This document shows, in pieces, positions 1 through 64,000 of a stretch of DNA of 64,000 bases. The first letter of the stretch is position 1. Each line of letters opens with the position of its first letter. Source of the DNA: a virus. Made by a program: the position numbers and the translations under genes. The stretch is taken from positions 1 through 64,000 of the IMG/VR virus record IMGVR_UViG_3300045256_000282. One strand, written 5' to 3'. Below the pieces are notes generated by a model. The model was not told the DNA's origin. It saw nothing but the letters and a program-made list of their open reading frames with translations, and searched no databases.

Positions 1-492
1 CTCTCCCTTACCCTTGCCATTATTGGTAAGGGTCTCAAAACACTTCAGATAAAGATTCATCAACTTTGGGTCAATAGAAGCTAAAACTGAAGGATCTCTA
101 GTACTCAGGAAACGAAATACCGTATCTGAGTAATGCTGTTTAATACTATCACAGAAGGAGATGAGAAAACTTTCGTTTTCTGATTTAAAGATCTCTTTTC
201 TGTTATAAATCGATTCTGCCATTGCGCTGAGTTTCTCGTTGCGCTTTTCAAACCACTTATTCTTATCAGCTAACGCTAGGACGTGCTCTTTTTTAGCCCT
301 ATTGTGCAGGGCTATAGCTTGGTAAGTGTATCCTTGCATATACATGCTTTCCATGCTTTTTTCAAGCTCTTGGCCTACAGAAGAGATTCCGGGAAGCCCT
401 CTTTCTTTAAATTTTTCTAAAAGCTCTTGGTCCGATTTAGAAAAATCGTTCTTTGGAGCCTGGATTTGTTCGGGAAGGTTAGAGTCACTCAT
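1..492 (-). CDS. Partial ORF (runs off window) with an HTH-like segment; possible terminase small subunit or DNA-binding protein
   Basis: Not in the ORF track; translated by hand as MSDSNLPEQ...MYMQGYTYQAIALHNRAKKEHVLALADKNKWFEKR...; open to position 1; ATG overlaps the TGA of 489..830 (ATGA). Confidence 0.55.
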   Translation of the reverse strand, partial: MSDSNLPEQIQAPKNDFSKSDQELLEKFKERGLPGISSVGQELEKSMESMYMQGYTYQAIALHNRAKKEHVLALADKNKWFEKRNEKLSAMAESIYNRKEIFKSENESFLISFCDSIKQHYSDTVFRFLSTRDPSVLASIDPKLMNLYLKCFETLTNNGKGKGE

Positions 493-830
493 TTTAAATC
501 CAACAATTCCTGACCTTTTTGATCTCTAAGTATTACCGTAATTTGTTGTGAGAATAGTATTGACAGTGCCTTCTGTAAGTTTTGAGAACAGTCTTTTATG
601 TTTTCAGGAGTATTCCCCGACTTGAAGGATACGGTATAGGATACCGTAGACTTCTTTCCTGGCTCTGCGTTTGCCGGGTCAGTGATTATGTCGTAAGAAA
701 TCTCCACCTGACTAACATCATCAATGAAGATGAAAGGATAGAGCTTCATATTATTCAGATGGACCTCAGATATTTGTCCACTAAAAATTGAACCCATGGC
801 TAGCTCTTTTGTTATGGAGTTATTACTCAT
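489..830 (-). CDS. Hypothetical protein
   Basis: 113 aa; ATGA overlaps on both sides. Confidence 0.75.
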   Translation of the reverse strand: MSNNSITKELAMGSIFSGQISEVHLNNMKLYPFIFIDDVSQVEISYDIITDPANAEPGKKSTVSYTVSFKSGNTPENIKDCSQNLQKALSILFSQQITVILRDQKGQELLDLK

Positions 831-1768
831 AAGCTCTCCACGTATCTCATGACTTCCTCGGCAGTTATCGAACCTAAGAACTTAAAATTCTTAGAGTATT
901 GCTCTAGGGTCGACAACTCTTTGTTTTCCTGAGAGGCTCTTGAATCGGTTGGTTTTGAGGAGATTCTTACCTTACCTTTTAAAGCTTTTGAAACCTTTGC
1001 GATCCAAGCACTAGACCCTATCAACTTTACGTGAGTCTTTAAAGAATCTTCAAAATCAGGTATCTCCTCACCTTCCTTGATCTCAAGAGAGATTATGGGA
1101 GAGCAAACTTTTGACGTAGATATAAATGTCTTGGCGTAGGATGTTGTATCAAAGACCCAAATTCCCTTATTTTGATTGGCGTCGGAGATAGAATCCCACC
1201 TAGCAGTTCCTGGAAGCCAGACGTTAGCATACTCTTGTGGCTTATGAATATGGCCGCCGATAACTAGATCAAACTTTTCTACAAGTGTTAGGGGTAATCC
1301 GTCTTTTGCGTAAAAACCATTCTCGTATTGAGACCCATCAAAAGTTTGATGGCAAACTAGGATCTTAGAATTTGCTTCGGACACCCAGTGAGAGAACTTT
1401 TCAGCGCTAGCTGTGTGGGGTAGGTAGGTAATACCCTCTATAATTTTTGGACTATCGACTACGATAAATCCTGGAATATTTCTTAGCACGTCCAAGGCGC
1501 TCATGCGATCTTCGTTTTGATCGTCGCCCGGCTGGTCATGATTGCCCACTATGGCGATGACCGAAAAGTTTTGCCCAAGCCGTTTTGCCCATTTGATCCA
1601 AAAGTTTTGGACTTCCATCCTGATAACCCTATGGGTATGGAAAAGGTCACCCAAGATGACTACAGTCTTTTCTTTTCTATTAAGCGCTTCAGACTCAACA
1701 AAACTCAGTAGCTTTTCTGATTCCTGTATGTTGTCTGGCCTAACGTGAGGGTCTCCTAAAATTAGCAT
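827..1768 (-). CDS. Mre11/SbcD (T4 gp47-like) metallophosphoesterase nuclease
   Basis: Motifs GDPH, GDLFH, GNHD, CHQ, GGHIH. Confidence 0.9.
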   Translation of the reverse strand: MLILGDPHVRPDNIQESEKLLSFVESEALNRKEKTVVILGDLFHTHRVIRMEVQNFWIKWAKRLGQNFSVIAIVGNHDQPGDDQNEDRMSALDVLRNIPGFIVVDSPKIIEGITYLPHTASAEKFSHWVSEANSKILVCHQTFDGSQYENGFYAKDGLPLTLVEKFDLVIGGHIHKPQEYANVWLPGTARWDSISDANQNKGIWVFDTTSYAKTFISTSKVCSPIISLEIKEGEEIPDFEDSLKTHVKLIGSSAWIAKVSKALKGKVRISSKPTDSRASQENKELSTLEQYSKNFKFLGSITAEEVMRYVESL

Positions 1769-1779
1769 TCCTAATCCTA

Positions 1780-2103
1780 TCAGACCGTTTCATTTGTGTC
1801 AACGATGTTTACAAACTTAAGTTCGACTATGATAAACTTCTGATCTTTTAAGGCTTCACAAGAAAAAACGTTTTTAGCCCAGGGTTGGGTTGACAGAAGC
1901 TCTTCGGCAATATATACGGTAGATCCCGCCGGGATAAAACTTCCATCCGAAAGTTTAGCCTCGACTAAAACCTTAAGGCCAAAAAGTTCGGTTTTTTGCT
2001 TCACAAAGGCGATCCCGTTTCGAACTTCACCTTTTAATCCCTGACCTTGCTGGTAAGGTTCTAAGATCAACCTATCGTTAAAGCTAAGCATTCCCAACTT
2101 CAT
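1780..2103 (-). CDS. Divergent GroES-like co-chaperonin
   Basis: FNDRLILEP (cf. PLxDRVxV), mobile-loop-like NGIAF, IPAGSTVYI (cf. VKVGDxVxF), C-terminal KFIIVE; 107 aa; GroEL gene 2.6 kb away. Confidence 0.6.
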   Translation of the reverse strand: MKLGMLSFNDRLILEPYQQGQGLKGEVRNGIAFVKQKTELFGLKVLVEAKLSDGSFIPAGSTVYIAEELLSTQPWAKNVFSCEALKDQKFIIVELKFVNIVDTNETV

Positions 2104-3140
2104 ATCTTTATCCCTTTCAATCGCAAGACTTTCTGATGCATTAGGGGTAAACCTAAAGCAGAGGATATCATATGGTTCATAGAATCTCTTTGAACAATGT
2201 CATTCTCCATATCCACTTCGGAGTTAAGATCTTGCATCTCATACACTTCCGCAGGGGTTTCCCCTTCTTGACCCGGCAGGGTCGTGCTCATCGTAGAGGC
2301 AGCTTTCATTAAAGATGCAAGTTCTGAGCCATTTATCTTCTTAAAATTTGTTTTCTTTCCTTCTTCTTTGTCTTGCACAAAACTTTTATTGATAGCCTCG
2401 GCTAGCTCGTTAAAATCTTGTATGTCTTGCCTGTAAGCAATTGAGTTGGCTCGATAAAGAACATGCCTATCTGATGGGTAGAAGTGAAGCATCGTTTCGG
2501 AGTAACTCTCGATCAGGTTTCCGGCCATTCTTCCGATGCAAACGCTTCGGAACACGGGACTATAGTCACCAACCCATTTATCAACCCCGGATATAAGGCC
2601 CATAGCTGCAATACCTATCATGTCCATCAGCGATACATGGTTCCTAGGCACTTTTCTATAAAAAAGCTTAGCTCGGTTGATGGCCAACGGCATGTTGTTT
2701 TCTATTAGGCGACGTCTGGCCTCAACAACTTGATCAAAAAATTTCTGAGATTTTTCTGGAAATGGACCAACCCAGTTGTCTCTAACGAACTTTATAAGAA
2801 GATAATTTATATGAAACTTCTGTAAAACCCTGATCTTACCGTCTTTGATGGCTGGGGTAATTTGTGAACTAAAAATATCAGCCTTTTCCCTAAAAAATGG
2901 CCTAGCAGACAAGATATTTCTGTTTTGAACCACAACCAAAAGTATGAACTTTCTATAGATCTCGTTTGCTTGTTTGAACTTTAGTATCGAGTTCTTAAAG
3001 CTTTTTTCTAAAGCCATGAGTTTTTCGACCTGTTTTTTCTGGTCGCTGCCATCCTCATTATTGCCAATAGCCCGAGTAAGCTCGTCGGCTAATATGTACA
3101 AGCTGTTGTCGAAGTAATTTGGCTTGCTTTGTTCGCTCAT
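2100..3140 (-). CDS. Phage sigma70-like factor (probable late sigma), truncated before region 4.2
   Basis: Region 2 pattern ARRRLIENNMPLAINRAK...SLMDMIGIAAMGLISGVDKW; protein ends just after a region 4.1-like LPLMHQKVLRLK. Confidence 0.8.
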   Translation of the reverse strand: MSEQSKPNYFDNSLYILADELTRAIGNNEDGSDQKKQVEKLMALEKSFKNSILKFKQANEIYRKFILLVVVQNRNILSARPFFREKADIFSSQITPAIKDGKIRVLQKFHINYLLIKFVRDNWVGPFPEKSQKFFDQVVEARRRLIENNMPLAINRAKLFYRKVPRNHVSLMDMIGIAAMGLISGVDKWVGDYSPVFRSVCIGRMAGNLIESYSETMLHFYPSDRHVLYRANSIAYRQDIQDFNELAEAINKSFVQDKEEGKKTNFKKINGSELASLMKAASTMSTTLPGQEGETPAEVYEMQDLNSEVDMENDIVQRDSMNHMISSALGLPLMHQKVLRLKGIKI

Positions 3141-4630
3141 CCCACTGCCTTTATTTCTGTGCCGCTATCGCTGTAGTATTCTATTCTTTCCTTAAGATGC
3201 CTACCCATTATATCAACAGACTGGACGTCAAAGTCCCATATCACAGCCTTTTCTTTTGGCTGATGATATTTTTCAAAACCGCTGCCTTCTAGCTTTCGCA
3301 CACTTCTGCCTACAGCACCCTGCTTAGTTTTGATCTCGCTAGTACCTCCTTGCCAGTTTACGGTGTGATGGGTCGGAAATATGTTGGTTCCGGTTGATAT
3401 ACAACTAGTGCCCAACAATATCTTTGCCTCTCCCTTATTAAACTTTAAGACAGCGCTTTCTGGGTCTGTATCCCCAAGATCGGGTTCTTTGCTTCCTGTT
3501 GCGCAGGCGTACGGGATCTTGAGTAAGGGCAATATTCTCCTTATCTGATCAATCTCATCAACTAGTACTAGTGTTTGCTCTCCTTTAACGGAACTAACGG
3601 AATTAGCAAGATTGGCTATAAACTTAGCTATGTTGTCATTATGTAGAAAGTGCTTTCTTTTCATGGCCAGAGCATCGTCAGAATCATATCCTGGAGCTGT
3701 CGTTTTGACAGTTACGATCCTAAACTCGTGGTCGCAGATAAAACCACCCTTAATAGCATCCTCTGTTGTTAGGGTGGAGACTGTTTGTCCTATTATGCTA
3801 TGCAAGAGCTTTTCCGTACCGTCACCCCTCGTTTGGGTTCCGCTAAAAAACATCCGATATGGAACTTTTGAGAACAGATTGTGGCAAACCTCATCCAGGG
3901 TTGTCGCTCCCCATAGGTGAGACTCGTCTACTAGCAAAACTTGTGCCGAAGATATCTCCTCAAACTCTTTTGTTCCTGGTTTAAGGTTTGTTAAGGATTT
4001 AGATATGGCTACCGTGAACAGTTTTCCAAGGCGTTTCTTGCCATCCCCTAGGGCACCTACCGAGGATTTGCCTAAATGTTTCTCAAACTTATCGAGCATC
4101 TCTGCGAAGATGCTTTGAGAAGGTACGGCTATAACAGTTTTAAGACCCAATTTTTGAGCAATGGTTAATATAATCGCAGACTTACCCGCTCCGGTACAAA
4201 GTTGAACATTTCCGTGTCTTATGTCTATAAGTTTTTCAATTGATTCTTTTTGATAATCATATAGTGAGAATGGTATTTTCTTATACCATGGGAATGGCTT
4301 GGGTTTTGCAAAAGATTTTTCATAAGACGGCAAGGTTTTAACTTTTACTTGACCAAACTTTTCAATTATGTACGGTATCGATCCGGGCCGCAAGCAGGGC
4401 TTGTTATCAGATTTAAACATCAGGCACACGTTTAAACCCTGTTTAAGCTCGTTTGCCCTCGCTTGCCAGGCGTCCGGGCTGCTTTGTTTCCACCAGCGGT
4501 TGCGCATATGCTTTTTGTACTGGAATTGGGCATTATTATTAGTATAGGATAGGAACTTGGCAAGGGACGACATCTCCTCAGGTGAGGCGTCTACATAAGC
4601 TTCGGTGGGTGTTTTTATGACAATTTCCAT
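3137..4630 (-). CDS. Superfamily 2 DNA helicase (UvsW-like)
   Basis: LYDYQ, TGAGKS, DESH, SGT, QGAVGRSVR; probable ATG at 4630. Confidence 0.9.
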   Translation of the reverse strand: MEIVIKTPTEAYVDASPEEMSSLAKFLSYTNNNAQFQYKKHMRNRWWKQSSPDAWQARANELKQGLNVCLMFKSDNKPCLRPGSIPYIIEKFGQVKVKTLPSYEKSFAKPKPFPWYKKIPFSLYDYQKESIEKLIDIRHGNVQLCTGAGKSAIILTIAQKLGLKTVIAVPSQSIFAEMLDKFEKHLGKSSVGALGDGKKRLGKLFTVAISKSLTNLKPGTKEFEEISSAQVLLVDESHLWGATTLDEVCHNLFSKVPYRMFFSGTQTRGDGTEKLLHSIIGQTVSTLTTEDAIKGGFICDHEFRIVTVKTTAPGYDSDDALAMKRKHFLHNDNIAKFIANLANSVSSVKGEQTLVLVDEIDQIRRILPLLKIPYACATGSKEPDLGDTDPESAVLKFNKGEAKILLGTSCISTGTNIFPTHHTVNWQGGTSEIKTKQGAVGRSVRKLEGSGFEKYHQPKEKAVIWDFDVQSVDIMGRHLKERIEYYSDSGTEIKAVG

Positions 4631-4688
4631 GATTAATCCTACCACGCTATGATATCATTGCTATAGACTTTTGGAGGTCTTAAAAAAT

Positions 4689-6455
4689 ATGATTCGTAAA
4701 GTAAAGACAAGTCCTAAGATTTTCGTGTCGGACCAGACAAAACTTCAAGAGATCGTAGTATCTACAATGGAGCGTATCAGTGAGATAGTGGGTTCCACGT
4801 TTGGCCCAGGCGGAAGAAACGTTTTGATTGAGAGCGATTACCCTGGCATTCCAAACAAGAACACTAAGGACGGGGTCACCGTCTTTAAAGCCTTAGGGTC
4901 TTCTAACTCCTACGAGCACCTGATCATCGAGCAGGCCCGAGATTCTGCGCAAAGAACGGCTAGTGAAGCGGGAGATGGCACCACGACAGCGACCATCCTA
5001 TCTGCGGCTATGGTTCGCTATCTTTATGATTTTTGTAATAACAACCCACGATACAGCCCTCAAAAGGCTGCTCGCGAGATGTCTAAGATCGTCCGTGAAA
5101 AGCTGGTTCCAAAGATCCGGGAAAAAGCGATAAAGATTGATACCGAGAATCAGCATCTTCTCAAGATGGTCGCCAAGATATCTGCGAACGGGGATGAGGA
5201 CATGGCGACCGCTGTCATTAAAGCTTTTGAGCTTGTGGGTTACGGAGAGTCTTCACATGTGACGATCAAGGAACTTTCAGGTCCTTACGGATACGAGGTT
5301 GGTTTGATCGAAGGTTTTCCTATTCCTATCGGTTACGAAGAATCTATTGGCAAGTTTCACACGGCGTTTATTAACGATCAAGCAAACCAACGCTGCGCTT
5401 TGGATAAGCCTCTCTTTCTTCTTTACGATGGTCGGATGAACGACATCGTAATGTTTTCAAGACTTTTTGAAGAACTAGGAAAAGCTTACGTCGAAGAAGG
5501 AAAGTCAGAGTATAAGAATCTTGTCATTATTGCTCATGGGTTTAGCGATCACGTCTTGACGCAACTCGCATACAACTTCTCGAACCCTAACACCATGAAC
5601 ATCGTTCCGGTTGTCACTCCCATGGCGCAGTTCATCAACTCCCAATTACAATTTCTTATGGACGTGTCGGCTTTTACCGGAGCAAAGATCTTTGGGATGA
5701 AGGACAATGTTTCGGAGGCAACTCCAAATGACCTTGGGGCTAATATGGAGATGTTTGAATCTTATAGATTCAGAAGCACTATCGTAGGTAACCCTGACGA
5801 GATGAACGTAGAAGTTCGGGCGGATGAGCTTAAAAAACAAAAAGAACACGCCGAAAGCCAAGCAGAGCAGATCTGGATTGAGGAGCGTCTTGGCAAGATC
5901 ACTAACGGTATCGCAAAATTAACGATCTTTGGTGGATCTAACGGTGAGCTTAAGGAAGCGCACGATCGATGTGAGGATGCGGTTTGTGCGGTAAGAAGTG
6001 CGATCTCAAAGGGCGCTTTGCCTGGAGGATGCCGGGTATTGATTGACCTGGCGGTCGAGCTTGGAGAAACAGAGGCTAGTGAGGTTGTTCAAGAGATCAT
6101 AATCCCAGCCTTGTTTACACCGATCAACCGATTGCTGGAGAATGCTGGGTATACTAGTGACGAATCTATGGCGATCACAGAGAAGATGATTGAAAATCCA
6201 GACCTGGTATACGATGTAGAAAATCAAGTTTTTGGAAAAGCAGAAGAGCTTGGCGTATTTGACTCCGCCCCAGCGGTTGAAGAAGCTCTCAAAAACGCAG
6301 CCTCGATCGCAACGGTTATGGGAACTATTGGTGGTATGGTTGCATATCCTAGAGATGAAGCTTTTGAACGAAGTGAAGCAAAGGATGATGCGGCTTTTAA
6401 AAGAGCTGTAGATAGTCCAGAACAGTTTGTTAACGAGGCAGATCAGCGACCATAA
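4689..6455 (+). CDS. groEL: Phage-encoded chaperonin GroEL/Cpn60
   Basis: TFGPGGRNV, TKDGVTV, AGDGTTTAT, PGGC; ATG at 4689 after GGAGG; TAATG-coupled to TerL; no GGM tail. Confidence 0.95.
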   Translation: MIRKVKTSPKIFVSDQTKLQEIVVSTMERISEIVGSTFGPGGRNVLIESDYPGIPNKNTKDGVTVFKALGSSNSYEHLIIEQARDSAQRTASEAGDGTTTATILSAAMVRYLYDFCNNNPRYSPQKAAREMSKIVREKLVPKIREKAIKIDTENQHLLKMVAKISANGDEDMATAVIKAFELVGYGESSHVTIKELSGPYGYEVGLIEGFPIPIGYEESIGKFHTAFINDQANQRCALDKPLFLLYDGRMNDIVMFSRLFEELGKAYVEEGKSEYKNLVIIAHGFSDHVLTQLAYNFSNPNTMNIVPVVTPMAQFINSQLQFLMDVSAFTGAKIFGMKDNVSEATPNDLGANMEMFESYRFRSTIVGNPDEMNVEVRADELKKQKEHAESQAEQIWIEERLGKITNGIAKLTIFGGSNGELKEAHDRCEDAVCAVRSAISKGALPGGCRVLIDLAVELGETEASEVVQEIIIPALFTPINRLLENAGYTSDESMAITEKMIENPDLVYDVENQVFGKAEELGVFDSAPAVEEALKNAASIATVMGTIGGMVAYPRDEAFERSEAKDDAAFKRAVDSPEQFVNEADQRP

Positions 6456-8293
6456 TGGTAGACCTAAGTAATCCCGCAGAAAAGCTTAAGGCTAAAAACC
6501 TTCTCAGGGTGCTTCAAAACAAGGAGCAGCTCAGGGACTGGTATCGCGCTTATTTTGGTATCGAGATGGTTGGAGATACGATTGATCCAGATTCAAACTC
6601 TAACCCTCTAGACGCTGCGTGGCAGATCTACGAGGCCGTCCGGGACAATAAGGGCGAAGAGGTTGATGGCTTTATCATGCTTTCAGCTCGAGAAGCCTAT
6701 AAGACCCTCTCTGCTGCTATGCTGGAAGTTTTACTTTTACTGCATTTCCAGGTAACCATATCGCACATGGCGGCTATTCTGAAACAGTCGGACAAAGCCG
6801 TTGCGTATATTACTTCGTTTTTGAACAAACTAAAGCCGTACATAGATTATAACGGGTGGAAACAGGTATCGGAATCCAAAACGATGCTTGAGTTCCAGAC
6901 CCCAGAAGGGCACAGGCCATATATTCTTGTGGTCGTGTGCTCTATGGCTGGCGCTAACGGGCCTCACACGAACCTGATGTTTGTCGATGAGATCGACGTT
7001 ATCCGAGATCCGGTCGCTTACGAGGAGTCAAAACTCATTCCTGGTATGGAAAGAGGAAGACTACCCATCACAGTTAAGCTTTCAACAAGAAAGTTTGCGT
7101 TCGGACTCATGGAAAAAGAGCTTAACGATGCTAAGGAAACTGGAGAGAAGATCCTTAGGTGGAACATCATAGATATAGCTGAGAAATGCCAGCCCTCCAG
7201 GTTTCAGCCGAACGCAGACGGGTCTAGAATCACCGCTTACGTGGCTAAGAAGCTTCCGCTGACTACCATAACGCCTGCGGAGTTTGAGGCTAAGCACCCA
7301 CAAGAAAAAGCCGATTGGGAAAAAGTTGAGGCGCACCCAGGGTGCTTGGGTTGTAAACTTTTGCCAGTTTGTAAGACTAGGCTAGCCGATAAGCCGGAGT
7401 CATCTGTTAAGAACCTATACAAACCAATAGCGGCCCTTCTAAAATCTTTCAAAAAGGTTAGTCCAGACATGGCCGAAGCCCAGTTGATGTGTTGGAAACC
7501 TTCCTCCAAGGGTCTGGTGTATCCAAGATTTGATACTCACAAGAACGTTTTAAGCGTAGATCAGGCTTTGGAGCTTTTGACTGGAGATAAGGTCAGTGGG
7601 GCTAGTTTTGATGAGCTGATACAAACCCTTAAAAAACTAGAAGCAAGGTTTTACGCTGGGGTTGACTGGGGATACACCCATGAGGCGACGATAGTCGTCA
7701 TGGCAGTAACGTCTAGTGGCTATAGCCTGATAGTAGAGACGTTTGGTAGCCCCGGACTAGAAATTCATGATTTTAAGATGCTAGGGTTGCGTTTTCAAGA
7801 AAAGTACGGGATCTCAAAGTGGTTTTATGACCAAGCATCTCCCTCAAACATCAAGACGTTTACAAAGGCTGGTATGAAAGGCCCAGAGTTTACAAAGGAC
7901 GTTCTTGGGGGCATTGAGGCTATACGCTCTCAGATCGTAGACACTATGGGTCAAAGACGGCTTTTCGTCATAAATACGGAAGAGAACCGTAAGATCATAC
8001 AGGGATTTAAGGTTCACCATTTCAAACTAGACAATGCCGGAAACCCCACCAAACACCCTGACGACGAGGAATTCGCCGACGTTATGGACAGTTTACGATA
8101 CATAGGGCAGAACGTTCACGGACCCAAGAACTCAAATAAGATCATAATTGGTTCTGATAATCCTCAAGAAGGTCGGCAACACCCTACTATGGCTGAGCAA
8201 TTAAGTCAAGAAATAAGGGTTAGGGTTGTGGAAACTGGCGTAAAGACTGAGGAAACTGTTAAAAAGAAGCGCGGTCTGATTTGGGACATGTGA
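6455..8293 (+). CDS. Terminase large subunit
   Basis: Walker A-like AREAYKT, Walker B MFVDE, RNase H-like GVDWG and C-terminal DVMDSLRY; upstream of portal. Confidence 0.9.
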   Translation: MVDLSNPAEKLKAKNLLRVLQNKEQLRDWYRAYFGIEMVGDTIDPDSNSNPLDAAWQIYEAVRDNKGEEVDGFIMLSAREAYKTLSAAMLEVLLLLHFQVTISHMAAILKQSDKAVAYITSFLNKLKPYIDYNGWKQVSESKTMLEFQTPEGHRPYILVVVCSMAGANGPHTNLMFVDEIDVIRDPVAYEESKLIPGMERGRLPITVKLSTRKFAFGLMEKELNDAKETGEKILRWNIIDIAEKCQPSRFQPNADGSRITAYVAKKLPLTTITPAEFEAKHPQEKADWEKVEAHPGCLGCKLLPVCKTRLADKPESSVKNLYKPIAALLKSFKKVSPDMAEAQLMCWKPSSKGLVYPRFDTHKNVLSVDQALELLTGDKVSGASFDELIQTLKKLEARFYAGVDWGYTHEATIVVMAVTSSGYSLIVETFGSPGLEIHDFKMLGLRFQEKYGISKWFYDQASPSNIKTFTKAGMKGPEFTKDVLGGIEAIRSQIVDTMGQRRLFVINTEENRKIIQGFKVHHFKLDNAGNPTKHPDDEEFADVMDSLRYIGQNVHGPKNSNKIIIGSDNPQEGRQHPTMAEQLSQEIRVRVVETGVKTEETVKKKRGLIWDM

Positions 8294-8298
8294 GCCGC

Positions 8299-8306
8299 AA
8301 TCTTTA
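8299..8306 (+). promoter_or_regulatory. Putative late promoter AATCTTnA
   Basis: AATCTTTA upstream of 8329; recurrent motif. Confidence 0.6.
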
Positions 8307-8328
8307 ATCTAGGAGCTAAAGAGTAAAA

Positions 8329-9276
8329 ATGGCAAAATTAAATTTCCTTTTAAATATAAATAGTTACCTCGACGCCAACTCGTCCAATAATCCTAGCCTG
8401 AACGTTATAAAGTGGGCTAGGGATTTTCAAGGTATCGCAGTCGAGAAGCCTCAAAGCGCACAGTTTTCTTTAGCCCCAGGAGAAAGTCGAACGGTATTCG
8501 ATGGAACCCGAACCCTGCTTCAAGATGGCACTACGCAGTATCAGCTTTCGCTGAAACCCGGTACCACAAGTACCTATGTGCTGAAGCATGTGAGTGGCAC
8601 TGCTCCCCAGTTTCGTGCATCACGAAATACTGGTGCTGATGCCACGACTCAGGTGTCGGTAACAAAGAATGGCAACGTTTTGACCTTCGCTAGCACTGGC
8701 GGCACCCCTTTAGATCTCATCGTAGGCTCTGTTGTTGTTGGAGACAAGGTTAGTCTTGGATCTGTATTTTCGACAGCCAACCGTGGAGTTTTTACGATAA
8801 TCGCTAGAACCGCAACCAGCCTTTCCGTGGAAAACAGCGGGGGCGTAGTGGAGTCTGGTGTTGTTTTAGGGGCATCTTTTCAGGACGAGATCCGCATCTT
8901 TGGTGCTTCGGGCGTTCAGGCTGGGGATACGATTCGCATATTTGGCGCTTTCTCACCCTCTACCCAAGGATCGTACGAGGTTTCTTATGCTCAGGATAAT
9001 CTCGTAGAGTTTTACTCAACTTCTTCTCTTCCAGAAGAGACGGTTACCACAAACTCGGTGGCTATTTACAGTCAGGCCAAAAGGGTGATATACATAGAAA
9101 CAGACAAGAAGCTTAGCATCCAAGCAAATGGTGCGCAGCAAGGAAAGGTTGAGCCTCTAGTCTCTGGTTCCGATATTAAGCCCGGTATGCTTTTTAAGAT
9201 CGAGACCATCTGGTCATTAGTGGTGACCAACGATAGTTTAGAAGTTGCAAATATTTACTGCGCATCGGTAGAGTAA
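8329..9276 (+). CDS. Putative virion structural protein (beta-rich)
   Basis: 315 aa, S/T/G/V-rich, between TerL and portal. Confidence 0.6.
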   Translation: MAKLNFLLNINSYLDANSSNNPSLNVIKWARDFQGIAVEKPQSAQFSLAPGESRTVFDGTRTLLQDGTTQYQLSLKPGTTSTYVLKHVSGTAPQFRASRNTGADATTQVSVTKNGNVLTFASTGGTPLDLIVGSVVVGDKVSLGSVFSTANRGVFTIIARTATSLSVENSGGVVESGVVLGASFQDEIRIFGASGVQAGDTIRIFGAFSPSTQGSYEVSYAQDNLVEFYSTSSLPEETVTTNSVAIYSQAKRVIYIETDKKLSIQANGAQQGKVEPLVSGSDIKPGMLFKIETIWSLVVTNDSLEVANIYCASVE

Positions 9277-9277
9277 T

Positions 9278-11131
9278 ATGTCAGATAATCAATCTTCAGA
9301 CGAAAAGAATCCAGAAAAGGAAAAGAAGTCTGTCCGTCAAGTGATGGTAGATTTTGATCCTAACGGATCTCAGTCCTTAGAAGACCAGCTCCAGGGCGTT
9401 CTTGAGAAATCTTCAATTCGTGAAGGAGAAGGTCCGTTTTCATCTATGATGAAAAACGTTCCGCTTCTCGCCGGACAAGAGAAAAAGAATAAGGGTGGAG
9501 TAAAGCTTGCTTTTTACGAAGATCCTGTAGAAACATCTGACTACGCCGGACTTTATAAGACAAAGCGAAGACTACTACCTGACAAAGTTATTAAGATGAT
9601 CCGCATCCAGAACCATCTGGTTGCTTCTATCTTGCGTGCCCGTGGAAACACGATGGCTATGCATGGCCATAAGCGCAAGGATCGTTTCGATATCGGTTTT
9701 GAAGTTGATATCAAGCCAGAATTTGAACAGTACATTAAGCCGGAGCAGATGGCAAAGATCCGTGAAAGAATTGAGCGATTAGAAAAGCTCATTCTTAATT
9801 GCGGAAGTAACGAGGGACTAAGCCCAGATGAGCACATGAGCTTGTCAGATTTCCTCGATCAGCAAGCTAGAAACGGTCTTGCCTTTGGAAGATTTGCAAC
9901 TGAGATAATTTACAACGGAGATCACGATAATAAGAAGTTTCATTCGTTTAGGCCAGTTGACGCTGGGACTATCTATAACGTTGTTAGAAACGGCGATTTT
10001 GGAGCCCAGGCTGTCCGAGACGGATCTATCAAGAGACTCCAGGAAGTTACCGGGGACAAGATCGATATCGATTTTAAACAACTTCAAGAAGATAATTACG
10101 CCTACATTCAAAACGTAGACGGTACTCCCGTTCAAGCTTTTACTCCAGAAGAGTTGATTGTCTATAACATGTTTCCTTCAACGGACATCGAGCACGCTGG
10201 ATATCCGGTAACCCCGATCGATACTTGTATTAGCTCTATTACTACGCACTTGTCTATCGATGCTTACAACCGACTATATTTTCAAAATGGAAGAGCCGCA
10301 AAGGGTATCTTGGTCGTAAAGTCTGAAGAGATTGATCAAGGTACTATCCAAAAGATCCGTCAAGATTTCATGGCCTCGATCAATAACGTCAATAACTCGT
10401 TCAGAGCACCTGTCTTTGGTGTGGGACCAGAAGATGACGTCAACTGGTTACCCATGGTTTCAAGTGCTGGAGATGGAGAATTTCAGTTCTTATACGATCA
10501 GGTTGCACGCAACATCCTGTCTACCTTCAACATCTCCCCAGATGAACTTCCTGGGTATGGCCACCTTTCTCGCGGTACCAATCAACAAACTCTTTCGGAA
10601 TCTAGTAACGAGTTTAAGCTTACTGCAGCCAGAGATACCGGGCTTCGTCCCTTGATCTTAAAGTTTCAAGCTTTCTTTAACGAAAAACTACTTCCAATTG
10701 TTGATCCAGAACTAGCTCAGATATGCTACATTCAGCTTTCCGGCTTAGATGCTCAGAGTCGGGAACAGGAGTCTCTCCGTTTACAACAGGATATGCCTCT
10801 TCACATGACCTACGACGAAGTTTTGGGTGATGTTGATAAGCATCCTATTGGCGAAAGGCTTGGAGGCTCTGTACCTTTCAACGAGAGATATCAGCTTATT
10901 GCTGATAAACTACTTAAGGTAGCTGAAGTTCGAGAAGCTTTTATGGAAGATCCTGCGGCGTTGGTAGATCCAACACTTCAGTTCATGAGAGACCCGTTTT
11001 GGTTACAGCATATGCAGATACTTATGCAGGTAAACCCCGTAGCTGTTCAGGCTTATTATGCATCCAGACCATATGCGTATGAGCTGTTACGAATGATGAT
11101 TCAAGATCATATTGATGAGGATGAAACATGA
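9278..11131 (+). CDS. Portal protein
   Basis: FRPVDAGTI, GYPVTPID, YNRLYFQNG..AKGIL, GLRPL portal motifs; position after TerL. Confidence 0.9.
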   Translation: MSDNQSSDEKNPEKEKKSVRQVMVDFDPNGSQSLEDQLQGVLEKSSIREGEGPFSSMMKNVPLLAGQEKKNKGGVKLAFYEDPVETSDYAGLYKTKRRLLPDKVIKMIRIQNHLVASILRARGNTMAMHGHKRKDRFDIGFEVDIKPEFEQYIKPEQMAKIRERIERLEKLILNCGSNEGLSPDEHMSLSDFLDQQARNGLAFGRFATEIIYNGDHDNKKFHSFRPVDAGTIYNVVRNGDFGAQAVRDGSIKRLQEVTGDKIDIDFKQLQEDNYAYIQNVDGTPVQAFTPEELIVYNMFPSTDIEHAGYPVTPIDTCISSITTHLSIDAYNRLYFQNGRAAKGILVVKSEEIDQGTIQKIRQDFMASINNVNNSFRAPVFGVGPEDDVNWLPMVSSAGDGEFQFLYDQVARNILSTFNISPDELPGYGHLSRGTNQQTLSESSNEFKLTAARDTGLRPLILKFQAFFNEKLLPIVDPELAQICYIQLSGLDAQSREQESLRLQQDMPLHMTYDEVLGDVDKHPIGERLGGSVPFNERYQLIADKLLKVAEVREAFMEDPAALVDPTLQFMRDPFWLQHMQILMQVNPVAVQAYYASRPYAYELLRMMIQDHIDEDET

Positions 11132-11709
11132 GAGACTCAGTAGATTATAAAAAGAAATACCTAGATCTTAGGGCTAAGATGGTGTCATCTATGGACGCCG
11201 CTTTCAGGATGGGGTACGAAAAAGGTGCTTCGGAAGCAGCACAACAACAGGCGCAACAACAGGCTCAGCAGATGATGGCTGCTACTCAGGGCGGTATGGT
11301 GCCAGGCCAAGACCAGTCTCAGGCTGCGCCTCAAGAAGATGCTGGCCAACAAGATATGTCTGCCCAGGGTGGTCCACAACCTGAGGAACTTGATCAATAT
11401 ATTAGCGAACTAGAAAACCTTGTTAATAAAGGTGAAATCTCTTCGGATGATCTAAAAAAATCTCTTGATAAGATCAAGAATTTTCAAACTAACGTTCGTC
11501 TTACCAAATCATTAAAAGCGATTAAGTCTCTTCCTATTAAGTTTTCCGCAAAAGCTTCTGCAAATTTGACCGCAAATGATAAGAGCAATCTGTCTATGCA
11601 GGAAAAGATCGTTGAAGACATCATGAAAAAATGGGAATCGGAAACGACAAAAACTACCAGCCAAGCGATGCAAACTTTGGGAGTCGAAGCGCTTACGAAA
11701 GGGGAATAA
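11128..11709 (+). CDS. Hypothetical head-associated protein (Q-rich)
   Basis: 193 aa, coupled to portal; several LxK(S/G) motifs. Confidence 0.7.
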   Translation: MRDSVDYKKKYLDLRAKMVSSMDAAFRMGYEKGASEAAQQQAQQQAQQMMAATQGGMVPGQDQSQAAPQEDAGQQDMSAQGGPQPEELDQYISELENLVNKGEISSDDLKKSLDKIKNFQTNVRLTKSLKAIKSLPIKFSAKASANLTANDKSNLSMQEKIVEDIMKKWESETTKTTSQAMQTLGVEALTKGE

Positions 11710-11712
11710 CCC

Positions 11713-13659
11713 TTGCGCGGCATAAGTAACAACACCAAAGAAGCTTTGGGAAAAATCGTAGAAGAGATGTTTGATCGAGTGGCGGTCGGACTTCTTGGCC
11801 ATATTCCCCCTCTTCGTAACAAGAAGTCCATACTTTTTAGTTACAATCCAAACATGACTCTTGCCCACCTGTTTGTTCAGGCTCTAGGAGGCTCAAGACC
11901 TCTTCCAAAAGAACAAGAGGTTATGAAGAACTTGCTTTCTACTGCCCATGACTACATCGAGTCTCTTAAGAGTAAAACAAAGGCAAATCTTACCGAGTCT
12001 ATTGACTCCTACGTAAAAGAGGCGAGAGCAAAAGGCGAAGCGCCTACCGAAAAAGAAATAAGAGACAGAATTACGAACTCTCTTGTTGTTGCCGGAAAAC
12101 ATCTAAAGACTATCTCTGAAGCAGAATCCACCAAGACTAGGAACATGGGCAAGCTCATGAACATAGCAAGAGCTGGTGCTTCTACAGGAGAATCTGACCC
12201 AAACGTATTTTTTGTTGTGGTTAGAGACCAGCAAACTTGCGAAGAATGCTTAAGACTTCACATGATGCCAGATAAGGTTACTCCGAAAGTCTGGAAGATG
12301 AGCGAGCTTAAGTACTCTTATCACAAGAAGGGTGAGGATCTCCCCAGTGTTGCTGGGTTACATCCTCATTGTTTTACCGGAGACACACTCCTGTACACTT
12401 CCGAGGGCGTATTTGCCTTTGAAGAATTATTTAAAACTCAAAAGAACGTCATGGTCACCGTCGATAAGAGGGTTGTTAACAGAAAATCTCCCTCTAATCA
12501 GTTCGGTAAGGCTATTCCCGGTGAGGTCTGGTTAAACAGACATGAGAGCGGTTCTAAGTTTATGGAAGCCACTACCGTATACGATACTGGGGTTCAAGAA
12601 TGTTATGAGATAGAGCTTGAGAGTGGTCATACCTTAAAAGTTTCTGAAGGCCATGAAATGTGGGTCGATGATGACGGTATGGGCAAAAAGGTAAGAGCCG
12701 TAGACTTAAAAGTGGGCGATAAGATTCCTCTACTGTCTGGGGAGTCGGGTTTTGGAAAAGATAACTTTGAAGACCTCGCCGAGTTGATGGGTAACCTAAT
12801 GGGTGACGGCGTAATGGGTGAAACAGCTCAATGGAATTTTTTTGGCGAAGACATACCCTACGGTGAAAATCTTTTGCAAAAAGCTAAAAACTTCCTATCT
12901 GATTACTCTAAGGAATCGTTTAAGAAGATAAGCGAACATCTTAGGATTTTTCCTCCCAATGAAAAGTACAGTGTTCCTAGGGCTACCTTCAACAGTACTG
13001 TTCTTGCTAATATTTTTAAGGAAGAATTTGGCCTGTCGAAAAAACCAAAGCGTGTTCCTAAGAAACTTTGGACTGCTGACAAGAAGACCGTATCGGCTTT
13101 TTTAAGAGGTCTATATGCAGCAGATGGGCACTCAGAGCTTTCTTCGGTAGTTTTGGCACAAAATGACTTAGAATTCTTAAAAGAAATTCAATTGCTCTTA
13201 GCTAATTACGGAATAGTGTCTAGAATTTTTAACCACGGGTCTGATCAAATAAATAAAACTATAACTTACGCAAACGGCGATAATTTTGATACGGCTAGGA
13301 AGCCTTGCTGGAGACTTGTTATCGGTGGTAATGAGCAATGTGAGCTGTTCTCTGTTGAGATAGGTATGGGTGTTAAGACCAAACAAGACAAGTTATTGTC
13401 TTTCATAGAAAACGGTAAGCAAGAAAACAAGTCTAGATTTTTCTGGCGGACAACTAGGGTTAAGTCTATTAAAGCTATTGGTAAGATTCAAACTTACTGT
13501 CTGACGGAGCCCATGACCAATTCTGTTACGGCGAACGGTATAGTTACTGGAAATTGCCGCTGTACCCTCACTCTGCTAACTCCTGGTTTTGGGTTCAAGA
13601 ACGGTATGGTGTCCTACATATCTCCAGACCATAACGAATACGAAAAGCAGAAAGAATGA
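11713..13659 (+). CDS. Head morphogenesis protein (Mu gpF/SPP1 gp7-like) interrupted by an intein
   Basis: TCEEC and LHPH|CRC motif restored after removing the intein; TTG start. Confidence 0.85.
   Translation: MRGISNNTKEALGKIVEEMFDRVAVGLLGHIPPLRNKKSILFSYNPNMTLAHLFVQALGGSRPLPKEQEVMKNLLSTAHDYIESLKSKTKANLTESIDSYVKEARAKGEAPTEKEIRDRITNSLVVAGKHLKTISEAESTKTRNMGKLMNIARAGASTGESDPNVFFVVVRDQQTCEECLRLHMMPDKVTPKVWKMSELKYSYHKKGEDLPSVAGLHPHCFTGDTLLYTSEGVFAFEELFKTQKNVMVTVDKRVVNRKSPSNQFGKAIPGEVWLNRHESGSKFMEATTVYDTGVQECYEIELESGHTLKVSEGHEMWVDDDGMGKKVRAVDLKVGDKIPLLSGESGFGKDNFEDLAELMGNLMGDGVMGETAQWNFFGEDIPYGENLLQKAKNFLSDYSKESFKKISEHLRIFPPNEKYSVPRATFNSTVLANIFKEEFGLSKKPKRVPKKLWTADKKTVSAFLRGLYAADGHSELSSVVLAQNDLEFLKEIQLLLANYGIVSRIFNHGSDQINKTITYANGDNFDTARKPCWRLVIGGNEQCELFSVEIGMGVKTKQDKLLSFIENGKQENKSRFFWRTTRVKSIKAIGKIQTYCLTEPMTNSVTANGIVTGNCRCTLTLLTPGFGFKNGMVSYISPDHNEYEKQKE
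12370..13554 (+). mobile_element. Intein (395 aa) with LAGLIDADG homing endonuclease
   Basis: Block A CFTGDT; block B LKVSEGHEMWV; LAGLIDADG helices LMGNLMGDG and FLRGLYAADG; ends VTANGIVTGN followed by Cys +1. Confidence 0.92.
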
Positions 13660-13660
13660 T

Positions 13661-14281
13661 ATGTTAAAAATCTTAATTCAGATACTCCAAATGTTTTTTG
13701 GTGGAAATCAAGAACAGGAAGTCCAAGCTGCTCAGCCGCAGCCAAAACAGCCTACTCCCCCACAACCTGATCCTTCTGAAAAAAAAGAAAAGCCTCAAGG
13801 TATAGATTGGACTGATCCAAATGCGGAAATTTCTCGGTACTTTACTGTAAAAAACGCTATCTGGTTACCGCAATGGAACAGACTGGCAAATCCAGAGCAG
13901 GATAGCCTAACACAAGACTCTAAAGATGCTCTCGTAAAACTTTTTACAGAAGTTATGGACCCAGTTAGAGAACTGATTGGTAAGCCTATCAAGGTTCACG
14001 TAGCTTTTAGATCCCCAGAATACAACGTATTGATCGGCGGTGCTCGTATGTCAATTCATATGGCTAGAAAGTACGAGGACGGAAGTCTTGTGGCCGCATG
14101 TGATTGGTCTGCAGACATGGGTAAGGGGTCTCCTGGGGCAAACTGCGACGAGCTTAAGAGTATCTTAACGCCTAAGCTTGAAGAGCTGGGTGTTCGTATG
14201 GAGAATAATGGCCAGGGAGCTACTTGGATTCATCTAGATAACAGGAAGCCTGGGCCTGGCGGACGATTCTTTAAGCCTTAG
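13661..14281 (+). CDS. Endolysin, peptidase M15 (LAS) family
   Basis: FRSPEYN..IGGARMSIH, AACD, WIHLD; hydrophobic N-terminus plus P/Q linker; probable ATG at 13661. Confidence 0.85.
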   Translation: MLKILIQILQMFFGGNQEQEVQAAQPQPKQPTPPQPDPSEKKEKPQGIDWTDPNAEISRYFTVKNAIWLPQWNRLANPEQDSLTQDSKDALVKLFTEVMDPVRELIGKPIKVHVAFRSPEYNVLIGGARMSIHMARKYEDGSLVAACDWSADMGKGSPGANCDELKSILTPKLEELGVRMENNGQGATWIHLDNRKPGPGGRFFKP

Positions 14282-16230
14282 CTGCATTTCCAGCGCTTAA
14301 GTGCCGCGCCTTTAGGGGTTAATTTTCCGTCTTTTGAAGTTGGACCTTTAACCCCAGACATGCGTGCGCAGAAAGACTTGCGTCTCCCAGCAGCCTCAGA
14401 TCCTGGCTTAGCTTTTCCTGTAACCGGACGCTTAAGATGAGAACCATTTTCCCTGTTATACTTCTCGCGATACTTATCGTTCAAGCCGCCCTCTTTTGAG
14501 TGCTTCTTAGGGTTATAGTCTTCAAACGGCTTATCTTTCTTCTCAACTTCTTCAGACTTTTTGGCAGGCTTGCAGCTACCCTTAGAATAGTCTGCCTTAC
14601 CGGGGACTTTCTCGTAGCCTTCCCAACAAGGACCCTTGGCTTTTTTCATCTTAGAGTCTTGTGCAAGCTCTTCCTTGCTTATCTTTTCAGGCAGATTCTT
14701 ACCTTTTGTTGCACTGTCCCATTCCTTGACAGCTTTTTCTCCACCTAGGGCTTTTTTGCCTGCTGGGGTATGAGCCCAACGACGTTGTGCTTCTGACCTA
14801 TAAGGTTTTTGAAGCTCTTCTTTTTCAGATCCTTCATGGGTGGGTTCACACTCAGAAGCTGTTAAAGCTTTAAGAGCCTCTTCAGCCTTCTTAGTTTTCT
14901 TCCAGGCCATCATCTTTGCCAATGCAACTGTTTCGGACTTAGTAAGGTCTGGCCTTTTGTGTTGTATAAACTTAACAAGCTCTTCTGCTTTAGGCCAGGT
15001 AGAAAAAGCTTCTTCGATAGACTTCTTCATCTTCCTAACAAGATCTTCCCTGGTAAGAGCTGCCGTACCAGTAAGAGCGCCGGGTGCTGCGCCTAGGTTC
15101 TTTTTGACGCTTTTCATCTTTAGGTTTTCCTTGTCGATGAAACTGCCAATTTCTTTAGGGTGCTTAGCAAACAGGGTCTCAGTTTTGCCGGATTCCTTGT
15201 GTACTAGGTGGTATGCCTTGTGGTCTGAAGGAGTTTTGGGATGCTTAGTCTCTGTAAAATTCCAACCAGCATGATGCCAGATCTCTTTTGCCTTCTTAAG
15301 AGAAGGCTTAACTTCTTGAGAACTTTTGAGTTTTCCTCCGGTTGCAGCTCCAGATGGTATATTGTGCATCTGCTTAGGTGCAACCGTACCCTGTGAAACT
15401 GCTTGGGTATATGCTTTTGCATGCCCAAGAGCTTCCTTGGCGCTTCCAAACGAACCCTTGACGCCTTTTAGTCCAGCCAAGCTTCCTGCGTGTTTGACAT
15501 GAAACTGGCCGCCTTGCTGATGAACCGTAACGATGCCATGCTCAGGGTGAGTAAAAGAAACAACGTGACCTGCGCCCTTGGTGTTGCTTATACTTGGTTT
15601 CCAGGTTTTCTCCATCATTTCGGGTTCGTATTTTTCTAAAACCTTAATTTCTTGAGATTCTTCTGATTTGAACATACCGCTTAGGGGGTTTGAGTTTTTT
15701 TGAACCGGCTCGGAAGGCTGCTGTAGCATTTCCTCGGCTACGGCTGCCTTATTGCATGGGGTAACTGTGACGGTTACCTTTCTAGCGATAGACTTTACGA
15801 TGTCGTTCCCTTGTTTTTCTAGCTTGGCACCTTCTACAGAAAAATTGATAGTATTCTTCTTAGAGGTACCTTCTGATCTAGACATAGAATCATACTTAAG
15901 CATTGCTGCAATTTCTTGAGCTTGCTGGTGGCCAACGCCGTCAAAAAGCTCGCCAACTATGTAAACGAATGGGGCCTTGCCTTTGTTCCAAAAGTGGAGC
16001 TGGTTCTGATCTTCGCAATCTTCTTCAGAGAAAATCTTCTTTGCTTTCAATATCTTGCCTACAATATGGGAGGCGTTTTCATTCTTATGCTCCCAATTAA
16101 GGACTCCCTCACCGCGCTCTAAAGACGAGATGTCCATTCCCTTTACTATGATGCGCTCTCCAGAGCTGTCCATGTGCTCTGAGGCTGCTACTCCGTGAAT
16201 GAAGGTTCCGCGCTGAGATGGTTTGTTCAT
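14278..16230 (-). CDS. Prohead protease with long C-terminal multi-module extension
   Basis: GVAASEHMDSSGE, LNWEH, FSVEG, TVTPCN in the first ~165 aa, then ~480 aa of basic modules. Confidence 0.8.
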   Translation of the reverse strand: MNKPSQRGTFIHGVAASEHMDSSGERIIVKGMDISSLERGEGVLNWEHKNENASHIVGKILKAKKIFSEEDCEDQNQLHFWNKGKAPFVYIVGELFDGVGHQQAQEIAAMLKYDSMSRSEGTSKKNTINFSVEGAKLEKQGNDIVKSIARKVTVTVTPCNKAAVAEEMLQQPSEPVQKNSNPLSGMFKSEESQEIKVLEKYEPEMMEKTWKPSISNTKGAGHVVSFTHPEHGIVTVHQQGGQFHVKHAGSLAGLKGVKGSFGSAKEALGHAKAYTQAVSQGTVAPKQMHNIPSGAATGGKLKSSQEVKPSLKKAKEIWHHAGWNFTETKHPKTPSDHKAYHLVHKESGKTETLFAKHPKEIGSFIDKENLKMKSVKKNLGAAPGALTGTAALTREDLVRKMKKSIEEAFSTWPKAEELVKFIQHKRPDLTKSETVALAKMMAWKKTKKAEEALKALTASECEPTHEGSEKEELQKPYRSEAQRRWAHTPAGKKALGGEKAVKEWDSATKGKNLPEKISKEELAQDSKMKKAKGPCWEGYEKVPGKADYSKGSCKPAKKSEEVEKKDKPFEDYNPKKHSKEGGLNDKYREKYNRENGSHLKRPVTGKAKPGSEAAGRRKSFCARMSGVKGPTSKDGKLTPKGAALKRWKCS

Positions 16231-16250
16231 ATTTTTCCAATCCTACAATA

Positions 16251-16258
16251 TCAAGATT
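16251..16258 (-). promoter_or_regulatory. Putative late promoter AATCTTnA for the protease gene
   Basis: AATCTTGA on the minus strand ~20 nt upstream of ATG 16230. Confidence 0.55.
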
Positions 16259-16450
16259 GTTGTCCTTGAAATTTTAATTCGTAAGATTGTTGTTCAAAAG
16301 ATCTGAGACCAAAAATGGCTTGTAAGTACTTGAAATTGTAGTAAATTTTCTATAATAAGATACTTTAACATATAAGTCAAGAGATTCCGCTACTTACTTG
16401 TTAAATAGCTGACCCTCTTAGTCAACTAACCAATCAGAAGGAGCTAAAAA

Positions 16451-16909
16451 ATGGCAATCAAGAATCTTGCTAAAGCCGAAGCCCTGATTCGTGAACTCAA
16501 AGAGCGTCTGGAAATTCGAACCGCAGGTTCGGGTTCTGGTCGTGTTAATACGGTTCGTGAAGCACGGGACACTGAAGGTTATCCTGCATTGTTTCTTTCG
16601 CGTGGAGCGAATGAAGCTGCTGGTCAACCTGTACTCGCAATTCGCATTAAGCAAATTGACGCTGTTTCGAAAGATGTTTTCGGAAACGGCCTCAACGCTT
16701 ATGCACCACACGTTTGTGAATTTGCTTATGAAACTGGGCAAGTAGACAAGAAAGACATCGAAACTGCGATGTTCGAACTTGTTCGCAATGGCGTTAAGAT
16801 CCAAGTTAAAGAAATCGCTGCATCAACGGCTGTTACTTTCTCTTCAATCGACGCTGCCACACCCGCTTTGGAACTCGACGATCTTCGTTGGCCCACCAAG
16901 GGCGTTTAA
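16451..16909 (+). CDS. Hypothetical virion protein
   Basis: 152 aa, SD AAGGAG, first gene of the scaffold-MCP operon. Confidence 0.75.
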   Translation: MAIKNLAKAEALIRELKERLEIRTAGSGSGRVNTVREARDTEGYPALFLSRGANEAAGQPVLAIRIKQIDAVSKDVFGNGLNAYAPHVCEFAYETGQVDKKDIETAMFELVRNGVKIQVKEIAASTAVTFSSIDAATPALELDDLRWPTKGV

Positions 16910-16934
16910 TTAAATGCCTAAGGAGGGTTTACCT

Positions 16935-17732
16935 ATGAAACTGACTCAAGCTGATTTTGAAAAATTAGTGTCCGATGTTGAAAAAGAGTTCGATCTCTTT
17001 TTGGCTAAGACTGAGTCTGAGGCTAAACCCGAAGTAACTTTGGCTAAATCTGAAGACAAGTCTGAAGGCGAAAAGAAGGATGAAAAATCCGAAGAAAAGC
17101 ACGAAGACAAAAAAGAAGACGAAGCTAAGGAAGCATCGGCAGAAGCCGACGACAAGAAAGAAGATAAGAAAGAAGACAAGAAAGAAGACGAAGAACATCA
17201 CGATTACGACGAAAACGATATGGCTGAAATGCACAAGATGTACGGTGCCATGTCTAAAGCTGAGTTGAATCTTCATAAGGGCGCTATGGAAAAGTGCTGG
17301 ATGGAGAAATGTGGAGATATGTCTGTGATGAAATCTGAAGAGAAAGCTGTTGAACAGCCTCTCGCAAAGTCTGAAGATGCTGAATCTATCAAGAAATCTG
17401 AGCTAGAAGCTAAGGTTAAAGAACTTGATGGAGTTAAGGAAGAGAACGAAAAACTCAAGAAAAACCTTGAGGAAGTCGTTTCGGCCATGAATGGCTATTT
17501 CACTAAGAAGGGTCCTACGCGTAAGGCTGTAACCTCAATCGAGTACGTTAAAAAGTCCGAGATTGAAGATAAAAAGCCTGAAGCTAAAGATCTGAAAAAG
17601 TCTGAAATCACAGCAATCTTGTCAAGAAAAGCAGCGGACCCTACGTTGTCCAAAGCTGATCGTGAAGCAATCAACAAATACTACCTCAAGAACGCAGGGA
17701 TTGAAGTAGTTAAGCACCTGTTAACGCAGTAA
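16935..17732 (+). CDS. Probable head scaffolding protein
   Basis: K/E-rich coiled coil directly upstream of MCP; repeated xxKSE motifs; ATG at 16935 after AGGAGG. Confidence 0.7.
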   Translation: MKLTQADFEKLVSDVEKEFDLFLAKTESEAKPEVTLAKSEDKSEGEKKDEKSEEKHEDKKEDEAKEASAEADDKKEDKKEDKKEDEEHHDYDENDMAEMHKMYGAMSKAELNLHKGAMEKCWMEKCGDMSVMKSEEKAVEQPLAKSEDAESIKKSELEAKVKELDGVKEENEKLKKNLEEVVSAMNGYFTKKGPTRKAVTSIEYVKKSEIEDKKPEAKDLKKSEITAILSRKAADPTLSKADREAINKYYLKNAGIEVVKHLLTQ

Positions 17733-17744
17733 GGAGCAAATACA

Positions 17745-19127
17745 ATGGAACAACTGCAAGCACTCATTAAGGCGCTGGAAGCGGGTAGCTACAATGCTGC
17801 TCCTGGATCTCTGGTTCAGGGCTCAGCATTGCAGCACGAAGATCTCTCTCCAGTCATGCAAAACGTCACTTTTGGTGACGAGCACATCAAGTTGCAGAAG
17901 GCGTTGAAAATCGAAGACGCTAAATCTCAACTTGTTCAATTTAACCGTCAGCTTAGCTACGGTACCTTCGGCGGAAGCGCCCAGTATGAAGGTGGTATTG
18001 GTGAAGAAGACACCAGTGACTACATTCGTGCGGTGGTACCAATGGCCTACTACAGCACGACTCGTCGTGTCACAGTGGCTGCTAACATGATCGGTGCTTT
18101 CGACGGCGTAAAAGCTGAAGATCGCGCATCGGAAGATGCTGCTAAGAAAATCGTTGGCGATATCGAGTTGGACATCCTTAAAGGTATGTCTGATTTCTCT
18201 AACGCTGGTGTTTTCGACGGTAACCCAGGCGCAATTGCTGCCCTCCCGAACATGTTCGGTTTGGATCAGCAAGTTCGCCAATCTGACGCTCAAGCTTCTA
18301 CTCAGGATCTCATGTTCGCTGAGTACGGCTCTGACCAATCGGTCGTTCTTTCGGCTGACGGATCGCTCACGCAATCCATCATCGAAGATTCGGCTGTCCG
18401 TTCAGCAATGAACATGGGTCATGCCGATAAGTTCATGCTTGATCCGATCTCGTTGTCCGCATACAACAAGATCTCTCACGCTAAGGAACGCATCGTTCTC
18501 GCTGGCTCTCCTCAAGAAGCTAGCGGCGCTGCTCTCCGCCAACAGTGGACCAGTTCGGGCGCTGTCAGTCTTGAAGCTTCGCGCTTCATCTCTGGCAAAA
18601 CGCGTCCTGCTAAGGCCCGCGCTGGAAGCCCAGCAGCTCCTGCTGCTCCTTCTGACGCTGCAGTCTTGGCTGCTGGATCGCTGCTCGAAGCTGGTAGCTA
18701 CGTTTATTACGTAACTGCTGCTAACGAGCGTGGTGAATCACTTCGTTCTCCTTCGATTTCTAGCGCTGTAGCTTCGGCTGGCGATGCTGTTGATCTCACG
18801 ATCACGGCTGTTGCTAACGCCAAATACTACAACGTGTATCGTTCGGACGTTGGTGGTTCGGCTGCCGATGCTAAGTTCATCGGTCGCGTGAAGCAAGCCC
18901 TTGGAAACCCTGTGTTCCGTGACCTCGGCAATCGTAGCCCTGGCTCGGTCACTGGCTACCTCCTCCAGATGGACACTTGGTCACTTCATCAGTTGGCTCC
19001 TTACAGCAAGCTCAAACTTGCTGTTAGCGATCTCAGCTTGCCTGAAGCGCACTTCCGTTTCCTCTGCTTGGCTGGTCTCCAACCTCGCAAAAACGTCTTG
19101 ATCGACAATATTGACGGTCAGCTTTAA
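17745..19127 (+). CDS. Major capsid protein (Herelleviridae/SPO1-Twort-like)
   Basis: GSALQHEDL..MQNVTF resembles the Twort/K-like MCP N-terminal motif; internal Ig/Fn3-like insertion; followed by a terminator. Confidence 0.88.
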   Translation: MEQLQALIKALEAGSYNAAPGSLVQGSALQHEDLSPVMQNVTFGDEHIKLQKALKIEDAKSQLVQFNRQLSYGTFGGSAQYEGGIGEEDTSDYIRAVVPMAYYSTTRRVTVAANMIGAFDGVKAEDRASEDAAKKIVGDIELDILKGMSDFSNAGVFDGNPGAIAALPNMFGLDQQVRQSDAQASTQDLMFAEYGSDQSVVLSADGSLTQSIIEDSAVRSAMNMGHADKFMLDPISLSAYNKISHAKERIVLAGSPQEASGAALRQQWTSSGAVSLEASRFISGKTRPAKARAGSPAAPAAPSDAAVLAAGSLLEAGSYVYYVTAANERGESLRSPSISSAVASAGDAVDLTITAVANAKYYNVYRSDVGGSAADAKFIGRVKQALGNPVFRDLGNRSPGSVTGYLLQMDTWSLHQLAPYSKLKLAVSDLSLPEAHFRFLCLAGLQPRKNVLIDNIDGQL

Positions 19128-19151
19128 TTAGTTGATTTAGTTAAGAAATTT

Positions 19152-19186
19152 GGCCTCGGTTGTCTCTGACAACCGGGGCCTTTTTT
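19152..19186 (+). terminator. Rho-independent terminator after MCP
   Basis: GGCCTCGGTTGTC-TCT-GACAACCGGGGCC plus T6. Confidence 0.9.
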
Positions 19187-19243
19187 ATGCAAAATTGATT
19201 ATTTTGGCTTTAGATCAACCTTGACAGGTATGATATACTTAAT

Positions 19244-20770
19244 ATGATGAAGGCTAAGGATCAAACTACAGAACGGATCGTTGCAGAAAGGTTTCCCAAA
19301 GGGGATACTGCTGAGAAGATCGCCTTAGATTTGAACCTAACAATATCCGCTATAAATTATCATATTAATAAGCTAAAACTCAGAAAGCCTATAGATAGGT
19401 CCAGACCATGCACAATATGTGGGATTGTCTTTGTACCTAAATATAGCGATGGTGTAAAGAAGAACAAGTATAAAACATGCTCTGTAGAATGTTATAGTGC
19501 ATTCCTGAGTAAGAGCCGTACTAAGTACTCCGAAGATGATATTCAAAAAGTTAAGGACCTAAAGAGTAGGGGTGTTGAAAACTTTTTGATTTCTAAACAA
19601 ACTGGGGTAGACATAAATAAGGTCAAAGAGATAGTAAGGAAAAACAACCTATTCTTAGACACTGCCGTTAAGACTAAAAATTCTCAAAAAGGTAAGGCAT
19701 TAAAAAACCCAGACCATATGTCCCACATGAGAAGCGGCCATATGGAACTTTCTGAGGAACAGTTTTACAAAAAAATTAAACTCATTGAGAAGGACATAGA
19801 ATTAGGTTTAGGCACAGCTTCTGGTTTGGCTGTAAAGTACGGATTGGTACCGGCCTCCGTAGTAGCAGTACTTAATAGGCAGGGAAAGAAGAGCCTTTTA
19901 AACGTCAAGGAGTCAACCGGACAAGTTGGTGTTAAAGAGTTTTTAGAAAGTATTGGCTTAAAAGTTTCCTACAACGACAGGAAAGCAATAAAACCCAAGG
20001 AGATTGACATCTACGTTGAGAGCAAGAAGATCGGTATCGAGTACTGCGGTATATACTGGCACTCAGACCTGTTCATAGACGATAATACCCACCTGGACAA
20101 GATGAAGATGGCCAATGCTGCGGGAATTCGTCTGATAACGATATTTGAGGATGAGTGGTTGAATAGGCAGGATCAGGTTAAGAACTTCCTTAAGGCTACA
20201 CTTGGTGTTAGCGATAGGAAGCTACACGGTCGAAAATGCACCGTTAAGATCATACCTGCCCTTGTCGGTAAGACCTTCATGGAAAACTATCATATACAAG
20301 GTGCTGCCATTAGGAGCATGGTCTATCTAGGGCTTTGGCATGAGGATGAACTGGTAGGTGTTATGAGTCTAGGTAGGCATCATAGGCGCTCAGCTAACGG
20401 TGAAGTGGTGTTGGATAGGTTATGTTTTAAGGATGGGGTTACCGTGTCAGGAGGATCCTCAAAGCTTCTGTGTGTAGCAATAGGGTGGGCTAAAAAACAA
20501 GGTTTTACGAAGATGGTAAGTTGGTCCGACAACAGGTGGTCCCAGGGTGACGTATACCGGGCCTGTGGCTTTAAGCTTGAAGAGGAGCTTAGGAGGGACT
20601 ATAGCTACGTTAAGCAAGCCGGGCGTGTCTCCAAGCAATCCTGCACCAAGGCAGCCTTAGCTAGGCTGGGTGCGGTAGGGGCTACTGAGAAGGAGATGGC
20701 CGAAAGCCTTGGGTATGCTAGGATTTGGGATTGCGGCAAGAAGCGATGGGTACTGGAAATCGAGCAATAA
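19244..20770 (+). CDS. Hef-like PD-(D/E)XK homing endonuclease with N-terminal HTH/Zn finger and C-terminal Mom/GNAT-like domain
   Basis: CTIC..CSVEC, EIDIYV..IGIEYCGIYWHS, IFEDEW, GGSSKLL, WSDNRWS, IWDCGK; own extended -10 (TGaTATACT, 19231-19239). Confidence 0.75.
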   Translation: MMKAKDQTTERIVAERFPKGDTAEKIALDLNLTISAINYHINKLKLRKPIDRSRPCTICGIVFVPKYSDGVKKNKYKTCSVECYSAFLSKSRTKYSEDDIQKVKDLKSRGVENFLISKQTGVDINKVKEIVRKNNLFLDTAVKTKNSQKGKALKNPDHMSHMRSGHMELSEEQFYKKIKLIEKDIELGLGTASGLAVKYGLVPASVVAVLNRQGKKSLLNVKESTGQVGVKEFLESIGLKVSYNDRKAIKPKEIDIYVESKKIGIEYCGIYWHSDLFIDDNTHLDKMKMANAAGIRLITIFEDEWLNRQDQVKNFLKATLGVSDRKLHGRKCTVKIIPALVGKTFMENYHIQGAAIRSMVYLGLWHEDELVGVMSLGRHHRRSANGEVVLDRLCFKDGVTVSGGSSKLLCVAIGWAKKQGFTKMVSWSDNRWSQGDVYRACGFKLEEELRRDYSYVKQAGRVSKQSCTKAALARLGAVGATEKEMAESLGYARIWDCGKKRWVLEIEQ

Positions 20771-20846
20771 TCTTATATAGGTAACATGACTGGTTCCCTG
20801 GAATTAACCAGTGGTACCTGATTATCGATAACAAAGGAGATGAATC

Positions 20847-21140
20847 ATGGCACTGTCAAAAGACGCAAAACGAAGACTCGAATCCGCAATCTGTGATCGT
20901 AAAGCTGCAGCAGAAATCGCTGCCGCTATCGACGCTGGTAAAAATGCTAAGGCTGCCTCTATCGCAGCTTTGGGCGTTACAGCAAACCTCCCTGCAGTCC
21001 CAGGAAGCTTTGCCGACCTCGCAGCAGCTCGCACCGCTGTTGAGGCTCAACGCGCCGCTGCAGAAGCTCGCTTGGATGCTATCGAAGCTAAGATCGATGC
21101 TACCCTTGCCGCTCTTAAAGCTGCTAAATTGATGGCTTAA
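20847..21140 (+). CDS. Small Ala-rich virion protein (possible head decoration/fibre)
   Basis: 97 aa, SD AAGGAG, AATCTT motif at 20769, followed by a terminator. Confidence 0.7.
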   Translation: MALSKDAKRRLESAICDRKAAAEIAAAIDAGKNAKAASIAALGVTANLPAVPGSFADLAAARTAVEAQRAAAEARLDAIEAKIDATLAALKAAKLMA

Positions 21141-21162
21141 TACTATATCAAATTAGTATACT

Positions 21163-21195
21163 AAGGGGCTGCTAGGAAACTAGCGGCCCTTTTTT
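21163..21195 (+). terminator. Rho-independent terminator between convergent genes
   Basis: AAGGGGCTGCTAG-GAAA-CTAGCGGCCCTT plus T run. Confidence 0.88.
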
Positions 21196-21198
21196 ATT

Positions 21199-21879
21199 TT
21201 ATAGACCGCCAACATGGGCCGCATGAGAGTGGGCAAGGATATTGTCCATATCGTTCAAAACGGCGTCAAGCTGCCTACGAACGCCCTCAATGTCCTGGTT
21301 TGCGTCGATCTCGTAGAACTGCGTGGCGGTGCCATTAAACTTATCCTGATCGATATACTTGCGAAAACTAGATCGCACCTTCTCCTGAAAAGGAACGCCC
21401 TTCATTTCTATGACGTCCATACCCTCTCCACGCTTGATCCGGCGAGCAAGTGCGGTTTCAGTGTTGACCGAGAAGTAGATTACCACGTCCGGTAGTAGGG
21501 TGCTGTTCTTAAGAAGTCCGTTATACAGGCTGTTAGTAAACTCTTCCGAAACGTTATGGTCAGTGTAGGAAAGGTGGCTATACCAGCCTCGGTCAGAAAC
21601 AACCAGGTGTGGTATGTTTGAGCTTTCGGCCAAGGATCTGAACCAGGCGTCGTTCTCGTATCGCATGGCCGAGAAGATAAGCTCCATGGATTCGCCGCGA
21701 AGGTTGCTTTCTGGGTTTAAAACGAATTCTCGCATCTTGACGCAAGACTGGATATGTGGATTCCCGACCTCTCGGGTCTCAACGACCTTCAAACCCCTGG
21801 CTTGTGCGGCCTCAATAAAGTATTTAAGACCCGTAGTCTTCCCTGCGCCGTCAGTGCCTTCGAACTCAATTTTAAGCAT
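21199..21879 (-). CDS. tmk: Thymidylate (dTMP) kinase
   Basis: FEGTDGAGKTT, TRE, VVSDR, LPDVVIY, IDANQDIEGV. Confidence 0.92.
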   Translation of the reverse strand: MLKIEFEGTDGAGKTTGLKYFIEAAQARGLKVVETREVGNPHIQSCVKMREFVLNPESNLRGESMELIFSAMRYENDAWFRSLAESSNIPHLVVSDRGWYSHLSYTDHNVSEEFTNSLYNGLLKNSTLLPDVVIYFSVNTETALARRIKRGEGMDVIEMKGVPFQEKVRSSFRKYIDQDKFNGTATQFYEIDANQDIEGVRRQLDAVLNDMDNILAHSHAAHVGGL

Positions 21880-21985
21880 CCTCTAACTCCTTGTTTTTAT
21901 TAAATAACCCGTAGCTAAGATTTACGTCAGCCTCCGTATTTACAATACTACCCTTTGTGATATTATGAAGTCAAGGGTCGATGGC

Positions 21986-21993
21986 AATCTTAA
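21986..21993 (+). promoter_or_regulatory. Putative late promoter AATCTTnA
   Basis: AATCTTAA upstream of 22018. Confidence 0.6.
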
Positions 21994-22017
21994 ACAGAGA
22001 ACCCTTTTGGAGGCACT

Positions 22018-22404
22018 GTGAGATTATACGCCAAACCGATTAAAAATTTTGCAAACATCAACCAGTTTGATTATGCAACCGAGTGGAATGTCCGTAAAGA
22101 TGAGGACAATTCCCTTTATTTTCAACTAGTTGACCTTGACCAGGACGGCTTAAGATACCTTCCTACCGACCCATCCTATTCTGTTGTTGTGACCTTTCCA
22201 TCCCTGAATACGGCTGGGACCCTAGTAAAAAGCGCCGTTCAGGCAAGCCCCCTAGATAACTCGATCTGGCGGGTGGACCTTTCTTCGACTGAAGTTCCTT
22301 TTAGCGGGAACGTTCAGTTTGCCCTAACTGAAGGTACCAAGGTCCGAAGGTTCTCCTTGATCGATGGTATCGTTGTAGAGGGTGTCGATAACGGAGGTTG
22401 CTGA
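22018..22404 (+). CDS. Hypothetical virion protein
   Basis: 128 aa, GTG start after GGAGG. Confidence 0.75.
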   Translation: MRLYAKPIKNFANINQFDYATEWNVRKDEDNSLYFQLVDLDQDGLRYLPTDPSYSVVVTFPSLNTAGTLVKSAVQASPLDNSIWRVDLSSTEVPFSGNVQFALTEGTKVRRFSLIDGIVVEGVDNGGC

Positions 22405-22565
22405 TGGCTAAAAGACGACGTGCCTCAAAACGTTCCGTAAGATGCACCCTATGCACAACCCACAGGTGGTTTGGTAACTCTAAGGGTCGTTTTAAAGCAA
22501 AAGATGAACAGCTTAAAAAGCTAAGCAAAAAAGAGATCAAAGATGTCAGACTACACAAAGAGTAA
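22404..22565 (+). CDS. Small basic CxxC protein (53 aa)
   Basis: Below the ORF-track cutoff; MAKRRRASKRSVRCTLCTTHRWFGNSKGRFK...; TGATG coupling with GGAGG upstream. Confidence 0.6.
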   Translation: MAKRRRASKRSVRCTLCTTHRWFGNSKGRFKAKDEQLKKLSKKEIKDVRLHKE

Positions 22566-23379
22566 AAGTTTTCCAACGACGACGTACCCGATACATGCCA
22601 ACGGCACCTCAGGCCTACTTAAGCGGGTTGAGCCCCTACTCACCCCAGAGAAGTTAAAAAGTCGCCATTTAAAAGGCGTACTCGAGTTGGCAAAAAGGTT
22701 TGGAATTACCTACACGAACGATGAGCTTAAGGATAGGATCAACCTAGCAACAAATCAGACCGAGATTGAGCTTGGCGTACCGATCTTTGCGGAGCAATTT
22801 AAGGAAAAGCATCCTTTTGACGTAAACTTGTACCGGGCATTTATTCATATCAGGACAGAACAAGGTCCGATCGTTTCTTTAGAAGACTTCTCCATCGTTT
22901 CCTCTGATCAACAAACAATTTTCAACGTGCCGATCCAGTGGGTTGAGACTGCTCAATTCCATCAGCGACAGATCAACGTAATTCCGCTACTCTCAAACTT
23001 CGGCGGCACTACGGTGAACACCCCAGTAGCTTCTGGCGGTATCGCATATCTTAGCATCTTACTTAACCAGTTTGGCTTTATTCCAAGTTACTGGCAGGTT
23101 ACCTATACCGCTGGAGTTTGTAAAGATCCAGGATGTGTTCCTGTTGTAGTAAATGAGCTTATCGGGACGATAGCCGCCATGGAAATGCTTAGCAGCATCG
23201 CCCCAAACAACCTACACACCTCCGTGAGCCTTTCTCAAGACGGTATCGGGCAAAGCTCAAGCAATCCTGGGCCTCAGTTATTTCAGATGAGGATGCAAGA
23301 ACTTGAAGCAAAGAAGAAAACTCTGATGGGACAAATTAAGAGGGTTTTCAGCGCCAAGTACTTTCTTTCGAACATCTAA
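22543..23379 (+). CDS. Probable head-tail adaptor/neck protein
   Basis: WQVTYTAG, SLSQDGIGQS; position in the head-neck module. Confidence 0.65.
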   Translation: MSDYTKSKSFPTTTYPIHANGTSGLLKRVEPLLTPEKLKSRHLKGVLELAKRFGITYTNDELKDRINLATNQTEIELGVPIFAEQFKEKHPFDVNLYRAFIHIRTEQGPIVSLEDFSIVSSDQQTIFNVPIQWVETAQFHQRQINVIPLLSNFGGTTVNTPVASGGIAYLSILLNQFGFIPSYWQVTYTAGVCKDPGCVPVVVNELIGTIAAMEMLSSIAPNNLHTSVSLSQDGIGQSSSNPGPQLFQMRMQELEAKKKTLMGQIKRVFSAKYFLSNI

Positions 23380-23387
23380 GAGGAATC

Positions 23388-24446
23388 ATGAGAAACCTAG
23401 TTTCAAGACCACACATCATTCTTTCGGTAGAAAATCCGGGTTACCCCGCATCTTCTCCCGTATCTCACGATGTGGCCGTTAAGAGTCTAGAAAAATTAGG
23501 TGGTGGCAAGGTTCATACGATCAAAGGGCATTACGGGAAGCCTGAGCAGAGTATCTTGATAAGCGATCCTAGTGACGAGCAGGCGCAGTTTGCAAGGCAC
23601 CTTGCCCACTCTACCGGGCAGGAATCCCACATAGAGAGTGACGGACATAGTCACAAGATGTATTTTAATAACGGACCTAAGGCTGGCTCTATCGTACATG
23701 GTCGCGGAACTAAGTGGCACTCAAAGGCACCAAAAGACTACTTCACCACCCTTCCGTCTGGGGAAACTTTTACTCATAACTTTGAGATGGAGAAGGCTGA
23801 AAAAACACCGGGCTCAGGTGTAAAGATTAATCCTCAGCATGGAGCACAGATTGCTCAGGCATATGAAAGCATGAAACATGACCCTTCTCATCCCGATGTT
23901 AAGGCGGCGTATGGGGCACTTATAAGCGAGACTAAGGATCAGTTCAAAAAGATCTTGGGTTCTGGATTTAAGATTTCTAAGATAAAACCAGGCCAGGCAA
24001 ACCCATACAAAACTTCTAAAGATATGCATCACGATATAGAACACAACAAGCATCTTTGGTATTTTCCAACAGAGGCTGGGTTTGGTTCTAGTGATCAATC
24101 AAGTTCTGATCATCCCATGCTTGCGCCTACGGAGTTTACACACGGAGATCACAAGCTTCTTGCTAATGACATGTTCAGGATAGTACATGACATAAATGGG
24201 CACCATCTGGGTGGAAAAAGTGGATTTGGTCCAAAGGGAGAGCATGAGGCATACCTTCATCACAAGACTATGTACTCACCTATGGCAGGGAAGGCTTTGG
24301 CTACCGAAACGATGGGACAAAATAATACAGTTAATTTTGGACGTCATGGTGAAAATAATCGTAAGAATCCTTCTAAAACGATATATGCTGATCAAAAAGC
24401 TGGACTTTTGCCTGATAACATCATAAACGGAGATTGGCACAAATGA
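23388..24446 (+). CDS. Two-domain putative internal head protein: SAM-lyase/DUF3293-like N-domain plus HDxxGH metallo-domain
   Basis: ILSVENP..GHYGKPEQSILI..GQES; MEKA linker; FRIVHDINGH..GE..LATETMGQN. Confidence 0.55.
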   Translation: MRNLVSRPHIILSVENPGYPASSPVSHDVAVKSLEKLGGGKVHTIKGHYGKPEQSILISDPSDEQAQFARHLAHSTGQESHIESDGHSHKMYFNNGPKAGSIVHGRGTKWHSKAPKDYFTTLPSGETFTHNFEMEKAEKTPGSGVKINPQHGAQIAQAYESMKHDPSHPDVKAAYGALISETKDQFKKILGSGFKISKIKPGQANPYKTSKDMHHDIEHNKHLWYFPTEAGFGSSDQSSSDHPMLAPTEFTHGDHKLLANDMFRIVHDINGHHLGGKSGFGPKGEHEAYLHHKTMYSPMAGKALATETMGQNNTVNFGRHGENNRKNPSKTIYADQKAGLLPDNIINGDWHK

Positions 24447-26878
24447 AACACCGTCATTACCGTAGGATGATGTCCGATTCCTTAAAAGAGATACAGGATC
24501 TTGATAAGGCAGATGTAAAAATCTCAGAAAAAGATTTTGTTGATGAGCATAAGAAGCTTTTAGATGTACTTGAACATCCTACTAAGAAAAAACTTAAAGA
24601 AGAGGCCAAAGATCAGGGTAAGGAACTTAAAGAAGAACTTGCTAAAGCCCCAATCGCATACCACGGCAGCACCGTTCCTTTTGAGGAACATGCGAAGCCT
24701 AAGAAGGACCCTAAGAGTCAACTTAACTATGGACCCGGCATATACTACGCTACGGACCCCGAAGAAGCTTCTAGTTACGCAGAGCCTCAGATTGCTAGGA
24801 TCAATGATCACTCTAGCGCACTTACTGAGGTTCAAAAAGAGCCCGGATATAGAGAATACCGCGACTCTGTTGCATCTAAGATGGGGTTGTCTAGCTCCGT
24901 AGATACGAAACATAAAAACTGGGATAAATTTGCAGATCATATGCTTTCTTACGACAAGCAGAAGATCAACGAAAAGCTTAAGCTTGCTCCAAACGTAAGG
25001 CGATCGGATGTTCAAGTTAATAAACCTTTTGATCCCTACAACAAGAAACACGCGCTAGCAGTCTATCAGGCACTAGGCATAGAACCAGACCACTTCAGGC
25101 TTGGTCAGGAGCATAAGGCCGGTTCCAACCTTTATGGACAGATCGCAAACCACGATAAGTTTGACAATCTAAAGTGGGGAGAAAAAACTCATAAAGTAAA
25201 TCAGGCAATAAAAAGAGCTGGGTTTGACGGTATCCACGACAAGAAGCTCGGGCACATTATCGCTTTTGACCCTAAGCAGATCAAGCCAGCATATGGTGCT
25301 GCTAAAAAACCTAAGAAGCTTGCCGCATCTGAGCTTGAGAAGTCTAAAAACGTTCGCGAACAGCGAAAGAAGGTGTTCGGTACTGACGCGAATGCTCCTA
25401 GAACGTCTGAGAAGCGCATGAAGATGATGCAGATGATTAGACAATACGCTCAAAAGAAGTACGGCCTTCCTCTTGTAACAGCTTCTGGTAAGAGAGATGA
25501 GTCCGGTAAGCTTAAGGAGCAAAAAGGAATTGAGGGTCAGCCTTACGACGTATTTACTCCTAAAGGCGTGGCTCAAGAAAAGAAGCGCCTGGCTCAGATT
25601 AAAGAAAAAGGAACCAAGCGAGTAGATCCAAAACCTGACTGGCGTTCTGGTCAGCTTGAGACTCAGCCGTCTCCAGATGCTGCCGTACACGAGCTTTCAC
25701 ATCTTGACCTTGCTCCAGAGGGTATGACGGCTCCAAAATTTCAAACTGAGATGGATCGTCTTTGGGGAGATTCTCAAAGCAAATACGGTCATATGCAGCA
25801 AAAGAAGACTCGCGGTGAAATTCAGCCGATGTCTATCGAAAATCCAATACGAAGAGAAATGGGCCTACCCGCTAATAAGCAAACAAAACCAGTTACTGCT
25901 AACCAGTCAGTTCTTGATGACCCTACTGGAAAAGAAAAACGTTTTGTTGAAGGTAAAGATGCTAACGGCAAAAAAGCTTTTTACGATCGTCAATCTAGGC
26001 TTCAAAATCAAGATACTAAAGACAGACGACAGCAGATTCAAGAAGGAAGCTTAAAATTTCATCCTGAAAAGGGATGGCAACAAGCTTCGGACACCAATGC
26101 CCTTATTAATTTGAGGGGTAGAGGTTTGAAGGAAGAGGCTGCAAACAGACTTAAGGCAAGGCTTGGATTTCAGTCCCAACCAAAGAAGTTGGCGGCAAGT
26201 GAAGATTTAAAAAAAGAACAGTGGGAAAGAAAAAGAACAGGATCTTCTCTTAACCCTTTGCACGGCGTAATATCGCCGGAAGGAAAGTTTTATCCTATGA
26301 ATGCAGATGAGATGCATTCTAACAAGATAATTCAAGCAAGTCTCCCTCCTTACGCCAAGGTTAGCTATACGCCTGGCGAGCTTGAAAACGAAGTAAACAA
26401 AAAGATGGGCGAAGGATGGATTTCTGTTGGAACCGCTGGGGAACCTAGCTTCATCGGACACTCTTCTGTATTAAGCAACCCAAGACATCCCGCCACCGCC
26501 GCACTTAGGGGTCTTATTCGTGAAGCTCAAAATGATCCAAAAAACACCGCTGGTTTTTGGACTGGTCATGTTGAAGTTTCTCATAGTGACAAGAAGCCCA
26601 TCAAGGGTGCAGAAACTCTTGAGCACGCCCCTCATGTGGGTTATGTAAGTGCTGATCACTTTGTCAGGCACGGCACGTTTAAGCCACACAAAGATTTGGG
26701 ACGATCCGAAATTGAAAAAAGCTGGTCGGCAAAGCTTGCAGCGAAATACAAGGCCCAAAGACCTCAAACTCCTCAAGAAATTAAAGAATCAAAAGAAAAA
26801 CACAAGAAGGCAATGGAAGCTGCACTGGCTGCTATAGACAAGATCAAAAAGCCAACTAAGCCTGGAGGTCAGAAATGA
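24434..26878 (+). CDS. Polyvalent multi-domain protein: ART-like domain, HExxH zincin, unknown domain
   Basis: AYHGS..GPGIYYATDPEEASSYA..GFDGI..AFDPKQIK; AVHELSH..ENPIRREMGLP; repeated PKKLAASE linker. Confidence 0.65.
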   Translation: MAQMKHRHYRRMMSDSLKEIQDLDKADVKISEKDFVDEHKKLLDVLEHPTKKKLKEEAKDQGKELKEELAKAPIAYHGSTVPFEEHAKPKKDPKSQLNYGPGIYYATDPEEASSYAEPQIARINDHSSALTEVQKEPGYREYRDSVASKMGLSSSVDTKHKNWDKFADHMLSYDKQKINEKLKLAPNVRRSDVQVNKPFDPYNKKHALAVYQALGIEPDHFRLGQEHKAGSNLYGQIANHDKFDNLKWGEKTHKVNQAIKRAGFDGIHDKKLGHIIAFDPKQIKPAYGAAKKPKKLAASELEKSKNVREQRKKVFGTDANAPRTSEKRMKMMQMIRQYAQKKYGLPLVTASGKRDESGKLKEQKGIEGQPYDVFTPKGVAQEKKRLAQIKEKGTKRVDPKPDWRSGQLETQPSPDAAVHELSHLDLAPEGMTAPKFQTEMDRLWGDSQSKYGHMQQKKTRGEIQPMSIENPIRREMGLPANKQTKPVTANQSVLDDPTGKEKRFVEGKDANGKKAFYDRQSRLQNQDTKDRRQQIQEGSLKFHPEKGWQQASDTNALINLRGRGLKEEAANRLKARLGFQSQPKKLAASEDLKKEQWERKRTGSSLNPLHGVISPEGKFYPMNADEMHSNKIIQASLPPYAKVSYTPGELENEVNKKMGEGWISVGTAGEPSFIGHSSVLSNPRHPATAALRGLIREAQNDPKNTAGFWTGHVEVSHSDKKPIKGAETLEHAPHVGYVSADHFVRHGTFKPHKDLGRSEIEKSWSAKLAAKYKAQRPQTPQEIKESKEKHKKAMEAALAAIDKIKKPTKPGGQK

Positions 26879-27426
26879 TCTGGGGAAGACTAAAAAAGAA
26901 CATTGAAGATAAGTTGATACCGGCAGCTCACAAGGAAAAGCTTTTTAAACAAAGAGAAAAATTCTCCAAGTCTGCAAAAGATGAGTCTTTAAAGCTTGAA
27001 CACTATTCTCATGAGCAAAACTTAAAAGAGATCGACCCCAAGAAGATGGGCTCTGGGGCAGACGCTCAAACAAAAAGAGGTGGCCCTATGGAGCACCCTC
27101 ATAGCTTTTTTTATAGAAGCGGCCATCCCCTACCCGAAGAAGATTCTCATATTCATCGTCAGGCTAGTAGCAAGTATCATGTTGAGTTGCCTTCAGATGT
27201 AAAACTTTACGACCTATCTACAGATCCTCATAGACTCAGAGAAAAACTAATACAAGAAACAAAGCATAGACAGGTAAACCCTGGGCACCCAACACCAGAC
27301 GAGCTTCATGAAAGACTCAAAAGCCACGGCTATCATGGGTTTTACTATTCTAAACATCCCTCAATGTCCAGCGTAGTTGCTCTATATGACAAGGTTCCAG
27401 TAAAATCTGAGGAGAAGAAAAAATGA
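26875..27426 (+). CDS. Putative ADP-ribosyltransferase-fold protein
   Basis: LEHYS..IDPKKMGSG..SFFY..GYHGFY, the same motif order as the upstream ART-like domain. Confidence 0.45.
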   Translation: MIWGRLKKNIEDKLIPAAHKEKLFKQREKFSKSAKDESLKLEHYSHEQNLKEIDPKKMGSGADAQTKRGGPMEHPHSFFYRSGHPLPEEDSHIHRQASSKYHVELPSDVKLYDLSTDPHRLREKLIQETKHRQVNPGHPTPDELHERLKSHGYHGFYYSKHPSMSSVVALYDKVPVKSEEKKK

Positions 27427-28529
27427 TGGATTCTCTAAAGAAATCTCATGAAAAGAACATGGCTCACAATGGCCTAGCGTTGTTGTACCCGGTCTCTGTT
27501 ATGGGAAGACACATGAGATCTAACGGGATACCACACCATGTTACGGTGAAGTTTTTTGATAAGCCAGAGATTACCGCAGATGATGCTCATGACTACGCTC
27601 AAAACGAAAATTTAAAAACTCCAAACCCTTACGACATTATGGTTACTCCTAAGGTTTTTAAAAATAGATTTGGCGAAGACGTACATGTTCTTGCTCTTGA
27701 AGGGTCGGGAATTGATCACGTAAAACAAGCAAACGCAAATGGCTCCCATCTTGGCCAGCCCGTAAATTACAAGTTTACCCCTCACATAAGTGTGGACAAA
27801 GAAACTCACGATAGGGTTGCCTCTATGGGAAGGCCAGTAAAAGCCAGTGAGCTGGGTATTAAGTTTGGCCCACCAGAACTTAGACATGGTCCCAGAGTGG
27901 TTGCCACCTATAATAAGATCGAAAAGAATATGTTTGGTATTGAGATTGAGGATGTTGAACTTAAAAAGTCCTTAAAACATACGGCTGCCGCGACCGCCGC
28001 GCTGATGGGTCTTATGGGTAATCCAAACATGGCTGGCTCTATTTCTGAAAAACCGCCTGTGGTTGCCCAACCTCAGGCAAACAAGGGCAGGATGCTTAGC
28101 GCTATAGCTGCTGTAGAATCTAGCTCAGGTAAAGATACACATCACGAGCCTTTGCATGGTATGCATCAAGGTGAAAGCGCTTATGGAAAGTACGGACTTA
28201 CGCCGATTACGGTTAGGGAAACCGTAGGTCGACACCCGGATCTTAAAAGAGCACACAGAGGAGTTTTATCTTTAAAAGGCAAGGATTTTCAATCCTACAT
28301 GCAAAAAAATCCAAAACTAGAGGAAGAGGTGGCCTCACGCCATTACGACAGATTAAACAAGCTCTTCCACGGAGACCCTGGAAAAATGGGTTATGCCTGG
28401 TTAAATGGGATAACTGGGGGTCTTAGAGCCGCCAAACAAGGGTTTGATTTTGACAACCATTGGCATGTTAAAAAGATCAAAAATGCGTATCAAACTATTG
28501 AAAACACTAAGAATTCTCAAAAAAAGTAA
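27423..28529 (+). CDS. 2H phosphodiesterase (Acb1-like) fused to a lysozyme-like muramidase domain
   Basis: HVTV and PHISV ~80 aa apart; LKKS linker; AIAAVESSSG..AYGKYGL. Confidence 0.7.
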   Translation: MMDSLKKSHEKNMAHNGLALLYPVSVMGRHMRSNGIPHHVTVKFFDKPEITADDAHDYAQNENLKTPNPYDIMVTPKVFKNRFGEDVHVLALEGSGIDHVKQANANGSHLGQPVNYKFTPHISVDKETHDRVASMGRPVKASELGIKFGPPELRHGPRVVATYNKIEKNMFGIEIEDVELKKSLKHTAAATAALMGLMGNPNMAGSISEKPPVVAQPQANKGRMLSAIAAVESSSGKDTHHEPLHGMHQGESAYGKYGLTPITVRETVGRHPDLKRAHRGVLSLKGKDFQSYMQKNPKLEEEVASRHYDRLNKLFHGDPGKMGYAWLNGITGGLRAAKQGFDFDNHWHVKKIKNAYQTIENTKNSQKK

Positions 28530-28535
28530 TCTTAA
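28528..28535 (+). promoter_or_regulatory. Putative late promoter AATCTTnA
   Basis: AATCTTAA upstream of 28551. Confidence 0.6.
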
Positions 28536-28550
28536 CCTATTGGAGACGAT

Positions 28551-29105
28551 ATGGAACTAAAACCTAGTGAAATTGAAGCGATCGAAGAAATTGGTGAATT
28601 AGACGGAAGCCCGGTCAAGATGATCAGAACCATCGGTGGTTTTTGGATCGCCGTTGGTAAGCCTAAAGGCAAAAAAGACCAAGAGGCGCTTGGTGCAGGA
28701 AGTCATCCGGCCATCGTGAAGTACAACGTTGAAAAGCAATTTTCCGCTTTCCAGCCCACCTTAGCTAAAAGCGAGCTAACTGGGTCCTCTGAGAGCGTAA
28801 CTGGCTATACCGAGCTTCTACCTCAAGAGATGCGAAAAAACGGATATGAGATGTTCTCTCTTACAAAAAGTAATGAGATCGAATACGTCCTTACTAAGCA
28901 TGGCGCTCAAGTTCATGTATTTAAAGCCGAAGTGCAAACTGATAAGATCAAGTTTGACAAAGCTGCAAAACCACTCCCGAGCAACTTAAAAGGGTTTTCA
29001 AAAGCAGCTACGACCGTAGCCACCCACAAAGCAAAAGAGCTTGGTAAAGAATTTATCGAATATGACAACGTAAAGTTTCCTATCAAGAAGTTGTTGAAAG
29101 GTTAA
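28551..29105 (+). CDS. Hypothetical head protein
   Basis: 184 aa; LAKSE and LTKSN motifs. Confidence 0.75.
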   Translation: MELKPSEIEAIEEIGELDGSPVKMIRTIGGFWIAVGKPKGKKDQEALGAGSHPAIVKYNVEKQFSAFQPTLAKSELTGSSESVTGYTELLPQEMRKNGYEMFSLTKSNEIEYVLTKHGAQVHVFKAEVQTDKIKFDKAAKPLPSNLKGFSKAATTVATHKAKELGKEFIEYDNVKFPIKKLLKG

Positions 29106-29106
29106 G

Positions 29107-29304
29107 ATGCCAGATACAGCAAGGAAGCTTAAATTGGCTTCAAAACTTAAAGAATCAAAGAATACTAAGCCCGCAGAAAAAATGTGCAAGGAAGATAAGA
29201 AGGCACTGGCTTGCTGGGTAGGAAAAAGACTGCTTGAAAGTCAGGAAAAGATAGAAAAAACTTTGAATGAGATGCGGTTGATTTGCGAGAGGGCAAAAAA
29301 GTAA
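29107..29304 (+). CDS. Hypothetical protein
   Basis: 65 aa, tightly packed, TAATG overlap downstream. Confidence 0.6.
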   Translation: MPDTARKLKLASKLKESKNTKPAEKMCKEDKKALACWVGKRLLESQEKIEKTLNEMRLICERAKK

Positions 29305-30242
29305 TGTCAAAAAGAAAGCCCAAGGGAACACAACTAGATGCCATCAATAGGGGGAGTCAGCCTTTTCAGGTTACTTTTGATCTGTTGAAACAGGATCAGT
29401 TCGTAAACTCCTTAGGGGTTGACTTTATCCACTATAAGGCTATGCCCTCCCCTATAGGACTGAAGGATAGAGGAGATTATCGTCGAAGTGACGGTTTGGA
29501 CACCATAAGCTCAAACGGCATGCTTTACTTTAAAGCTGGGTGTTTTACGGCGACCATGGTTGATAATTCTAAGTCTCAAAAAGCCTCAGAAGGTGCCTTA
29601 CTAGATTACTCAACTTCTAGACTTATAATGCCTAGATTTTACAATACCCAAGAAGAGCAGTCAGACGGCAAAAGAATTTACATGGCCCCTGGCGATAGAG
29701 TCTACATCGCAGACCCGGCAGCCGACATCCTAGTTCCTAACTATCAACGAATGGACTATGAGCCGGACACAGACAACGTTCCCATGTTCCCTATAGCGCA
29801 GATAGAGTTTGTTGAAGATAGTCGCGGAATAATCTACCAAGAAGGTCGGGATTTTGAGATAACCTGCCAAGGAAACATCCGGTGGATACCTTCTGGGCAA
29901 AACCCAGGAATCGACCCTGACACTAAGAAGGGTCGAGTTTATTCGACCAGATACCTCTATAAAGCTTTTTGGTACGTAGTAGCCATTCCCAAAGAGGTGA
30001 GGGTTACGAATGTAACAAACGGGGACGAAAGAGTTCCAGAACGAATGGCCTATCATGCCGTAGTTCAAAGAGAATACATATACCTTAACGTTAACCGTGG
30101 CCAAAACAGCGATGGAAGCACTGGCGCGGGAGACGTAAAGACTCAAGATCAAAAGAGAATCGTAAAGAAACCTAAATCGGGTATCGACCCAGGAGGCCCT
30201 AGCATAAAGGTCAACATGGACGATATCGAGCAGGAATCTTGA
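29304..30242 (+). CDS. Probable neck/head-closure protein
   Basis: Position and beta-rich content (YQEGRDFEI..GNIRW..YSTRYLY); probable ATG at 29304. Confidence 0.55.
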   Translation: MSKRKPKGTQLDAINRGSQPFQVTFDLLKQDQFVNSLGVDFIHYKAMPSPIGLKDRGDYRRSDGLDTISSNGMLYFKAGCFTATMVDNSKSQKASEGALLDYSTSRLIMPRFYNTQEEQSDGKRIYMAPGDRVYIADPAADILVPNYQRMDYEPDTDNVPMFPIAQIEFVEDSRGIIYQEGRDFEITCQGNIRWIPSGQNPGIDPDTKKGRVYSTRYLYKAFWYVVAIPKEVRVTNVTNGDERVPERMAYHAVVQREYIYLNVNRGQNSDGSTGAGDVKTQDQKRIVKKPKSGIDPGGPSIKVNMDDIEQES

Positions 30243-30268
30243 TATAGTACGTAACGAAAGGGCTTAAA

Positions 30269-30724
30269 ATGACAGTTCCAGCAAATAAGAAGATTCGTCA
30301 GATGAAGGGGTCGACCGTAGAGGACGTCCTTAACGCAGCCAGCCTTACCTTTAATAGGGCCTCTGGTGGACAAAAGAACCTTGGGGTTGGACCTCATCTC
30401 AAGCCCCTTCTGGTAGACCCTGCCACGAACACCTATTCAACGGACGCTACCACGGCTAGAACGTTGAGGCCTGGTGTCCTGCTAGCTATCTTCAACAAGG
30501 GTAGCTCTGTATACTCTGTTACATTAGGAAGCGATACCTCGGTTGCTGCTCTTGCAGTGGGTGTGACCAACTCTAACGGAGAAGTTGGCATTCCATGTAA
30601 GCCCGGTGATTGGACCTATCTCTCCACGTTTGATAAGCGTACGGTCATCACTAACAACAACAACCTGGTTGTTTTTGTTGTCGAAGACGATACTTACATC
30701 GTAGACGAAAACCCTAGCCGATAA
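30269..30724 (+). CDS. Hypothetical virion protein
   Basis: 151 aa; AATCTTGA at 30235. Confidence 0.7.
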   Translation: MTVPANKKIRQMKGSTVEDVLNAASLTFNRASGGQKNLGVGPHLKPLLVDPATNTYSTDATTARTLRPGVLLAIFNKGSSVYSVTLGSDTSVAALAVGVTNSNGEVGIPCKPGDWTYLSTFDKRTVITNNNNLVVFVVEDDTYIVDENPSR

Positions 30725-30733
30725 GGAATTCTG

Positions 30734-31642
30734 ATGAAGATCACAGCTTCTGCAGAACAGTTCCTTTCTAAGGCGCTGGGCCAAGATGGCCTAGATGCAC
30801 TGCAGAAGTCTGAGCTTTTTAAGCTAAAGGCCAATAAGGTCGTTCCTATAGACGAGATCAAGACTGCTATGCAGATCGTACCTCGGACTGTAATCACACT
30901 ACTCCACAAAGAACTTGGCGCGATGAAGATCGGTGAAGGCAAGGACGTAGTTCTTCCAGTTCAACCAGAAGCCATCTTACATGTAACCAAATACGACAAC
31001 GACGTTTATAGCGGGGATATCCATAGACCTGGAAACGTTATGGCTAAGTTTCAAGATCGATCACTCCCTGGCGTTGGTTTGATCATCATGTCTACTTTTG
31101 AGCTTTACGATGTATCAGACCTAGCATCGGCAGCTCCAAGCTCCGTGCCTAGCTTAGAAGAGGCTAACGTTCAAAAGATCATTGATGAAAGAATGGGCCT
31201 ACGAGATCTTGTAAGACAAGTAGTTGACCAAAGAATTACGGAAAGAGAAGCGATTGACAGCATCATAAGGATGAGGTTAACTCAAGCTATGGCCGAAGCT
31301 ACTCAAAAAAAAACAGAAAAGCCTGAAGAGGCACCTATGGAATCTAAAAAACCTACGAGTAAGCTTAAAGAGTTTATTGAACGAAGAGCTAGGAAAGCTC
31401 CTAAAGAATTTCAGATCAGCATGGCTAAGAACGAAACCGTTGTATGTGAAGATTGTAAAAAAGAGATCTTCACCAAAGGCGCGTTCTCTGGCTGCATCTG
31501 CTATGGTGACGATCGAAACAACAAGATCTTCATTACTAAGAATGAGAACGGATTTACTATGCGGTTTCCTCGTAGTTGGGATGTGGAAAACGTCCAGATG
31601 CTTTTGGAAACTTTGCGAGATAAGAACAGGGGTTCCAAATGA
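30734..31642 (+). CDS. Hypothetical head protein with C-terminal CxxC...CxC zinc-ribbon-like motif
   Basis: LSKAL, LQKSE, MAKNE motifs; CEDC..GCIC. Confidence 0.7.
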   Translation: MKITASAEQFLSKALGQDGLDALQKSELFKLKANKVVPIDEIKTAMQIVPRTVITLLHKELGAMKIGEGKDVVLPVQPEAILHVTKYDNDVYSGDIHRPGNVMAKFQDRSLPGVGLIIMSTFELYDVSDLASAAPSSVPSLEEANVQKIIDERMGLRDLVRQVVDQRITEREAIDSIIRMRLTQAMAEATQKKTEKPEEAPMESKKPTSKLKEFIERRARKAPKEFQISMAKNETVVCEDCKKEIFTKGAFSGCICYGDDRNNKIFITKNENGFTMRFPRSWDVENVQMLLETLRDKNRGSK

Positions 31643-33114
31643 ACAGATTATTCGTAGCTTTTGATGGCGATAATATGGGCTCACAAGTTGGTCAGGCTGT
31701 CCTTATGGACGATGCTCAACAACTTCACGAGATCTCTCGTCGAATTGATAGCGCTGGACGAGCGATACAGGATTGGGTGGAATCTAACGGAGGCCAGATG
31801 GTCTCGGTTGGTGGGGATGAAGGAACTTTTGTTATCGATCCTTCTATGGAAGAACATCTTGAGGAGTTGAGAGGAGTTTACCAACAGATCAGTGGTGGTA
31901 CCGTAACGTTTGGCGTAGGATACTCTCTAAGTCAAGCCGGTAAGGCTTTGATGGCTGGAAAACTTATGGGAAAAGATATTCTGGTTAGGTATGACGACCA
32001 GGTAGACCACATCCTTTCTGATGCGCATGATCAGGTTCAAACTGGTGGTGGAAGTCCCGAAGCTCAGAAACAAGATGAGCATTATCTTAGCCACGTTGTG
32101 CTAGGCGATGCTGGAAACGGCGAAGAGGATGTTAGCCAAGAATCTGCTGATGAATACGACATGGCTCCAACCTCTAATTCTCCAGATGACCAAGAAATTA
32201 CTCCTGAAGGCGCTGCTGCCGCACAAGAGATGGTAGATGACGCAGCAAATTCAGAAGGCTGCAATTGTCCTGCTTGCCAAGAGCGCCATGCTATGGAGGC
32301 TCAGGGTCAGGGGCCGGAAGAAGAAGCAACTGAGGGTTGCGATTGTCCTGCTTGCCAAGAGCGTCATGCTATGGAGAGTGGTGCTGAAGAGCCTATGCCA
32401 GAGATGGCTACTCAGAATGAAGAAGATCTTCCAGAACAAGACTCTATGCAGATGATTCCAGATGCTCAAGCTGAGGGTTCGGACCTTCCTCCTATGCAGA
32501 TGCCAGAATCTCAAGAAGATCCTCAAAGCGCTATGGGAGAAATGGGCGAAGAAGATGCTATCGAGATTCCAGAGAACGAGTCTTTAGACGAGCAAAAAGA
32601 TCCAGAAGAGATGGTTGCTGCCGCAGTAGGGCCTAATGAAGATCCTGAGCAAGAGGGCGCTGTTCCTGAAGAAAACATGTCAGAAGACGGCTTTCCAGGC
32701 GCAATTCCTGGTGAAGGTGAAGAACCCGTAAATCAAGAAGATCTAGAAGAGATGCAAGATCCTTCAAACGAACAGATGCCTCCCCAACAAGACATGGGAG
32801 CCATGGGTGAATCCCAGGAACAACCTGGGGACCTAGACCTATTGTCCGAACTTTTATCAGATGCAGGATCTACTGATGAGCTTAAACAAAGAATTGCAGC
32901 TATACTTGAAAAGTTTAAAGCGAACAGGGATTCAATCATCTCGATGAAAGATCAGAACCCCGAGATGTACCAATCGATCATACTCATGCTTAAGCAGATG
33001 ATCGACATGGCGAGACATCTAGCCCCATCATCGCCAGAGGAAGATATGCCTCAAGATGAGCAGTCTGTTCCAGAGGAAGCTTCTCAGGAGGAAGCACCTC
33101 TCCCAAAACAGTAG
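31639..33114 (+). CDS. mCpol (minimal CRISPR polymerase / GGDEF-like) nucleotide cyclase domain plus long acidic tail
   Basis: FVAFDGDNMG..VGGDEG..TVTFGVGYSLSQAGKALMAGKLMGKD in the first ~120 aa. Confidence 0.8.
   Translation: MNRLFVAFDGDNMGSQVGQAVLMDDAQQLHEISRRIDSAGRAIQDWVESNGGQMVSVGGDEGTFVIDPSMEEHLEELRGVYQQISGGTVTFGVGYSLSQAGKALMAGKLMGKDILVRYDDQVDHILSDAHDQVQTGGGSPEAQKQDEHYLSHVVLGDAGNGEEDVSQESADEYDMAPTSNSPDDQEITPEGAAAAQEMVDDAANSEGCNCPACQERHAMEAQGQGPEEEATEGCDCPACQERHAMESGAEEPMPEMATQNEEDLPEQDSMQMIPDAQAEGSDLPPMQMPESQEDPQSAMGEMGEEDAIEIPENESLDEQKDPEEMVAAAVGPNEDPEQEGAVPEENMSEDGFPGAIPGEGEEPVNQEDLEEMQDPSNEQMPPQQDMGAMGESQEQPGDLDLLSELLSDAGSTDELKQRIAAILEKFKANRDSIISMKDQNPEMYQSIILMLKQMIDMARHLAPSSPEEDMPQDEQSVPEEASQEEAPLPKQ
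32254..32376 (+). repeat. Two 45-bp direct repeats encoding EGCxCPACQERHAME
   Basis: Copies at 32254-32298 and 32332-32376. Confidence 0.9.
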
Positions 33115-33314
33115 GGTCGGTAGAAAAAGGCGGGAAACTGCCGACCAAGCAAACAACTCGCCACGTAGCAAGAACTAGACAACCCGAAGGTGCTATTAAC
33201 CGTAAGGGTTTTGAAAAAGTCATCGATAACGAGACTGGCAAAACTAGATGGGTAGATCGTAAGAAGCCTGTTGCCCTTGACCTACAGGGCGATCCTACTC
33301 ACGAGAGATTCTAA
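33102..33314 (+). other. Programmed -1 ribosomal frameshift signal and 70-codon -1 frame extension of the mCpol protein
   Basis: C CCA AAA (33102-33108), 6-nt spacer, stem 33115-33123/33138-33146, loop GGCGGG pairing with CTCGCC at 33157-33162; -1 frame open to TAA 33312-33314, which overlaps the next ATG. Confidence 0.8.
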
Positions 33315-34066
33315 TGAACCTTAAGTTTTTTGTTAACGCAGATGATATAGCCAACGAGATGAAGGCTTTTAAAGAAGAGGCTAAGCAGGCGATAGAAGAG
33401 TCTGTTAAGCAACTATCTGCGATGACGCACGCTAAGGTTGTTGAGCTTGCACAAGAAAAGTTAAAAAGTACACGCAAGATCTATACCGACAATTTGGATT
33501 ATCAAGAGCTTGTCCCAGGCTTGTGGGTTGTTAGTTTAGATCAGCCAGCGTTGTGGATCGAAGAAGGCCGTAAATCTGGGGACATGACACAAGACCTGCT
33601 CAAGACTGGCGCTCACATAGCTAAAGATGGAAGTCGATATAAGGCGATTCCTTTTGATCACGGTAAGCCTCCATCTCAGATGGACCCCTTCAGCAGAAAC
33701 TTGGTGGCAAAGATCAAGTCTGAGCTTAAGAAAGCAAACATACCCTTTAAGAAGCTTGAGCTTAACGCAGATGGAAGTCCGAGGATAGGTCGGCTTCATA
33801 CCATGAACATCTCTAGTCCTCACCCAAGCTCGAGGGCTAGTCATCCGGCACTTTCTGGTTTGACCATATATCAAACAAAAGGTGCAAATGGCAAGGTTCG
33901 TCGCGATATAATGACCTTTAGAATGGTAAGCGATAAACATAAAGGCTCTAAGTGGATTCATCCTGGAAGAGACGCCGAGGGCTTCTTTGAAAAAGCTTTA
34001 CAGTGGGCCGAAGATCAGTGGGAAAGAGAGATCCTACCTCAGATCATGGCGAGGTTTGACAAATGA
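33314..34066 (+). CDS. Probable neck/tail-completion protein (HK97 gp10-like)
   Basis: WIEEG, FRMVSDK..SKWIHPG; position. Confidence 0.6.
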   Translation: MNLKFFVNADDIANEMKAFKEEAKQAIEESVKQLSAMTHAKVVELAQEKLKSTRKIYTDNLDYQELVPGLWVVSLDQPALWIEEGRKSGDMTQDLLKTGAHIAKDGSRYKAIPFDHGKPPSQMDPFSRNLVAKIKSELKKANIPFKKLELNADGSPRIGRLHTMNISSPHPSSRASHPALSGLTIYQTKGANGKVRRDIMTFRMVSDKHKGSKWIHPGRDAEGFFEKALQWAEDQWEREILPQIMARFDK

Positions 34067-35052
34067 TATTTGCTGGCGATGTCATCATCAAAGCGGCTAT
34101 AGAGCAAGGTCTTGAAGACATGCGAAAAAACGTGTGGCTTTTAGATGACGTTCTTTCTCAGTTTGTAAAAGAAGAGTCTTTAAAGAACAAGTATGGCCAA
34201 AAAGAGATTGATGCCGCCAAAGAATGGTTCTTGAACAACAACATTTCTGTCTATCTGCAACATCGTATTGATAAGGACCAGCTTCCTGCCGTCATCATTG
34301 GTCTTGGATACTCGAATGAGTTAGATGAGATGAAGCATATGGGAGACCTATCTACCGAGGTAGAAACCCTGATGCCCTCTCAGATCGGAAAACCAATACC
34401 CTACGTCGTTAAGCCCTTCACCCCTACTTCGTACGACGATTCTGAAGGTACCGTAGGATTTCCAAAAGAACTAAATATCCAGCCAATCGCTCCTGGCATG
34501 ATTCTTGTCGATCCAGATACAGGGAATGGCTATGAGATTAAGGCCATACTGCCTGGAAGAAAGATCCAGATCGAGCCTAACTTAGACTTAGATTCTACTA
34601 GGTTGGCTGTTGTTCCTAAATATCAGTTTTATAGGGTTAGAAGAGAACACAGCTTTTTTGCTGAAAGTTACACGATCGGTTGCCACGTCCATGGGGATGT
34701 TGCCCCCCTTCTTTGGCTCCATGCGATAGTGGCATACATTCTTCTACGTTATCGAGAAAGCCTACTTGAAGGCAGATGCTTTAGCCAAAGCAAGATCTCA
34801 AGCTCCGACCTTATGCCAAACCAGGATATGAACGTCCCTGGAGGGGAAAACGTGTATTCAAGGTATATAACCCTTACGGGTCAGGTGGAGAACTCGTGGT
34901 TAAAAACCCCTAAAAGGGTTATCGAGTCTGCGATTTTGGAAAATGAGCCGGACAAAGAAGAGGGTTTTAAGGGTGGAATCAAGATCATAAGCCAACAAGC
35001 CCCTGATTTTTTAGACTCTGAAGAAGAGCCCTGGACCACAATCGATGAGTAA
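34063..35052 (+). CDS. Probable tail terminator/neck protein
   Basis: LPAVIIGL, YSRYITL; position before sheath. Confidence 0.5.
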   Translation: MIFAGDVIIKAAIEQGLEDMRKNVWLLDDVLSQFVKEESLKNKYGQKEIDAAKEWFLNNNISVYLQHRIDKDQLPAVIIGLGYSNELDEMKHMGDLSTEVETLMPSQIGKPIPYVVKPFTPTSYDDSEGTVGFPKELNIQPIAPGMILVDPDTGNGYEIKAILPGRKIQIEPNLDLDSTRLAVVPKYQFYRVRREHSFFAESYTIGCHVHGDVAPLLWLHAIVAYILLRYRESLLEGRCFSQSKISSSDLMPNQDMNVPGGENVYSRYITLTGQVENSWLKTPKRVIESAILENEPDKEEGFKGGIKIISQQAPDFLDSEEEPWTTIDE

Positions 35053-35069
35053 GAGGTAATCTTTAGCAT

Positions 35070-35462
35070 ATGACCGTCAAGGATAATTTAAAGAAAGCGT
35101 TACATAAGGCTATCTTAAAGGCTTACCAAAATGGTAAGAAGTCTAAGGTCGTAGCCGACGTTATACACGATATAAGAGATCCTAACAACGTTCCTCAGGT
35201 ACCCGCTAAAGATCTTCCGGCTCCTGCTGAGGGCGTTTTAAACAAAGACATATCTCTATCAGAAATTCATCAACAAAAACAAGCTAATGCCATGGCTAAG
35301 CTAGGCCAGGCCCCAAAGGCACCAAGTCAATCTGGCGCGTTTAAGCAGGCCTCTATGGGCGCAAGTCCTAAGATGCCTAAAAGTTCAAAGCCTTTACAAT
35401 CCTTCATGCAAAAAAAGGAAGAAAAAAGGAACCTTAGCAAGAAATCAGCGAAAGGTATATAA
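35070..35462 (+). CDS. Basic hypothetical protein (possible internal head protein)
   Basis: 130 aa; LKKA, LHKA motifs; AATCTTTA at 35058. Confidence 0.65.
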   Translation: MTVKDNLKKALHKAILKAYQNGKKSKVVADVIHDIRDPNNVPQVPAKDLPAPAEGVLNKDISLSEIHQQKQANAMAKLGQAPKAPSQSGAFKQASMGASPKMPKSSKPLQSFMQKKEEKRNLSKKSAKGI

Positions 35463-35524
35463 CTTATTGATTTTTAAAGGCTTTTTTTGAGCCCAGAATC
35501 TTTATTAGGTTAGGAGAGTACAAC

Positions 35525-35809
35525 GTGAGCAAAAAAGAGTATACCGCAAAAGAAGCTGCCGTCGCCCTTCTTGACAAGATCAAGGCAAAGGCGCAGGTAC
35601 GAATGGCAAAGTCTGAGCCTGTAAAAGGCGAGAGTTTACAAAAAGCAAGCCCTGAGAACCAAAACATGGCCCAGGTTGCTGATATTAAAGCCCCACAGGC
35701 GGAAGCTCCTAAGGCTAACGAGAAGATGATTCCGAAGCAAAAAGAGCTTAAGCTTAAAAAGTTTATGGAACATATGACGGCTAAACGGAGCAAAAAACAT
35801 GGGTCGTAA
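35525..35809 (+). CDS. Basic hypothetical protein (possible internal head protein)
   Basis: GTG start after AGGAG; MAKSE, LQKAS; AATCTTTA at 35497. Confidence 0.65.
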   Translation: MSKKEYTAKEAAVALLDKIKAKAQVRMAKSEPVKGESLQKASPENQNMAQVADIKAPQAEAPKANEKMIPKQKELKLKKFMEHMTAKRSKKHGS

Positions 35810-36071
35810 GCGTAATCCAGAAAATAAAACTCGAGTGGAAGACATTCGAGAAAAGCTGGAGCAGAGCAAGCAAAACTATGCTGCTCCTCAGATCAGTTCT
35901 AACGAGCTGACTGCCCGTGACGCGTTCTCAGAGTTTTGGTCTCGTGTACGCAAAGAATATAATCGTCCTCGTGAATTGGAACCAATCATTTGGGCGCATT
36001 TGAAATCATCGGGTCATGATCAACCTCAGTTATTTGAGGAAGGTTTGACTCATTTTGGTCTAAAGAAGTAA
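35799..36071 (+). CDS. Hypothetical protein upstream of sheath
   Basis: 90 aa, overlapping coupling. Confidence 0.7.
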   Translation: MGRKRNPENKTRVEDIREKLEQSKQNYAAPQISSNELTARDAFSEFWSRVRKEYNRPRELEPIIWAHLKSSGHDQPQLFEEGLTHFGLKK

Positions 36072-36085
36072 GGGAGTAGGAAAAA

Positions 36086-38239
36086 ATGGCACAACGACTA
36101 ACTACCTCGTTTATCAACACGGTAATTCCTGGAGCTTATCCGAATGTTTCGGTTAAGTCTGTACCAGTAGGCGTAGCAAGCACTGGGGTAATCGCGATCA
36201 TCGGCGAAGCAGCCGGTGGAGCTGATTTCTCAAGCGAAGATATCAAGAACAACTTTTTTACTCCCGATCAAGCTGATCGCGTAGCTGCTAAGTATGTTTC
36301 TGGACCTATCGTCGATGCTATGCGAGCCCTCGCAGCACCGTCTGCGGACGCAAACATTGCTGGATCTGCAACCCGTATCTTTATCGTCAAAACAAACGCT
36401 GGCGACAAGGCTTCGGCGATTGTTGATACAGATTTTGGATCTCTTTCTGCTAAGAACTTTGGTATCGGTGGAAACCAGATCAAGTACAAGATCGTAGCTA
36501 GCCAGCTTGAAGATACTCCTGAAACGACCTCTTCGGTTGCCATCCCTGCTTTCGGGGCTGCGCTGGATGGCTTGAGCTTCTCGATCAGATTAAACGGTGG
36601 AGCTGTCAGTGTTGTAACTTTAAGCAACACCCCTGCTAACCACTCTAACATCGCGACTCTTGTCACTGAACTGGCTGGACTCCTTCCTTCTGGAATCTCA
36701 GCGAGTGCTGGTACTGCGGCAAATACACTTAAGTTAAAAATCGACACGGACAGCGCTAACTATCGCAAAGGCTGGGGAAAAAGCTTTGAGCTTATCGACT
36801 CTACGCCTGGCGATTTAGATCTGGTTAAACTTGCTCCTGGCTTGTTTAGCAGTGCTTCTGAGTCTGCTGTTGAGATTAACGTAGTTCGTCAAGATGCTGG
36901 ATTAAACGAAACTCTTGAAGCAAAGGGTGAAGTTGCCCTCCAAGTGGGTTATTTGGGCACTACAGCTACCCTGACTATTGCTGGAAGCACGCTTTCAACG
37001 GTGGTTACTGGTGGAGCTGGCGCAGCTCTGAGCGTAGACCTAAGCTCTTTCAGTACGGTTGCAGATCTTGCAGCTTTCATCGCAAGCAAGCCAGGCTACT
37101 CGGCATCTGCCTCAGCTTTGGCTCAGCAGATGAAACCTGCTGACCTTGATAGGGTTTCGGCTATTGGTATCTGCTCTAGCGGAGCTGGACTCAAGGCTGG
37201 ACGAGTTAAAAAATCTCTTGCAAACGTTAAAGCCGCCATCGCAACAAGCGCTGCTGTTGACCTAGAGCCAACCGCTACGGCTGGTCTTCCTTCTCCGATT
37301 TCAAGCTTCAGCTTCTTGTCGGGTGGAGCAAAAGGTAGTACTAGCGGTGCAGATATCGTAGACGCCTTAGGTAAGCTTGAAGCTGTTGTGGTGAACTTCA
37401 TTGTTCCTCTTTTCAGCCAAGACGCTTCTGACGATATTGCTGAAGGTTTGACCGACTCAGCTTCTACTTATACGATCGACGCAATTCACGCTGCTGTTAA
37501 ATCGCATGTATTGAAGATGAGCGTTCCTAGCTTGAAGCGCTACCGTTTGGCAGTACTTTCTTACTTCGGTTCTTATGCAAACGCTAAGACCAAGGCTCAA
37601 ACTCTGGCTAATTATCGATGCAGCATGACTTTCCAAAAAGTCAGCGAAGTTGATAGTCAAGGGTCTGTTGTTGAGTTTCAACCTTGGATGGGAGCTTGTT
37701 TGGCTGCAGGAATGCAGGCTGCTGGTTTCTACAAAGGAATCACTAACAAGTTTGCAAACTTGATCAGCTTTAAAGATCCTAGCGGATTTGACAGCGGAAG
37801 TCCTGGTGACGTGGAAGACGCGTTACTTGCTGGCTTACTCATCCTTCAGCGCGAAACGGCTGGAAGTAAATGGGTATCTGACCAAACGACGTATGGTTTT
37901 GATACTAACTTCGTTTACAACAGTTTGCAGGCAACATACCTTGCAGATATCGTAGCGGCTGACTTGGCAGATTCGTTGCAAAGAGCTTTCGTTGGTCAAT
38001 CATTGGCTGACGTCGACGCTGCAACGGCTTTGGCTTTTATCGCTACTAAGATGGAAGAGTATCGTCGAATCAAAGCTATTACTGGCGATGATGAGGCACC
38101 TCTTGGATACCGTAACGCTAAGGTCAAGATTTCTGGACCAACCATGTCGGTTGCTATTGAAATTAAGCTAAGCACAACGATCTACTTCATCCCGATCGAA
38201 CTGACGATCTCTCAAGTTCAGTCATCGGCTAGTCAGTAA
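36086..38239 (+). CDS. Tail sheath protein
   Basis: IPGAY..GVIAIIGEAAGG N-terminus; sheath-like C-terminus; 717 aa; precedes tube. Confidence 0.9.
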   Translation: MAQRLTTSFINTVIPGAYPNVSVKSVPVGVASTGVIAIIGEAAGGADFSSEDIKNNFFTPDQADRVAAKYVSGPIVDAMRALAAPSADANIAGSATRIFIVKTNAGDKASAIVDTDFGSLSAKNFGIGGNQIKYKIVASQLEDTPETTSSVAIPAFGAALDGLSFSIRLNGGAVSVVTLSNTPANHSNIATLVTELAGLLPSGISASAGTAANTLKLKIDTDSANYRKGWGKSFELIDSTPGDLDLVKLAPGLFSSASESAVEINVVRQDAGLNETLEAKGEVALQVGYLGTTATLTIAGSTLSTVVTGGAGAALSVDLSSFSTVADLAAFIASKPGYSASASALAQQMKPADLDRVSAIGICSSGAGLKAGRVKKSLANVKAAIATSAAVDLEPTATAGLPSPISSFSFLSGGAKGSTSGADIVDALGKLEAVVVNFIVPLFSQDASDDIAEGLTDSASTYTIDAIHAAVKSHVLKMSVPSLKRYRLAVLSYFGSYANAKTKAQTLANYRCSMTFQKVSEVDSQGSVVEFQPWMGACLAAGMQAAGFYKGITNKFANLISFKDPSGFDSGSPGDVEDALLAGLLILQRETAGSKWVSDQTTYGFDTNFVYNSLQATYLADIVAADLADSLQRAFVGQSLADVDAATALAFIATKMEEYRRIKAITGDDEAPLGYRNAKVKISGPTMSVAIEIKLSTTIYFIPIELTISQVQSSASQ

Positions 38240-38261
38240 TAGGGAGTAAAGGAGAAATAAG

Positions 38262-38711
38262 ATGTCAACCAAGGTAATGACTGGCGGCAGGGCCGTCGTA
38301 AGCGTAGATAATCAGGTTGTCGGGATCTTTGAATCTTGCACCTACGGAGCAAACGTGAGTGTGGAGCCTATCCACATTCTCGGTCGCTACGGACCTGCTG
38401 AGATTACTCAGACGGCATACGAGGCTGTTGCGATCAACTGCAACGGTTTCCGTACGATCGGAAACGGAGCACACGTTCTTCCTAAGTTCCCTAAGCTTCA
38501 AGATCTCTTGAACCTGGGAGCGGTTACGATTTCTATCCGTGACCGTCAAACAGGGGAGCTTATCATGACAGCTATTGGATGCGTTCCAACCTCATACAAT
38601 ACTGGTGTTAATGCTCGTCAAACAAGCCGTGTTTCTGTGACTTATACTGGCCTTAAGGTTACCGATGAGTCGGGCGACCAAGAAGAGTCAGGGGCAACTT
38701 CGCTTCCCTAA
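38262..38711 (+). CDS. Tail tube protein
   Basis: 149 aa directly after sheath; EPIHILG. Confidence 0.8.
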   Translation: MSTKVMTGGRAVVSVDNQVVGIFESCTYGANVSVEPIHILGRYGPAEITQTAYEAVAINCNGFRTIGNGAHVLPKFPKLQDLLNLGAVTISIRDRQTGELIMTAIGCVPTSYNTGVNARQTSRVSVTYTGLKVTDESGDQEESGATSLP

Positions 38712-38742
38712 GTTCTTAGATATTACATCGATAGTGGGAAGC

Positions 38743-38775
38743 AGGGGCGGCCTAAAAAGCCGCCCCTTTTCTTTT
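38743..38775 (+). terminator. Rho-independent terminator after tube
   Basis: AGGGGCGGC-7 nt-GCCGCCCCT plus T-rich tail. Confidence 0.9.
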
Positions 38776-38785
38776 CAAGCGACCT

Positions 38786-38793
38786 AATCTTTA
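38786..38793 (+). promoter_or_regulatory. Putative late promoter AATCTTnA
   Basis: AATCTTTA immediately after the terminator. Confidence 0.6.
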
Positions 38794-38854
38794 ACTATGT
38801 AGAGTTATATCTGCATACTTAGAACGGTTTAAGTATTAGGAATGGTTAGGGAAT

Positions 38855-39448
38855 ATGTTTATTGAGAAGAAGCTCAAACAGGTGCTTCCTCGTCCTCTTA
38901 TCGCGGACGGAAGCAAGTACGGTTTAGTTCGGGTGGCAGACATCCGAGGCTTCTATGTTAAACAAAAGATCACTCTAGTCTCTCCTGTAGCTCCCCCAGT
39001 TGAGCTTGAAGTCAAAAGATTTGAATCCCTAACATCCTTCTACGTAGGTCCCCTGCCAGCAAACGGCGGTAAGATAGGTGACCGTTCTGACATCACAGCA
39101 TACAAGGTAGCAGACGGCGCTGTTATAGCGGCTGGCGAACAAGACCGCCCAGGGATCAAGCCAGACGAGCATGAGCGAGCTGTTTACATGGAGGAGCCGA
39201 TAGTCGCCAAGCGCGTTATATCGGTTGATGAGTATGGCTCCGTTTACGGTAAAGATAATCCTATCCCTGTAGCCGTCACCGATACGGCAGGGTTTGCCCC
39301 ATCTGATTTTGATGAGGTTACCATAACAAGAGATGTGGAAGAATACCCCACATCGTACAACTTTTTTAAGAATTCCTCTCCTGTTGGTGTAATAGCCGTT
39401 ACATACAACCAAGAGAAGTCTGCAATCAAATATAAGAGGACGTCATGA
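38855..39448 (+). CDS. Hypothetical virion protein
   Basis: 197 aa. Confidence 0.7.
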   Translation: MFIEKKLKQVLPRPLIADGSKYGLVRVADIRGFYVKQKITLVSPVAPPVELEVKRFESLTSFYVGPLPANGGKIGDRSDITAYKVADGAVIAAGEQDRPGIKPDEHERAVYMEEPIVAKRVISVDEYGSVYGKDNPIPVAVTDTAGFAPSDFDEVTITRDVEEYPTSYNFFKNSSPVGVIAVTYNQEKSAIKYKRTS

Positions 39449-39657
39449 GTAGCCCTAAAGATAGAGAAGAGCTAGTCTTAAATCCTATTACGGGTAAGCT
39501 TGATGTAGTTAGGATCTTTAATCCTGATAGAATAGTTACAGCAGAAAGAAATTCTGCTGGCCATAGGTTTCAAACCTGGGATGCTGCCTCTGGGACCTTC
39601 ATTGACGACGCTCCGGTCGTAGTCATTGACAATAACGGCAACGTGGTAACCACCTGA
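39445..39657 (+). CDS. Hypothetical protein
   Basis: 70 aa, coupled on both sides. Confidence 0.65.
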   Translation: MSSPKDREELVLNPITGKLDVVRIFNPDRIVTAERNSAGHRFQTWDAASGTFIDDAPVVVIDNNGNVVTT

Positions 39658-40619
39658 TGTTTCACTCAAGATTAAAAGGTAGAGACCTACACAGCCCATC
39701 TAACGAGATCGTTGAAAACCAAACAGGTGTCACGATACCGGCCCTGCGGGTTATTCGCCTGCTATCTCAGGGAACTGTATACCCCCAAGTAACTCTTGCA
39801 AACCCTAGTTTATATGTAAATTTTGCAGTTACTTACGACGCAATTCCTAACGGTAAGAGCGGACAAGCCTGCGCTTTTGGATTCATGGTTGGAGTGGATA
39901 CCTCCGTTTGGCCAGTGGGAACCATCCTGTATAGCGATAACTCTGGAAACCTAACAACCGTAGCCAATGGCGGAATAGTAGCCTTAGTAATAAAACAAGA
40001 CCCTGAAGATGGGGTTATGTACGTTACCACGGAATCTAATGGTAGTGGTGGTTCAAGTAATGCTTGGAGATTGACCGGCAATATTAGCACGAATGAGAAT
40101 ACCAACTTTCTTGGGACTACGGACAATCAAGACCTAAGATTTAAGACAAATAACCAATTAAACTTAAACCTTACCAAACAGGGTAGACTCGGTTTAGGGC
40201 CAAATCTTACAACTCCAGACTCTCATTTTCATCAAAAAAGCCATACCGGGTACTCTAAAAGCGGTTTAAGACAAGAAACTTTTGCTTTAACTACTAACTC
40301 AAACAGTTTTGAACAAGCTTGTGCTGTAAACCTACCAAACCCATCGGTTGTAAGGATTGAATACGTAGTCGTAGGAAGATCTGCCGATGGAACTAAAAGG
40401 TGTATGTTTAAGAGAACAGGCCTATTTTACAGGGAGCTTGGGAACGTAGAAAACGAAGGAATATGGCTATCAGACCAAACTATCAAAAGCGATAACAATC
40501 TTGATGTAGGGTATGCAAAAACTGTGTCAGATGTGATATTGACGGTAAAGGGGGCTTCTTCAGACCCTATGTACTGGACGGGTCACGTTATGATTGAGGT
40601 ATTGGTAGATAATACTTAA
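39657..40619 (+). CDS. Fibre/decoration-like virion protein
   Basis: NFLGTTDNQDLRFKTNN beta repeat; C-terminal domain shared with 40686. Confidence 0.6.
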   Translation: MFHSRLKGRDLHSPSNEIVENQTGVTIPALRVIRLLSQGTVYPQVTLANPSLYVNFAVTYDAIPNGKSGQACAFGFMVGVDTSVWPVGTILYSDNSGNLTTVANGGIVALVIKQDPEDGVMYVTTESNGSGGSSNAWRLTGNISTNENTNFLGTTDNQDLRFKTNNQLNLNLTKQGRLGLGPNLTTPDSHFHQKSHTGYSKSGLRQETFALTTNSNSFEQACAVNLPNPSVVRIEYVVVGRSADGTKRCMFKRTGLFYRELGNVENEGIWLSDQTIKSDNNLDVGYAKTVSDVILTVKGASSDPMYWTGHVMIEVLVDNT

Positions 40620-40653
40620 ATACATGATTTTAAAAGAGTTTTTTATAAAAAGT

Positions 40654-40661
40654 AATCTTTA
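40654..40661 (+). promoter_or_regulatory. Putative late promoter AATCTTnA
   Basis: AATCTTTA upstream of 40686. Confidence 0.6.
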
Positions 40662-40685
40662 AAAGACTTAGGAGAGAACAAACCA

Positions 40686-42893
40686 ATGGCTAACATTTTA
40701 AACTTGATCACTATAGGCGAAAAGACATACCGGGTTGTAGACGCAGACCCGTCTTCGGCTGGGGGTACTGCCGCTGAGATTGGCTCATTAGCCATCTGGG
40801 ATAACGGAACTGTTGGTCGTGCCTACCTCAAAACAGGCTCTGCTGATACCGCATGGGATCAGGTTAGTACGTCTGGGGCTAACGGGACAGTAAACTCGGG
40901 TACTGCTGGCCGCGTAGGTGTTTATGCTGCTTCCAGCAACGCTATCAGCGACACTTATACTCAAAACTCTCAGGGAATGACGGTTAGTCACGTTTCCCAG
41001 CCTTCTCGTTCTGCTGCGATCGTTTATCAGATCCCAAATCCTGGGAATGCTGTTACTTCTGCGGATTTTGTTCTTACAGAGGGCGCTCAAACTATCAACG
41101 GAGCAAAAACCCTTACCTCTCCTTTAAACATGGGCGGCAATGCGATCAACGCAGTCGCAGATCCATCTTCAGCTCAAGATGCTGCTACTAAAGCGTATGT
41201 TGATGCTGTTGCTCAGGGCTTATCGTGGAAACAAGAAGCTCGAGCTGCAACTACTGCAAACATCACGCTAAGTGGCGCTCAAACGATCGACGGAGTCTCT
41301 GTAATCGCTGGCGATCGAGTTTTGGTTAAGAATCAATCGACTCAATCTCAAAACGGTATATATGTTGCTGCTGCCGGAGCATGGTCTCGTGCGCTTGATA
41401 TGGACACCGCTGTTGAATTCTTGGGCGCTGCGGTATTCGTTGGTGAAGGTACTATCAACGGAGACACTGCGTGGACACAGATCACAGACGCTCCGATCAC
41501 CGTAGGGACGACAGCCATAGTTTGGACACAATTTGCTGGTGCAGGTACTTACACTGCCGGAAACGGTTTAAGCCTTACTGGCACTCAGTTCAGCATCAAC
41601 CTTGCAACGGCTTCTGGTTTACAATTTACTAGCGGTGCTCTTGATCACTTGCTTGATTCGACCCCTTACGCAACCTTAAGCAAATCTGCTTCTGGTCTTC
41701 GTGTGGCTGCTGGTGGTATTCGTGATAACGAAATCGCTGCTGCAGGTACTGCGAACATTGCACGAAACAAGCTTGCTTCGGGTACTGCAAACCACGTAAT
41801 CATTAACGATGCTTCGGGCGTTCTATCGTCAGAAGCTCAACTTGCTCTTTCTCGTGGCGGCACAAACGCTAACTTGACCGCCGTTGCTGGTGGTATTGTA
41901 TATTCTGGAGCCTCTGCTCTTGCAATCTCAGCAGCAGGAACAACTGGACAAGCGCTACTTTCTGGTGGAACAGGCGCTCCAAGCTGGTTTACAGCTACTG
42001 GTGTTGTAAAGGCTACGGCGGGCGTACTCTCTACGAGCAACGTTTCGCTAACCTCAGAAGTCTCTGGCGTTCTTCCTATCGCTAACGGCGGTACTAACAG
42101 TTCCACTGCACTTAACAACAACCGAATCATGGTATCGTCTGGTGGTGCAATAGTAGAAGCCGCTGCGCTCACAAACGGACAACTCCTTATCGGTTCAACT
42201 GGAGCAGCTCCAGTTGCTGCCGCTATCTCAGGAACGGCTAACCAGGTCATAGTTACAAACGGAGCTGGTTCTATAACGTTAAGCTTGCCTCAAAACATCA
42301 ACACAGGTGCCTCTCCTACGTTTGTAGGGTTGACCTTGAGCGGATTAACTGCGGGTTCTGTAACTTTTGCAGGAGTTGGTGGACTAATCTCTCAAAATAA
42401 CACCAACTTCTTTTGGGATAATACGAATACCCGTTTGGGTCTTGGTACAAACACCCCAGGAAGATTGCTTGATGTTAACGGAAGCTCGATCTTCCGTGCA
42501 TCGTGGCGCTTAGCTAGTGCTGCGGCGACAAAAGCAAACTATGAGATGTTTCAGGCTCAGGTATCTACTACAGATGCTACGGTTACAACTCTTGACAGCG
42601 TCACTATTGCTACAGATTCTGCGGCATTGATCGAAGCCAAGATCGTTGGACGTCGTACCGGCGGTACTTCTGGTACCGCTCAAGATGCGGCAGTGTACGT
42701 AAGATCAGCTCGTTTTAGGAACCAAGCTGGAACTCTTACTATCCAAAACTTGCAGTCTGACTATACCTCTGAAGATCAGAATCCGTGGAACGCTACTTTG
42801 GACGTTAACGGAACCTCTGCTCGTATCAGGGTTACGGGTGCTGCAAACAACAACATTGATTGGACTGTAACTTATTCTGTCATTACTCTGTAA
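40686..42893 (+). CDS. Tail/head fibre protein
   Basis: G/A/T/S-rich; DAATKAYVD, LSGAQTIDGV..GDRVLVKNQ, LPIANGGT repeats. Confidence 0.8.
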   Translation: MANILNLITIGEKTYRVVDADPSSAGGTAAEIGSLAIWDNGTVGRAYLKTGSADTAWDQVSTSGANGTVNSGTAGRVGVYAASSNAISDTYTQNSQGMTVSHVSQPSRSAAIVYQIPNPGNAVTSADFVLTEGAQTINGAKTLTSPLNMGGNAINAVADPSSAQDAATKAYVDAVAQGLSWKQEARAATTANITLSGAQTIDGVSVIAGDRVLVKNQSTQSQNGIYVAAAGAWSRALDMDTAVEFLGAAVFVGEGTINGDTAWTQITDAPITVGTTAIVWTQFAGAGTYTAGNGLSLTGTQFSINLATASGLQFTSGALDHLLDSTPYATLSKSASGLRVAAGGIRDNEIAAAGTANIARNKLASGTANHVIINDASGVLSSEAQLALSRGGTNANLTAVAGGIVYSGASALAISAAGTTGQALLSGGTGAPSWFTATGVVKATAGVLSTSNVSLTSEVSGVLPIANGGTNSSTALNNNRIMVSSGGAIVEAAALTNGQLLIGSTGAAPVAAAISGTANQVIVTNGAGSITLSLPQNINTGASPTFVGLTLSGLTAGSVTFAGVGGLISQNNTNFFWDNTNTRLGLGTNTPGRLLDVNGSSIFRASWRLASAAATKANYEMFQAQVSTTDATVTTLDSVTIATDSAALIEAKIVGRRTGGTSGTAQDAAVYVRSARFRNQAGTLTIQNLQSDYTSEDQNPWNATLDVNGTSARIRVTGAANNNIDWTVTYSVITL

Positions 42894-42922
42894 TATCGGA
42901 TAAAAGCTTGATAGTATAACTC

Positions 42923-42958
42923 GGGGGAACTGGGCCAAACCCGTTCCCCTTAGTTTTT
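42923..42958 (+). terminator. Hairpin / weak terminator between fibre genes
   Basis: GGGGAAC..GTTCCCC followed by TTAGTTTTT. Confidence 0.55.
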
Positions 42959-42970
42959 AATAGGAGTCAA

Positions 42971-44959
42971 ATGGCAAACGTAACTGGTCAACTAACCCTA
43001 AACCAGCTCAGTGTTTTAGAAGTCGACGCAGACCCCTCTGCTGGCGGCGGTACACCCGCACCCATCGGATCTTTTGCCTACTTTAATAACGGAACTATTG
43101 GGGTTTCATACGTCAAGGTGGGTTCTTCTAATACGGCTTGGAATGCTGTATCTTCTCAGTCAGGAACTTTATCTGTTGGATCTGTAACTTTTTCGGACTC
43201 AAACGGATACATGGCTCAAGACAACGCCAACTTCTTTTGGGACAATACTAATAAAAGACTTGGTTTGGGTATCGCTTCTCCAGCCACAAGGCTACACCTT
43301 GACGGTGGAAATGCGACTGCTACTTATCTAAAATTGACCGCTGGAACAACTACCGGACAAACCTCAACCGATGGTTTTGACTTGGGAGTATCTGCTTCTG
43401 GTATCGCAGAACTAAGACAGAGAGAAAACTTAGATCTTCGATTTTTTACAAATAATACGGATCGAATGAGAATTGACGGCTCTGGTCGTGTTATAATTGG
43501 TTCCGGTGCTGTTGCACAAGACATTACTGGCGCTTCTATCTTTCCTACTTTTCAAATATTAGGAACGGTAGCCACTCAAATGGTCGCTGCTCAGTATAGC
43601 GCCGATATCAACCCTCCAGCATTCAACTTGTTAAAATCAAGAGGTGCTACCTTAAACAGTCAGGGCCTGGTCTCAGCAGATGATGAGGTTGGTCGTTTAC
43701 AATTTAGAGCTTCTGACGGCGCTAACTTTCAAGCTGCAGCCTCGATCAGAACACTAGTAGATGGAACCGCCGCTGCAGGTTCTATGCCTGGAAGATTAGT
43801 TTTTCTTACCACCCCTTCGGGCTCTACCTCTCCTTCAGAAAGAATGAGAATAAGTCAAGCTGGTGAGGTTACTATCGGTGGTGTTTTAGGATCAACGCTC
43901 ACAAACAATCTCTTGTCAGTAAACGGTAACGTAAACGACTTCTTTCAAGCAAACATACAGAACTTAAATGCAGGAACGTCAGCTTCAAGCGATTGGATCG
44001 CAACTGCAAACAACGGAACAGACACTGCTAATTACGCGGATTTTGGGATAAACAGTTCTGCCTATAGCGATCCAGCCTTCACTATAGTTGGTGCTTTGGG
44101 GGCTTATCTTTATTCTGCTTCTTCAGAACTTGCTTTGGGTACAGCCTCAGCGAACGCTTTAAAGTTTTTTACTGGAGACACACTAGCAGCTAATGAGAGG
44201 GCTCGGTTTACTCCGGCTGGGTTATTCTTGCTTGGAACCACTACTGATAATGGTATCGATACCTTTCAGCTATCCAGAACTGGATCTGTTAACTTTCCGA
44301 TTCTTGAGTGTTTTGACGACTGTCAGTGGACTACGGCAGGTACTGCAAACAATCCCTACGATGTTATTGCCACAACTGCTGCGGGTGGATCGCTAACTCC
44401 AGAAACGACCCCAACTGCTGCAAACTATCACGGCTTACTTTCTATCGCAACAGGTACCACGAATAACAATACAGGCTCGGCTGCGGCGGACTATTTTGGT
44501 GGAGTTGGTAAGATACGACTTGGTGGTCAGCGAATTTTCATAGAAAAAAGAGTCAGAATTCCTACACTATCTACGGGTACGGTTAACTTTTTAGTCATAT
44601 GTGGTTTAACGGATCAGGCAACAGCAGGAGCGCCTACAAACGGTGTCTATTTTTCTTATAATCACGCGGTCAGCAGTGGCGCGTGGCTTGGTGTTACTAA
44701 CTCTGCTGGTACCATCACCTCTGTAACGGGTCCTACCGTAGTTGCTGGTAACTGGTACACCTTAAGAGCAGAGATAACAGCGGCTAGGGATAGCGTTTCT
44801 TTTTACGTGAACGGTGTACTTATCGGTTCAAATACGGCAAACATACCAGCAAGCACGATCAATTTGAGACCTGTTTCTAAGATCAACAAACAAACAACAA
44901 ACACAAACAATTCTAGCATTCTTCAGCTAGATTATACTTATTGGAAGATGTTCAGGTAA
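42971..44959 (+). CDS. Tail fibre / receptor-binding protein
   Basis: ERMRI/DRMRI beta repeats; C-terminal lectin-like domain (VSFYVNGVLIG). Confidence 0.8.
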   Translation: MANVTGQLTLNQLSVLEVDADPSAGGGTPAPIGSFAYFNNGTIGVSYVKVGSSNTAWNAVSSQSGTLSVGSVTFSDSNGYMAQDNANFFWDNTNKRLGLGIASPATRLHLDGGNATATYLKLTAGTTTGQTSTDGFDLGVSASGIAELRQRENLDLRFFTNNTDRMRIDGSGRVIIGSGAVAQDITGASIFPTFQILGTVATQMVAAQYSADINPPAFNLLKSRGATLNSQGLVSADDEVGRLQFRASDGANFQAAASIRTLVDGTAAAGSMPGRLVFLTTPSGSTSPSERMRISQAGEVTIGGVLGSTLTNNLLSVNGNVNDFFQANIQNLNAGTSASSDWIATANNGTDTANYADFGINSSAYSDPAFTIVGALGAYLYSASSELALGTASANALKFFTGDTLAANERARFTPAGLFLLGTTTDNGIDTFQLSRTGSVNFPILECFDDCQWTTAGTANNPYDVIATTAAGGSLTPETTPTAANYHGLLSIATGTTNNNTGSAAADYFGGVGKIRLGGQRIFIEKRVRIPTLSTGTVNFLVICGLTDQATAGAPTNGVYFSYNHAVSSGAWLGVTNSAGTITSVTGPTVVAGNWYTLRAEITAARDSVSFYVNGVLIGSNTANIPASTINLRPVSKINKQTTNTNNSSILQLDYTYWKMFR

Positions 44960-44968
44960 GGAGATATC

Positions 44969-45679
44969 ATGAACTTAGCTGTAAAACTATACTCAAACGC
45001 GCCATCAAATCCGTTAAATATTCCCGGAGCTTGGCCTTACGAAGTTATAGAGCTTGGAGAGTCCACAACGCTTCCTGATAATACCTATCAATTAATGACA
45101 TCCCAAGAGCTTGTGGAGTACAGAAGTAATCATCAAGCGGAGTATGATGCGTGGTACGTTCCCTACGTAGCCTCTTTGCCAGTAAGCACACCTCAACCGG
45201 CGGCAGTTATTGTTACTTCTCAACCAGATCCCGTTCCCTTTGCTCAGCCAACCTATAGGACTAAAAGGGATGCTCTTCCGAATCTAGTGTCTTGTGCAAA
45301 AGGCGAAACTGCAGACATTGATTTTGTTTTAACCTCCGAAAGATATGTCTCAGGCGGAGAGATCATAGTTGAGAATGCAGAGATAGGCGACTATATCGTA
45401 GCTAGCGTTCAAGACCCAAACGGTTTGATTCCAGCACCTTACAGATCGGTGGTTTGCGAAAATTGGCCGATGGTTGCAGAGTACATCTCTAAGTGTTTCA
45501 TGCCAATTTCTGTCCCTGGAACTATTCAGGCTGGTTCTATCAGTACTTACAGCATCGACACTTACCCTTTAAACGCAAAAATATCTCAGGGATTATCGCT
45601 TCGTATATCTTACCATGCTGTAAACTCTGGGCTAACTCGCAGAGTTGCAGTTAATTATCATCTAACTAAGAAGATGTAG
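44969..45679 (+). CDS. Hypothetical fibre-associated protein
   Basis: 236 aa, SD AAGGAG. Confidence 0.7.
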   Translation: MNLAVKLYSNAPSNPLNIPGAWPYEVIELGESTTLPDNTYQLMTSQELVEYRSNHQAEYDAWYVPYVASLPVSTPQPAAVIVTSQPDPVPFAQPTYRTKRDALPNLVSCAKGETADIDFVLTSERYVSGGEIIVENAEIGDYIVASVQDPNGLIPAPYRSVVCENWPMVAEYISKCFMPISVPGTIQAGSISTYSIDTYPLNAKISQGLSLRISYHAVNSGLTRRVAVNYHLTKKM

Positions 45680-45688
45680 GAATCTAAG

Positions 45689-46189
45689 ATGAAACTTGTA
45701 GTCGGTTTTTCAAGACCAAGATCAGGTTTCGTTCCTTTCGCAAAGGCCATAATGTGGTTTGAGGGTACAGACTATTCTCACGTCTACTTAAAGTTTAAAT
45801 CCGACTCCCTAAACAGAACCATCATATATCAAGCAAGTTCGACCATGGTTAACTTTATGGGTTCAAACGTTTTTGATGGACACGCTCAAATCGTTGCAGA
45901 ATATGAAATTGAGATTCCCGAAGATAGTAGGGTTGCACTGATGCAGATGCTGATCGATAGAGCGGGCATGCCTTACGGCATCAAAGAAGTGATAGGTATA
46001 TTTTTCTACAAAACCTTAGGGTGGAAAATTTTTCAAGACGGAGAAAAAAGCTTTGTATGCTCTGAGCTTGTGGCTAGGATACTTTATGGTCTGGCCATCC
46101 CTGGCAACTTCAGCCATCTAGACTTTGTAACCCCAAAAGATATCCGATCTTTTGTAGATTCTGACGTTCGTTTCTTGAAAATAGCTTAA
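45689..46189 (+). CDS. Permuted papain-like (NlpC/P60, YiiX-type) enzyme
   Basis: YSHV..GMPYG..FVCSELVA..VTP. Confidence 0.75.
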   Translation: MKLVVGFSRPRSGFVPFAKAIMWFEGTDYSHVYLKFKSDSLNRTIIYQASSTMVNFMGSNVFDGHAQIVAEYEIEIPEDSRVALMQMLIDRAGMPYGIKEVIGIFFYKTLGWKIFQDGEKSFVCSELVARILYGLAIPGNFSHLDFVTPKDIRSFVDSDVRFLKIA

Positions 46190-46566
46190 CTTTCAACTAC
46201 AAGATCATCCAACAGCAGAAGCTGCTCGGTGGTCATCGTAAGTTTTTCTCCTAGGTCTGCCACAGTAAGTCTTGGAAGATCGATGTCGCTTTGAAGAAGA
46301 TCTTGAAGCTCCTTAATAAAGTTATCCATTCCTTCCTTAGAAAGCTTAACGTTACCTTGATCATCTTGGACAACGTTTCCGGCCTGGTCTTTTTCTCCAA
46401 AACGGCTTAGAGCGTCCTTACGACACTCTTCGTACTTCATATACTCTTCGTCAACTCGCTTTAAGATTCCTTTCAACTTAAATCCGGTCTTGAGGGGAAT
46501 ATCTTGCTTTGCAAGGATTGTTAGTGCTTTTCTAAAATCTTGATTAACTACTAGCATTAGTTTCAT
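46186..46566 (-). CDS. Hypothetical protein (DUF1617-like)
   Basis: 126 aa helical; FGEKDQAGN. Confidence 0.65.
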   Translation of the reverse strand: MKLMLVVNQDFRKALTILAKQDIPLKTGFKLKGILKRVDEEYMKYEECRKDALSRFGEKDQAGNVVQDDQGNVKLSKEGMDNFIKELQDLLQSDIDLPRLTVADLGEKLTMTTEQLLLLDDLVVES

Positions 46567-46576
46567 TTGTATCTCC

Positions 46577-46975
46577 TTATTTTTGAACGAGTTGTCCTGC
46601 AGCCCAAACCGACAATACTGTCACAGCTACGCCCAATCCAAAGTGTACCCAATCACTCTTGCTGGATGCTGCCTCATAAGCCTGAAGCTTGTCGTTCATC
46701 TTAAAGCTGGTATCCATCCAAAGATCTGCTCGCTCTTTTTGCTTTACCAGGGCAAGATCCTTAAGTTCAATGGTCTTTTCAAGCTCTACAACCTGCTGTT
46801 CAACTAAGGCAAGTCTTTTCACTCTCTTACCGACCTCTACGTGACAATCTCGAGTATAGCTGTACGTGCCGTCTGGCATAGCCTTAATATCGTTTGCAAA
46901 ATCGCAAGCAGCAAAGCTTTGCGCTGGGAGGGACAAGATCATGGTAAATGCTATAAAACTACTTAACTTCTTCAC
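46577..46975 (-). CDS. Exported coiled-coil protein with C-terminal TM (spanin candidate)
   Basis: Signal peptide ending SFAAC, coiled coil, C-terminal hydrophobic helix. Confidence 0.5.
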   Translation of the reverse strand: MKKLSSFIAFTMILSLPAQSFAACDFANDIKAMPDGTYSYTRDCHVEVGKRVKRLALVEQQVVELEKTIELKDLALVKQKERADLWMDTSFKMNDKLQAYEAASSKSDWVHFGLGVAVTVLSVWAAGQLVQK

Positions 46976-47303
46976 AGTTCACCTTGATATAACCTTTCAA
47001 TCTTAAACCTTCGTAGCTAGCCTCAACTGGTACGGTAAACAAGTTATAAACGTTCACCTCGACCACAGCAAAGCCTTCTTTGAAGTTGTTTGATAGGACC
47101 TTACCCATAACAAGCTCTGTTGGGGTTCCTTCGTTACCCTGATTAAGGTCCATTATGATGCAAGCCCCTACTGGCTCCAACGGAACATGCCTAACGTACT
47201 TCGTGTAACCCATAAAAGAGATGGCTAAGAACGCTAGTCCTGACAATACTAGCACCAAAGCCTTTCTAAGTTTTTTGAGTAGGTTCATAACTTCTTGTTC
47301 CAA
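46959..47303 (-). CDS. Membrane-anchored hypothetical protein
   Basis: N-terminal TM helix; true start probably 47288. Confidence 0.6.
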   Translation of the reverse strand: MEQEVMNLLKKLRKALVLVLSGLAFLAISFMGYTKYVRHVPLEPVGACIIMDLNQGNEGTPTELVMGKVLSNNFKEGFAVVEVNVYNLFTVPVEASYEGLRLKGYIKVNCEEVK

Positions 47304-47581
47304 TCCGCATCATCGTCTGACTTAACGGCTTCAGCTTTCTTGCCAAGATCGTCGGCTTTTGCTTTATGCTCCTCAGCTTCCTGGTTTGCCTTGTCTGCCT
47401 CTTTTGAGATATCGGCGTCCTTCTTAACGGTATTATCTAAAAGCTTCTTAGCCGTAGCGACCAGGTAGGCTCTGTAGCCTTTCAGGAAGATCGATGCCAA
47501 TAATAGGATGATAATTGGTGCAGCAACCAAGATCACCTTAAGCTTATTTTCTTTCCATGCATTACTTACTTGATCCAGCAT
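47285..47581 (-). CDS. i-spanin-like protein (N-terminal TM plus coiled coil)
   Basis: ATG at 47581 after GGAGG; TM VILVAAPIIILLLASIFL, then a K/E/A helix. Confidence 0.5.
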   Translation of the reverse strand: MLDQVSNAWKENKLKVILVAAPIIILLLASIFLKGYRAYLVATAKKLLDNTVKKDADISKEADKANQEAEEHKAKADDLGKKAEAVKSDDDADWNKKL

Positions 47582-47915
47582 CTTCGCCTCCTCCATCTTG
47601 CGCTTTTTGCGCCTGAACAGTGCTTGTGATGCTTTGAACATCGGCACCCAAGGTAACCTGTTTACCATTCTTTTGATACTGTCTTCCGAGATAGGTGCTC
47701 AAAGTTAACCCCAACAACCAGAGTGCATTATCATAATCAACATTTCCGATCACCTTGGTCAGTCTTCCTGCCAACAGTATAACGCAGATACCAAATGATA
47801 CCACAGCCATGGTAAAAGTCAAGCTACCAGCACCAGTCTTTGGATCTCTTGCTAAAGGGATGGGAATCCCCTTACTGTTCATGTCGGATATAAACTTCTC
47901 TAGTTTGTCAAGCAT
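47562..47915 (-). CDS. Holin-like two-TM protein
   Basis: Two hydrophobic helices, charged C-terminus; late motif upstream on the minus strand. Confidence 0.55.
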   Translation of the reverse strand: MLDKLEKFISDMNSKGIPIPLARDPKTGAGSLTFTMAVVSFGICVILLAGRLTKVIGNVDYDNALWLLGLTLSTYLGRQYQKNGKQVTLGADVQSITSTVQAQKAQDGGGEDAGSSK

Positions 47916-48030
47916 TAGATACACCTCTACCTTCATTTAATATAGTATTCTCTGTAAAGAGAAATACTCACAAGAATATTCATATCATGAGTTTTAGACA
48001 CTTTTCAGACTTTCAGAAAAAATATTTTTA

Positions 48031-48038
48031 TTAAGATT
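48031..48038 (-). promoter_or_regulatory. Putative late promoter AATCTTnA for the lysis-like operon
   Basis: AATCTTAA on the minus strand. Confidence 0.5.
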
Positions 48039-48065
48039 GACTGCTAAGATCAGTTATGAGATCCT
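48037..48065 (+). promoter_or_regulatory. Early sigma70-type promoter
   Basis: TTGACT-17-GATCCT with TG extension. Confidence 0.6.
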
Positions 48066-48082
48066 GTTTACAGGAGAAACTT

Positions 48083-48349
48083 ATGTTTGAAAAGATTCAT
48101 CAGACTTCTTACGATTTAATCAGGCACATGGGCGGAAACTTTAGCCTCATTGGAGCAGATGGCACACTTTTTTCCCACGGCTCATTAAACGTGGTGGTAA
48201 AGTACATGGTGGCAAATCTTGATTTTGACATAGATCAGATCGAGTATGCTGTAGAGCAGCTTGAGGACAATGATCACCTTAGAGCACATTTTGGTTGTTA
48301 TCGTAAGTTTATCTTTACAGATACGCCCATGATGCAAGGTGTTGCTTGA
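48083..48349 (+). CDS. Hypothetical protein
   Basis: ATG at 48083 after AGGAG. Confidence 0.7.
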   Translation: MFEKIHQTSYDLIRHMGGNFSLIGADGTLFSHGSLNVVVKYMVANLDFDIDQIEYAVEQLEDNDHLRAHFGCYRKFIFTDTPMMQGVA

Positions 48350-48723
48350 AGATCTTGTTCTTAGGCCAGTCTCCAGCCAAGAACTACATAGGTTTGGCGT
48401 TTTTGGGCACTAAGTCTGGTAGAACTCTTTTTTCTTGGATAAGAGATTCTGGCACGAAACTTGATCAGTGTGGTTTTGCAAACGCTTCAGAGTACACTTC
48501 AAAAGAACTTCGCGAACTAATAAGAAGCTTTGACGGAATAGTTTTGTGCGGCAAGTTTGCAGCAAAAGCTTTTAATAATGCTAACTTAACTGTTCCTTGT
48601 GTAACCATAGAGCATCCTAGCGGGCTCAACAGAAACCTTAACGATCCGTTAAAGGTTAAGAACTGCATATCTTTGATCTCATCTTTACGAGAATCTTTAA
48701 ACCTAAGAGGACAAGCTTCATGA
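48346..48723 (+). CDS. Minimal uracil-DNA glycosylase superfamily protein
   Basis: ILFLGQSP..F.G.KSGRTL..VLCG..A..HPSGLN. Confidence 0.75.
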   Translation: MKILFLGQSPAKNYIGLAFLGTKSGRTLFSWIRDSGTKLDQCGFANASEYTSKELRELIRSFDGIVLCGKFAAKAFNNANLTVPCVTIEHPSGLNRNLNDPLKVKNCISLISSLRESLNLRGQAS

Positions 48724-48971
48724 CGCTAGATTGCAACAAGTACAGGATACCCTTAGACGCAACGTTACGTTTGATCAAAGGTAGGCTAGAAAAGGGTGAG
48801 TCTCCAAGGGATGTCGCATCCTCTCTATGCATGATGACTTCCATACCTATTGCTGTTTGCCAGATGTACGTTTTAAGACCTGAGGTACACGGCCCGGATG
48901 CTGAGTTAGAAGCAAACCTAAAATCAGTAATGGATTTCTACGGTTACGACGATATCGTACCTTTTATTTGA
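48720..48971 (+). CDS. Hypothetical protein
   Basis: 83 aa, ATGA overlap. Confidence 0.65.
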   Translation: MTLDCNKYRIPLDATLRLIKGRLEKGESPRDVASSLCMMTSIPIAVCQMYVLRPEVHGPDAELEANLKSVMDFYGYDDIVPFI

Positions 48972-48996
48972 CATCCTAACAAAAACTTGATATGCT
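48968..48996 (+). promoter_or_regulatory. Early sigma70-type promoter
   Basis: TTGACA-17-TATGCT with TG extension. Confidence 0.7.
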
Positions 48997-49018
48997 GTAC
49001 TAGAAAGGTCGGTGTTTC

Positions 49019-49432
49019 ATGGCTAAAGAAGCTATCATAGCCCTTATCATAGCTTATTCAAAGATCTTCGGAGTTGATCCGCAGGTTGCGATAAGCGTTG
49101 CCGAGGTAGAGTCGAAGTTTAACGTAAGCGCGGTCGGAGGACTGGGCGAGGTTGGACTTTTTCAGATCAGACCAGAATTCTATCCTATGTTTACCAGGAA
49201 GCAACTAGCTATTCCAGAAACTAACATCATGCTGGGTGTTCAGAAGATCGCCCTATATCAGAAGACATGTTTTCACAAGAACGACATCAACTTCCTGATA
49301 TGCTATAACTACGGTCCTGCGAACGCTAAGAAGGTTAAGTACCCACATCTTTTTCCTTACATCAAGAAGGTGAAGGCTCAGATGATCAACTGGAAGCATT
49401 TTTCTGAACTTGCTCACGTAACACAAAAGTAG
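49019..49432 (+). CDS. Lytic transglycosylase (SLT domain)
   Basis: VESKFN..A..GEVGLFQI..NI..G..YNYGP. Confidence 0.88.
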   Translation: MAKEAIIALIIAYSKIFGVDPQVAISVAEVESKFNVSAVGGLGEVGLFQIRPEFYPMFTRKQLAIPETNIMLGVQKIALYQKTCFHKNDINFLICYNYGPANAKKVKYPHLFPYIKKVKAQMINWKHFSELAHVTQK

Positions 49433-49437
49433 AGGCT

Positions 49438-49680
49438 GTGATGCAGATCAACTGTCAATTTAGACCCCCTTTCTCTTCAATCTGCGATAAACCTGCAGAA
49501 GTGGTCTCCCGAGGGGCTGGAGAAAACGGAAGCGATCTTTATGTCTGCCGAAGACATGACATGTTCTGTTACAAGTGCGGTCGTCAAGCTACGGAGCAGT
49601 GTGAAAGAGTGGTAGATTTTAAATGCTGCGGGGCTCCCGAGTGCTCAAGTCACAGTCATAACGGAGAGCATGAGGAGTGA
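49438..49680 (+). CDS. Cys-rich hypothetical protein
   Basis: Multiple Cys/His pairs. Confidence 0.6.
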   Translation: MMQINCQFRPPFSSICDKPAEVVSRGAGENGSDLYVCRRHDMFCYKCGRQATEQCERVVDFKCCGAPECSSHSHNGEHEE

Positions 49681-50210
49681 AGAAGCTTCACCTGACTATA
49701 ATGGTAGGATTTCCGGGCTCAGGCAAGTCAACCTGGGTGGAAAACCATATGCCTACAATATACAGAGCTTCTCAAGATGAGCTGGGCTCCAAGGGAAAGT
49801 TCTTTGAGATGGTAGAGAAGAAGCTTAAGGAAGGCAATAGTGTTGTTGCCGACAGATGCAATCACACCAAAAAACATAGGGCTGCCCTAGTACAAATCGC
49901 TAAGAAATATGATGCAACCGTTCACCTGGTATGGATAGCCACACCCGATAAGGAAGCGTGGAACAGGTTAAGAGATCGAAAAGAACATCCCACCATAGAT
50001 TACGAAAGATCGGAGTCTGATAAGGCTAAGATCTACTATAGGTTTAACGCCGAGTTTGAGTACCCAGAGATGATCGAAGAGGATTTTGATACGTTTGAGG
50101 TTATCGGTCCAGTCAACAGATGCCCCGAATGCTCAAGGTTTGTAATACAAGGTCCAGGTCGAAGCTTATGCGCCACATGCCATAATGAAAGAAGGACTGG
50201 AAATGCCTAA
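49677..50210 (+). CDS. P-loop kinase (AAA_33 / polynucleotide kinase-like)
   Basis: MVGFPGSGKST, SQD, VVADRCN, R..HPTI. Confidence 0.85.
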   Translation: MKKLHLTIMVGFPGSGKSTWVENHMPTIYRASQDELGSKGKFFEMVEKKLKEGNSVVADRCNHTKKHRAALVQIAKKYDATVHLVWIATPDKEAWNRLRDRKEHPTIDYERSESDKAKIYYRFNAEFEYPEMIEEDFDTFEVIGPVNRCPECSRFVIQGPGRSLCATCHNERRTGNA

Positions 50211-50345
50211 GAATAAATGTGATAGTTGTAACAAGAAAGAGGCCACTATTGACTGTGGCGAGATGGTCATGTGTAAAGACTGCTTTGATGGGAACGGAGT
50301 ATCTCCTTCAGAGGCGGATCTTGAAAATTATGAAAAGGGCGGAAC

Positions 50346-50594
50346 ATGCTGAAGTTTTTTATGGTGGTGCTAGCTTTGATCTGCTCTTTTGGCTTGTTTA
50401 AGCAAAGAGTGGACTTTCAGAAGAGATTGGTTGCCTACAAGAATGCTGCAGAGTGGGGATGCTATCAGGGCTACCTTTCTGCCACGAATTCTGTAGAAGA
50501 TGAAATTAAAAGGGGTGAGATCCGAGAAGAAGGTTTGATCAGATGTCCCGTCATGGCGGAAGGTTTTAAGGAATTTATAAGGAACGGCAAATGA
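50346..50594 (+). CDS. Membrane-anchored hypothetical protein
   Basis: N-terminal hydrophobic helix. Confidence 0.6.
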   Translation: MLKFFMVVLALICSFGLFKQRVDFQKRLVAYKNAAEWGCYQGYLSATNSVEDEIKRGEIREEGLIRCPVMAEGFKEFIRNGK

Positions 50595-51592
50595 ACAAGA
50601 TCATGGAGATGCGTTTTGGCAGCCATCTTTATGGCACCAATACCGAAAACTCTGATTTAGACATGAAAGCGATCTATATTCCTTCTGCTCGAGAGATCAT
50701 CTTGGGTAATTACAAGAAAACGATCACGGTCACCAGGAACAAGAAGGAAGGCGAAAGAAACACAAAGGACGACATAGACGTCGAGATGTTCAGTCTTGAT
50801 CGGTATCTCGAGCTTCTTATGGAAGGCCAGACAGTAGCTTTAGACATAACCTTTGGTGTAGGGGTTGACGATATAGAGTCAGATCTTGGATCTGAGATCT
50901 TCATCACCATAATCCAGAACCTAGACAAGTTGTTGACTAGAAACGTCAACGCCTTCGTGGGGTATGCAAGGCAGCAGGCTGCTAAGTACGGTATCAAAGG
51001 ATCTAGAATGGACGCGCTAAAGAGCGTCATGGAGATGCTCGAGCTGTTCTACTACCAGGACAAGTTGATCGACCACAAGGTCGAGCTTGAGGCTTTAGTT
51101 GAGCGATCAAGCGAGCTGATCTCTCTTGAGAAGACGCCGCTGATCGAAATCGTCGACATCAAGGGACCTAACGGTAGTGTGGAGCCCCACCTTCATGTAT
51201 GCGGTAGGAAGATTCCGTTCCACGCCAAGGTTCAGTTCGCCAAGCAAGTATTTGGAAAGATTTTAGAAGGATATGGATCTCGAGCACGCAAGGCAAACCT
51301 TGACGGAGGTATCGACTGGAAAGCGCTATCTCATGCTGTAAGAGTTAATAATGAGGCGCTCGAGTTGCTTAATACGGGAAAGATCACTTTTCCAAGACCG
51401 GAGGCTCAACTCCTATTAGACATAAAGCTTGGAAAGATTGAATACGAAAAAGTTGCGGAGATGATCGAGCAAGGTTTGGCAGACTTGACGGAAGCTCATA
51501 AGACCAGCAAACTCAGAGACGAACCAGACAAAGAGTGGGCTAAAGATTTCTTGTATTCTGTATACCTTGAAGAAATTAAGAGGACAACGTGA
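50591..51592 (+). CDS. Nucleotidyltransferase (DNA pol beta superfamily, phage type)
   Basis: FGSHLYGTNTENSDLD; DWKALSHAVR; FPRP. Confidence 0.88.
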   Translation: MNKIMEMRFGSHLYGTNTENSDLDMKAIYIPSAREIILGNYKKTITVTRNKKEGERNTKDDIDVEMFSLDRYLELLMEGQTVALDITFGVGVDDIESDLGSEIFITIIQNLDKLLTRNVNAFVGYARQQAAKYGIKGSRMDALKSVMEMLELFYYQDKLIDHKVELEALVERSSELISLEKTPLIEIVDIKGPNGSVEPHLHVCGRKIPFHAKVQFAKQVFGKILEGYGSRARKANLDGGIDWKALSHAVRVNNEALELLNTGKITFPRPEAQLLLDIKLGKIEYEKVAEMIEQGLADLTEAHKTSKLRDEPDKEWAKDFLYSVYLEEIKRTT

Positions 51593-51990
51593 AAATTAAC
51601 TACAAGGACGCGTACCTTCAATTGATTGAGTATGTAAACGCAAAGAATGTCTGGGTTTACGATACCGACCTGCATGGTCCTGGTATGGCTTTTGATCTAA
51701 GACGTGGCGGCACACGAAGACTAATCGGCATAGACGGCAGGCTTTCTTGGAAAAGACGGCTTTTTGTACTGATGCATGAGGTTGGGCATCTTTTCTTCCT
51801 GCATATCCCTACTCAAAAACTCAAGTTCAGAAAAAGCACCGGCTCCAGCGAGATCGCTGCCAACAGAACTGCGGTAAGGCTGATCAAGATATTGACAGGT
51901 CGTGACAGGCACAAGCTTCATCTCGAATATGCTCGCTATTATAACAGTGCTGTAAAAGGAACCTCTAGGAACAAGTTCTTGTTGACTTAA
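51589..51990 (+). CDS. ImmA/IrrE-like metallopeptidase
   Basis: FVLMHEVGH..EIAAN. Confidence 0.75.
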   Translation: MKINYKDAYLQLIEYVNAKNVWVYDTDLHGPGMAFDLRRGGTRRLIGIDGRLSWKRRLFVLMHEVGHLFFLHIPTQKLKFRKSTGSSEIAANRTAVRLIKILTGRDRHKLHLEYARYYNSAVKGTSRNKFLLT

Positions 51991-52020
51991 AGGGTCAGAT
52001 TTGTAAAGATACAAGGAGAG

Positions 52021-52377
52021 GTGCTTATGGGAAAAATGAAAGAGCTTTACATCAACGCTTACGAGTCTGGCATCGATCTTGGTATGGATCATGACGAAGC
52101 TGATCAGTACGCAAGGGAATCATTAGCACAAATGTTCGATATTGAAGATAACAATAGCAGATATGAGTCAAATAAGAAGATCCTAGAGATTTTGGGACGT
52201 TTGAACGAAGAAAATCCTGATCAAAGGTTTGTTCAGTTGTTGTTCAATGCTGACATCTTAGTCTCTAACAGAGGGGAAGACGGTAAGATTTCTGTAGAAA
52301 ACGAGTACAACACAGAATCAGAAGAAACTTTAGAAAGACTTTTGAATTCTAGCATTGTAAATTCAGATAAGGAATAA
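52021..52377 (+). CDS. Hypothetical protein
   Basis: NPDQRFVQL; SD AAGGAG. Confidence 0.7.
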   Translation: MLMGKMKELYINAYESGIDLGMDHDEADQYARESLAQMFDIEDNNSRYESNKKILEILGRLNEENPDQRFVQLLFNADILVSNRGEDGKISVENEYNTESEETLERLLNSSIVNSDKE

Positions 52378-52386
52378 GGAGATCGC

Positions 52387-52818
52387 ATGTTCGGACTATT
52401 CAATAAACATTTAAAGGCAGAGATTGAAAAACTACAGAAGCAGCTGGCGGAGCACCGTGACCATCAGGGCCGCGCCGACCGATTATTTGCTGAGCTTAAG
52501 GAAGCAAAGCAGGAAAACGAAAATCTTCGGATTTCTCTTGAATCCACCGAAAGACAAGTCGAAGAGCTTAGAAACGAATATTCGGTAAAACTCACCGATG
52601 CTCAGGCTAAAAAGTATTTGAAGGCGCTTGATAAGCGGAATCTTCAGAAGCTTGAGGATATTGTGAACTCTATGCCTAACGATTCCTACTTTTATAGCGA
52701 ATTCATTGTTTACGTCAAGAAGACAAATAAGACCGAGCTTCGTTTGATTGAAGATAAGCTGGGGGCTCTTAAGATCCTAAGTCAGGCTAAGCGAGGAGCT
52801 ATCAAGATCGTGTGCTGA
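52387..52818 (+). CDS. Coiled-coil hypothetical protein
   Basis: 143 aa, SD AAGGAG. Confidence 0.75.
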   Translation: MFGLFNKHLKAEIEKLQKQLAEHRDHQGRADRLFAELKEAKQENENLRISLESTERQVEELRNEYSVKLTDAQAKKYLKALDKRNLQKLEDIVNSMPNDSYFYSEFIVYVKKTNKTELRLIEDKLGALKILSQAKRGAIKIVC

Positions 52819-52896
52819 GAGCTTTAACTTATATTTTTATGGATTGCAAGCACCAAGTATTGCGTGATATCATTAGACCAGAAAGAAGACTATAAA

Positions 52897-53125
52897 ATGA
52901 GTAAAAAAAATAAGCAAAGTCAAAACGAAGAAAAAAGATAAGAAGTATTGGGTACACTACGTTGAAAACTCAACTCCCAAGATCAAAGGGTTTGCCACAC
53001 AACCGTCTTTGAATCGATTCGTAAACAATTTTCCTTCAAACCCAGAAGACGGCTATTGGGTTGATTTTACCTTTAAGGGTAAGATTATCCATGCTGACCA
53101 TTATTACGAGGGCGATATAAAATGA
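52897..53125 (+). pseudogene. ORF interrupted at an A8 tract (frameshifted gene or sequencing error)
   Basis: ATG 52897 frame stops after 14 codons; removing one A from 52903-52910 gives MSKKISKVKTKKKDKKYW...EGDIK, whose TGA overlaps the next ATG (53122). Confidence 0.55.
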
Positions 53126-53405
53126 GAGCGATTGCCGTAGTCATTGCATCCATTATAATCTACGGCGCTTCTCTGTACCTTGGCGCTAAGCTTGTTAGGG
53201 AGATCGGTAACGTTAAGTTTCATTTAGAGGACCCCGTCCCATGAGAGTTGGCGAACTCAAGAAGTTCCTAGAAGCCACCGACGATGAGGTTTTGGTTAAC
53301 CTAGAGGTTTTATTGGACGGCAAGACCATCTGTGTCACTGCGGACACAGTTCAGGACGATGAGGTTGGCTCAATAGTTTTAGTTAGTTACCTCAAAAAAT
53401 AATTG

Positions 53406-53434
53406 TTGACTCTATAGGTCATCTATGAGATGAT
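53406..53434 (+). promoter_or_regulatory. Early sigma70-type promoter (possibly leaderless mRNA)
   Basis: TTGACT-17-GATGAT; ATG 6 nt downstream. Confidence 0.55.
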
Positions 53435-53440
53435 TTATAC

Positions 53441-53716
53441 ATGAAAACAATAACACAAGAAAATGCAGTTAAGTTAATCAAGTCAACAGAAGGCCGTATC
53501 TTTACGGTTGAGTTCACCAAGAAAGATGGTAGCCATCGCAAGATGAACTGCCGCTTAGGTGTAACAAAGCACCTCAAGGGTGGTGAGCTTGCTTACGAAC
53601 CCTCTGAGTATGATCTGATCACGGTTTTTGATGTTCAAAAAGGTGGATACCGAATGATCGCTATCGACACTCTTGAACAGGTCGCCATAGATGGCGAAGA
53701 ATACAAGGTGGCATAA
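53441..53716 (+). CDS. SH3/WYL-like beta-barrel phage protein
   Basis: FTVEFTKKDGSHRKM..VFDVQKGGYR. Confidence 0.7.
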   Translation: MKTITQENAVKLIKSTEGRIFTVEFTKKDGSHRKMNCRLGVTKHLKGGELAYEPSEYDLITVFDVQKGGYRMIAIDTLEQVAIDGEEYKVA

Positions 53717-53717
53717 T

Positions 53718-53960
53718 ATGAAAAAACTCGTTAGAGACCTAAAACCAAACGACCATTTTCTGGACAGCTTTGGCAACGCTTTAGTTGTTGAAAGTATTGG
53801 ACAGGTCATCGAATCCACCATATCCAGATCTTACCCTAAAGTTAAGATCTTTTTGATTACTCAAAAAGGTAACAGGATGCACATGATTTTCGATGCTAAC
53901 AGGGAGGTTGAGTTTTTTTCAAAACAAGAACTCATTAAAGACCCAGGAAAGGATAGTTGA
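53718..53960 (+). CDS. Hypothetical protein
   Basis: Probable ATG at 53718. Confidence 0.6.
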   Translation: MKKLVRDLKPNDHFLDSFGNALVVESIGQVIESTISRSYPKVKIFLITQKGNRMHMIFDANREVEFFSKQELIKDPGKDS

Positions 53961-53961
53961 T

Positions 53962-54159
53962 ATGTACAGCGGAAAGAAGTTGATCGAAGAGACTACGTCT
54001 TTAGTTTATAAGCTTCTCCCTAACTTGACGATTGAAACCGTCCGGTATTTTGTGGTAGATTCATATAGCACCGCAGAATACTTTGACGGAGAACCCGTAA
54101 ACCCTGAGTGGTTTGCAGGGAAGGTGGTTGAGCGGATGAAGTGGAAGGGAGCTGTATGA
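53962..54159 (+). CDS. Hypothetical protein
   Basis: Probable ATG at 53962. Confidence 0.6.
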   Translation: MYSGKKLIEETTSLVYKLLPNLTIETVRYFVVDSYSTAEYFDGEPVNPEWFAGKVVERMKWKGAV

Positions 54160-54446
54160 TTACGACTGAAACGAAAAAACTCATCGATCAGCTCGAAAAG
54201 ATGCTAGCAAAGTGCCCACCTTTCCCTTGGGAGTTTGGTGGGAATGTACCTTTTTACGTCGATGTCCGAAAACCTCGCCCGTCTCTTTCAAAGCATGACG
54301 ATGCTCGACCCTCATACTGGCACTACGATGACGGACTATACGTTTCTGCTGCCATACACTCTGTACCAAAGTTGATCGAGGAGATTAAACGCTTGGAACT
54401 TGCTTTAGACCAGGCACTACAAACTAAGGAGAATGCGCATGAATGA
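54156..54446 (+). CDS. Hypothetical protein (Ead/Ea22-like pattern)
   Basis: PFPW..VPKLIEEIKRL. Confidence 0.55.
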   Translation: MITTETKKLIDQLEKMLAKCPPFPWEFGGNVPFYVDVRKPRPSLSKHDDARPSYWHYDDGLYVSAAIHSVPKLIEEIKRLELALDQALQTKENAHE

Positions 54447-54726
54447 TCTAGAAGTAAGATTTTTTGACCTCGTAAAAGAGTACGAAAGGCTTAACGAGCA
54501 CCGCAAGAAGGCATGGGCTGAGCTTGAGGTGGTTATGCAGAGCCTGGGAGTGGGTACGTATCATCAGGATACAGACCTGACCGTCTACAAGATCACAAAA
54601 CCTACGGGAACTTATGTCGAGTTTCGCCAAGTTGGCTACGACAGGACCGCAAAGGCTCACGAGTCACGAGGCACGCTGTCTAAGAAGGAAGCGGAGGAGA
54701 ACGGCTTTGCCGTTTTTAAGAAGTGA
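54433..54726 (+). CDS. Hypothetical protein
   Basis: SD AAGGAG; coupled. Confidence 0.7.
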   Translation: MRMNDLEVRFFDLVKEYERLNEHRKKAWAELEVVMQSLGVGTYHQDTDLTVYKITKPTGTYVEFRQVGYDRTAKAHESRGTLSKKEAEENGFAVFKK

Positions 54727-54926
54727 TGTACACGCTATTATCTAAGATGAAGTTCTTGCAGGAAGACCCTGACACTGAGATCGGAAGATTCGAAGGGGTG
54801 GCTGAGGCCATCTTTTATGCCAAAGAGGTGGCGTTTCCGAGCGAAGAGTTTTACGTGGTGGATGATTACGGAACGTTTATGGCAAGTATCGTTACTAAGT
54901 CTGAGGTGCCGAAGGCTTTAGCTTAG
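54723..54926 (+). CDS. Hypothetical protein
   Basis: 67 aa, coupled. Confidence 0.55.
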   Translation: MMYTLLSKMKFLQEDPDTEIGRFEGVAEAIFYAKEVAFPSEEFYVVDDYGTFMASIVTKSEVPKALA

Positions 54927-55294
54927 CGTTCGCTGACCAACTTAGTCAACAATGTAACAAGTTGACTGTGCTGACCACGGACTTCTTCTCTGAGTTCTTC
55001 GATCTTATGTCCTAGGTTCCTGATCTCTGAGTTGTAAGTCTCTCTGATGTGGCTGACATCCTTCTTGAATGAGTCTTCAAGTCTGGTGATCTCCCTGGTC
55101 AGGTTCTCGATCTGGCCTTTCAAGATAGCCACGTCCGTCTGTCCAGTTGCTTTTACAAGGTCTATTGCCTTCTCTGTTTCCTCAGCAAGTTCTTGCTTGA
55201 AACCTGCCTTAAGACGTGATACACTCACGTAGAGTCCGAGTAGGGTGGAGAGTGCGATCAAGAGTTGTGCTATCAGGGTGTGGTCCATGGCCAT
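54923..55294 (-). CDS. N-terminal TM coiled-coil protein under a late promoter
   Basis: TM helix plus coiled coil; AATCTTTA on the minus strand at 55310-55317. Confidence 0.7.
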   Translation of the reverse strand: MAMDHTLIAQLLIALSTLLGLYVSVSRLKAGFKQELAEETEKAIDLVKATGQTDVAILKGQIENLTREITRLEDSFKKDVSHIRETYNSEIRNLGHKIEELREEVRGQHSQLVTLLTKLVSER

Positions 55295-55356
55295 AATTTC
55301 CTCACCTTATAAAGATTACTGCTTTTTACATGATATCATTAGGTTTAGAGGTTCAA

Positions 55357-55854
55357 ATGGAAGATACCGTAAAAGAGTCCGATATTACTATAGAAAATGA
55401 CACCGCCCTTTGGTCCATCACCCATCAGGGGGAGATCGGGGGGACATACCTGGGCACGTTCAGGTTTAAGACCTTCCTAACTCCATCCCAGGTCCTAGAG
55501 GCCGACAGGGATTTTAGGGAGCTTATCGGCCCTAACGCCCAGTTCGCAGCCACGAACGCCGAGAACATCGCCTACGCCCTTGCCCAGCTCAAGCAGAGGG
55601 TTATCGACTCACCCCCATTCTGGAAGGATGGCTCCAGGTTCCCTGGCTCCTCGATCAAGGACCTAGACGCCCTACAACTTGTCCTAGAGGCTTCCATCAT
55701 GGCTGAGGTCAAGTATCGAAAGGTCCTAACCGAGAAGCACGAGAACGACCTTAAGCGCCTTAAGTCCATAATGGACAAGAAGGCTGAGATGGAGAAGATC
55801 AACGAAGAGTTCAAGGAAAAGAAGGACGAAGACCCTAAGGGGAACAAGCTTTAA
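55357..55854 (+). CDS. Probable tail assembly chaperone
   Basis: YLGTFRFK..LAQLKQRVIDSPPFW pattern of large-myophage tail chaperones. Confidence 0.5.
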   Translation: MEDTVKESDITIENDTALWSITHQGEIGGTYLGTFRFKTFLTPSQVLEADRDFRELIGPNAQFAATNAENIAYALAQLKQRVIDSPPFWKDGSRFPGSSIKDLDALQLVLEASIMAEVKYRKVLTEKHENDLKRLKSIMDKKAEMEKINEEFKEKKDEDPKGNKL

Positions 55855-55869
55855 GTTCAAGGAAGGTCC

Positions 55870-56100
55870 ATGGCCAAGCCTACCAAGAAGAAGACTCACA
55901 AGATCACCCTCTACACCTGCGGGGTGGACTGGCAACACGAGATAGGCCAAGCTTCCGACCTATGCGGTAAATCTCCCCTCTACCATTCCGTAAAGGCCCT
56001 GAAGGCTAAGCGAACATGCTGGAAGGAGTGCGGGATAGTTAAGCTTTCCTTAACATTAGACGAGTGGGTTGTTGACCAAGACTTCGGACGTAAGAGATGA
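55870..56100 (+). CDS. Hypothetical protein
   Basis: 76 aa. Confidence 0.65.
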   Translation: MAKPTKKKTHKITLYTCGVDWQHEIGQASDLCGKSPLYHSVKALKAKRTCWKECGIVKLSLTLDEWVVDQDFGRKR

Positions 56101-56603
56101 AACCTTCTGATTTCCTAAAGATTCACGATTCAGCCCTGGTGGACACCCTAGAACCAGATATGACCTACCACTACAGGTCTATCTGTAGGTGGTACTCAGA
56201 GAAGTTTCACACCCCTCTTCATACGGTCGAGAACGAGCTTCCTCCCATCTACGTCCTTAGGCACTACTACGAGTCAAACTTCTCCACCATGGAAGAAGAG
56301 GACATGGAGAGGCTCATATTTAAGGCACTCAACCCAGACTGGAACGAGGATGAGGAAGAGGATATCCAAGACTTCATAGACATGGTCGAGAAGGAAGATA
56401 AAGCCCGACAATCCAAGTCAACTAATAAGAAGCAATCTATAGAAGGTAAGTCTAAACCGAGCGGGACTTCGAGTGTTGGTTCTGTAACTAGAACTTTCGA
56501 CGAACCTCCGCCGCCCGAGGCAGGCTCCGATCCAGACAGCACGCTGGGTCCGACACCAGTGATCGGTGATGAGGATGATGACTCTGATCCTCAACAAGAC
56601 TAG
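56097..56603 (+). CDS. Possible second tail assembly chaperone part (acidic C-terminus)
   Basis: RWYSEKFHTP..LRHYYE followed by an acidic tail. Confidence 0.45.
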   Translation: MKPSDFLKIHDSALVDTLEPDMTYHYRSICRWYSEKFHTPLHTVENELPPIYVLRHYYESNFSTMEEEDMERLIFKALNPDWNEDEEEDIQDFIDMVEKEDKARQSKSTNKKQSIEGKSKPSGTSSVGSVTRTFDEPPPPEAGSDPDSTLGPTPVIGDEDDDSDPQQD

Positions 56604-56696
56604 TAAGGGTTACTAAGCGTTTTTAGGGTCGCCCCTAGAATCGCCCCCCGTATTTCCAGCCCTGGTTGTGGCCAACAGAAAGTTAAAAGTTGGATT

Positions 56697-56936
56697 TCAC
56701 GATCGGGGATTCTTGCGTCTAGAGAGTTTGGTTAACCTCTTAATCTCAAAATTCTTTTCCTGAAGCTTGAGATCCATGATCTTTAACTTAACCATCATCA
56801 ATAAAGCCTTGTGTTCAGCTTCAAAAATTCGCTTTTCTACGGTCAGATTTTTATCGCTCGGATCTGTATTACGTCCGTACGTTGCCTTTACGTGCATCTC
56901 CCAAGCCTTTTTCGTTTCGCTGTTTAAGTTATTCAT
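56697..56936 (-). CDS. Hypothetical protein
   Basis: 79 aa, SD GGAG. Confidence 0.6.
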   Translation of the reverse strand: MNNLNSETKKAWEMHVKATYGRNTDPSDKNLTVEKRIFEAEHKALLMMVKLKIMDLKLQEKNFEIKRLTKLSRRKNPRS

Positions 56937-57403
56937 TTGTTCTCCAGTCCCAGATAGCTCCGATTAAGAAACAGCTACCTGATATGAAGGAGCATACCCT
57001 ACCAAGAGTAACGCTGTCAAGTATTCCTATGAGCGTGGCAGAGAAGAAGGCTATGGCGCAGACTAGTGATAGGGCTTGACGAGGTTTCATATTACCTCAA
57101 AAGCAATATAGCCGCAATTGCAGCCCAGGCAATGCAATGGTGACCTGTGTAGTGTTGGACTCCTGCGTAGACAACGATTAGCAGGGAGAGCTTGTAGACG
57201 TGACGGTATAGGGGTTTCATTAGAACATTACCCCAATTGTGAACCTACCCAAAGTAAGCCGGTAGATGTATTTCTTGTCTTTCCTCATAAACGTGCGAGT
57301 AATACCAAACAACGTGTCCATCCTTTGGTTTCTGCTAGTGTTACTCCACCAACAAGTCCCAGGCTTAGCTATTTTGGCGATCACGATAGGCATTTTCATA
57401 CGG

Positions 57404-57604
57404 TTACTGCTTTTTTCCTTTAGCTGCCATTTCTTTAGCCGCCGCAAACACCCAGCGTCTTGCTGTATACTGATTCCAGTGAAGATTTAACTCAGTGTCT
57501 GTTTCTTTATGAAAGCCCCAACAGTGAGAGCCGTCGCATAGCACCACCCACCCATCGGGTAGGGGCTTGAATCTTTTTGGGTATTGGTACTCAAAAATTG
57601 TCAT
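57404..57604 (-). CDS. Hypothetical protein
   Basis: 66 aa, ATGA overlap. Confidence 0.6.
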   Translation of the reverse strand: MTIFEYQYPKRFKPLPDGWVVLCDGSHCWGFHKETDTELNLHWNQYTARRWVFAAAKEMAAKGKKQ

Positions 57605-58035
57605 AAACCTTTGTTTTTCCTATCAACTTTCTTCTGCAGCTCTAAAACCTTCTTATCGTGCTCCTCGGTCCACTCTCGAAGGGTGACCTCTCCGAAGACT
57701 GCGTAGGTTCGAACATATTCCGAGGTCGCGTCGTCTAAAACTTTATATCTCAGGTTCATCTGCCAGATTTGGCCGCCAGCTCGAGACAGTAGGCGTTCCA
57801 TGATCGGAAAATTCTTTTTATTGATAACGCCAGTAGAGACCATCTCCTTGACCATCTCGACCTCTTTCGCAGTTTCAGGAGAAGTATAGTACCCCTCAAA
57901 AAGCTTAACCTCACCCCACATCTCCTCATCGATCTCGCCCTGAACATCATTCACGTAGTATTGGCCTGTAGGCGCTCCCCAGCGGTCGGCATACTCCTGG
58001 ATCGAAGGTAACTTGCAGATTCTCTTCATGACCAT
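57601..58035 (-). CDS. Hypothetical protein
   Basis: 144 aa, SD AAGGAG. Confidence 0.7.
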   Translation of the reverse strand: MVMKRICKLPSIQEYADRWGAPTGQYYVNDVQGEIDEEMWGEVKLFEGYYTSPETAKEVEMVKEMVSTGVINKKNFPIMERLLSRAGGQIWQMNLRYKVLDDATSEYVRTYAVFGEVTLREWTEEHDKKVLELQKKVDRKNKGL

Positions 58036-58061
58036 ACTTAGGGCTCCTTAGTTAAAACTTT

Positions 58062-58288
58062 GAACCGATGAGGCGCAACCCTCCACTTGCTCGGTATCTA
58101 CACAAGGCGGCATAATTTAAGGAACCACGCCAGCCAAAGGTCCGGTAAAATCATGGGTTCTACCTAGCCCAGGTGAGGTACCTCCCACCAAGTGTTGTCT
58201 ATTGTTACGAGTCCAACTGTGCCTCGGGAGCTGCCGCTCCTATCCCAACTTAGTATCGAGAGCTACCCGACCTATGGTTGGAAAACTT
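58062..58288 (-). ncRNA. Candidate structured non-coding RNA / 5-prime leader
   Basis: ~230 nt with no sizeable minus-strand ORF, downstream of a promoter; at least 5 hairpins including GGAGC-GGCA-GCTCC (GNRA loop). Confidence 0.45.
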
Positions 58289-58294
58289 ATACAT

Positions 58295-58323
58295 ATACTA
58301 TCAGAACTCAAAAAAACTTTCAA
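58295..58323 (-). promoter_or_regulatory. Sigma70-type promoter
   Basis: TTGAAA-17-TAGTAT with TG extension. Confidence 0.65.
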
Positions 58324-58479
58324 ACACTTTCATCTCTTCATCACTCATCCGGCCCATTATCACTGACACCATACCAGGATTCCCCTTAATGATCCACCCC
58401 ATCTTGGTACCGTCTGTCCTTTTGATGTACCTGATGGCAACCATTAATCCAATTCCTTGTTGAGTTCTTTTAAACCCGG

Positions 58480-58866
58480 TCAGGTATTCTTTTTCTTCTT
58501 TTCAAAAGCCTTACGAACCTTGATGCACTGCTTATACAGCCTCTCGACCTCGGCCATTCGTTCCTTGATCGGAGCGTCACTCCAGAACTGGTCATCCATG
58601 AGATCAGGAAGAAATCTAGGACCCCATGCGATAGGACGACGACCTTGGGTGTGGCCAGGAGCATCAAAGCTATTGTAAAACCCCTGAAAGTTCTGGTCAC
58701 CTGTGGCTAGGTGAAAGAACAACTCTCGGATTGCATAGAACGTGTCAGAGTCCCAATCGCTGTGCTCCAGCTCAAACTTCTTGTAAGAAATTTCTTTTAC
58801 AAGCTTATATGCGTGAGTATGGTGCGCTTTAATAAGTCTGTCTAAGGCTTCTATTGTTGAGGTCAT
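58480..58866 (-). CDS. Hypothetical protein
   Basis: 128 aa, SD GGAG. Confidence 0.7.
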   Translation of the reverse strand: MTSTIEALDRLIKAHHTHAYKLVKEISYKKFELEHSDWDSDTFYAIRELFFHLATGDQNFQGFYNSFDAPGHTQGRRPIAWGPRFLPDLMDDQFWSDAPIKERMAEVERLYKQCIKVRKAFEKKKKNT

Positions 58867-58897
58867 ACTTTTTCTCCAAACAGCTTGAGAAAGCTTC

Positions 58898-59122
58898 TCA
58901 CAAGATCCTCAATCCTCTAAATTCGTTTTCAATATCCTTCTCATACTTTACTACATTGCTTGTGTAAGTCAAGTCCACTTTTCCCCACGGCGTAATCAAA
59001 TCCACACCACGGCGATCTTTAGACTTACCAGACACAACCCACCAATCCAGGCCAAACTTTGGCATATCTGGCTCGATCTCGTTTCTCTTCCACGTTTTAA
59101 GGTATAGCGCTGGAAGCTTCAT
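58898..59122 (-). CDS. Hypothetical protein
   Basis: 74 aa, ATGA overlap. Confidence 0.6.
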   Translation of the reverse strand: MKLPALYLKTWKRNEIEPDMPKFGLDWWVVSGKSKDRRGVDLITPWGKVDLTYTSNVVKYEKDIENEFRGLRIL

Positions 59123-59397
59123 TGCAGATCTCCTTCGTCGTCAAAGTCGTAATCGTAGTAGGAAGGGTCAAAGTCGAGAGGTCCACCTGGGTAACCGCCA
59201 TGGGGTGGATGATATGTGTTCGCGTCCTTACCTCCCTCGGCAACCAAGCGCTCGAACTCTGCAACTAGGTCCTCGTTACCTACCGGAGTCTCGACAGCTT
59301 CTAGCTTGATCTCGTCCTTGCAGGTTCGGCAGTAGTAGTACTTGACCGACATAAGCTCGACAAGTACGCCATCGTTTTTACACTTTGAGCAGATCAT
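59119..59397 (-). CDS. Zinc-ribbon hypothetical protein
   Basis: CSKC..YCRTC; probable start MICSKC after GGAG. Confidence 0.6.
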   Translation of the reverse strand: MICSKCKNDGVLVELMSVKYYYCRTCKDEIKLEAVETPVGNEDLVAEFERLVAEGGKDANTYHPPHGGYPGGPLDFDPSYYDYDFDDEGDLQ

Positions 59398-59413
59398 AGA
59401 CTCTCCAATACCT

Positions 59414-59731
59414 TCATGATGTTTTACCAAACTTGCCCCGAACCTTTTCCACCAAGAATCCTGGGATAGCGTCAACAAACCTGTAGTCATATCTGGCTGC
59501 ACACTTCTTCAGGTCAGACCTAAGAAAGTCGATGTCGGAGCTTGTCCACTGACCTAGCTGTTGACCCTTCTCGTTCCAAACCTCACCATACACCAGGGTT
59601 TGTCCTGTTTCTAGTTTCAACCATTCTACCGGAAATCCATAGGCTCTCATCGCACATCTCCCTTTAAAATTTGTCTCATATCTTGTAAACCTCAACCAAG
59701 GCTTCCGCCTGTTCCTTCGTGAGACGCTCAC
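59414..59731 (-). CDS. Hypothetical protein
   Basis: True start probably MRAYGF after GGAG. Confidence 0.55.
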   Translation of the reverse strand: MSVSRRNRRKPWLRFTRYETNFKGRCAMRAYGFPVEWLKLETGQTLVYGEVWNEKGQQLGQWTSSDIDFLRSDLKKCAARYDYRFVDAIPGFLVEKVRGKFGKTS

Positions 59732-60101
59732 CTAACTTGAATCCATACTTGTATACGCTAAGGTAGTTTACTATGTTAACTTCTGTCGAGTGTACGTCAA
59801 GTTGCGATAGGCTATCGCCGTGCAGCTTTGCGATGATCTTCTCGTCCAAAACCCCGTTGTCCTCGCATGAGTATCCGCATATGATATCGAGCTTGACCAT
59901 CGTCAATGGTGGGATAGGTTCGCTGGATATGATGAACACATCAAGGGCGTCACCATCCTTGGCTAAGGTGTCAACGATGAAACCGTAGTTGGTGGGGACG
60001 GAGACGTTAAGGGGTCGGTCAATCTCCATGTTTCCGCTGACCTTGCTGATCTCGTACTTGTAGCGTGTTCCTGCTGGCATCTCTATGATTGCTTTGATCA
60101 T
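59676..60101 (-). CDS. ppa: Inorganic pyrophosphatase (family I)
   Basis: IEMPAG..KYE, PTNYGFI..TL..DGDALDV, D.G..DEKII. Confidence 0.9.
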   Translation of the reverse strand: MIKAIIEMPAGTRYKYEISKVSGNMEIDRPLNVSVPTNYGFIVDTLAKDGDALDVFIISSEPIPPLTMVKLDIICGYSCEDNGVLDEKIIAKLHGDSLSQLDVHSTEVNIVNYLSVYKYGFKLGERLTKEQAEALVEVYKI

Positions 60102-60361
60102 CGGCAGCAACCGCCTTCCGTGCCTGGGCATCCAGCGCACCTGTCCGATTCCTTGGTCATTAAGGCTTCGCCTCTTTCGCCCATGCCTGCGCCGATCTTC
60201 TCGAGTTCGTCGATCATATTGGTCAAGTAATTGATCGTCTCGTCGCTGTTGTCGATGTTGTGAAGGTTACCGATGGCCTGACTGAGCAGGGCAGCGGCGT
60301 AACCGATGCTCTGGCAGAAGTTTGCGATCTCTAAAACTTGCCTGTTCATACGGCACCACAA
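60098..60361 (-). CDS. Hypothetical protein
   Basis: Coupled operon. Confidence 0.6.
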   Translation of the reverse strand: MWCRMNRQVLEIANFCQSIGYAAALLSQAIGNLHNIDNSDETINYLTNMIDELEKIGAGMGERGEALMTKESDRCAGCPGTEGGCCR

Positions 60362-60549
60362 GGGTTGGTAGGTTCAAGCACAACTACGCGAAGGTTCAGG
60401 TGATCAGCCAACTTCTGGAGAAGCTCCTCTGGCGAACCGGCCTCAATCTCGTGCGACGACCCAAGGTAGCCTCCAACCAGGGAGAGTCCATCAGACATCA
60501 CCTGGATAGGTTGCGTAACCTCGTTTACGATCAAGAAATATGTTTTCAT
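60346..60549 (-). CDS. Hypothetical protein
   Basis: Coupled operon. Confidence 0.6.
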   Translation of the reverse strand: MKTYFLIVNEVTQPIQVMSDGLSLVGGYLGSSHEIEAGSPEELLQKLADHLNLRVVVLEPTNPCGAV

Positions 60550-60959
60550 AAAGCTGCCTCTTTCAAGTAATTTCTATAAGCTTTGCCTTCATTGTCGTGA
60601 AGGCCATCTTTAACCTCTAGGGTGAAGACCAGGTCACGAGCGATGGTAAGGCCCAACCTTACACCCTTATCGTGCCCAGCATCATTACCTAAAACCCAAG
60701 ACAATAAGTTAAACTTACGGGTTTTAATCTCATCCTGAAGCTCGAGATCAAGCTCGTTGATCCTGGAGCTGAACAAGACTGGGTCAAACTTTAGCGGGAA
60801 CCCGTTAAGTCGATCCCTTACGGAAAGCAAACCGTCCATGACCGCCTTGGTCTCAGCTTTAGTTGCGGCAAAGTCGAGTTGTCTTTGCAACATCGTGAAA
60901 ACTTCTAGACCTGACAAATCACTTAGCGACACGCAGCCTCCGAAACTCGGTTTGTTCAA
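60546..60959 (-). CDS. Hypothetical protein
   Basis: Downstream of a TTGACG..TATCAT promoter-like site. Confidence 0.6.
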   Translation of the reverse strand: MNKPSFGGCVSLSDLSGLEVFTMLQRQLDFAATKAETKAVMDGLLSVRDRLNGFPLKFDPVLFSSRINELDLELQDEIKTRKFNLLSWVLGNDAGHDKGVRLGLTIARDLVFTLEVKDGLHDNEGKAYRNYLKEAAL

Positions 60960-61147
60960 CTTCTTCTACTGCCTTGATGATATCATTTATGAACTTAACG
61001 TCAAGCTCTCTCATGTGCAAACCACTCTCACCTTAGCGTTAGGACGACAGCGCCTAGCCTTCATCAGGTTGTCGTAAGCTTCTTGTTTTGTACTGTAGGC
61101 CTTATATGGCTCCAGTAAGTAGCCGTAGTCGTAAACAATCCACCAAG

Positions 61148-61393
61148 TCACTCTTCCACCTCGTGGATCGGCTTGTTAAGCTCAATCTCCATCACACGCC
61201 AATGGTATGAAAGCTCCCCGTCAAAGTGATAGACACGGTACTTACCGTTCTTACTTGGTTTACTGTGCTTGAAGTCAGATGTTGTCTCAAGGAAAGCCCA
61301 AGCCTTATCTTCGGAGTCGAACACGCCGACCACCTGCTCGAAGTAACCCTCCATCAGGGTATTGCTGTCTTTAAATGCCAGATAAACTTTCAT
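61148..61393 (-). CDS. Hypothetical protein
   Basis: MKVY..VVGVFDSEDKA, a common small phage protein pattern. Confidence 0.7.
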   Translation of the reverse strand: MKVYLAFKDSNTLMEGYFEQVVGVFDSEDKAWAFLETTSDFKHSKPSKNGKYRVYHFDGELSYHWRVMEIELNKPIHEVEE

Positions 61394-61590
61394 ACATCCT
61401 CATTTCTGTAGCTAAGGTCAGGTTTTTCCTTCGCATTTAGCAGAGTGTTTTACTCCACTAACAATGGCCCGACTTTCTTTTGATATTTTTACAACTATAA
61501 TCTTACAATCTTTTGAACAAGACTTTTTTGTTTCATAAAGAACTTTAAGACTAGTTTCATTTTTTCTTCTATTTCTTAGCCACAATTTTT

Positions 61591-61788
61591 TCACTTGTAA
61601 CCCTGAGCTTTCTCGACATCAGACGCCTTCGGAGCCTTCAACAACGTAACCTTGACCTCGTGGTCGTAAGCGTACCCAAGGGAATGCTCGAGGATGGCCT
61701 CCTTGACTCGCTCTGCCGTAGCCTCGTAGCCATCGGCAACCCAAGTCTCGTCAACCTCGATCTCAACCGTCCATTTGAACTTTTTCAT
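61591..61788 (-). CDS. Hypothetical protein
   Basis: VEIEVDETWVADG. Confidence 0.7.
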   Translation of the reverse strand: MKKFKWTVEIEVDETWVADGYEATAERVKEAILEHSLGYAYDHEVKVTLLKAPKASDVEKAQGYK

Positions 61789-61789
61789 G

Positions 61790-62104
61790 TTACTCCCAAA
61801 TCACGTTTACGTAAACGCTGCCCTGTCCAGACAGATGTCGTTCAAAACAGCGCAGCTTTAACCGATACCCTTGAGATACAAAGTGCCTGTTTATGATGAA
61901 AAAATCAACTCCTTTGAACACGGTAAGCTCTCCGCTTTGCTTCTTACCTAGCTTTTTCTGTTTGGAGATCCTTTTTTCCATCTTGTTAATAAACTCTTGA
62001 ACCCGATCTCGCATCAGGTAGAGCACCTCTCCGCTGATCTCGCCAAAAACTGGGGTGACTGCCATTTCCTTGCAAGCTTGTCTTAAATCCATAATTAATC
62101 CCAC
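61790..62104 (-). CDS. Hypothetical protein
   Basis: 104 aa. Confidence 0.55.
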   Translation of the reverse strand: MGLIMDLRQACKEMAVTPVFGEISGEVLYLMRDRVQEFINKMEKRISKQKKLGKKQSGELTVFKGVDFFIINRHFVSQGYRLKLRCFERHLSGQGSVYVNVIWE

Positions 62105-62496
62105 CGCTTCTCGAACATGTACCAGTGATCAGTCCCTGCGGCAGATGCGATGGCTTCCTTAGCCATGATGTCAAACATGTACTCGGTCGTAGGGAGTAAG
62201 AACATAAGCTCAAGAGCCTTGGCTTCGCCATCGGACATCATGCCCGGACCACGCTCTTGGCGAAGCCTATCGTCAAGCTTCATGATGAAGGCTTGATAAA
62301 CGTGCTCAGAATCTTTCCAGCGATGACCATACTCGATCACCTGATCAACACCATAGTCTGTACCGGCATCGCGCTTTAAGTAAGCAGCAAACTCTGACTG
62401 AGGCATAGCCTTGAAAAGGGAAATCTGATTCTCGATCGCAGCGATCGCCTTGGCCTTGAACTCTTTACCAAACTTCTTTGAATGACTGGTATACAT
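62095..62496 (-). CDS. Hypothetical early protein
   Basis: SD GAGGAG; promoter upstream. Confidence 0.75.
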   Translation of the reverse strand: MYTSHSKKFGKEFKAKAIAAIENQISLFKAMPQSEFAAYLKRDAGTDYGVDQVIEYGHRWKDSEHVYQAFIMKLDDRLRQERGPGMMSDGEAKALELMFLLPTTEYMFDIMAKEAIASAAGTDHWYMFEKRWD

Positions 62497-62514
62497 GTCG
62501 ATCTCCTCGGATAC

Positions 62515-62543
62515 AGTATCTCAAAGCCTATCAAACAAGTCAA
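62515..62543 (-). promoter_or_regulatory. Early sigma70-type promoter
   Basis: TTGACT-17-GATACT with TG extension. Confidence 0.7.
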
Positions 62544-62552
62544 CAATTAATT

Positions 62553-62629
62553 TGGTCCGCCACCAGGGGATTGCACCCTGCTCTAAACCGTTTATAAGAC
62601 GGTTCCAGACCACTAGCCCGCCGTGGCGA
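62553..62629 (-). tRNA. tRNA-Ile (anticodon UAU)
   Basis: Acceptor TCGCCAC/GTGGCGG plus ACCA; anticodon stem AACCGT/ACGGTT with loop CTTATAA; T arm CAGGG-TGCAATC-CCCTG. Confidence 0.8.
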
Positions 62630-62645
62630 GTTCAAACGTGAATTG

Positions 62646-62888
62646 TTAAGCCTTAGGTGAATCGTTTCGACGAGATGGCCCCTCGATGGGGATGATGTTC
62701 AGGCGAACACCAACGATACGAAAAGCCTGGTCCTTATTGTAAGACCTCGCGTGATACTGCTTGGCGTCTTCATGATTAGAGAACAGTGGGCCTTGTCGGC
62801 CAAACTTACCACGGCTTCCATCCTGAGTTCTCTCCTGAACGAGCAGGTGATATCCAATTTTTTCATGTGTCTTGCGTAGGCGTTTCAT
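62646..62888 (-). CDS. Hypothetical protein
   Basis: 80 aa. Confidence 0.6.
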   Translation of the reverse strand: MKRLRKTHEKIGYHLLVQERTQDGSRGKFGRQGPLFSNHEDAKQYHARSYNKDQAFRIVGVRLNIIPIEGPSRRNDSPKA

Positions 62889-63145
62889 TTGTTCTTCCTC
62901 TTTCTTTCGATTCTCTTGATCGTTTTGATCATACCAATTGACATTAGCACAAAGTGAGACCGAAGCATAGCTCTGTTTGCTAGGATCTTTCGGATCTTGT
63001 TAAACCGTGGATACAGGATAAGGCGCTTCCACAAGGGAAAAGACTCAAGCCTAGCAAGGCCACTAAGCCTGCGCTTCTCGATCCTTTGACCCATCGCCAT
63101 CGTATCTCTCGCCATCTTTCTTGGTCCGTCCATATCTTCGTTCAT
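62885..63145 (-). CDS. Basic hypothetical protein
   Basis: 86 aa, SD GGAGG. Confidence 0.6.
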   Translation of the reverse strand: MNEDMDGPRKMARDTMAMGQRIEKRRLSGLARLESFPLWKRLILYPRFNKIRKILANRAMLRSHFVLMSIGMIKTIKRIERKRKNK

Positions 63146-63146
63146 T

Positions 63147-63434
63147 TTACGTATTAACCTCCTCTGAAAAATCAGTAAGTTTTGACAGAAAAACTCTCAT
63201 CTCATAACCGTGATCTTTATCAAGGCCCTCAGTGATACCAACATCTCCGAACCTCGAGGCCATGGTCACCCTGACTCTCAGGTTGTTCCAGGTAGCATAG
63301 AGCTTCGGAACTCCCCATCTCCATCGCCTAATCTGCCAGTAAGCAGGGATGCGCTTATACAAGAGGAACTTGCGAAGCGCCTTTGCTTGGCTCTTGTCCC
63401 TGATGTAGTCGTCGCAATGCTTAGGCTCGGTCAT
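63147..63434 (-). CDS. Hypothetical protein
   Basis: RVRVTMASRFGDVGIT motif. Confidence 0.7.
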   Translation of the reverse strand: MTEPKHCDDYIRDKSQAKALRKFLLYKRIPAYWQIRRWRWGVPKLYATWNNLRVRVTMASRFGDVGITEGLDKDHGYEMRVFLSKLTDFSEEVNT

Positions 63435-63480
63435 ATCGCAATCATCCCAGAATAATGTTATCAGGTCAACTCGCAGGTGT

Positions 63481-63681
63481 TTATGCTGCTTCCACCAAGG
63501 TCACTTCAACCTTTCCAAGGAAAGGACGATCAAACGTAGCGCCAATTGCACCCTCTTGAGAAAGCTTGATTACGTGAGCGGTGATCTCAGCAACCATAGG
63601 ATCGGCGAGAGCTTCTTGAGTCGTCATCTCTACCGTGGTGAAGTTACCTGAGAATGTTTTAAACTTAAATTGAACTTTCAT
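63481..63681 (-). CDS. Hypothetical early protein
   Basis: SD AGGAG; promoter upstream. Confidence 0.7.
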   Translation of the reverse strand: MKVQFKFKTFSGNFTTVEMTTQEALADPMVAEITAHVIKLSQEGAIGATFDRPFLGKVEVTLVEAA

Positions 63682-63702
63682 ATGCCGATCTCCTATGATT
63701 AG

Positions 63703-63731
63703 AGCATCTCAAATTCGATTAAATCTGTCAA
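63703..63731 (-). promoter_or_regulatory. Early sigma70-type promoter
   Basis: TTGACA-17-GATGCT with TG extension. Confidence 0.7.
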
Positions 63732-64000
63732 CTATTTTCTTGATCGCAAATCCGCTATGTATTCACCATGGTGTGTCCCGTAACACGCACCCAGCGTATA
63801 CTCGTTCATTATGCTCTTAGGGCATCCGTCAGGGAGAGATGAGTTATCATGTCCCAACCCCATGGCGCAATGTCCAAGCTCGTGGTATATAAGCTCCTCA
63901 CGCGCTAGATCGTCAGACTGATCCCAGAACTCCTTATCGATCTCGATGTCACGTCTTCCGTCGCTGTAGGTTGTACACTGGCCAACTATCGGAGCCTTAG

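Follow-up and report, generated by a model that had tools for sequence, protein, structure and literature searches.

Swappable Enzyme Modules Probably Cut by the Capsid-Maturation Protease before Injection in a Relative of Myxococcus Phage Mx1

Gene Content of the Inserted Block

The source genome, 149 kb long, is that of a myophage, a relative of Myxococcus phage Mx1, and the window (the whole stretch of 64,000 nucleotides analysed) is its structural arm, with a Herelleviridae-type head (major capsid protein (MCP), scaffold and prohead protease). Within this arm, a block of genes is inserted, flanked by head-tail adaptor and neck genes. The 5′ border is formed by the head-to-tail adaptor gene (22543–23379, + strand), which matched the Nachito adaptor with a probability of 96.4% in hhalign. 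The genes of the block described below are all on the + strand. The cargo-like part of the cassette looks to be 23388–29105 only, that is, the first five genes, whereas the initial annotation had extended it to 35809. The six domain calls of the initial annotation (SAM-lyase, ART, zincin, 2H, muramidase and mCpol) were upheld at least at the level of a fold or a lead.

The first cargo candidate (352 aa, 23388–24446) comprises a SAM-lyase fold (aa 1–132), a linker with MEK|AE (aa 134–138; the bar marks the predicted cut) and an uncatalogued hub domain (aa 143–352) that is widespread, with 4694 representative clusters. The fold was matched by Foldseek to the T3 SAM lyase 8bb1 (E 1.7e-4) and gave a VIA Z of 10.6 against 7ock, and the AF2 model of the protein (pLDDT 92) has its sole dip at aa 131–140, where MEK|AE sits. 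The second candidate (814 aa, 24434–26878), which probably starts in fact at Met12, opens with a leader that terminates in LDK|AD, followed by ART-PolyVal (aa 69–293), KKLAASE (nt 25313–25333), a zincin-like HExxH module (aa 301–583), a further KKLAASE (nt 26183–26203) and an uncharacterised third module (aa 591–814). The ART-PolyVal segment attains the Pfam gathering score; only the invariant HExxH and a weak lead from a language model back the zincin call. In relatives, homology blocks to this protein start and stop at its linkers. The third candidate (183 aa, 26875–27426) bears a leader that terminates in FSK|SA (aa 30), and its module is found in relatives as the C-terminal part of polyproteins, where LAASE or MGKSE comes before it.

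The fourth candidate (368 aa, 27423–28529) combines a leader with LKK|SH (aa 5–9), a 2H phosphodiesterase (aa 17–165) and a lytic transglycosylase (aa 215–368), separated by a disordered linker (aa 168–207) that holds LKKS. Its AF2 model has a pLDDT of 86, falling below 50 in the linker, and Foldseek matches include 2H phosphodiesterases, Acb1 among them, and Slt; the two folds carry invariant His and Glu-Ser residues. Among 44 homologues, the linker, which is variable in length and otherwise unconserved, contains LAASE or KSE in 28, and the leader motif is present in 26, the variable N-terminal leader ending in Phi-x-K-[AS]-E. The fifth gene (28551–29105) encodes a conserved protein of 184 aa in which Phi-x-K|S-E lies near aa 71, a motif kept in 8/8 homologues, including that of Mx1, at an overall identity of 40–50%.

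The remaining genes up to 35809 had also been placed in the cargo cassette. Three genes of 319, 151 and 302 aa (29283–31642) are conserved and unshuffled, and their motif matches are unconserved; in LQKSE of the 302-aa protein, for example, Ser is replaced by F, I or V in relatives. In the product of the next gene (31639–33114), mCpol (aa 5–118), a clear match to Pfam PF18182 (55 bits), is accompanied by a disordered region of acidic character and by a C-terminal helix that is conserved. Its placement in a polyprotein was rejected: it is a stand-alone, syntenic and conserved gene with homologues at the corresponding position in every relative, weakly so in Mx1, and the motif is absent from the mCpol protein of the source phage and of eight close relatives. 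The 250-aa neck protein and the 329-aa tail terminator (33314–35052) matched Nachito neck genes in hhalign (97.1% and 71.9%), with the Pfam family SP10_terminator supporting the latter call; 33314–34066 and 34063–35052 were thus discarded as cargo, being structural genes common to Herelleviridae. Lastly, 35070–35809 encodes two small proteins rich in Lys, of 130 and 94 aa, whose homologues in relatives have a Cys-containing module that is also present in the protease tail, and Phi-x-K-[AS]-E is kept in 5/7 members of the 94-aa family.

Distribution of the Motif

All motif instances listed in the initial annotation were recovered by a regex scan: MEKA in the 352-aa protein; LDKA, LAKA, LEKS and IEKS in the 814-aa protein; LKKS twice in the 368-aa protein; LAKS in the 184-aa protein; LSKA and LQKS in the 302-aa protein; MAKS and LQKA in the 94-aa protein; LAKSE twice, VMKSE, IKKSE, VKKSE and LKKSE in the scaffold; LEKS in the portal; and LIKA in the MCP. 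Enrichment was evaluated over the whole 149-kb genome against residue shuffles of each protein, which keep its composition, and the enrichment persisted. The broad motif [LMIV].K[SA] was found 23 times in the head module against 10.5 expected (p = 0.001) and 21 times in the cassette against 12.7 (p = 0.016; only 1.7-fold), with no enrichment in tail genes (4 observed, 6.0 expected) or the rest of the genome (87 and 91.5). An acidic residue after the motif sharpened this contrast: [LMIV].K[SA][ED] gave 12 observed against 1.54 expected in the head and 6 against 1.69 in the cassette (p = 0.01), and was not enriched in the tail (0 against 0.57) or the rest (10 against 11.4), the [ED] refinement having been picked after inspection of the scaffold. 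Six control motifs, permuted or neighbouring (with R in place of K, T/G in place of S/A, reversed or shifted forms, among others), showed no enrichment. An independent replicate on 91 kb of Mx1 gave observed and expected counts of 10 and 1.3 for the cassette, 6 and 1.06 for the head and 1 and 3.6 for the rest, so that enrichment was limited to the head module and cassette in both genomes.

The initial annotation had taken Lys before Ser or Ala as the shared linker signal and had missed KK-[LM]-A-A-S-E, the commonest linker motif, which has Ala in that position and takes the place of Phi-x-K-S-E at homologous linkers. In the cassette, [LMI]A[AK]SE, a variant likewise defined post hoc, was observed 4 times against 0.04 expected. 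The KK[LM]AASE codons differ synonymously and both Ser codon families (TCN and AGY) are used, which argues that the signal is kept at the peptide level and against a DNA-level joint.

Prohead Protease, Scaffold and Capsid Protein

The prohead protease domain (15676–16230, − strand) is aa 1–185 of a 650-aa protein (14278–16230). It matched the annotated protease of the Herelleviridae phage Nachito (hhalign probability 96.3%, E 1.5e-9), and phrog_1028, ‘head maturation protease’, matches the 650-aa protein and three homologues. The protease tail (14278–15675, − strand) has MFK|SEE directly after the domain (aa 186–191), LTK|SE (aa 429), a copy of the MCP N-arm (aa 378–400) and a C-terminal DUF6321. 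In 59/119 homologues, Phi-x-K-[SA]-[ED] comes after the protease domain. The Lys/Glu-rich scaffold candidate (16914–17732, + strand) contains 8 such sites and, if cut at all of them, would yield computed fragments of 9–70 aa; the scaffolds of relative L007, Mx1 and Nachito have the same multi-site pattern, and the motif pattern is alike in the scaffold, MCP and protease tail of Nachito. In the MCP, the leader and predicted maturation site LIK9|A10-LEAG (17745–17780, + strand) align with VVK24|S25 of the phi812 type, whose capsid protein is deposited as residues 25–463 (439 aa), with S25 as first residue after VVK24. This deposited N-terminus anchors the K|S cleavage rule invoked in the initial annotation, and the site is kept in L007, Mx1, SPO1 gp6.1 and Nachito.

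Shuffling and Protease Fusions in Relatives

Domain swapping at the motifs, named earlier as a check, was seen in nine IMG/VR relatives, in which modules recombine at motif-bearing linkers. In at least 16 cases, one protein unites the protease domain with the zincin-like module, and further fusions link the protease to GNAT, VTC, L5_gp82, FlgM or DUF6321; in these, motif sites lie on either side of the Pfam domains. In relatives L003 and L007, the protease gene is the first of the cargo operon. Additionally, a 1479-aa protein of Mx1 has four sites between its GNAT, ART-PolyVal, NUDIX and transglycosylase-like domains.

Interpretation and Rival Explanations

From the observed motif statistics, the conservation in otherwise variable leaders and linkers, the module shuffling, the protease fusions and the domain folds, we infer packaging, cleavage, ejection or co-injection and the host targets. 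Leaders and linkers of the enzyme modules bear the same short signal as the scaffold and capsid proteins, and the modules, swappable between proteins, are probably cut inside the head by the maturation protease before injection. The whole reading, polyvalent cargo cut by the capsid-maturation protease in the head and then injected with the DNA, is judged fairly likely. Cargo would enter the procapsid through short N-terminal leaders or, in many relatives, as a direct C-terminal fusion to the prohead protease. During maturation, the protease would cleave Phi-x-[K/A]|[S/A]-[E/D] on the C-terminal side of its third residue, removing leaders, parting modules, reducing the scaffold to small peptides, freeing itself from its tail and taking about 9 residues off the MCP. 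The released enzymes would exit with the DNA; the transglycosylase may open the peptidoglycan, and host defences may be blunted before any phage gene is expressed, by SAM depletion, degradation of cyclic or 2′-5′ nucleotide signals, ADP-ribosylation and proteolysis.

Several observations were counted against this reading. The 352-aa protein is without an N-terminal leader; about half of the broad-motif cassette matches are unconserved in relatives; the mCpol, 319-, 151- and 302-aa proteins are without conserved sites; AASE also occurs within the folded protease domain (aa 14–18), where it cannot be a site; and it is unusual for one protease to tolerate Lys as well as Ala ahead of the cut.

Among the alternatives, it is improbable that the motif is a true protease site in head proteins and the cassette enzymes are not head cargo, being instead late cytoplasmic or neck- or tail-associated proteins, with the transglycosylase a tail lysin and the motif copies unused or serving another purpose. 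The block does lie between adaptor and neck genes, outside the head operon of the source genome, the broad-motif enrichment in the cassette is modest, and transglycosylases are generally common in tail proteins, so presence in the virion does not by itself place a protein inside the head. However, the same modules are fused in relatives to the prohead protease, an internal procapsid component, it is exactly the disordered linkers and leaders that retain the motif, and ART-PolyVal and the polyvalent architecture favour head cargo. It is distinctly unlikely that the embedded zincin-like metallopeptidase, and not the prohead protease, frees the modules, the likeness to scaffold sites being coincidental. 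The invariant HExxH module of the 814-aa protein, its fusion to the protease in the relatives mentioned above and the ascription of polyvalent processing to such metallopeptidase domains by Iyer et al. (PMC5512222) speak for it, but Mx1 polyproteins have the motif at every domain border without a zincin-type HExxH module, and the same motif fills scaffolds and marks the MCP bond aligned with the known K|S maturation site. Very unlikely is a motif that is no cleavage site (a docking or chaperone-binding motif, a DNA-level recombination joint or a side effect of helical, Lys/Glu-rich composition): helical proteins rich in Lys and Glu are numerous among the carriers, a GroEL-like gene is nearby and shuffling requires joints, yet the shuffles preserve composition, permuted motifs are unenriched, the linker codons vary synonymously and the aligned phi812-type site is a deposited mature N-terminus.

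Comparison with Known Systems

The general concept is already known from polyvalent proteins and from the processed head proteins of the T4 and phiKZ type. Polyvalent proteins of phages and conjugative elements were described by Iyer, Burroughs, Anand, de Souza and Aravind in 2017, with ART-PolyVal as the signature domain of the class and 2H, lysozyme/transglycosylase and metallopeptidase domains as typical (PMC5512222). The content of the cassette is considered cargo-like because its ART-PolyVal, 2H, transglycosylase and zincin-like domains fit this class. Shared features are unrelated enzyme domains in one polypeptide, a position beside virion genes, extensive mosaic shuffling and a predicted delivery with the DNA for early counter-defence (PMC5512222), as well as ART-PolyVal, 2H, lysozyme/transglycosylase, zincin-like peptidase, GNAT and NUDIX modules. 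In the published account, processing is by embedded metallopeptidases, no linker signal is described and the usual head anchor is MuF (PMC5512222), whereas in the source phage leaders and linkers carry a defined motif that corresponds to the maturation sites of capsid and scaffold, MuF is a separate, intein-interrupted gene, and the carrier in many Mx1-like relatives is the prohead protease itself.

Similarly, the T4 internal proteins and Alt are processed by gp21, and the ejection proteins of phiKZ and SPN3US by gp175 and gp245; there too, the propeptides of head-internal proteins share a short motif with the scaffold and MCP (PMC9026906, PMC10052503), the prohead protease cuts both the cargo and its own tail, and the cargo is ejected with the DNA. 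These proteases are experimentally proven to cut after Glu (L/I-x-E; S/A/G-x-E), whereas the Herelleviridae-type protease of the source phage is predicted to cut multi-enzyme polyproteins after Lys/Ala and before Ser/Ala-Glu. Herelleviridae (phi812, SPO1 and Nachito) have a homologous MCP (phmmer E 1.9e-19 to SPO1 gp6.1) with an aligned N-terminal Phi-x-K|S/A site, homologous protease, adaptor and neck genes, a multi-site scaffold and a protease tail that mimics the MCP N-arm. Nachito has about six genes from the MCP to the sheath, and the motif is not enriched in its 866-aa ART-like protein, while a 10-kb insertion of cargo genes and fusions of the protease with cargo are features of the Mx1-like clade. 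The Dar system of phage P1, whose proteins are unrelated in sequence to the cargo candidates, is alike in that it places anti-defence proteins in the assembling head, as is proposed for the source phage. In HK97, the protease tail, a C-terminal encapsidation signal, reportedly mediates incorporation, as found by Duda et al. in 2013.

Motif enrichment in head and cassette proteins

The motif [LMIV]-x-K-[SA], on which the initial annotation had founded a single cassette of head-packaged effectors (23388-35809), was evaluated across the whole genome, in a crude ORF set, by shuffling the residues within each protein so that the Lys content stayed constant. All the instances quoted in that annotation were located in the proteins named there, and the enrichment persisted after the Lys correction, with 23 sites observed and 10.5 expected in the head module (p 0.001), and 21 observed and 12.7 expected in the cassette (p 0.016). 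The tail genes contained 4 sites (6.0 expected) and the rest of the genome 87 (91.5 expected). Nearly all the motif sites of the scaffold candidate were followed by Glu or Asp and, with this residue included, the counts were 12 in the head module, 6 in the cassette, 0 in the tail and 10 in the rest (1.54, 1.69, 0.57 and 11.4 expected, respectively), while six permuted or neighbouring control motifs showed no enrichment in the same shuffle test. Since the acidic refinement had been chosen after inspection of the scaffold, the test was rerun on 91 kb of Myxococcus phage Mx1, where the acidic motif was found 10 times in the cassette (1.3 expected), 6 times in the head module (1.06) and once in the rest (3.6). 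A composition artefact as the source of the motif was ruled out by the shuffles and the permuted controls; the signal is real and limited to head and cassette proteins.

Linkers, leaders and module joints

A second signal, overlooked in the initial annotation, marks the joints between modules, which are mostly (P)KK-[LM]-A-A-S-E in nine IMG/VR relatives with 58-68% identity in the 319-aa protein. The 814-aa protein contains two copies of KK-[LM]-A-A-S-E (aa 294-300 and 584-590), both coinciding exactly with the ends of homology blocks to relatives, and [LMI]A[AK]SE was observed 4 times in the cassette (0.04 expected) and zero times in the rest of the genome. In the family of the 368-aa protein (44 homologues, 32-66% identity), the linker between the two domains differs in both length and sequence, and is of the LAASE type in 21, of the Phi-x-K-S-E type (Phi being L, M, I or V) in 7 and with only K-[S/T]-E in three others. 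Because homologous linkers carry either the LAASE or the Phi-x-K-S-E type, Lys and Ala appear interchangeable before Ser. A variable N-terminal leader with Phi-x-K-[AS]-[ED] at its end is present in 26 of the 44 homologues, and a leader with the motif was also found in the 814- and 183-aa proteins; the 352-aa protein has none. The reading of these joints as sites of recombination at the DNA level was ruled out by the seven linker codons, which vary synonymously among the copies, including TCN versus AGY for Ser, and therefore point to selection on the peptide. The 814-, 183- and 368-aa genes overlap one another by four bases, and the 'polyprotein' of the relatives is thus read as partly split here into separate genes, at positions that are linkers elsewhere.

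Genomic context of the cargo candidates

The window covers the first 64 kb of one contig of 149,068 bp, for which Mx1 is the closest catalogued phage (MCP identity 53.8%) and the Herelleviridae are more distant relatives in the major capsid protein (MCP), with a phmmer E value of 1.9e-19 to SPO1 gp6.1 and matches also to the phi812 MCP. The gene map, built from PHROGs, Pfam and hhalign, opens with a GroEL-like chaperonin gene (4671-6455 (+); phrog_5725, E 3e-86), immediately upstream of the large terminase (TerL), and the portal. These are followed by a MuF/SPP1-gp7-like minor head protein (11713-13659 (+)), split at about aa 221-613 by an intein that contains a LAGLIDADG endonuclease. The 255-aa homologue of this head protein in the relative L003 is without the intein and aligns to aa 1-220 and 614-647. 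Then come an M15 peptidase, the long-tailed 650-aa prohead protease, which is encoded on the minus strand, a 152-aa protein, the Lys/Glu-rich scaffold candidate and the MCP. After the MCP, three genes are inserted: a ParB/HNH-like endonuclease homologue, directly behind it (508 aa, homing-endonuclease/ParB-like, 19244-20770 (+); phrog_3339, E 3e-91), with related copies elsewhere in the relatives L003, L004 and L008, a 97-aa ORF and a thymidylate kinase homologue. Between them and the head-tail adaptor (22543-23379), which directly precedes the block under study, is a 128-aa gene that has a homologue in Mx1; beyond the block the map continues with a neck gene (33314-34066), a tail terminator gene (34063-35052), genes for three small proteins, and the sheath and tube genes.

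The proposal that 23388-35809 forms one cargo cassette was not borne out, as the genes at 33314-34066 and 34063-35052 proved similar to neck genes of Herelleviridae, with a match also to the SP10 terminator family. In the Herelleviridae phage Nachito only about six genes separate the MCP from the sheath, and 23388-33114 is therefore considered an insertion between the adaptor and neck genes. The block with the cargo candidates (23388-29105) lies in a virion gene context, flanked by the adaptor on one side and by the neck, terminator and sheath genes on the other. Megablast of the cassette found no match among phage records, and Pfam and PHROGs gave almost no matches to the whole cassette proteins, ART-PolyVal being detected by a segment-wise scan. 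The families of the 184-, 319-, 151-, 302- and 90-aa proteins had no match in hhalign comparisons with the Nachito neck genes.

Domains of the cargo candidates

The model of the 352-aa protein has a pLDDT of 92, with a sole dip at aa 131-140, at MEK↓AE (the arrow marks the predicted cut). As modelled, its N-terminal domain has the SAM-lyase fold, with a Foldseek E value of 1.7e-4 to the T3 SAM lyase 8bb1 and a VIA Z score of 10.6 to 7ock (rmsd 3.7 over 120 residues), the next unrelated row having 5.2; the Pfam S-AdoMet_lyase match is below the cut-off (E 0.028, and 7.6e-5 in the Mx1 homologue). The second domain (aa 143-352; 23814-24443 (+)), here called the hub domain, is highly conserved, has members in 4694 representative clusters, frequently with 55-70% identity, and sits within phage proteins of up to 3700 residues, with invariant His, Asp and Glu. 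The motif occurs within 30 residues before it in 18 of 65 hub-bearing proteins. No Pfam family was found for this domain, Foldseek and VIA yielded no solved fold, their rows being dominated by the N-terminal domain, and the ESM Atlas returned unnamed viral clusters only.

The 814-aa protein consists of a leader ending LDK↓AD, ART-PolyVal (36.0 bits as a segment, Pfam cut-off 31.2), a module with an invariant HExxH and a third module. The HExxH module had no Pfam or PDB-profile match, and its nearest language-model neighbours, which serve as a lead only, are zinc-protease effectors and M85/M91 peptidases (score 0.86). The 183-aa protein corresponds to a module that in relatives is preceded by LAASE or MGKSE linkers and here stands alone. 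In the 184-aa protein, which is conserved, Phi-x-K↓S-E at about residue 71 is kept in 8 of 8 homologues, and this protein may be a processed head component.

The model of the 368-aa protein has a pLDDT of 86, falling below 50 in the linker (aa 168-207). Its N-terminal domain carries two H-x-T/S motifs (HVT and HIS) on a 2H fold, as in 2H phosphoesterases, with H39 and H121 invariant in 44 sequences and Foldseek matches to the phage phosphodiesterase 9q2g, Acb1 (7t26), VP3, LigT and the poxvirus cGAMP phosphodiesterase. The C-terminal domain has the Glu-Ser pair and goose-type lysozyme fold of family-1 lytic transglycosylases; E232-S233 is invariant in the 44 sequences, and Slt (6fbt) and Cj0843 (6cf9) were matched in Foldseek with a probability of 1.00 but an E value of only 0.03. 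A conserved Ala-rich hydrophobic stretch (aa 185-205 of 27423-28529 (+)) opens the transglycosylase module, after the linker motif, and may be a membrane anchor.

Prohead protease, scaffold and MCP site

Residues 1-185 of the 650-aa protein (14278-16230 (-)) matched the annotated Nachito protease (hhalign 96.3%, E 1.5e-9), with a match also to phrog_1028. In Nachito, the scaffold carries five Phi-x-K-S strings, the MCP has LSK↓ALEAG at its N-terminus, and the protease tail contains MSK↓SLEAG with a copy of the MCP N-terminal arm behind it. Because literature searches found no explicit published statement of a Herelleviridae K↓S site, the MCP site was anchored on deposited sequences, using PDB chain lengths: the phi812-type MCP is present as a 463-residue entry and as a 439-residue chain (residues 25-463), which begins at Ser25, after V-V-K24, a bond that aligns with K9↓A10 of the MCP of this phage. 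The predicted substrates thus share a short motif with the MCP and scaffold maturation sites, as seen in the enrichment in two phages and the alignment to K24↓S25.

In this phage MFK↓SEE stands directly behind the protease domain, a place where the motif was found in 59 of 119 homologues, and the scaffold candidate (16914-17732 (+)) has eight motif sites, at which cutting would give fragments of 9-70 residues. Together with the arm copy in the tail, these sites fit a protease that would cut its own tail and fragment the scaffold, predicted from sequence and likened to T4 gp21 and SPN3US gp245, which cut their own tail and reduce the scaffold (PMC9026906, PMC10052503). The arm copy, A-A-P-G-x-L-x-x-G-x-A-L-x-x-E-D-L, lies at aa 378-400 of the protease here, and copies are also present in the proteases of Mx1 (L001, 13002-16721, aa 234-270) and Nachito (L012, 5416-6156). 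Kept from Herelleviridae to the Mx1-like clade, it may be the means by which the protease docks in the procapsid. Profile searches against PDB sequences with the zincin-like, ART and protease alignments gave nothing useful.

Evidence for putative head cargo and proposed delivery

The support for the modules as putative head cargo is wholly comparative. In the relatives L003 and L007 a single protein unites the protease domain with both the N-arm mimic and the zincin-like module, and the protease gene is the first of the cargo operon; at least 16 database proteins were common to the searches with the protease and the 814-aa protein. Other protease fusions carry GNAT, VTC, L5_gp82, FlgM, DUF5661 or DUF6321, and motif strings lie on either side of these Pfam domains. 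In Mx1, whose genome announcement is PMC10720576, the protease protein has 1239 aa, and a 1479-aa protein contains GNAT (156-271), ART-PolyVal (649-896), NUDIX (923-1033) and transglycosylase-like (1058-1210) domains, separated by motif sites at 129, 606, 1061 and 1251. The zincin-type HExxH module is absent from Mx1, which argues that the serine protease, and not an embedded metallopeptidase, reads the sites. At least two domains of unlike activity are present in each of the 814-, 352- and 368-aa proteins, an architecture in line with the polyvalent proteins described by Iyer et al. 2017 (PMC5512222), and the proposed mechanism resembles the processing of internal head proteins in T4 and phiKZ-type phages. 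New are the readable leader and linker signal that matches the capsid maturation site, the predicted acceptance of either Lys or Ala ahead of the cut and the apparent use of the prohead protease as a fusion carrier.

The initial annotation had proposed that the enzymes are packed in the head as polyproteins, cut at the motif during maturation and co-injected with the DNA, and for the cargo candidates the full mechanism of cleavage, packaging and ejection is judged somewhat more likely than not. Held more tentatively is the possibility that Mx1-like phages run a natural plug-and-play delivery, in which any module with a short leader or linker ending Phi-x-[K/A]↓S-E, or fused behind the prohead protease, would enter the procapsid, be released at maturation and then be injected, so that counter-defence would be active before the first phage transcript. 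The SAM lyase would act against SAM-dependent restriction and BREX, the Acb1-like 2H phosphodiesterase against cyclic-nucleotide signalling, and the ADP-ribosyltransferase and metalloprotease would be further delivered counter-defence enzymes. If true, such anti-defence activities would here be seen for the first time as cargo of the virion, carried by the maturation protease, and it would be shown that known classes of anti-defence enzymes can be delivered ready-made. The delivery would also explain the disassembly of polyvalent proteins without an embedded peptidase, and would provide a readable sequence rule by which phage proteins that are packaged and injected could be spotted across a large clade of uncultivated phages, in which the protease family numbers at least 316 proteins that differ widely in length. 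Leaders, linkers and protease fusions built on this logic could then be used to load foreign proteins into phage heads. Since the host of Mx1 is Myxococcus xanthus, the prediction is directly testable.

Genes outside the cargo

None of the 319-, 151- and 302-aa proteins, all of them conserved, is ever shuffled, and the motif matches within them are not conserved. The mCpol domain, which had been counted among the cargo polyproteins, is present (PF18182, 55 bits) but belongs to a stand-alone protein that is syntenic in all relatives, with a weak counterpart at this place in Mx1, and the motif is absent from it in this phage and eight close relatives. This protein (31639-33314 (+) region), which has an acidic disordered region, keeps its position across the clade, acidic residues making up 23-30% here and in the eight close relatives and 13% in the Mx1 homologue. 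The gene is followed by a 200-nt gap, where the relatives L004, L008 and L009 have an ORF of 61-64 aa. Small Lys-rich proteins are encoded just before the sheath gene (35070-35809 (+)), and their homologues in the relatives L005-L010 gain a Cys-containing C-W-E-G-Y...G-S-C module, which is also found in the protease tail of this phage (aa 527-554).

Follow-up and report, generated by a model that had tools for sequence, protein, structure and literature searches.

A putative nucleotide cyclase on a conserved carrier in the head-tail joining operon of Mx1-like phages

What would a phage gain from keeping, among the genes for its own particle, an enzyme of a kind that serves bacteria in guard systems? 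The question is raised by a gene in a 64,000-nucleotide stretch of viral DNA (the window; positions 1 to 64,000 of IMG/VR record IMGVR_UViG_3300045256_000282), the source of which is a large, uncultured phage with a genome of 149 kb, related to Myxococcus phage Mx1. To our knowledge, every mCpol enzyme described so far is a synthase of a bacterial guard system; in the phage lineage considered here a gene for the same enzyme is fixed, and it is present in hundreds of metagenomic sequence clusters. Phages are known to act against immune nucleotides by erasing them (Acb1, ring nucleases) or by sponging them (Acb2, Tad); if the enzyme is active, signal writing would be added to these two tactics.

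Based on Pfam, PDB sequence and fold matches, the zero-frame open reading frame (31639..33114, plus strand, as are all features of the gene given below; 491 aa, pI 4.05) opens with a bona fide mCpol palm domain (aa 1-135; 31639..32043). The Pfam mCpol model PF18182 matches its N-terminus over model positions 1-114 of 114 (E 1.2e-14, 55.1 bits; cut-off 26.4 bits), scoring 58.7 bits in the genome-wide search, and the solved mCpol/OptS chains 9nwn and 9mnr are matched by phmmer at 4e-7 and 8e-7. The AlphaFold model of the domain has an AF2 pLDDT >90, and its best six Foldseek matches are 9pd0, 9mnr and 9nwn (the first two KpOptS, the third mCpol), with TM 0.87-0.91 and rmsd 1.5-1.9 Å. Similarly, the family member P0150 aligned to 9mnr/OptS with a Z of 17.5 (VIA-align), versus 13.2 for the next fold. 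The initial annotation had assigned the first ~120 aa to the mCpol family from motifs, all of which are located where it claimed: DGDNMG at aa 9-14, GGDE at aa 58-61, and TxxxGVGxSLxxAxxALxxxKxxGK running from T88 through G92 V G x S L, A100, A103 L and K108 to G111 and K112. The family assignment and the expected palm fold were both borne out by these searches.

The active-site residues of the domain are D9, D11, G58, G59, D60, E61, K102, K108 and K112, and the catalytic columns are almost invariant in an alignment of about 160 representative homologues. Among 161 mCpol domain matches drawn from 50%-identity clusters, G59 is kept in all 161, K108 in 160, D60 in 157 and E61 in 145 (a further 12 have Q), and D11 is kept in 158 of 158 domains. 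In the sequence alignment D9 and D60 fall on Asp6 and Asp57 of KpOptS, its active-site acidic residues (PMC12657218). Near-invariance of the metal-binding Asp, the GGDE hairpin and the phosphate-binding Lys over ~160 clusters indicates catalysis, and the phage copy is, on this conservation, apparently a working cyclase. The catalytic Asp are conserved in nearly all of these phage domains but not in Mx1, the sole cultured relative, which has lost them.

By sequence and predicted fold, the nearest solved relative of the phage domain is the Panoptes synthase OptS, whose type I (OptS/mCpol) product is 2',3'-c-di-AMP and whose type II product is cA3 (PMC12657218, PMC12657230, PMC13577387). This kinship is the starting point of the reading favoured by the initial annotation, in which the phage cyclase would supply the ‘all is well’ nucleotide (for instance 2',3'-c-di-AMP or cA3) and so hold a host guard effector off during signal depletion by phage sponges or esterases. 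Panoptes is tripped by Acb1 and by sponges (PMC12657230, PMC13577387), Ser33 of the phage domain aligns with KpOptS Ser30, a position that tunes product choice, and a divergent 2H esterase is encoded 3-4 kb upstream. Against it, identity to OptS is only 25-26%, no Panoptes link was found, and the phage’s own esterase might degrade the decoy nucleotide; furthermore, a 2025 survey found mCpol systems to be relatively rare in prokaryotes (PMC12657218), yet the gene is fixed across the whole phage lineage. The esterase itself (27423-28529), described earlier as an Acb1-like 2H phosphodiesterase 3 kb upstream, does carry the 2H motifs HHVTV and PHISV, and its ESM Atlas neighbours are 2H/Acb1 clusters (score 0.93, TM ~0.6), a match to be read as a lead only, so that from its sequence we take a 2H esterase to be real at lead level. 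The Acb1 half of that description found no backing in profile searches, with no match to the Acb1 HMM (PF23474) in the genome at E up to 0.1, and none for this gene to 2_5_RNA_ligase2 (PF13563) or to anything in Pfam at E up to 0.01. Nor is the pairing constant across related phages, where a relative of the 2H gene occurs in six of 18 IMG/VR loci (five different phages), compared with 18 of 18 for mCpol. With no Acb1 HMM match and with a counterpart in some relatives only, the 2H gene does not qualify as an obligate partner of mCpol, and we regard the decoy as possible but unsupported, and as decidedly improbable.

The genomic setting of the gene is far more constant. Gene order (w29283, w30269, w30734, mCpol, w33314, terminator-like, sheath, tube) is strict in 18 IMG/VR loci and two MAG-binned contigs, with synteny scored as far as each contig extends, and the mCpol gene is present in all 20 of these related metagenomic loci, as a fixed core member of the operon for head-tail joining. 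Downstream of it come an SP10-terminator-like gene and the genes for sheath and tube, its start and stop codons overlap those of the adjoining genes (at the 5' end its own ATG overlaps the upstream stop as ATGA), and the first strong plus-strand terminator is at 38743, past the tube gene. A position inside the virion module, as first annotated, is therefore upheld by synteny and by the terminator-like, sheath and tube genes; the label ‘neck module’ is provisional, based on position, one Pfam match (PF23932) and the sheath, and PDB sequence searches with w29283, w30734, w33314 and w34063 gave no match. The scan of genome collections returned only the two MAG-binned phage contigs, one from a Flavobacteriaceae bin and one from a ‘Deltaproteobacteria’ bin, which is too weak for host assignment.

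Such a late operon would also suit an enzyme that is never packaged and works in the cytoplasm late in infection, its product acting on a phage or host receptor in lysis timing, superinfection exclusion or host shut-off. Annotated GGDEF cyclases in Bacillus phage G (gp350), SP-15 and Bordetella phage CN1 provide a precedent. A receptor was sought in the 149-kb genome, where searches for CARF and cNMP-binding domains gave no match; those for Cap15/S-2TM-beta (Cap15_CD_rec) and SAVED were likewise empty, weak negatives as neither matched any control genome. Among the neighbours of the mCpol gene no Pfam or PHROG match to an effector (S-2TM-beta, CARF-TM/SAVED-TM) was found, in agreement with the earlier observation that no effector gene is adjacent, and the genome-wide searches extend it. 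Besides lacking a sensor of these kinds, a free cytoplasmic enzyme leaves the conserved carrier and its frameshifted basic module, described below, unexplained, and we consider it unlikely.

Downstream of the cyclase, the protein had been described as a ~370-aa acidic disordered tail, which is accurate for its middle part only. The mCpol domain is followed by a conserved helix (aa 140-157; 32056..32109; QKxDEHYL, with K144 and Y149 invariant) and then by a variable acidic linker (aa 158-397; 32110..32829) that is predicted to be disordered, with pLDDT <50 across most of aa 163-396 and 71 D+E versus 3 K+R in aa 151-397. The linker sequence contains a CxCPxC-QERHAME motif twice (aa 208-213 and 234-239; 32260..32355), and CxxC motifs are also contained in the linkers of many homologues. 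The linker leads to a conserved module of three to four predicted helices (aa 398-461; 32830..33021), recognised in the alignment and modelled with a pLDDT of ~80-86, whose HMM matches 146 of the 161 representatives and all 20 loci. Description as a single tail thus overlooked structured C-terminal modules and, in addition, a frameshift.

The frameshift signals lie at the end of the zero frame. A slippery heptamer, C CCA AAA (33102..33108), spans the P489-K490 codons, and at this site each of the 13 distinct loci compared has one of three heptamers, C CCA AAG, C CCA AAA or A AAA AAG. Six nucleotides past it starts a predicted stimulatory hairpin (33115..33146; arms 33115-33124 and 33137-33146), for which RNAalifold gives nine pairs, four with compensatory changes. 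Pairing is kept in 89.6% of cells, versus 76.8% in shuffles and at most 44% in slid controls, and none of 500 shuffles reached the observed pairing or covariation, a signal to be read with the caveat that the 3' arm also encodes a conserved LP(T/A)K. The -1 frame extension (33108..33314) is 68 aa long with a pI of 10.2, contains no ATG, GTG or TTG start, and ends in a TAA (33312-33314) that runs into the ATG with which the next gene begins (TAATG). Its peptide is conserved in 19 of the 20 loci (HMM E 1e-17 to 1e-30), with the pattern KLPTKQTT..HV....PEGA.N.KG..KV.DN.TG..RW.D.K, and is predicted to form a small beta unit; homologues of this basic module are fused in frame in Mx1 and 28 other representatives (29 in total), and a profile search with the extension for longer proteins gave only three matches, the search relying on shared words. 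A conserved programmed -1 frameshift that joins the basic 68-aa module to the 491-aa protein is, from comparison of these sequences, well supported. Since the basic module is reached here only through the frameshift, the gene is predicted to yield a 491-aa and a 558-aa form, the latter the transframe product, at a fixed ratio. The coordinates 31639-33314 first given for the gene accordingly combine a real open reading frame, to 33114, with a portion (33115-33314) that belongs to the -1 extension and lies outside the zero-frame ORF. The frameshift suggested a tail assembly chaperone, an identity ruled out because the gene lies four genes ahead of the sheath. A second frameshift considered in the 208-nt gap after gene 38855-39448 was discarded, the gap containing an ordinary small ORF.

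The wider family comprises 784 clusters at E <1e-3 (550 at <1e-10), nearly all of 350-600 aa with the mCpol domain N-terminal. A tblastn search of 50,697 isolated phage genomes with the whole protein and with aa 1-126 gave no match, Mx1 being reached only with more distant family members or the neighbouring gene as query. No PHROGs family corresponds to any portion of the protein, and in the literature searched the mCpol-carrier phage family was not described. In the Mx1 orthologue the mCpol fold is weakly kept (21 bits with Pfam, below the cut-off) and the DxD, GGDE and GK motifs are gone, so the copy of the single cultured relative is predicted to be catalytically dead; the related phage L021 has no mCpol domain but does have linker, helical module and basic module, and further family members bear GNAT domains or additional N-terminal domains. 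The mCpol domain is dispensable at this locus. With the domain dead in Mx1 and absent from L021, the conserved job would lie in the carrier and not in the cyclase, and the decay in one phage and absence in the other suggest a cargo role for the mCpol enzyme, borne by a carrier that belongs to the structural module. Having active, dead and absent versions of the putative cyclase at one site makes the locus a clean natural experiment.

These relatives can be read differently, as evidence that the protein is purely morphogenetic, helping to assemble the head-tail junction or forming a minor structural part of it, with the mCpol fold serving dimerisation or docking and any signalling nucleotide irrelevant. 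The retention of a catalytically dead domain by Mx1 and the ability of L021 to manage without one fit this reading, as do core-gene status with strict synteny and a fixed-ratio frameshift of the type found in phage structural and assembly genes. Docking would not, however, need the near-invariant Asp, GGDE hairpin and Lys that are kept over ~160 clusters, and we give a purely structural role a small, though not negligible, chance.

The explanation we propose is a putative cyclase carried as cargo on a conserved head-tail-joining carrier, made late and tethered to or packed in the particle, with a product that disturbs host nucleotide immunity; we judge it about evenly poised between right and wrong. 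The protein would consist of two parts, a catalytically competent mCpol-type nucleotide cyclase (aa 1-135) and a conserved carrier made up of the acidic linker with its Cys motifs, the helical module and the small basic beta module. The carrier, which would belong to the late operon that serves head-tail joining in Mx1-like myoviruses, is envisaged as the ancestral, indispensable element and the cyclase as a domain riding along. Produced late, together with particle proteins, the protein may be tethered to the particle or packed inside it by its C-terminal modules. Inside the host cell, the cyclase could then use NTPs, with ATP the probable substrate, to make a cyclic di- or oligonucleotide, be it as the following infection begins or at a late stage of the ongoing one, and this nucleotide would disturb nucleotide-based host immunity. 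Fusion of mCpol to a conserved carrier of two lengths suggests that the phage may itself produce immune-type nucleotides. Several observations weigh against this explanation. Expression from a late gene comes at the wrong time for counter-defence if the protein is not packaged, and the dead domain kept by Mx1 instead of being deleted hints at a structural use for the fold. The helical and basic modules are single-copy in the 149-kb genome, ruling out there a packaging tag common to several cargo proteins; fold searches with a three-module model of P0150 returned match lists filled by the mCpol domain, and are therefore informative on that domain but not on the folds of the C-terminal modules. 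In its boldest form the proposed cargo model would have a working cyclase packaged on or in the particle throughout the lineage, flooding the infected cell with a cyclic nucleotide that either satisfies Panoptes-like guards or jams the sensors of CBASS or type III CRISPR. We assign this version a low probability; if true, a virus would be writing a host immune second messenger and not just erasing or sponging it.

Compared with known systems, the phage domain and OptS have the same minimal palm fold (~119 residues, rmsd 1.5-1.9 Å) and equivalent acidic residues (D9/D60 for KpOptS Asp6/Asp57). They differ in the hairpin (GGDE versus AADG in KpOptS, with the low identity noted above), in architecture, OptS being a stand-alone protein of 120-130 aa whereas the phage mCpol is fused to a ~360-aa carrier (491 or 558 aa) with two predicted isoforms through frameshifting, and in context, a late structural operon without an effector gene as opposed to a bacterial two-gene defence operon. 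The phage GGDEF proteins mentioned above, which are BFVD matches, are also phage-encoded palm-fold nucleotide cyclases, but they are GGDEF-type, give weaker structural matches and are not on the carrier described here. The lambda G/GT tail chaperones and T7 capsid 10A/10B are programmed -1 frameshifts in phage structural or assembly genes, and they share with the present gene an X XXY YYZ heptamer shortly before the upstream frame stops, RNA structure downstream, an acidic short form with a basic extension, and late expression of two products at a fixed ratio, the last being predicted here. Unlike them, the mCpol gene is outside the tube/tape-measure position and carries an enzyme domain, and its relatives fuse the extension in frame; its frameshift would be a new example beyond the tail-chaperone and capsid cases. 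A further parallel to a cargo enzyme may be the polyvalent phage proteins reportedly described by Iyer, Burroughs and Aravind in 2017, and T4 Alt and the internal proteins, which are packaged phage effector proteins. The mCpol carrier, a candidate for packaging, differs from these in being without a MuF or portal-associated anchor and in having its conserved part C-terminal, but resembles them in bearing an exchangeable domain (a putatively active mCpol, a dead mCpol, none, or an additional GNAT) on a conserved non-enzymatic part, and in being encoded among particle genes, adjoining a variable block of enzyme-like genes.

The source record is 149,068 bp long, with completeness estimated by CheckV at 93%, and genes for GroEL, the large terminase, the portal, the major capsid protein, the tail sheath and the tube lie on the + strand of the window. 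A 508-aa HNH/homing-endonuclease-like gene (19244-20770; PHROG 3339, E 3e-91) directly follows the major capsid gene. The mCpol gene is a genuine ORF of 491 aa (31639-33114) containing the motifs listed in the initial annotation, which had called for HMM and structure searches, and these bore out the proposed identity. Pfam PF18182 (mCpol) matched aa 5-118 over the full model (E 1.2e-14; score 55.1 bits, cut-off 26.4 bits), with the Cas10/Cmr2 palm-2 domain as a second, weaker match. The only PDB sequences matched by phmmer, in a search of all of them, were the two solved mCpol/OptS proteins, aligned end to end (9nwn, 4e-7; 9mnr/9pd0, 8e-7); OptS is the mCpol synthase of the bacterial Panoptes guard. 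An AlphaFold2 model with 19 homologues as input has a pLDDT >90 over aa 1-150, and in Foldseek six OptS/mCpol chains rank first (TM 0.87-0.91 on the target, rmsd 1.5-1.9 Å, identity 25-26%), above GGDEF domains, GTP cyclohydrolase III and Cas10. We regard the domain assignment as secure, and the domain is likely to be enzymatically active.

With aa 1-126 as query, an exhaustive phmmer search of 1.84 billion cluster representatives recovered 784 clusters of the mCpol family (E ≤ 1e-3), of which 550 reach E ≤ 1e-10. Among the 150 best clusters, almost every protein is 350-600 aa long and has an N-terminal mCpol domain; the family has one uncharacterised member in BFVD, where several phage GGDEF proteins are also present. 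Over 161 domain hits the catalytic columns are nearly invariant: G59 is found in 161/161 and K108 in 160/161, while position 9 is D in 139 and N in 18 (one subclade) and position 61 is E in 145 and Q in 12. The catalytic aspartates are likewise kept among homologues (D11 in 158/158, D60 in 157/161), as the proposal in the initial annotation required, except in Myxococcus phage Mx1, where the motifs are lost. The active site is strongly constrained wherever the enzyme domain is present.

The gene lies in the order w29283, w30269, w30734, mCpol gene, w33314, w34063, w35070, w35799 (window genes named by coordinate), sheath and tube, which is kept in 18 IMG/VR loci, as far as their contigs extend, and in two MAG-binned contigs. 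Its start overlaps the stop of w30734, w34063 matches the SP10 terminator family (PF23932), and the first strong + strand terminator 3' of the gene, at 38743, lies past the tube gene. This intrinsic-terminator-like hairpin (38743-38767) immediately follows the tube gene; eight of its nine pairs are G-C, and a T run comes after them. A 336-nt interval at 35462-35799, flanked by two conserved small genes, has no + strand ORF, and the insert at this site varies widely in length among related loci, reaching ~1.6 kb in L003. The upstream genes 24434, 26875 and 27423 are variably present among loci. The block at 23388-28529, upstream of the conserved neck genes, differs among relatives and looks like an exchangeable enzyme-cargo region; in the window it encodes an 814-aa multi-domain protein, a 183-aa protein and a 2H fusion, all basic (pI 8.7-9.6), and its Mx1 counterpart (L019 1-4303) a giant 'NUDIX hydrolase' and a 'kinase'.

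Mx1 is the sole relative among 50,697 isolated phages (capsid protein 54% identical). Its 468-aa protein at the same position, WNM70340.1, can be aligned with the mCpol gene product over both the N-domain (BLASTP 2e-7) and the helical module, and it has an in-frame basic module; FDGDNMG is replaced by WSIDHLEG and GGDEG by LGAVG, the GK...GK lysines are lost, and the Pfam score of 21 bits falls below the cut-off. At the same position in a phage contig within a Flavobacteriaceae MAG, the protein L021:2499-3950 lacks an mCpol domain altogether but contains the helical module, an in-frame basic module and six CxxC motifs. Loss of the motifs in one case and of the domain in the other, with the carrier kept in both, indicates that the carrier performs the conserved function of this locus and that the enzyme domain can be lost. 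Some other family members have added GNAT acetyltransferase domains or extra N-terminal domains. The combination of loss and constraint is easier to reconcile with an enzyme borne on a structural-module protein than with a fold that serves solely as a building block. A carrier-plus-cargo architecture is well supported; delivery of the product in the virion is plausible, at slightly below an even chance.

The region beyond the domain, described in the initial annotation as an acidic disordered tail, does contain an acidic, variable linker (aa 151-397; D+E 71, K+R 3), together with conserved elements that this description missed. In a full-length alignment of 19 homologues (31-55% identity over aligned columns) and in the model, a post-domain helix with QKxDEHYL is conserved (K144 and Y149 invariant), as is the helical module at aa 398-461 (pLDDT ~80-86), the latter also found in 145 of 160 representatives with an mCpol domain. 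The linker has two copies of a CxCPxC-QERHAME motif (32260-32355); among 149 long representatives, 39 have CxxC motifs. Related Cys motifs (CxCxxC, CxYC) are common among homologues, and those of the linker may bind metal.

The acidic zero-frame C-terminus ends P-K-x in all 19 aligned homologues, and the invariant P-K is encoded here by C CCA AAA (33102-33108). From this heptamer the -1 frame is open, without ATG, GTG or TTG, to a TAA (33312-33314) that overlaps the ATG start codon of the gene that follows. The same arrangement is found in 16 of 17 IMG/VR loci analysed, the heptamer being C CCA AAG, C CCA AAA or A AAA AAG. The -1 frame of these loci encodes a basic, conserved peptide, 59-75 residues long, that reaches the next gene; in L018, outside this set, the basic module is likewise in a separate frame. 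A hairpin 6 nt 3' of the heptamer (33115-33124 with 33137-33146) has nine pairs, four with compensatory changes; 89.6% of its cells are paired compared with 76.8% in column shuffles (0/500 equalled the observed value), and sliding the partner leaves no more than 44% paired. A non-coding -1 frame is untenable, since Mx1, the two MAG-binned contigs and 29 of 161 representatives have the basic module as an in-frame fusion. A programmed -1 frameshift at C CCA AAA is well supported by these sequence comparisons and would yield a long form of 558 aa whose body is acidic (pI 4.05) and whose end is basic (pI 10.2). In P0150, a compact in-frame relative of 298 aa, the basic module is predicted to form a small three-stranded beta unit (pLDDT 61-87). 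A hydrophobic-x-K-(A/S/G) motif opens the module in most in-frame members of the '...GHAISSRNPGGK' type (LEKA, IDKA and FDKA, for example) and was seen at the C-termini of P0115, P0130, P0150, P0152 and P0158; the window has VEKG within 33108-33140, and the junction produced by slippage reads LPKA in most of the frameshifting loci. We infer only that this motif may be a head-protease site. In a subclade comprising L010:9449-11335, P0046, P0057 and P0066, an acidic leader of ~185 aa precedes the mCpol domain and the proteins end ...PKPNLPK, without basic module or slippery site. A second frameshift at 39445-39657 was ruled out: the 208-nt "gap" after gene 38855-39448 is the position of an ordinary ORF of ~70 aa, with its ATG at the preceding stop.

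The initial annotation had proposed that the cyclase may supply a decoy signal keeping the Panoptes effector off, and had noted an Acb1-like 2H gene (27423-28529, 368 aa) 3 kb upstream. The likeness to Acb1 stands in part: the motifs HHVTV and PHISV lie in the N-terminal ~170 aa and the ESM Atlas places the protein near clusters of viral Acb1 and 2'-5' RNA ligases (score 0.93; TM of the structures ~0.6), but neither the Pfam Acb1 and 2_5_RNA_ligase2 models nor PDB sequences gave a match. The C-terminal half looked lysozyme-like on the initial sequence reading. The co-occurrence survey called for at that stage found a match to this gene in 6 of 18 IMG/VR loci (L003, L008, L010, L011, L012 and L013, where L012 and L013 are the same phage) against 18 of 18 for the mCpol gene, so the two are no obligate pair. 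Searches of the neighbouring genes and the genome found no cyclic-nucleotide sensor or effector, in agreement with the original observation that no effector gene is adjacent, although two of these are weak negatives that matched no control genome either. The analysis turned up no connection between the phage and a host carrying Panoptes, and we consider the decoy improbable; in its favour, Ser33 aligns with Ser30 of the solved synthase KpOptS, a residue that reportedly tunes which product is made, and this alignment gives only a hint that adenine nucleotides would be the product. A specific anti-Panoptes role is unsupported.

Full-text searches on mCpol with phage and on 'minimal CRISPR polymerase' returned only Panoptes papers and reviews, and the portions of these covered make no mention of a phage structural-module form. 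In those portions mCpol figures as a synthase of bacterial and archaeal defence and is called 'relatively rare' (PMC12657218).

What the first reader, a model, noticed from the sequence alone, without database searches (positions are those of the whole stretch)
33102..33314. Canonical programmed -1 frameshift with H-type pseudoknot extends the mCpol protein
Seen: slippery heptamer C CCA AAA (33102-33108) one codon before the TAG; 6-nt spacer; stem 1 GGTCGGTAG (33115-33123) / CTGCCGACC (33138-33146); loop GGCGGG (33129-33134) can pair with CTCGCC (33157-33162). The -1 frame has no ATG but is open for 70 codons (PKTVGSVEKGGKLPTK...THERF), fills the otherwise empty 200-nt gap, and its TAA overlaps the next ATG (TAATG). 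Known: CCCAAAA is a documented -1 site in phage structural genes. Inference: two isoforms are made, and the longer one gains a basic module behind a VEK|G site resembling the head-protease motif, perhaps controlling how much cyclase is packaged.
Basis: partly seen in the sequence, partly recalled or inferred. Interest (0 to 1): 0.8.

Follow-up and report, generated by a model that had tools for sequence, protein, structure and literature searches.

The report
Conserved -1 frameshift in phage mCpol gene
A late gene of an uncultured 149-kb phage very probably makes a 491-residue and a 558-residue protein from one message, because some ribosomes slip back one base at a signal built like the E. 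coli dnaX site; the mechanism is textbook, but this gene family (a Cas10-like mCpol enzyme on an acidic carrier) is not described as recoded.

Summary
An in-phase C_CCA_AAA heptamer (33102-33108) is followed by a 6-nt spacer holding the TAG, a 9-bp hairpin (33115-33146) and a start-less -1 ORF of 70 codons whose TAA overlaps the next ATG.

Relatives make a programmed -1 frameshift very likely.
- All 24 related metagenomic loci examined put the same ~70-aa basic module in the -1 frame behind an mCpol gene.
- Each has an in-phase V_VVA_AAN heptamer. The codon before it always ends in the matching base although its amino acid varies.
- The hairpin starts 6 nt downstream in nearly all, with compensatory changes.
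- Other relatives, including Myxococcus phage Mx1, carry the module fused in frame. The frameshift/fused state changed at least 2-3 times.

Not supported: the H-type pseudoknot (stem 2 pairs in 18-34% of cells across relatives), and the VEK|G protease site and packaging-control idea (untested).

The scan found the same frameshift in at least five other genomes. I reached my reading before seeing those notes. Mechanism ordinary; gene family new.

The parts
31639..33114 (+). Zero-frame gene, 491 aa, pI 4.05. It has an N-terminal mCpol domain, an acidic low-complexity linker with two C-x-C-x-x-C knuckles, and a conserved helical region (aa 401-462). The stop is TAG 33112-33114.
   Evidence: (PF18182, 55 bits against a cut-off of 26.4)
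31651..31992 (+). mCpol (minimal CRISPR polymerase / Cas10 palm-like) domain with DGDNMG (aa 9) and GGDEG (aa 58) motifs
33086..33091 (+). Internal Shine-Dalgarno-like element AGGAGG, 10 nt before the heptamer; proposed upstream frameshift stimulator
   Evidence: anti-SD duplex -10.3 kcal/mol; positional peak at offset -16 in 20 of 23 loci, mean dG -6.1 against background -0.14.
33102..33108 (+). Slippery heptamer C_CCA_AAA in X_XXY_YYZ phase
   Evidence: Relatives carry CCCAAAG, CCCAAAA, CCCAAAC, AAAAAAA or AAAAAAG in the same phase.
33109..33114 (+). 6-nt spacer CAGTAG containing the zero-frame stop codon
33115..33146 (+). Stimulatory hairpin: 9-bp stem (33115-33123 with 33138-33146) and 14-nt loop. 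The 3' arm encodes the invariant L-P-T of the extension.
   Evidence: MFE; 85.6% of cells paired and 3 pairs with compensatory changes, against 16-45% in slid controls. RNAalifold finds the same helix independently.
33108..33314 (+). -1-frame extension: 68 aa after the shared Pro-Lys (pI 10.2), then TAA 33312-33314. The trans-frame product is 558 aa, about 60.7 kDa.
33129..33162 (+). Pairing is possible here but not conserved in the family.
33314..34066 (+). Next gene (250 aa, phrog_16819, unknown function). Its start overlaps the stop of the -1 ORF, and it is syntenic in all relatives.

Best explanation
The gene is expressed through a programmed -1 ribosomal frameshift of the dnaX type.

Mechanism (inferred):
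- Ribosomes translating the mCpol gene reach C_CCA_AAA with tRNA-Pro in the P site and tRNA-Lys in the A site.
- A hairpin that begins 6 nt downstream slows translocation.
- An AGGAGG 10 nt upstream can pair with the anti-SD of 16S rRNA.
- A fraction of ribosomes slip back one base (CCA to CCC, AAA to AAA) and continue in the -1 frame.

Products:
- Non-shifted ribosomes read one more codon (Gln) and stop. They make a 491-aa, very acidic protein: mCpol domain, acidic linker, helical region.
- Shifted ribosomes make a 558-aa protein, ...APLPK-TVGSVEK...HERF, that carries a conserved 68-aa basic module.

What is shown: the signal anatomy, its conservation, coding selection on the -1 frame, and natural in-frame fusions.

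What is inferred: that slippage occurs, and its ratio.

Likely purpose (inference, about 35-40%): the helical region plus basic module is an old 'carrier' end of this head-to-neck gene. It ties the protein to a partner in the particle or to nucleic acid, and the frameshift fixes the ratio of tethered to free mCpol protein.
For: 1. Frame arrangement. In 22 IMG/VR loci (19 different contigs) plus L031 and L033, the conserved module lies in the -1 frame relative to a long ORF with an N-terminal mCpol domain. No usable start codon precedes the conserved L-P-x-K-x-T-T-x-H block in most loci.
2. Heptamer. Every locus has an in-phase heptamer of the class most efficient in E. coli, V_VVA_AAR (PMC4066793). 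The overlap is as short as 13-16 nt in L006 and L026, which pins the shift site. The preceding codon encodes L, I, D, A or S but always ends in C.
3. Hairpin. It starts 6 nt after the heptamer. 85.6% of cells are paired, with compensatory CG/UA changes, against 16-45% in slid controls. RNAalifold finds the same helix. In L033 the hairpin follows the heptamer although it lies elsewhere relative to the module.
4. Upstream SD-like element. There is a positional peak of anti-SD complementarity, and this phage's genes use SD sites: 21 of 26 starts against 22% of random positions.
5. Coding selection in the -1 frame. Differences by codon position are 0.36 / 0.33 / 0.62.
6. Natural in-frame fusions. 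Syntenic orthologues carry mCpol and the module in one ORF, including cultured phage Mx1. Fused junctions lack a strong hairpin.
7. Tree. The frameshift/fused state changed at least 2-3 times.
Against: - No protein, ribosome-profiling or reporter data exist, and the phage is uncultured.
- The window's hairpin alone is only modestly better than shuffles (z -2.0).
- The 3' arm of the hairpin encodes invariant residues, so part of its conservation is due to the protein.
- One relative (L022) has its hairpin about 17 nt from the heptamer and no SD-like element.
- The loci are related, so counts are not independent.
- The efficiency, and therefore the isoform ratio, is unknown.
- The function of the module is unknown: no Pfam, PDB or fold match.
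Confidence: 0.9

Rival explanations
1. The 70-codon ORF is a separate small gene. It would be translated by its own initiation, or by termination-reinitiation coupled to the mCpol stop.
For: Gene callers list short stand-alone versions of 33-96 aa. In L031 an ATG overlaps the TGA stop as ATGA. An SD-like element lies upstream.
Against: - The window and most relatives have no ATG, GTG or TTG before the invariant block.
- The SD-like element sits about 19 nt before the ATG in L031, too far for initiation. In L033 the ATG has no SD and lies 10 codons inside an open -1 frame that still starts at a heptamer plus hairpin.
- In-frame fusions show that the module belongs to the same polypeptide.
Confidence: 0.03
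2. The frame break is a sequencing or assembly indel, or a disabling mutation (pseudogene), not a programmed event.
For: Homopolymer runs (A4-A7) are indel-prone. Fused versions exist in relatives.
Against: - The same -1 arrangement occurs in 20+ independent assemblies whose nucleotide sequences differ.
- The module stays under purifying selection across a clade with about 45-65% amino-acid identity.
- Heptamer, spacer, hairpin and SD-like element are conserved at the RNA level.
Confidence: 0.02
3. The frame change is made by RNA polymerase slippage on the A run (one extra A in part of the transcripts), not by the ribosome.
For: Some relatives have A7 or A6G runs (L007, L022-L026).
Against: - The window and most relatives have only A3-A4 inside CCCAAAG/A, far shorter than known slippage tracts (my knowledge of dnaX in Thermus and of IS elements).
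- The conserved phase of the heptamer, the C before CCA, the 6-nt spacer and the hairpin are features of tandem tRNA slippage.
Confidence: 0.03
4. One reading: the stimulator in this phage is an H-type pseudoknot (stem 2 = 33129-33134 with 33157-33162) rather than a plain hairpin.
For: - The 6-bp pairing exists, and the loop lengths (5, 3 and 10 nt) are sterically plausible.
- The nearest relative L031 can form the equivalent pairing, with G.U changed to G-C.
Against: - Stem 2 columns pair in only 18% and 34% of cells over 17 relatives.
- Relatives with Lys instead of Arg in T-T-[KR]-H lack the G+C-rich partner.
- 5% of shuffles reach 6 bp.
- RNAalifold predicts no second helix, though it cannot draw pseudoknots.
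Confidence: 0.15

Closest known systems
E. coli dnaX (tau/gamma) programmed -1 frameshift
   Same: Tripartite signal: an internal SD-like element about 10 nt upstream, an X_XXA_AAR heptamer read by tRNA-Lys in the A site, and a stem-loop about 6 nt downstream (PMC6787027).
   Different: - In dnaX the shifted ribosomes stop almost at once, so the frameshift product is the short form. Here the shifted product is the long form with an added 68-aa module.
- The heptamer is C_CCA_AAA rather than A_AAA_AAG.
- The gene is unrelated.
Phage T7/T3 gene 10A/10B and other 3'-end frameshifts of phage structural genes
   Same: A -1 slip near the 3' end of a late gene adds a C-terminal extension to a fraction of the molecules. 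The result is two isoforms with a common N-terminal body (my knowledge; the review PMC5009743 was listed but not read).
   Different: The gene is not a capsid protein. The signal includes an SD-like element. Relatives toggle between the frameshift form and an in-frame fusion.
Tail assembly chaperone G/GT frameshift of long-tailed phages
   Same: A conserved -1 frameshift in the virion gene block that yields a short and a long form in a fixed ratio (PMC10885494).
   Different: The position is wrong: this gene lies upstream of the sheath gene (36086-38239), not between the tube and tape-measure genes. There is no sequence similarity.
Panoptes mCpol (OptS), Pfam PF18182
   Same: The N-terminal 114 aa match the family above the curated cut-off, and the D-x-D and GGDE motifs are present.
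   Different: - It is phage-encoded among head-to-neck genes, with no 2TM-beta or CARF effector next to it.
- It is fused to a long acidic carrier.
- The papers read mention no phage mCpol and no frameshift.

Membership tests
Programmed -1 ribosomal frameshift, tandem-slippage type | X_XXY_YYZ heptamer in the zero-frame phase inside the 0/-1 overlap | tested here: met
   all 23 loci. L031 and L033.
Programmed -1 ribosomal frameshift, tandem-slippage type | Downstream RNA structure 5-9 nt after the heptamer, supported by covariation | tested here: met
   The 6-nt spacer is seen in nearly all loci; L022 is an outlier.
Programmed -1 ribosomal frameshift, tandem-slippage type | The -1 ORF is under protein-coding selection and lacks its own initiation site | tested here: met
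Programmed -1 ribosomal frameshift, tandem-slippage type | A trans-frame protein is actually produced | not testable with these tools
   Needs a reporter assay, MS or ribosome profiling. Natural in-frame fusions are indirect support.
dnaX-type tripartite signal | SD-like element about 10 nt 5' of the heptamer | tested here: met
H-type pseudoknot stimulator | A second helix between the hairpin loop and downstream sequence, kept across relatives | tested here: not met
   18-34% of cells paired; 5% of shuffles reach 6 bp
mCpol (PF18182) | Profile match above the curated cut-off, with palm-domain acidic motifs | tested here: met
mCpol (PF18182) | Nucleotide cyclase or polymerase activity | not testable with these tools
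   The motif varies in relatives: GGDQ, SGSDE, and lost in Mx1.
Panoptes defence system | mCpol gene adjacent to a 2TM-beta or CARF-TM effector | tested here: not met
   The neighbours are virion-block genes.
Tail assembly chaperone G/GT | Location between the tail tube and tape-measure genes | tested here: not met
   The gene lies upstream of sheath 36086-38239.

The most novel reading that the evidence does not exclude
The conserved C-terminal part (helical region plus basic module) is a virion-anchoring carrier, and mCpol is swappable cargo; some orthologues lack mCpol altogether. On this reading the frameshift doses how many enzyme molecules are tethered in the particle and delivered with the DNA. 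There the phage's own Cas10-like cyclase would supply or mimic the nucleotide signal that host guard systems such as Panoptes monitor.
Probability: 0.15. Interest if true: 0.85.

Novelty: new member of a known kind. Interest (0 to 1): 0.5.

Why it matters
- Annotation. It adds a well-supported, deeply conserved recoding site outside the usual phage cases (tail chaperone, capsid). Gene callers miss it: they leave a 200-nt 'gap' or call a spurious small ORF.
- Evolution. The family shows repeated switching between a frameshift and an in-frame fusion. That makes it a natural system for asking why a fixed isoform ratio is selected.
- Biology. The recoded gene is a phage copy of mCpol, the signal synthase of the recently described Panoptes defence. 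Knowing that it is made in two forms, one with a basic tail, is needed for any test of what a phage does with such an enzyme.

Tried and rejected
- INPHARED phage records: no DNA match. No protein match for the module or for the mCpol protein. Only the next gene finds Mx1, at 33% identity.
- GTDB genome contigs: no relative of the module.
- Function of the module:
  - Pfam and PHROGs give nothing.
  - The PDB sequence search gives only chance beta-hairpin matches.
  - The AF2 model (pLDDT 73; extended chain plus one beta-hairpin) has no Foldseek hit below E = 2.
  - The ESM Atlas gives nothing.
  - A WW-domain likeness (weak profile hits to WW-repeat proteins; WW chains top the non-significant Foldseek list) is too weak to use.
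- Rfam: no family in 32900-33500.
- Pseudoknot: tested and not conserved.
- VEK|G protease site: lies in unconserved columns, and the motif is expected by chance at this length (my estimate). Not pursued.
- A trans-frame protein could not be handed to the structure tool, because a -1 join is not a letter-for-letter translation. It was left out.

Full report
**1. Observation**

The window is part of a 149-kb IMG/VR virus record, estimated 93% complete.

- ORF 31639-33114 (+) encodes 491 aa. The first 114-118 residues match Pfam mCpol (PF18182, E 1e-14, 55 bits against a cut-off of 26.4) and carry DGDNMG and GGDEG motifs.
- After the domain come a very acidic low-complexity stretch, a helical region (aa 401-462) and the end ...APLPKQ*.
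- The last codons are CTC CCA AAA CAG TAG, so C_CCA_AAA (33102-33108) is in the X_XXY_YYZ phase.
- Six nucleotides later a 9-bp stem (33115-33123 with 33138-33146) forms in the minimum-energy fold: -17.2 kcal/mol, z -2.0.
- The -1 frame is open from 33060 to 33314, has no ATG, GTG or TTG, and its TAA overlaps the ATG of the next gene.

The heptamer string by itself is not unusual: 11 copies in the window against 12.5 expected.

**2. Relatives**

The 69-aa -1 peptide and the next gene recovered related IMG/VR contigs. A profile of four peptides then recovered 22 loci from 19 contigs.

- In every locus the conserved peptide lies in the -1 frame relative to a long upstream ORF that stops a few codons into the overlap.
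- All ten upstream ORFs tested begin with an mCpol domain.
- The peptide alignment has invariant L-P-x-K-x-T-T-x-H, G, K, T-G and D..G positions.
- Differences between loci fall on codon positions 1/2/3 of the -1 frame at 0.36 / 0.33 / 0.62, the signature of a translated frame.

**3. Shift site**

- Every locus has an in-phase heptamer in the overlap. Most have CCCAAAG. The others are CCCAAAA (window, L031, L033), CCCAAAC (L021), AAAAAAA (L007) and AAAAAAG (L022-L026).
- The overlap is only 13 nt in L006 and 16 nt in L026, which leaves essentially no other place to change frame.
- The codon before CCA encodes Leu, Ile, Asp, Ala or Ser in different loci but always ends in C. Selection therefore acts on the nucleotide, not the residue.
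- In the bodies of the same genes, in-phase heptamers occur at 0.66% of codons. That gives a 3-23% chance per locus, yet all 21 non-redundant loci have one. The loci are related, so this is not a true probability.
- C_CCA_AAG, A_AAA_AAG and the V_VVA_AAR class in general are the most frameshift-prone heptamers measured in E. coli (PMC4066793).

**4. Downstream structure**

- Single-sequence folds place a hairpin starting 6 nt after the heptamer in nearly all loci.
- On a 17-sequence alignment the 9-bp helix is paired in 85.6% of cells, with both-sides changes at three pairs (CG/UA, UA/CG). With the 3' partner slid by 1-3 columns only 16-45% pair.
- RNAalifold, which was not told the structure, predicts the same helix and nothing else.
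- The 3' arm encodes the invariant Leu-Pro-Ala/Thr, so part of its constancy is protein-driven. However, the 5' arm, which encodes variable residues, tracks the Pro-Thr (CCGACC) versus Pro-Ala (CCAGCC) versus CCCGCC versions.
- In L033 the hairpin sits right after the heptamer although the module starts about 10 codons further on. The hairpin therefore follows the heptamer, not the protein motif.
- L022 is an exception: its hairpin lies about 17 nt away.

**5. Pseudoknot**

It disappears where the T-T-R-H codons become T-T-K-H. In the window, 5% of shuffled downstream sequences reach the same 6 bp. The nearest relative L031 could also form it, so a lineage-specific pseudoknot cannot be excluded. 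It is not a conserved part of the signal.

**6. Upstream element**

- The window has AGGAGG at 33086-33091, 10 nt before the heptamer, with an anti-SD duplex of -10.3 kcal/mol.
- Across 23 loci, complementarity to the anti-SD peaks sharply for 8-nt windows starting 18-14 nt before the heptamer. Mean dG is -6.1 at -16, against a background of -0.14 (SD 0.57; lowest positional mean -1.63) over the preceding 200 positions of the same acidic, GAG-rich region. 20 of 23 loci are at or below -4, against at most 6 at any background position.
- The phage's own genes use SD sites.
- With the heptamer and the hairpin this makes the three-part signal known from E. coli dnaX (PMC6787027; PMC10885494).
- It is not a ribosome-binding site for the small ORF. 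No start codon lies at initiation distance, and in L031 the only ATG is about 19 nt away.

**7. Fused forms**

- A profile search for longer proteins found 11 proteins of 451-739 aa with the module at the extreme C-terminus. Most have an mCpol domain at the N-terminus.
- The exhaustive search found 70 representatives, roughly a third of them long fused forms.
- Their loci have the same gene order as the window: a ~300-aa gene, the mCpol gene, a ~250-aa gene, a ~335-aa gene, then sheath and tube.
- At the fused junction of L027 there is no hairpin (-2.7 kcal/mol).
- The only cultured relative is Myxococcus phage Mx1. Its orthologue WNM70340 is fused in frame and has a degenerate mCpol domain: 21 bits, GGDE lost.
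- The short 'stand-alone' entries in the database are gene-caller starts inside the -1 ORF. L031 and L033 still have the heptamer, the spacer and the hairpin.
- On a tree of the mCpol domain (38 rows) the frameshift/fused label needs three changes, at least two of them forced by well-supported branches. Deep branches are fused, one large clade is frameshifted, and a nested group has reverted to a fusion. The root is the midpoint and Mx1 is a long branch, so the direction of change is tentative.

**8. Products and likely role**

- Tandem slippage gives ...APLPK|TVGSVEK...HERF, 558 aa. The 68 added residues have pI 10.2, on a body of pI 4.05.
- The module is predicted as an extended chain with one beta-hairpin (pLDDT 73). 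It matches nothing known.
- One syntenic orthologue (P0010 in L035) has the linker, the helical region and the module but no mCpol domain. The C-terminal part is therefore the constant core of this head-to-neck gene, and mCpol is an add-on.
- I infer, without proof, that the C-terminal part tethers the protein to a partner or to nucleic acid, and that the frameshift sets the tethered-to-free ratio.

**9. Known or new**

The mechanism is standard. The papers on mCpol/Panoptes that I read do not mention phage-encoded mCpol or a frameshift, and Rfam has no family here. Earlier notes of this scan report the same frameshift in at least five other genomes, with the same dnaX-like reading. I saw them after completing the analysis above, and they agree with it.

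**Verdict:** a real, conserved, dnaX-type -1 frameshift in a gene family not described as recoded. The pseudoknot and protease-site readings are not supported.

Noticed in passing
L035:4001-5356 (protein P0010); also P0011, P0031, P0033, P0035, P0042: Syntenic orthologues have the Cys-knuckle linker, the helical region and the C-terminal module but no mCpol domain. mCpol therefore looks like a dispensable N-terminal add-on to a conserved carrier.
   Followed up: partly
window 31810-31824 (GGDEG); L005, P0006, L023-L026, L034:4556-5962: The palm-domain motif varies among relatives: GGDE (window), GGDQ (L005, P0006), SGSDE (L023-L026, P0005-P0009), and lost in Mx1. Not all family members may be active enzymes.
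   Followed up: partly
window 32260-32301 and 32338-32379: Two near-identical C-x-C-x-x-C-Q-E-R-H-A-M-E knuckles lie inside the acidic linker. Relatives carry several C-P-Y-C repeats at the same place, so these may be zinc knuckles.
   Followed up: no
window 19244-20770: A 508-aa homing or HNH endonuclease gene (phrog_3339, E 3e-91) sits directly after the major head protein gene (17745-19127).
   Followed up: no
L003:6734-7687 (-) and L029:10353-11192 (-): A GIY-YIG endonuclease gene on the opposite strand is inserted right after the 250-aa gene in two relatives, but not in the window.
   Followed up: no
L022:2962-3060: Outlier frameshift site: A_AAA_AAG with no SD-like element and a hairpin about 17 nt downstream. 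The upstream ORF is 838 aa.
   Followed up: partly
L023, L024, L026 (upstream ORFs) and P0005, P0007: This subgroup has a DUF5661 domain (PF18905) just after the mCpol domain, and a Cys-rich basic region before the module.
   Followed up: no
window 24434-26878: An 814-aa protein has a sub-threshold ART-PolyVal match (25 bits against a cut-off of 31).
   Followed up: partly
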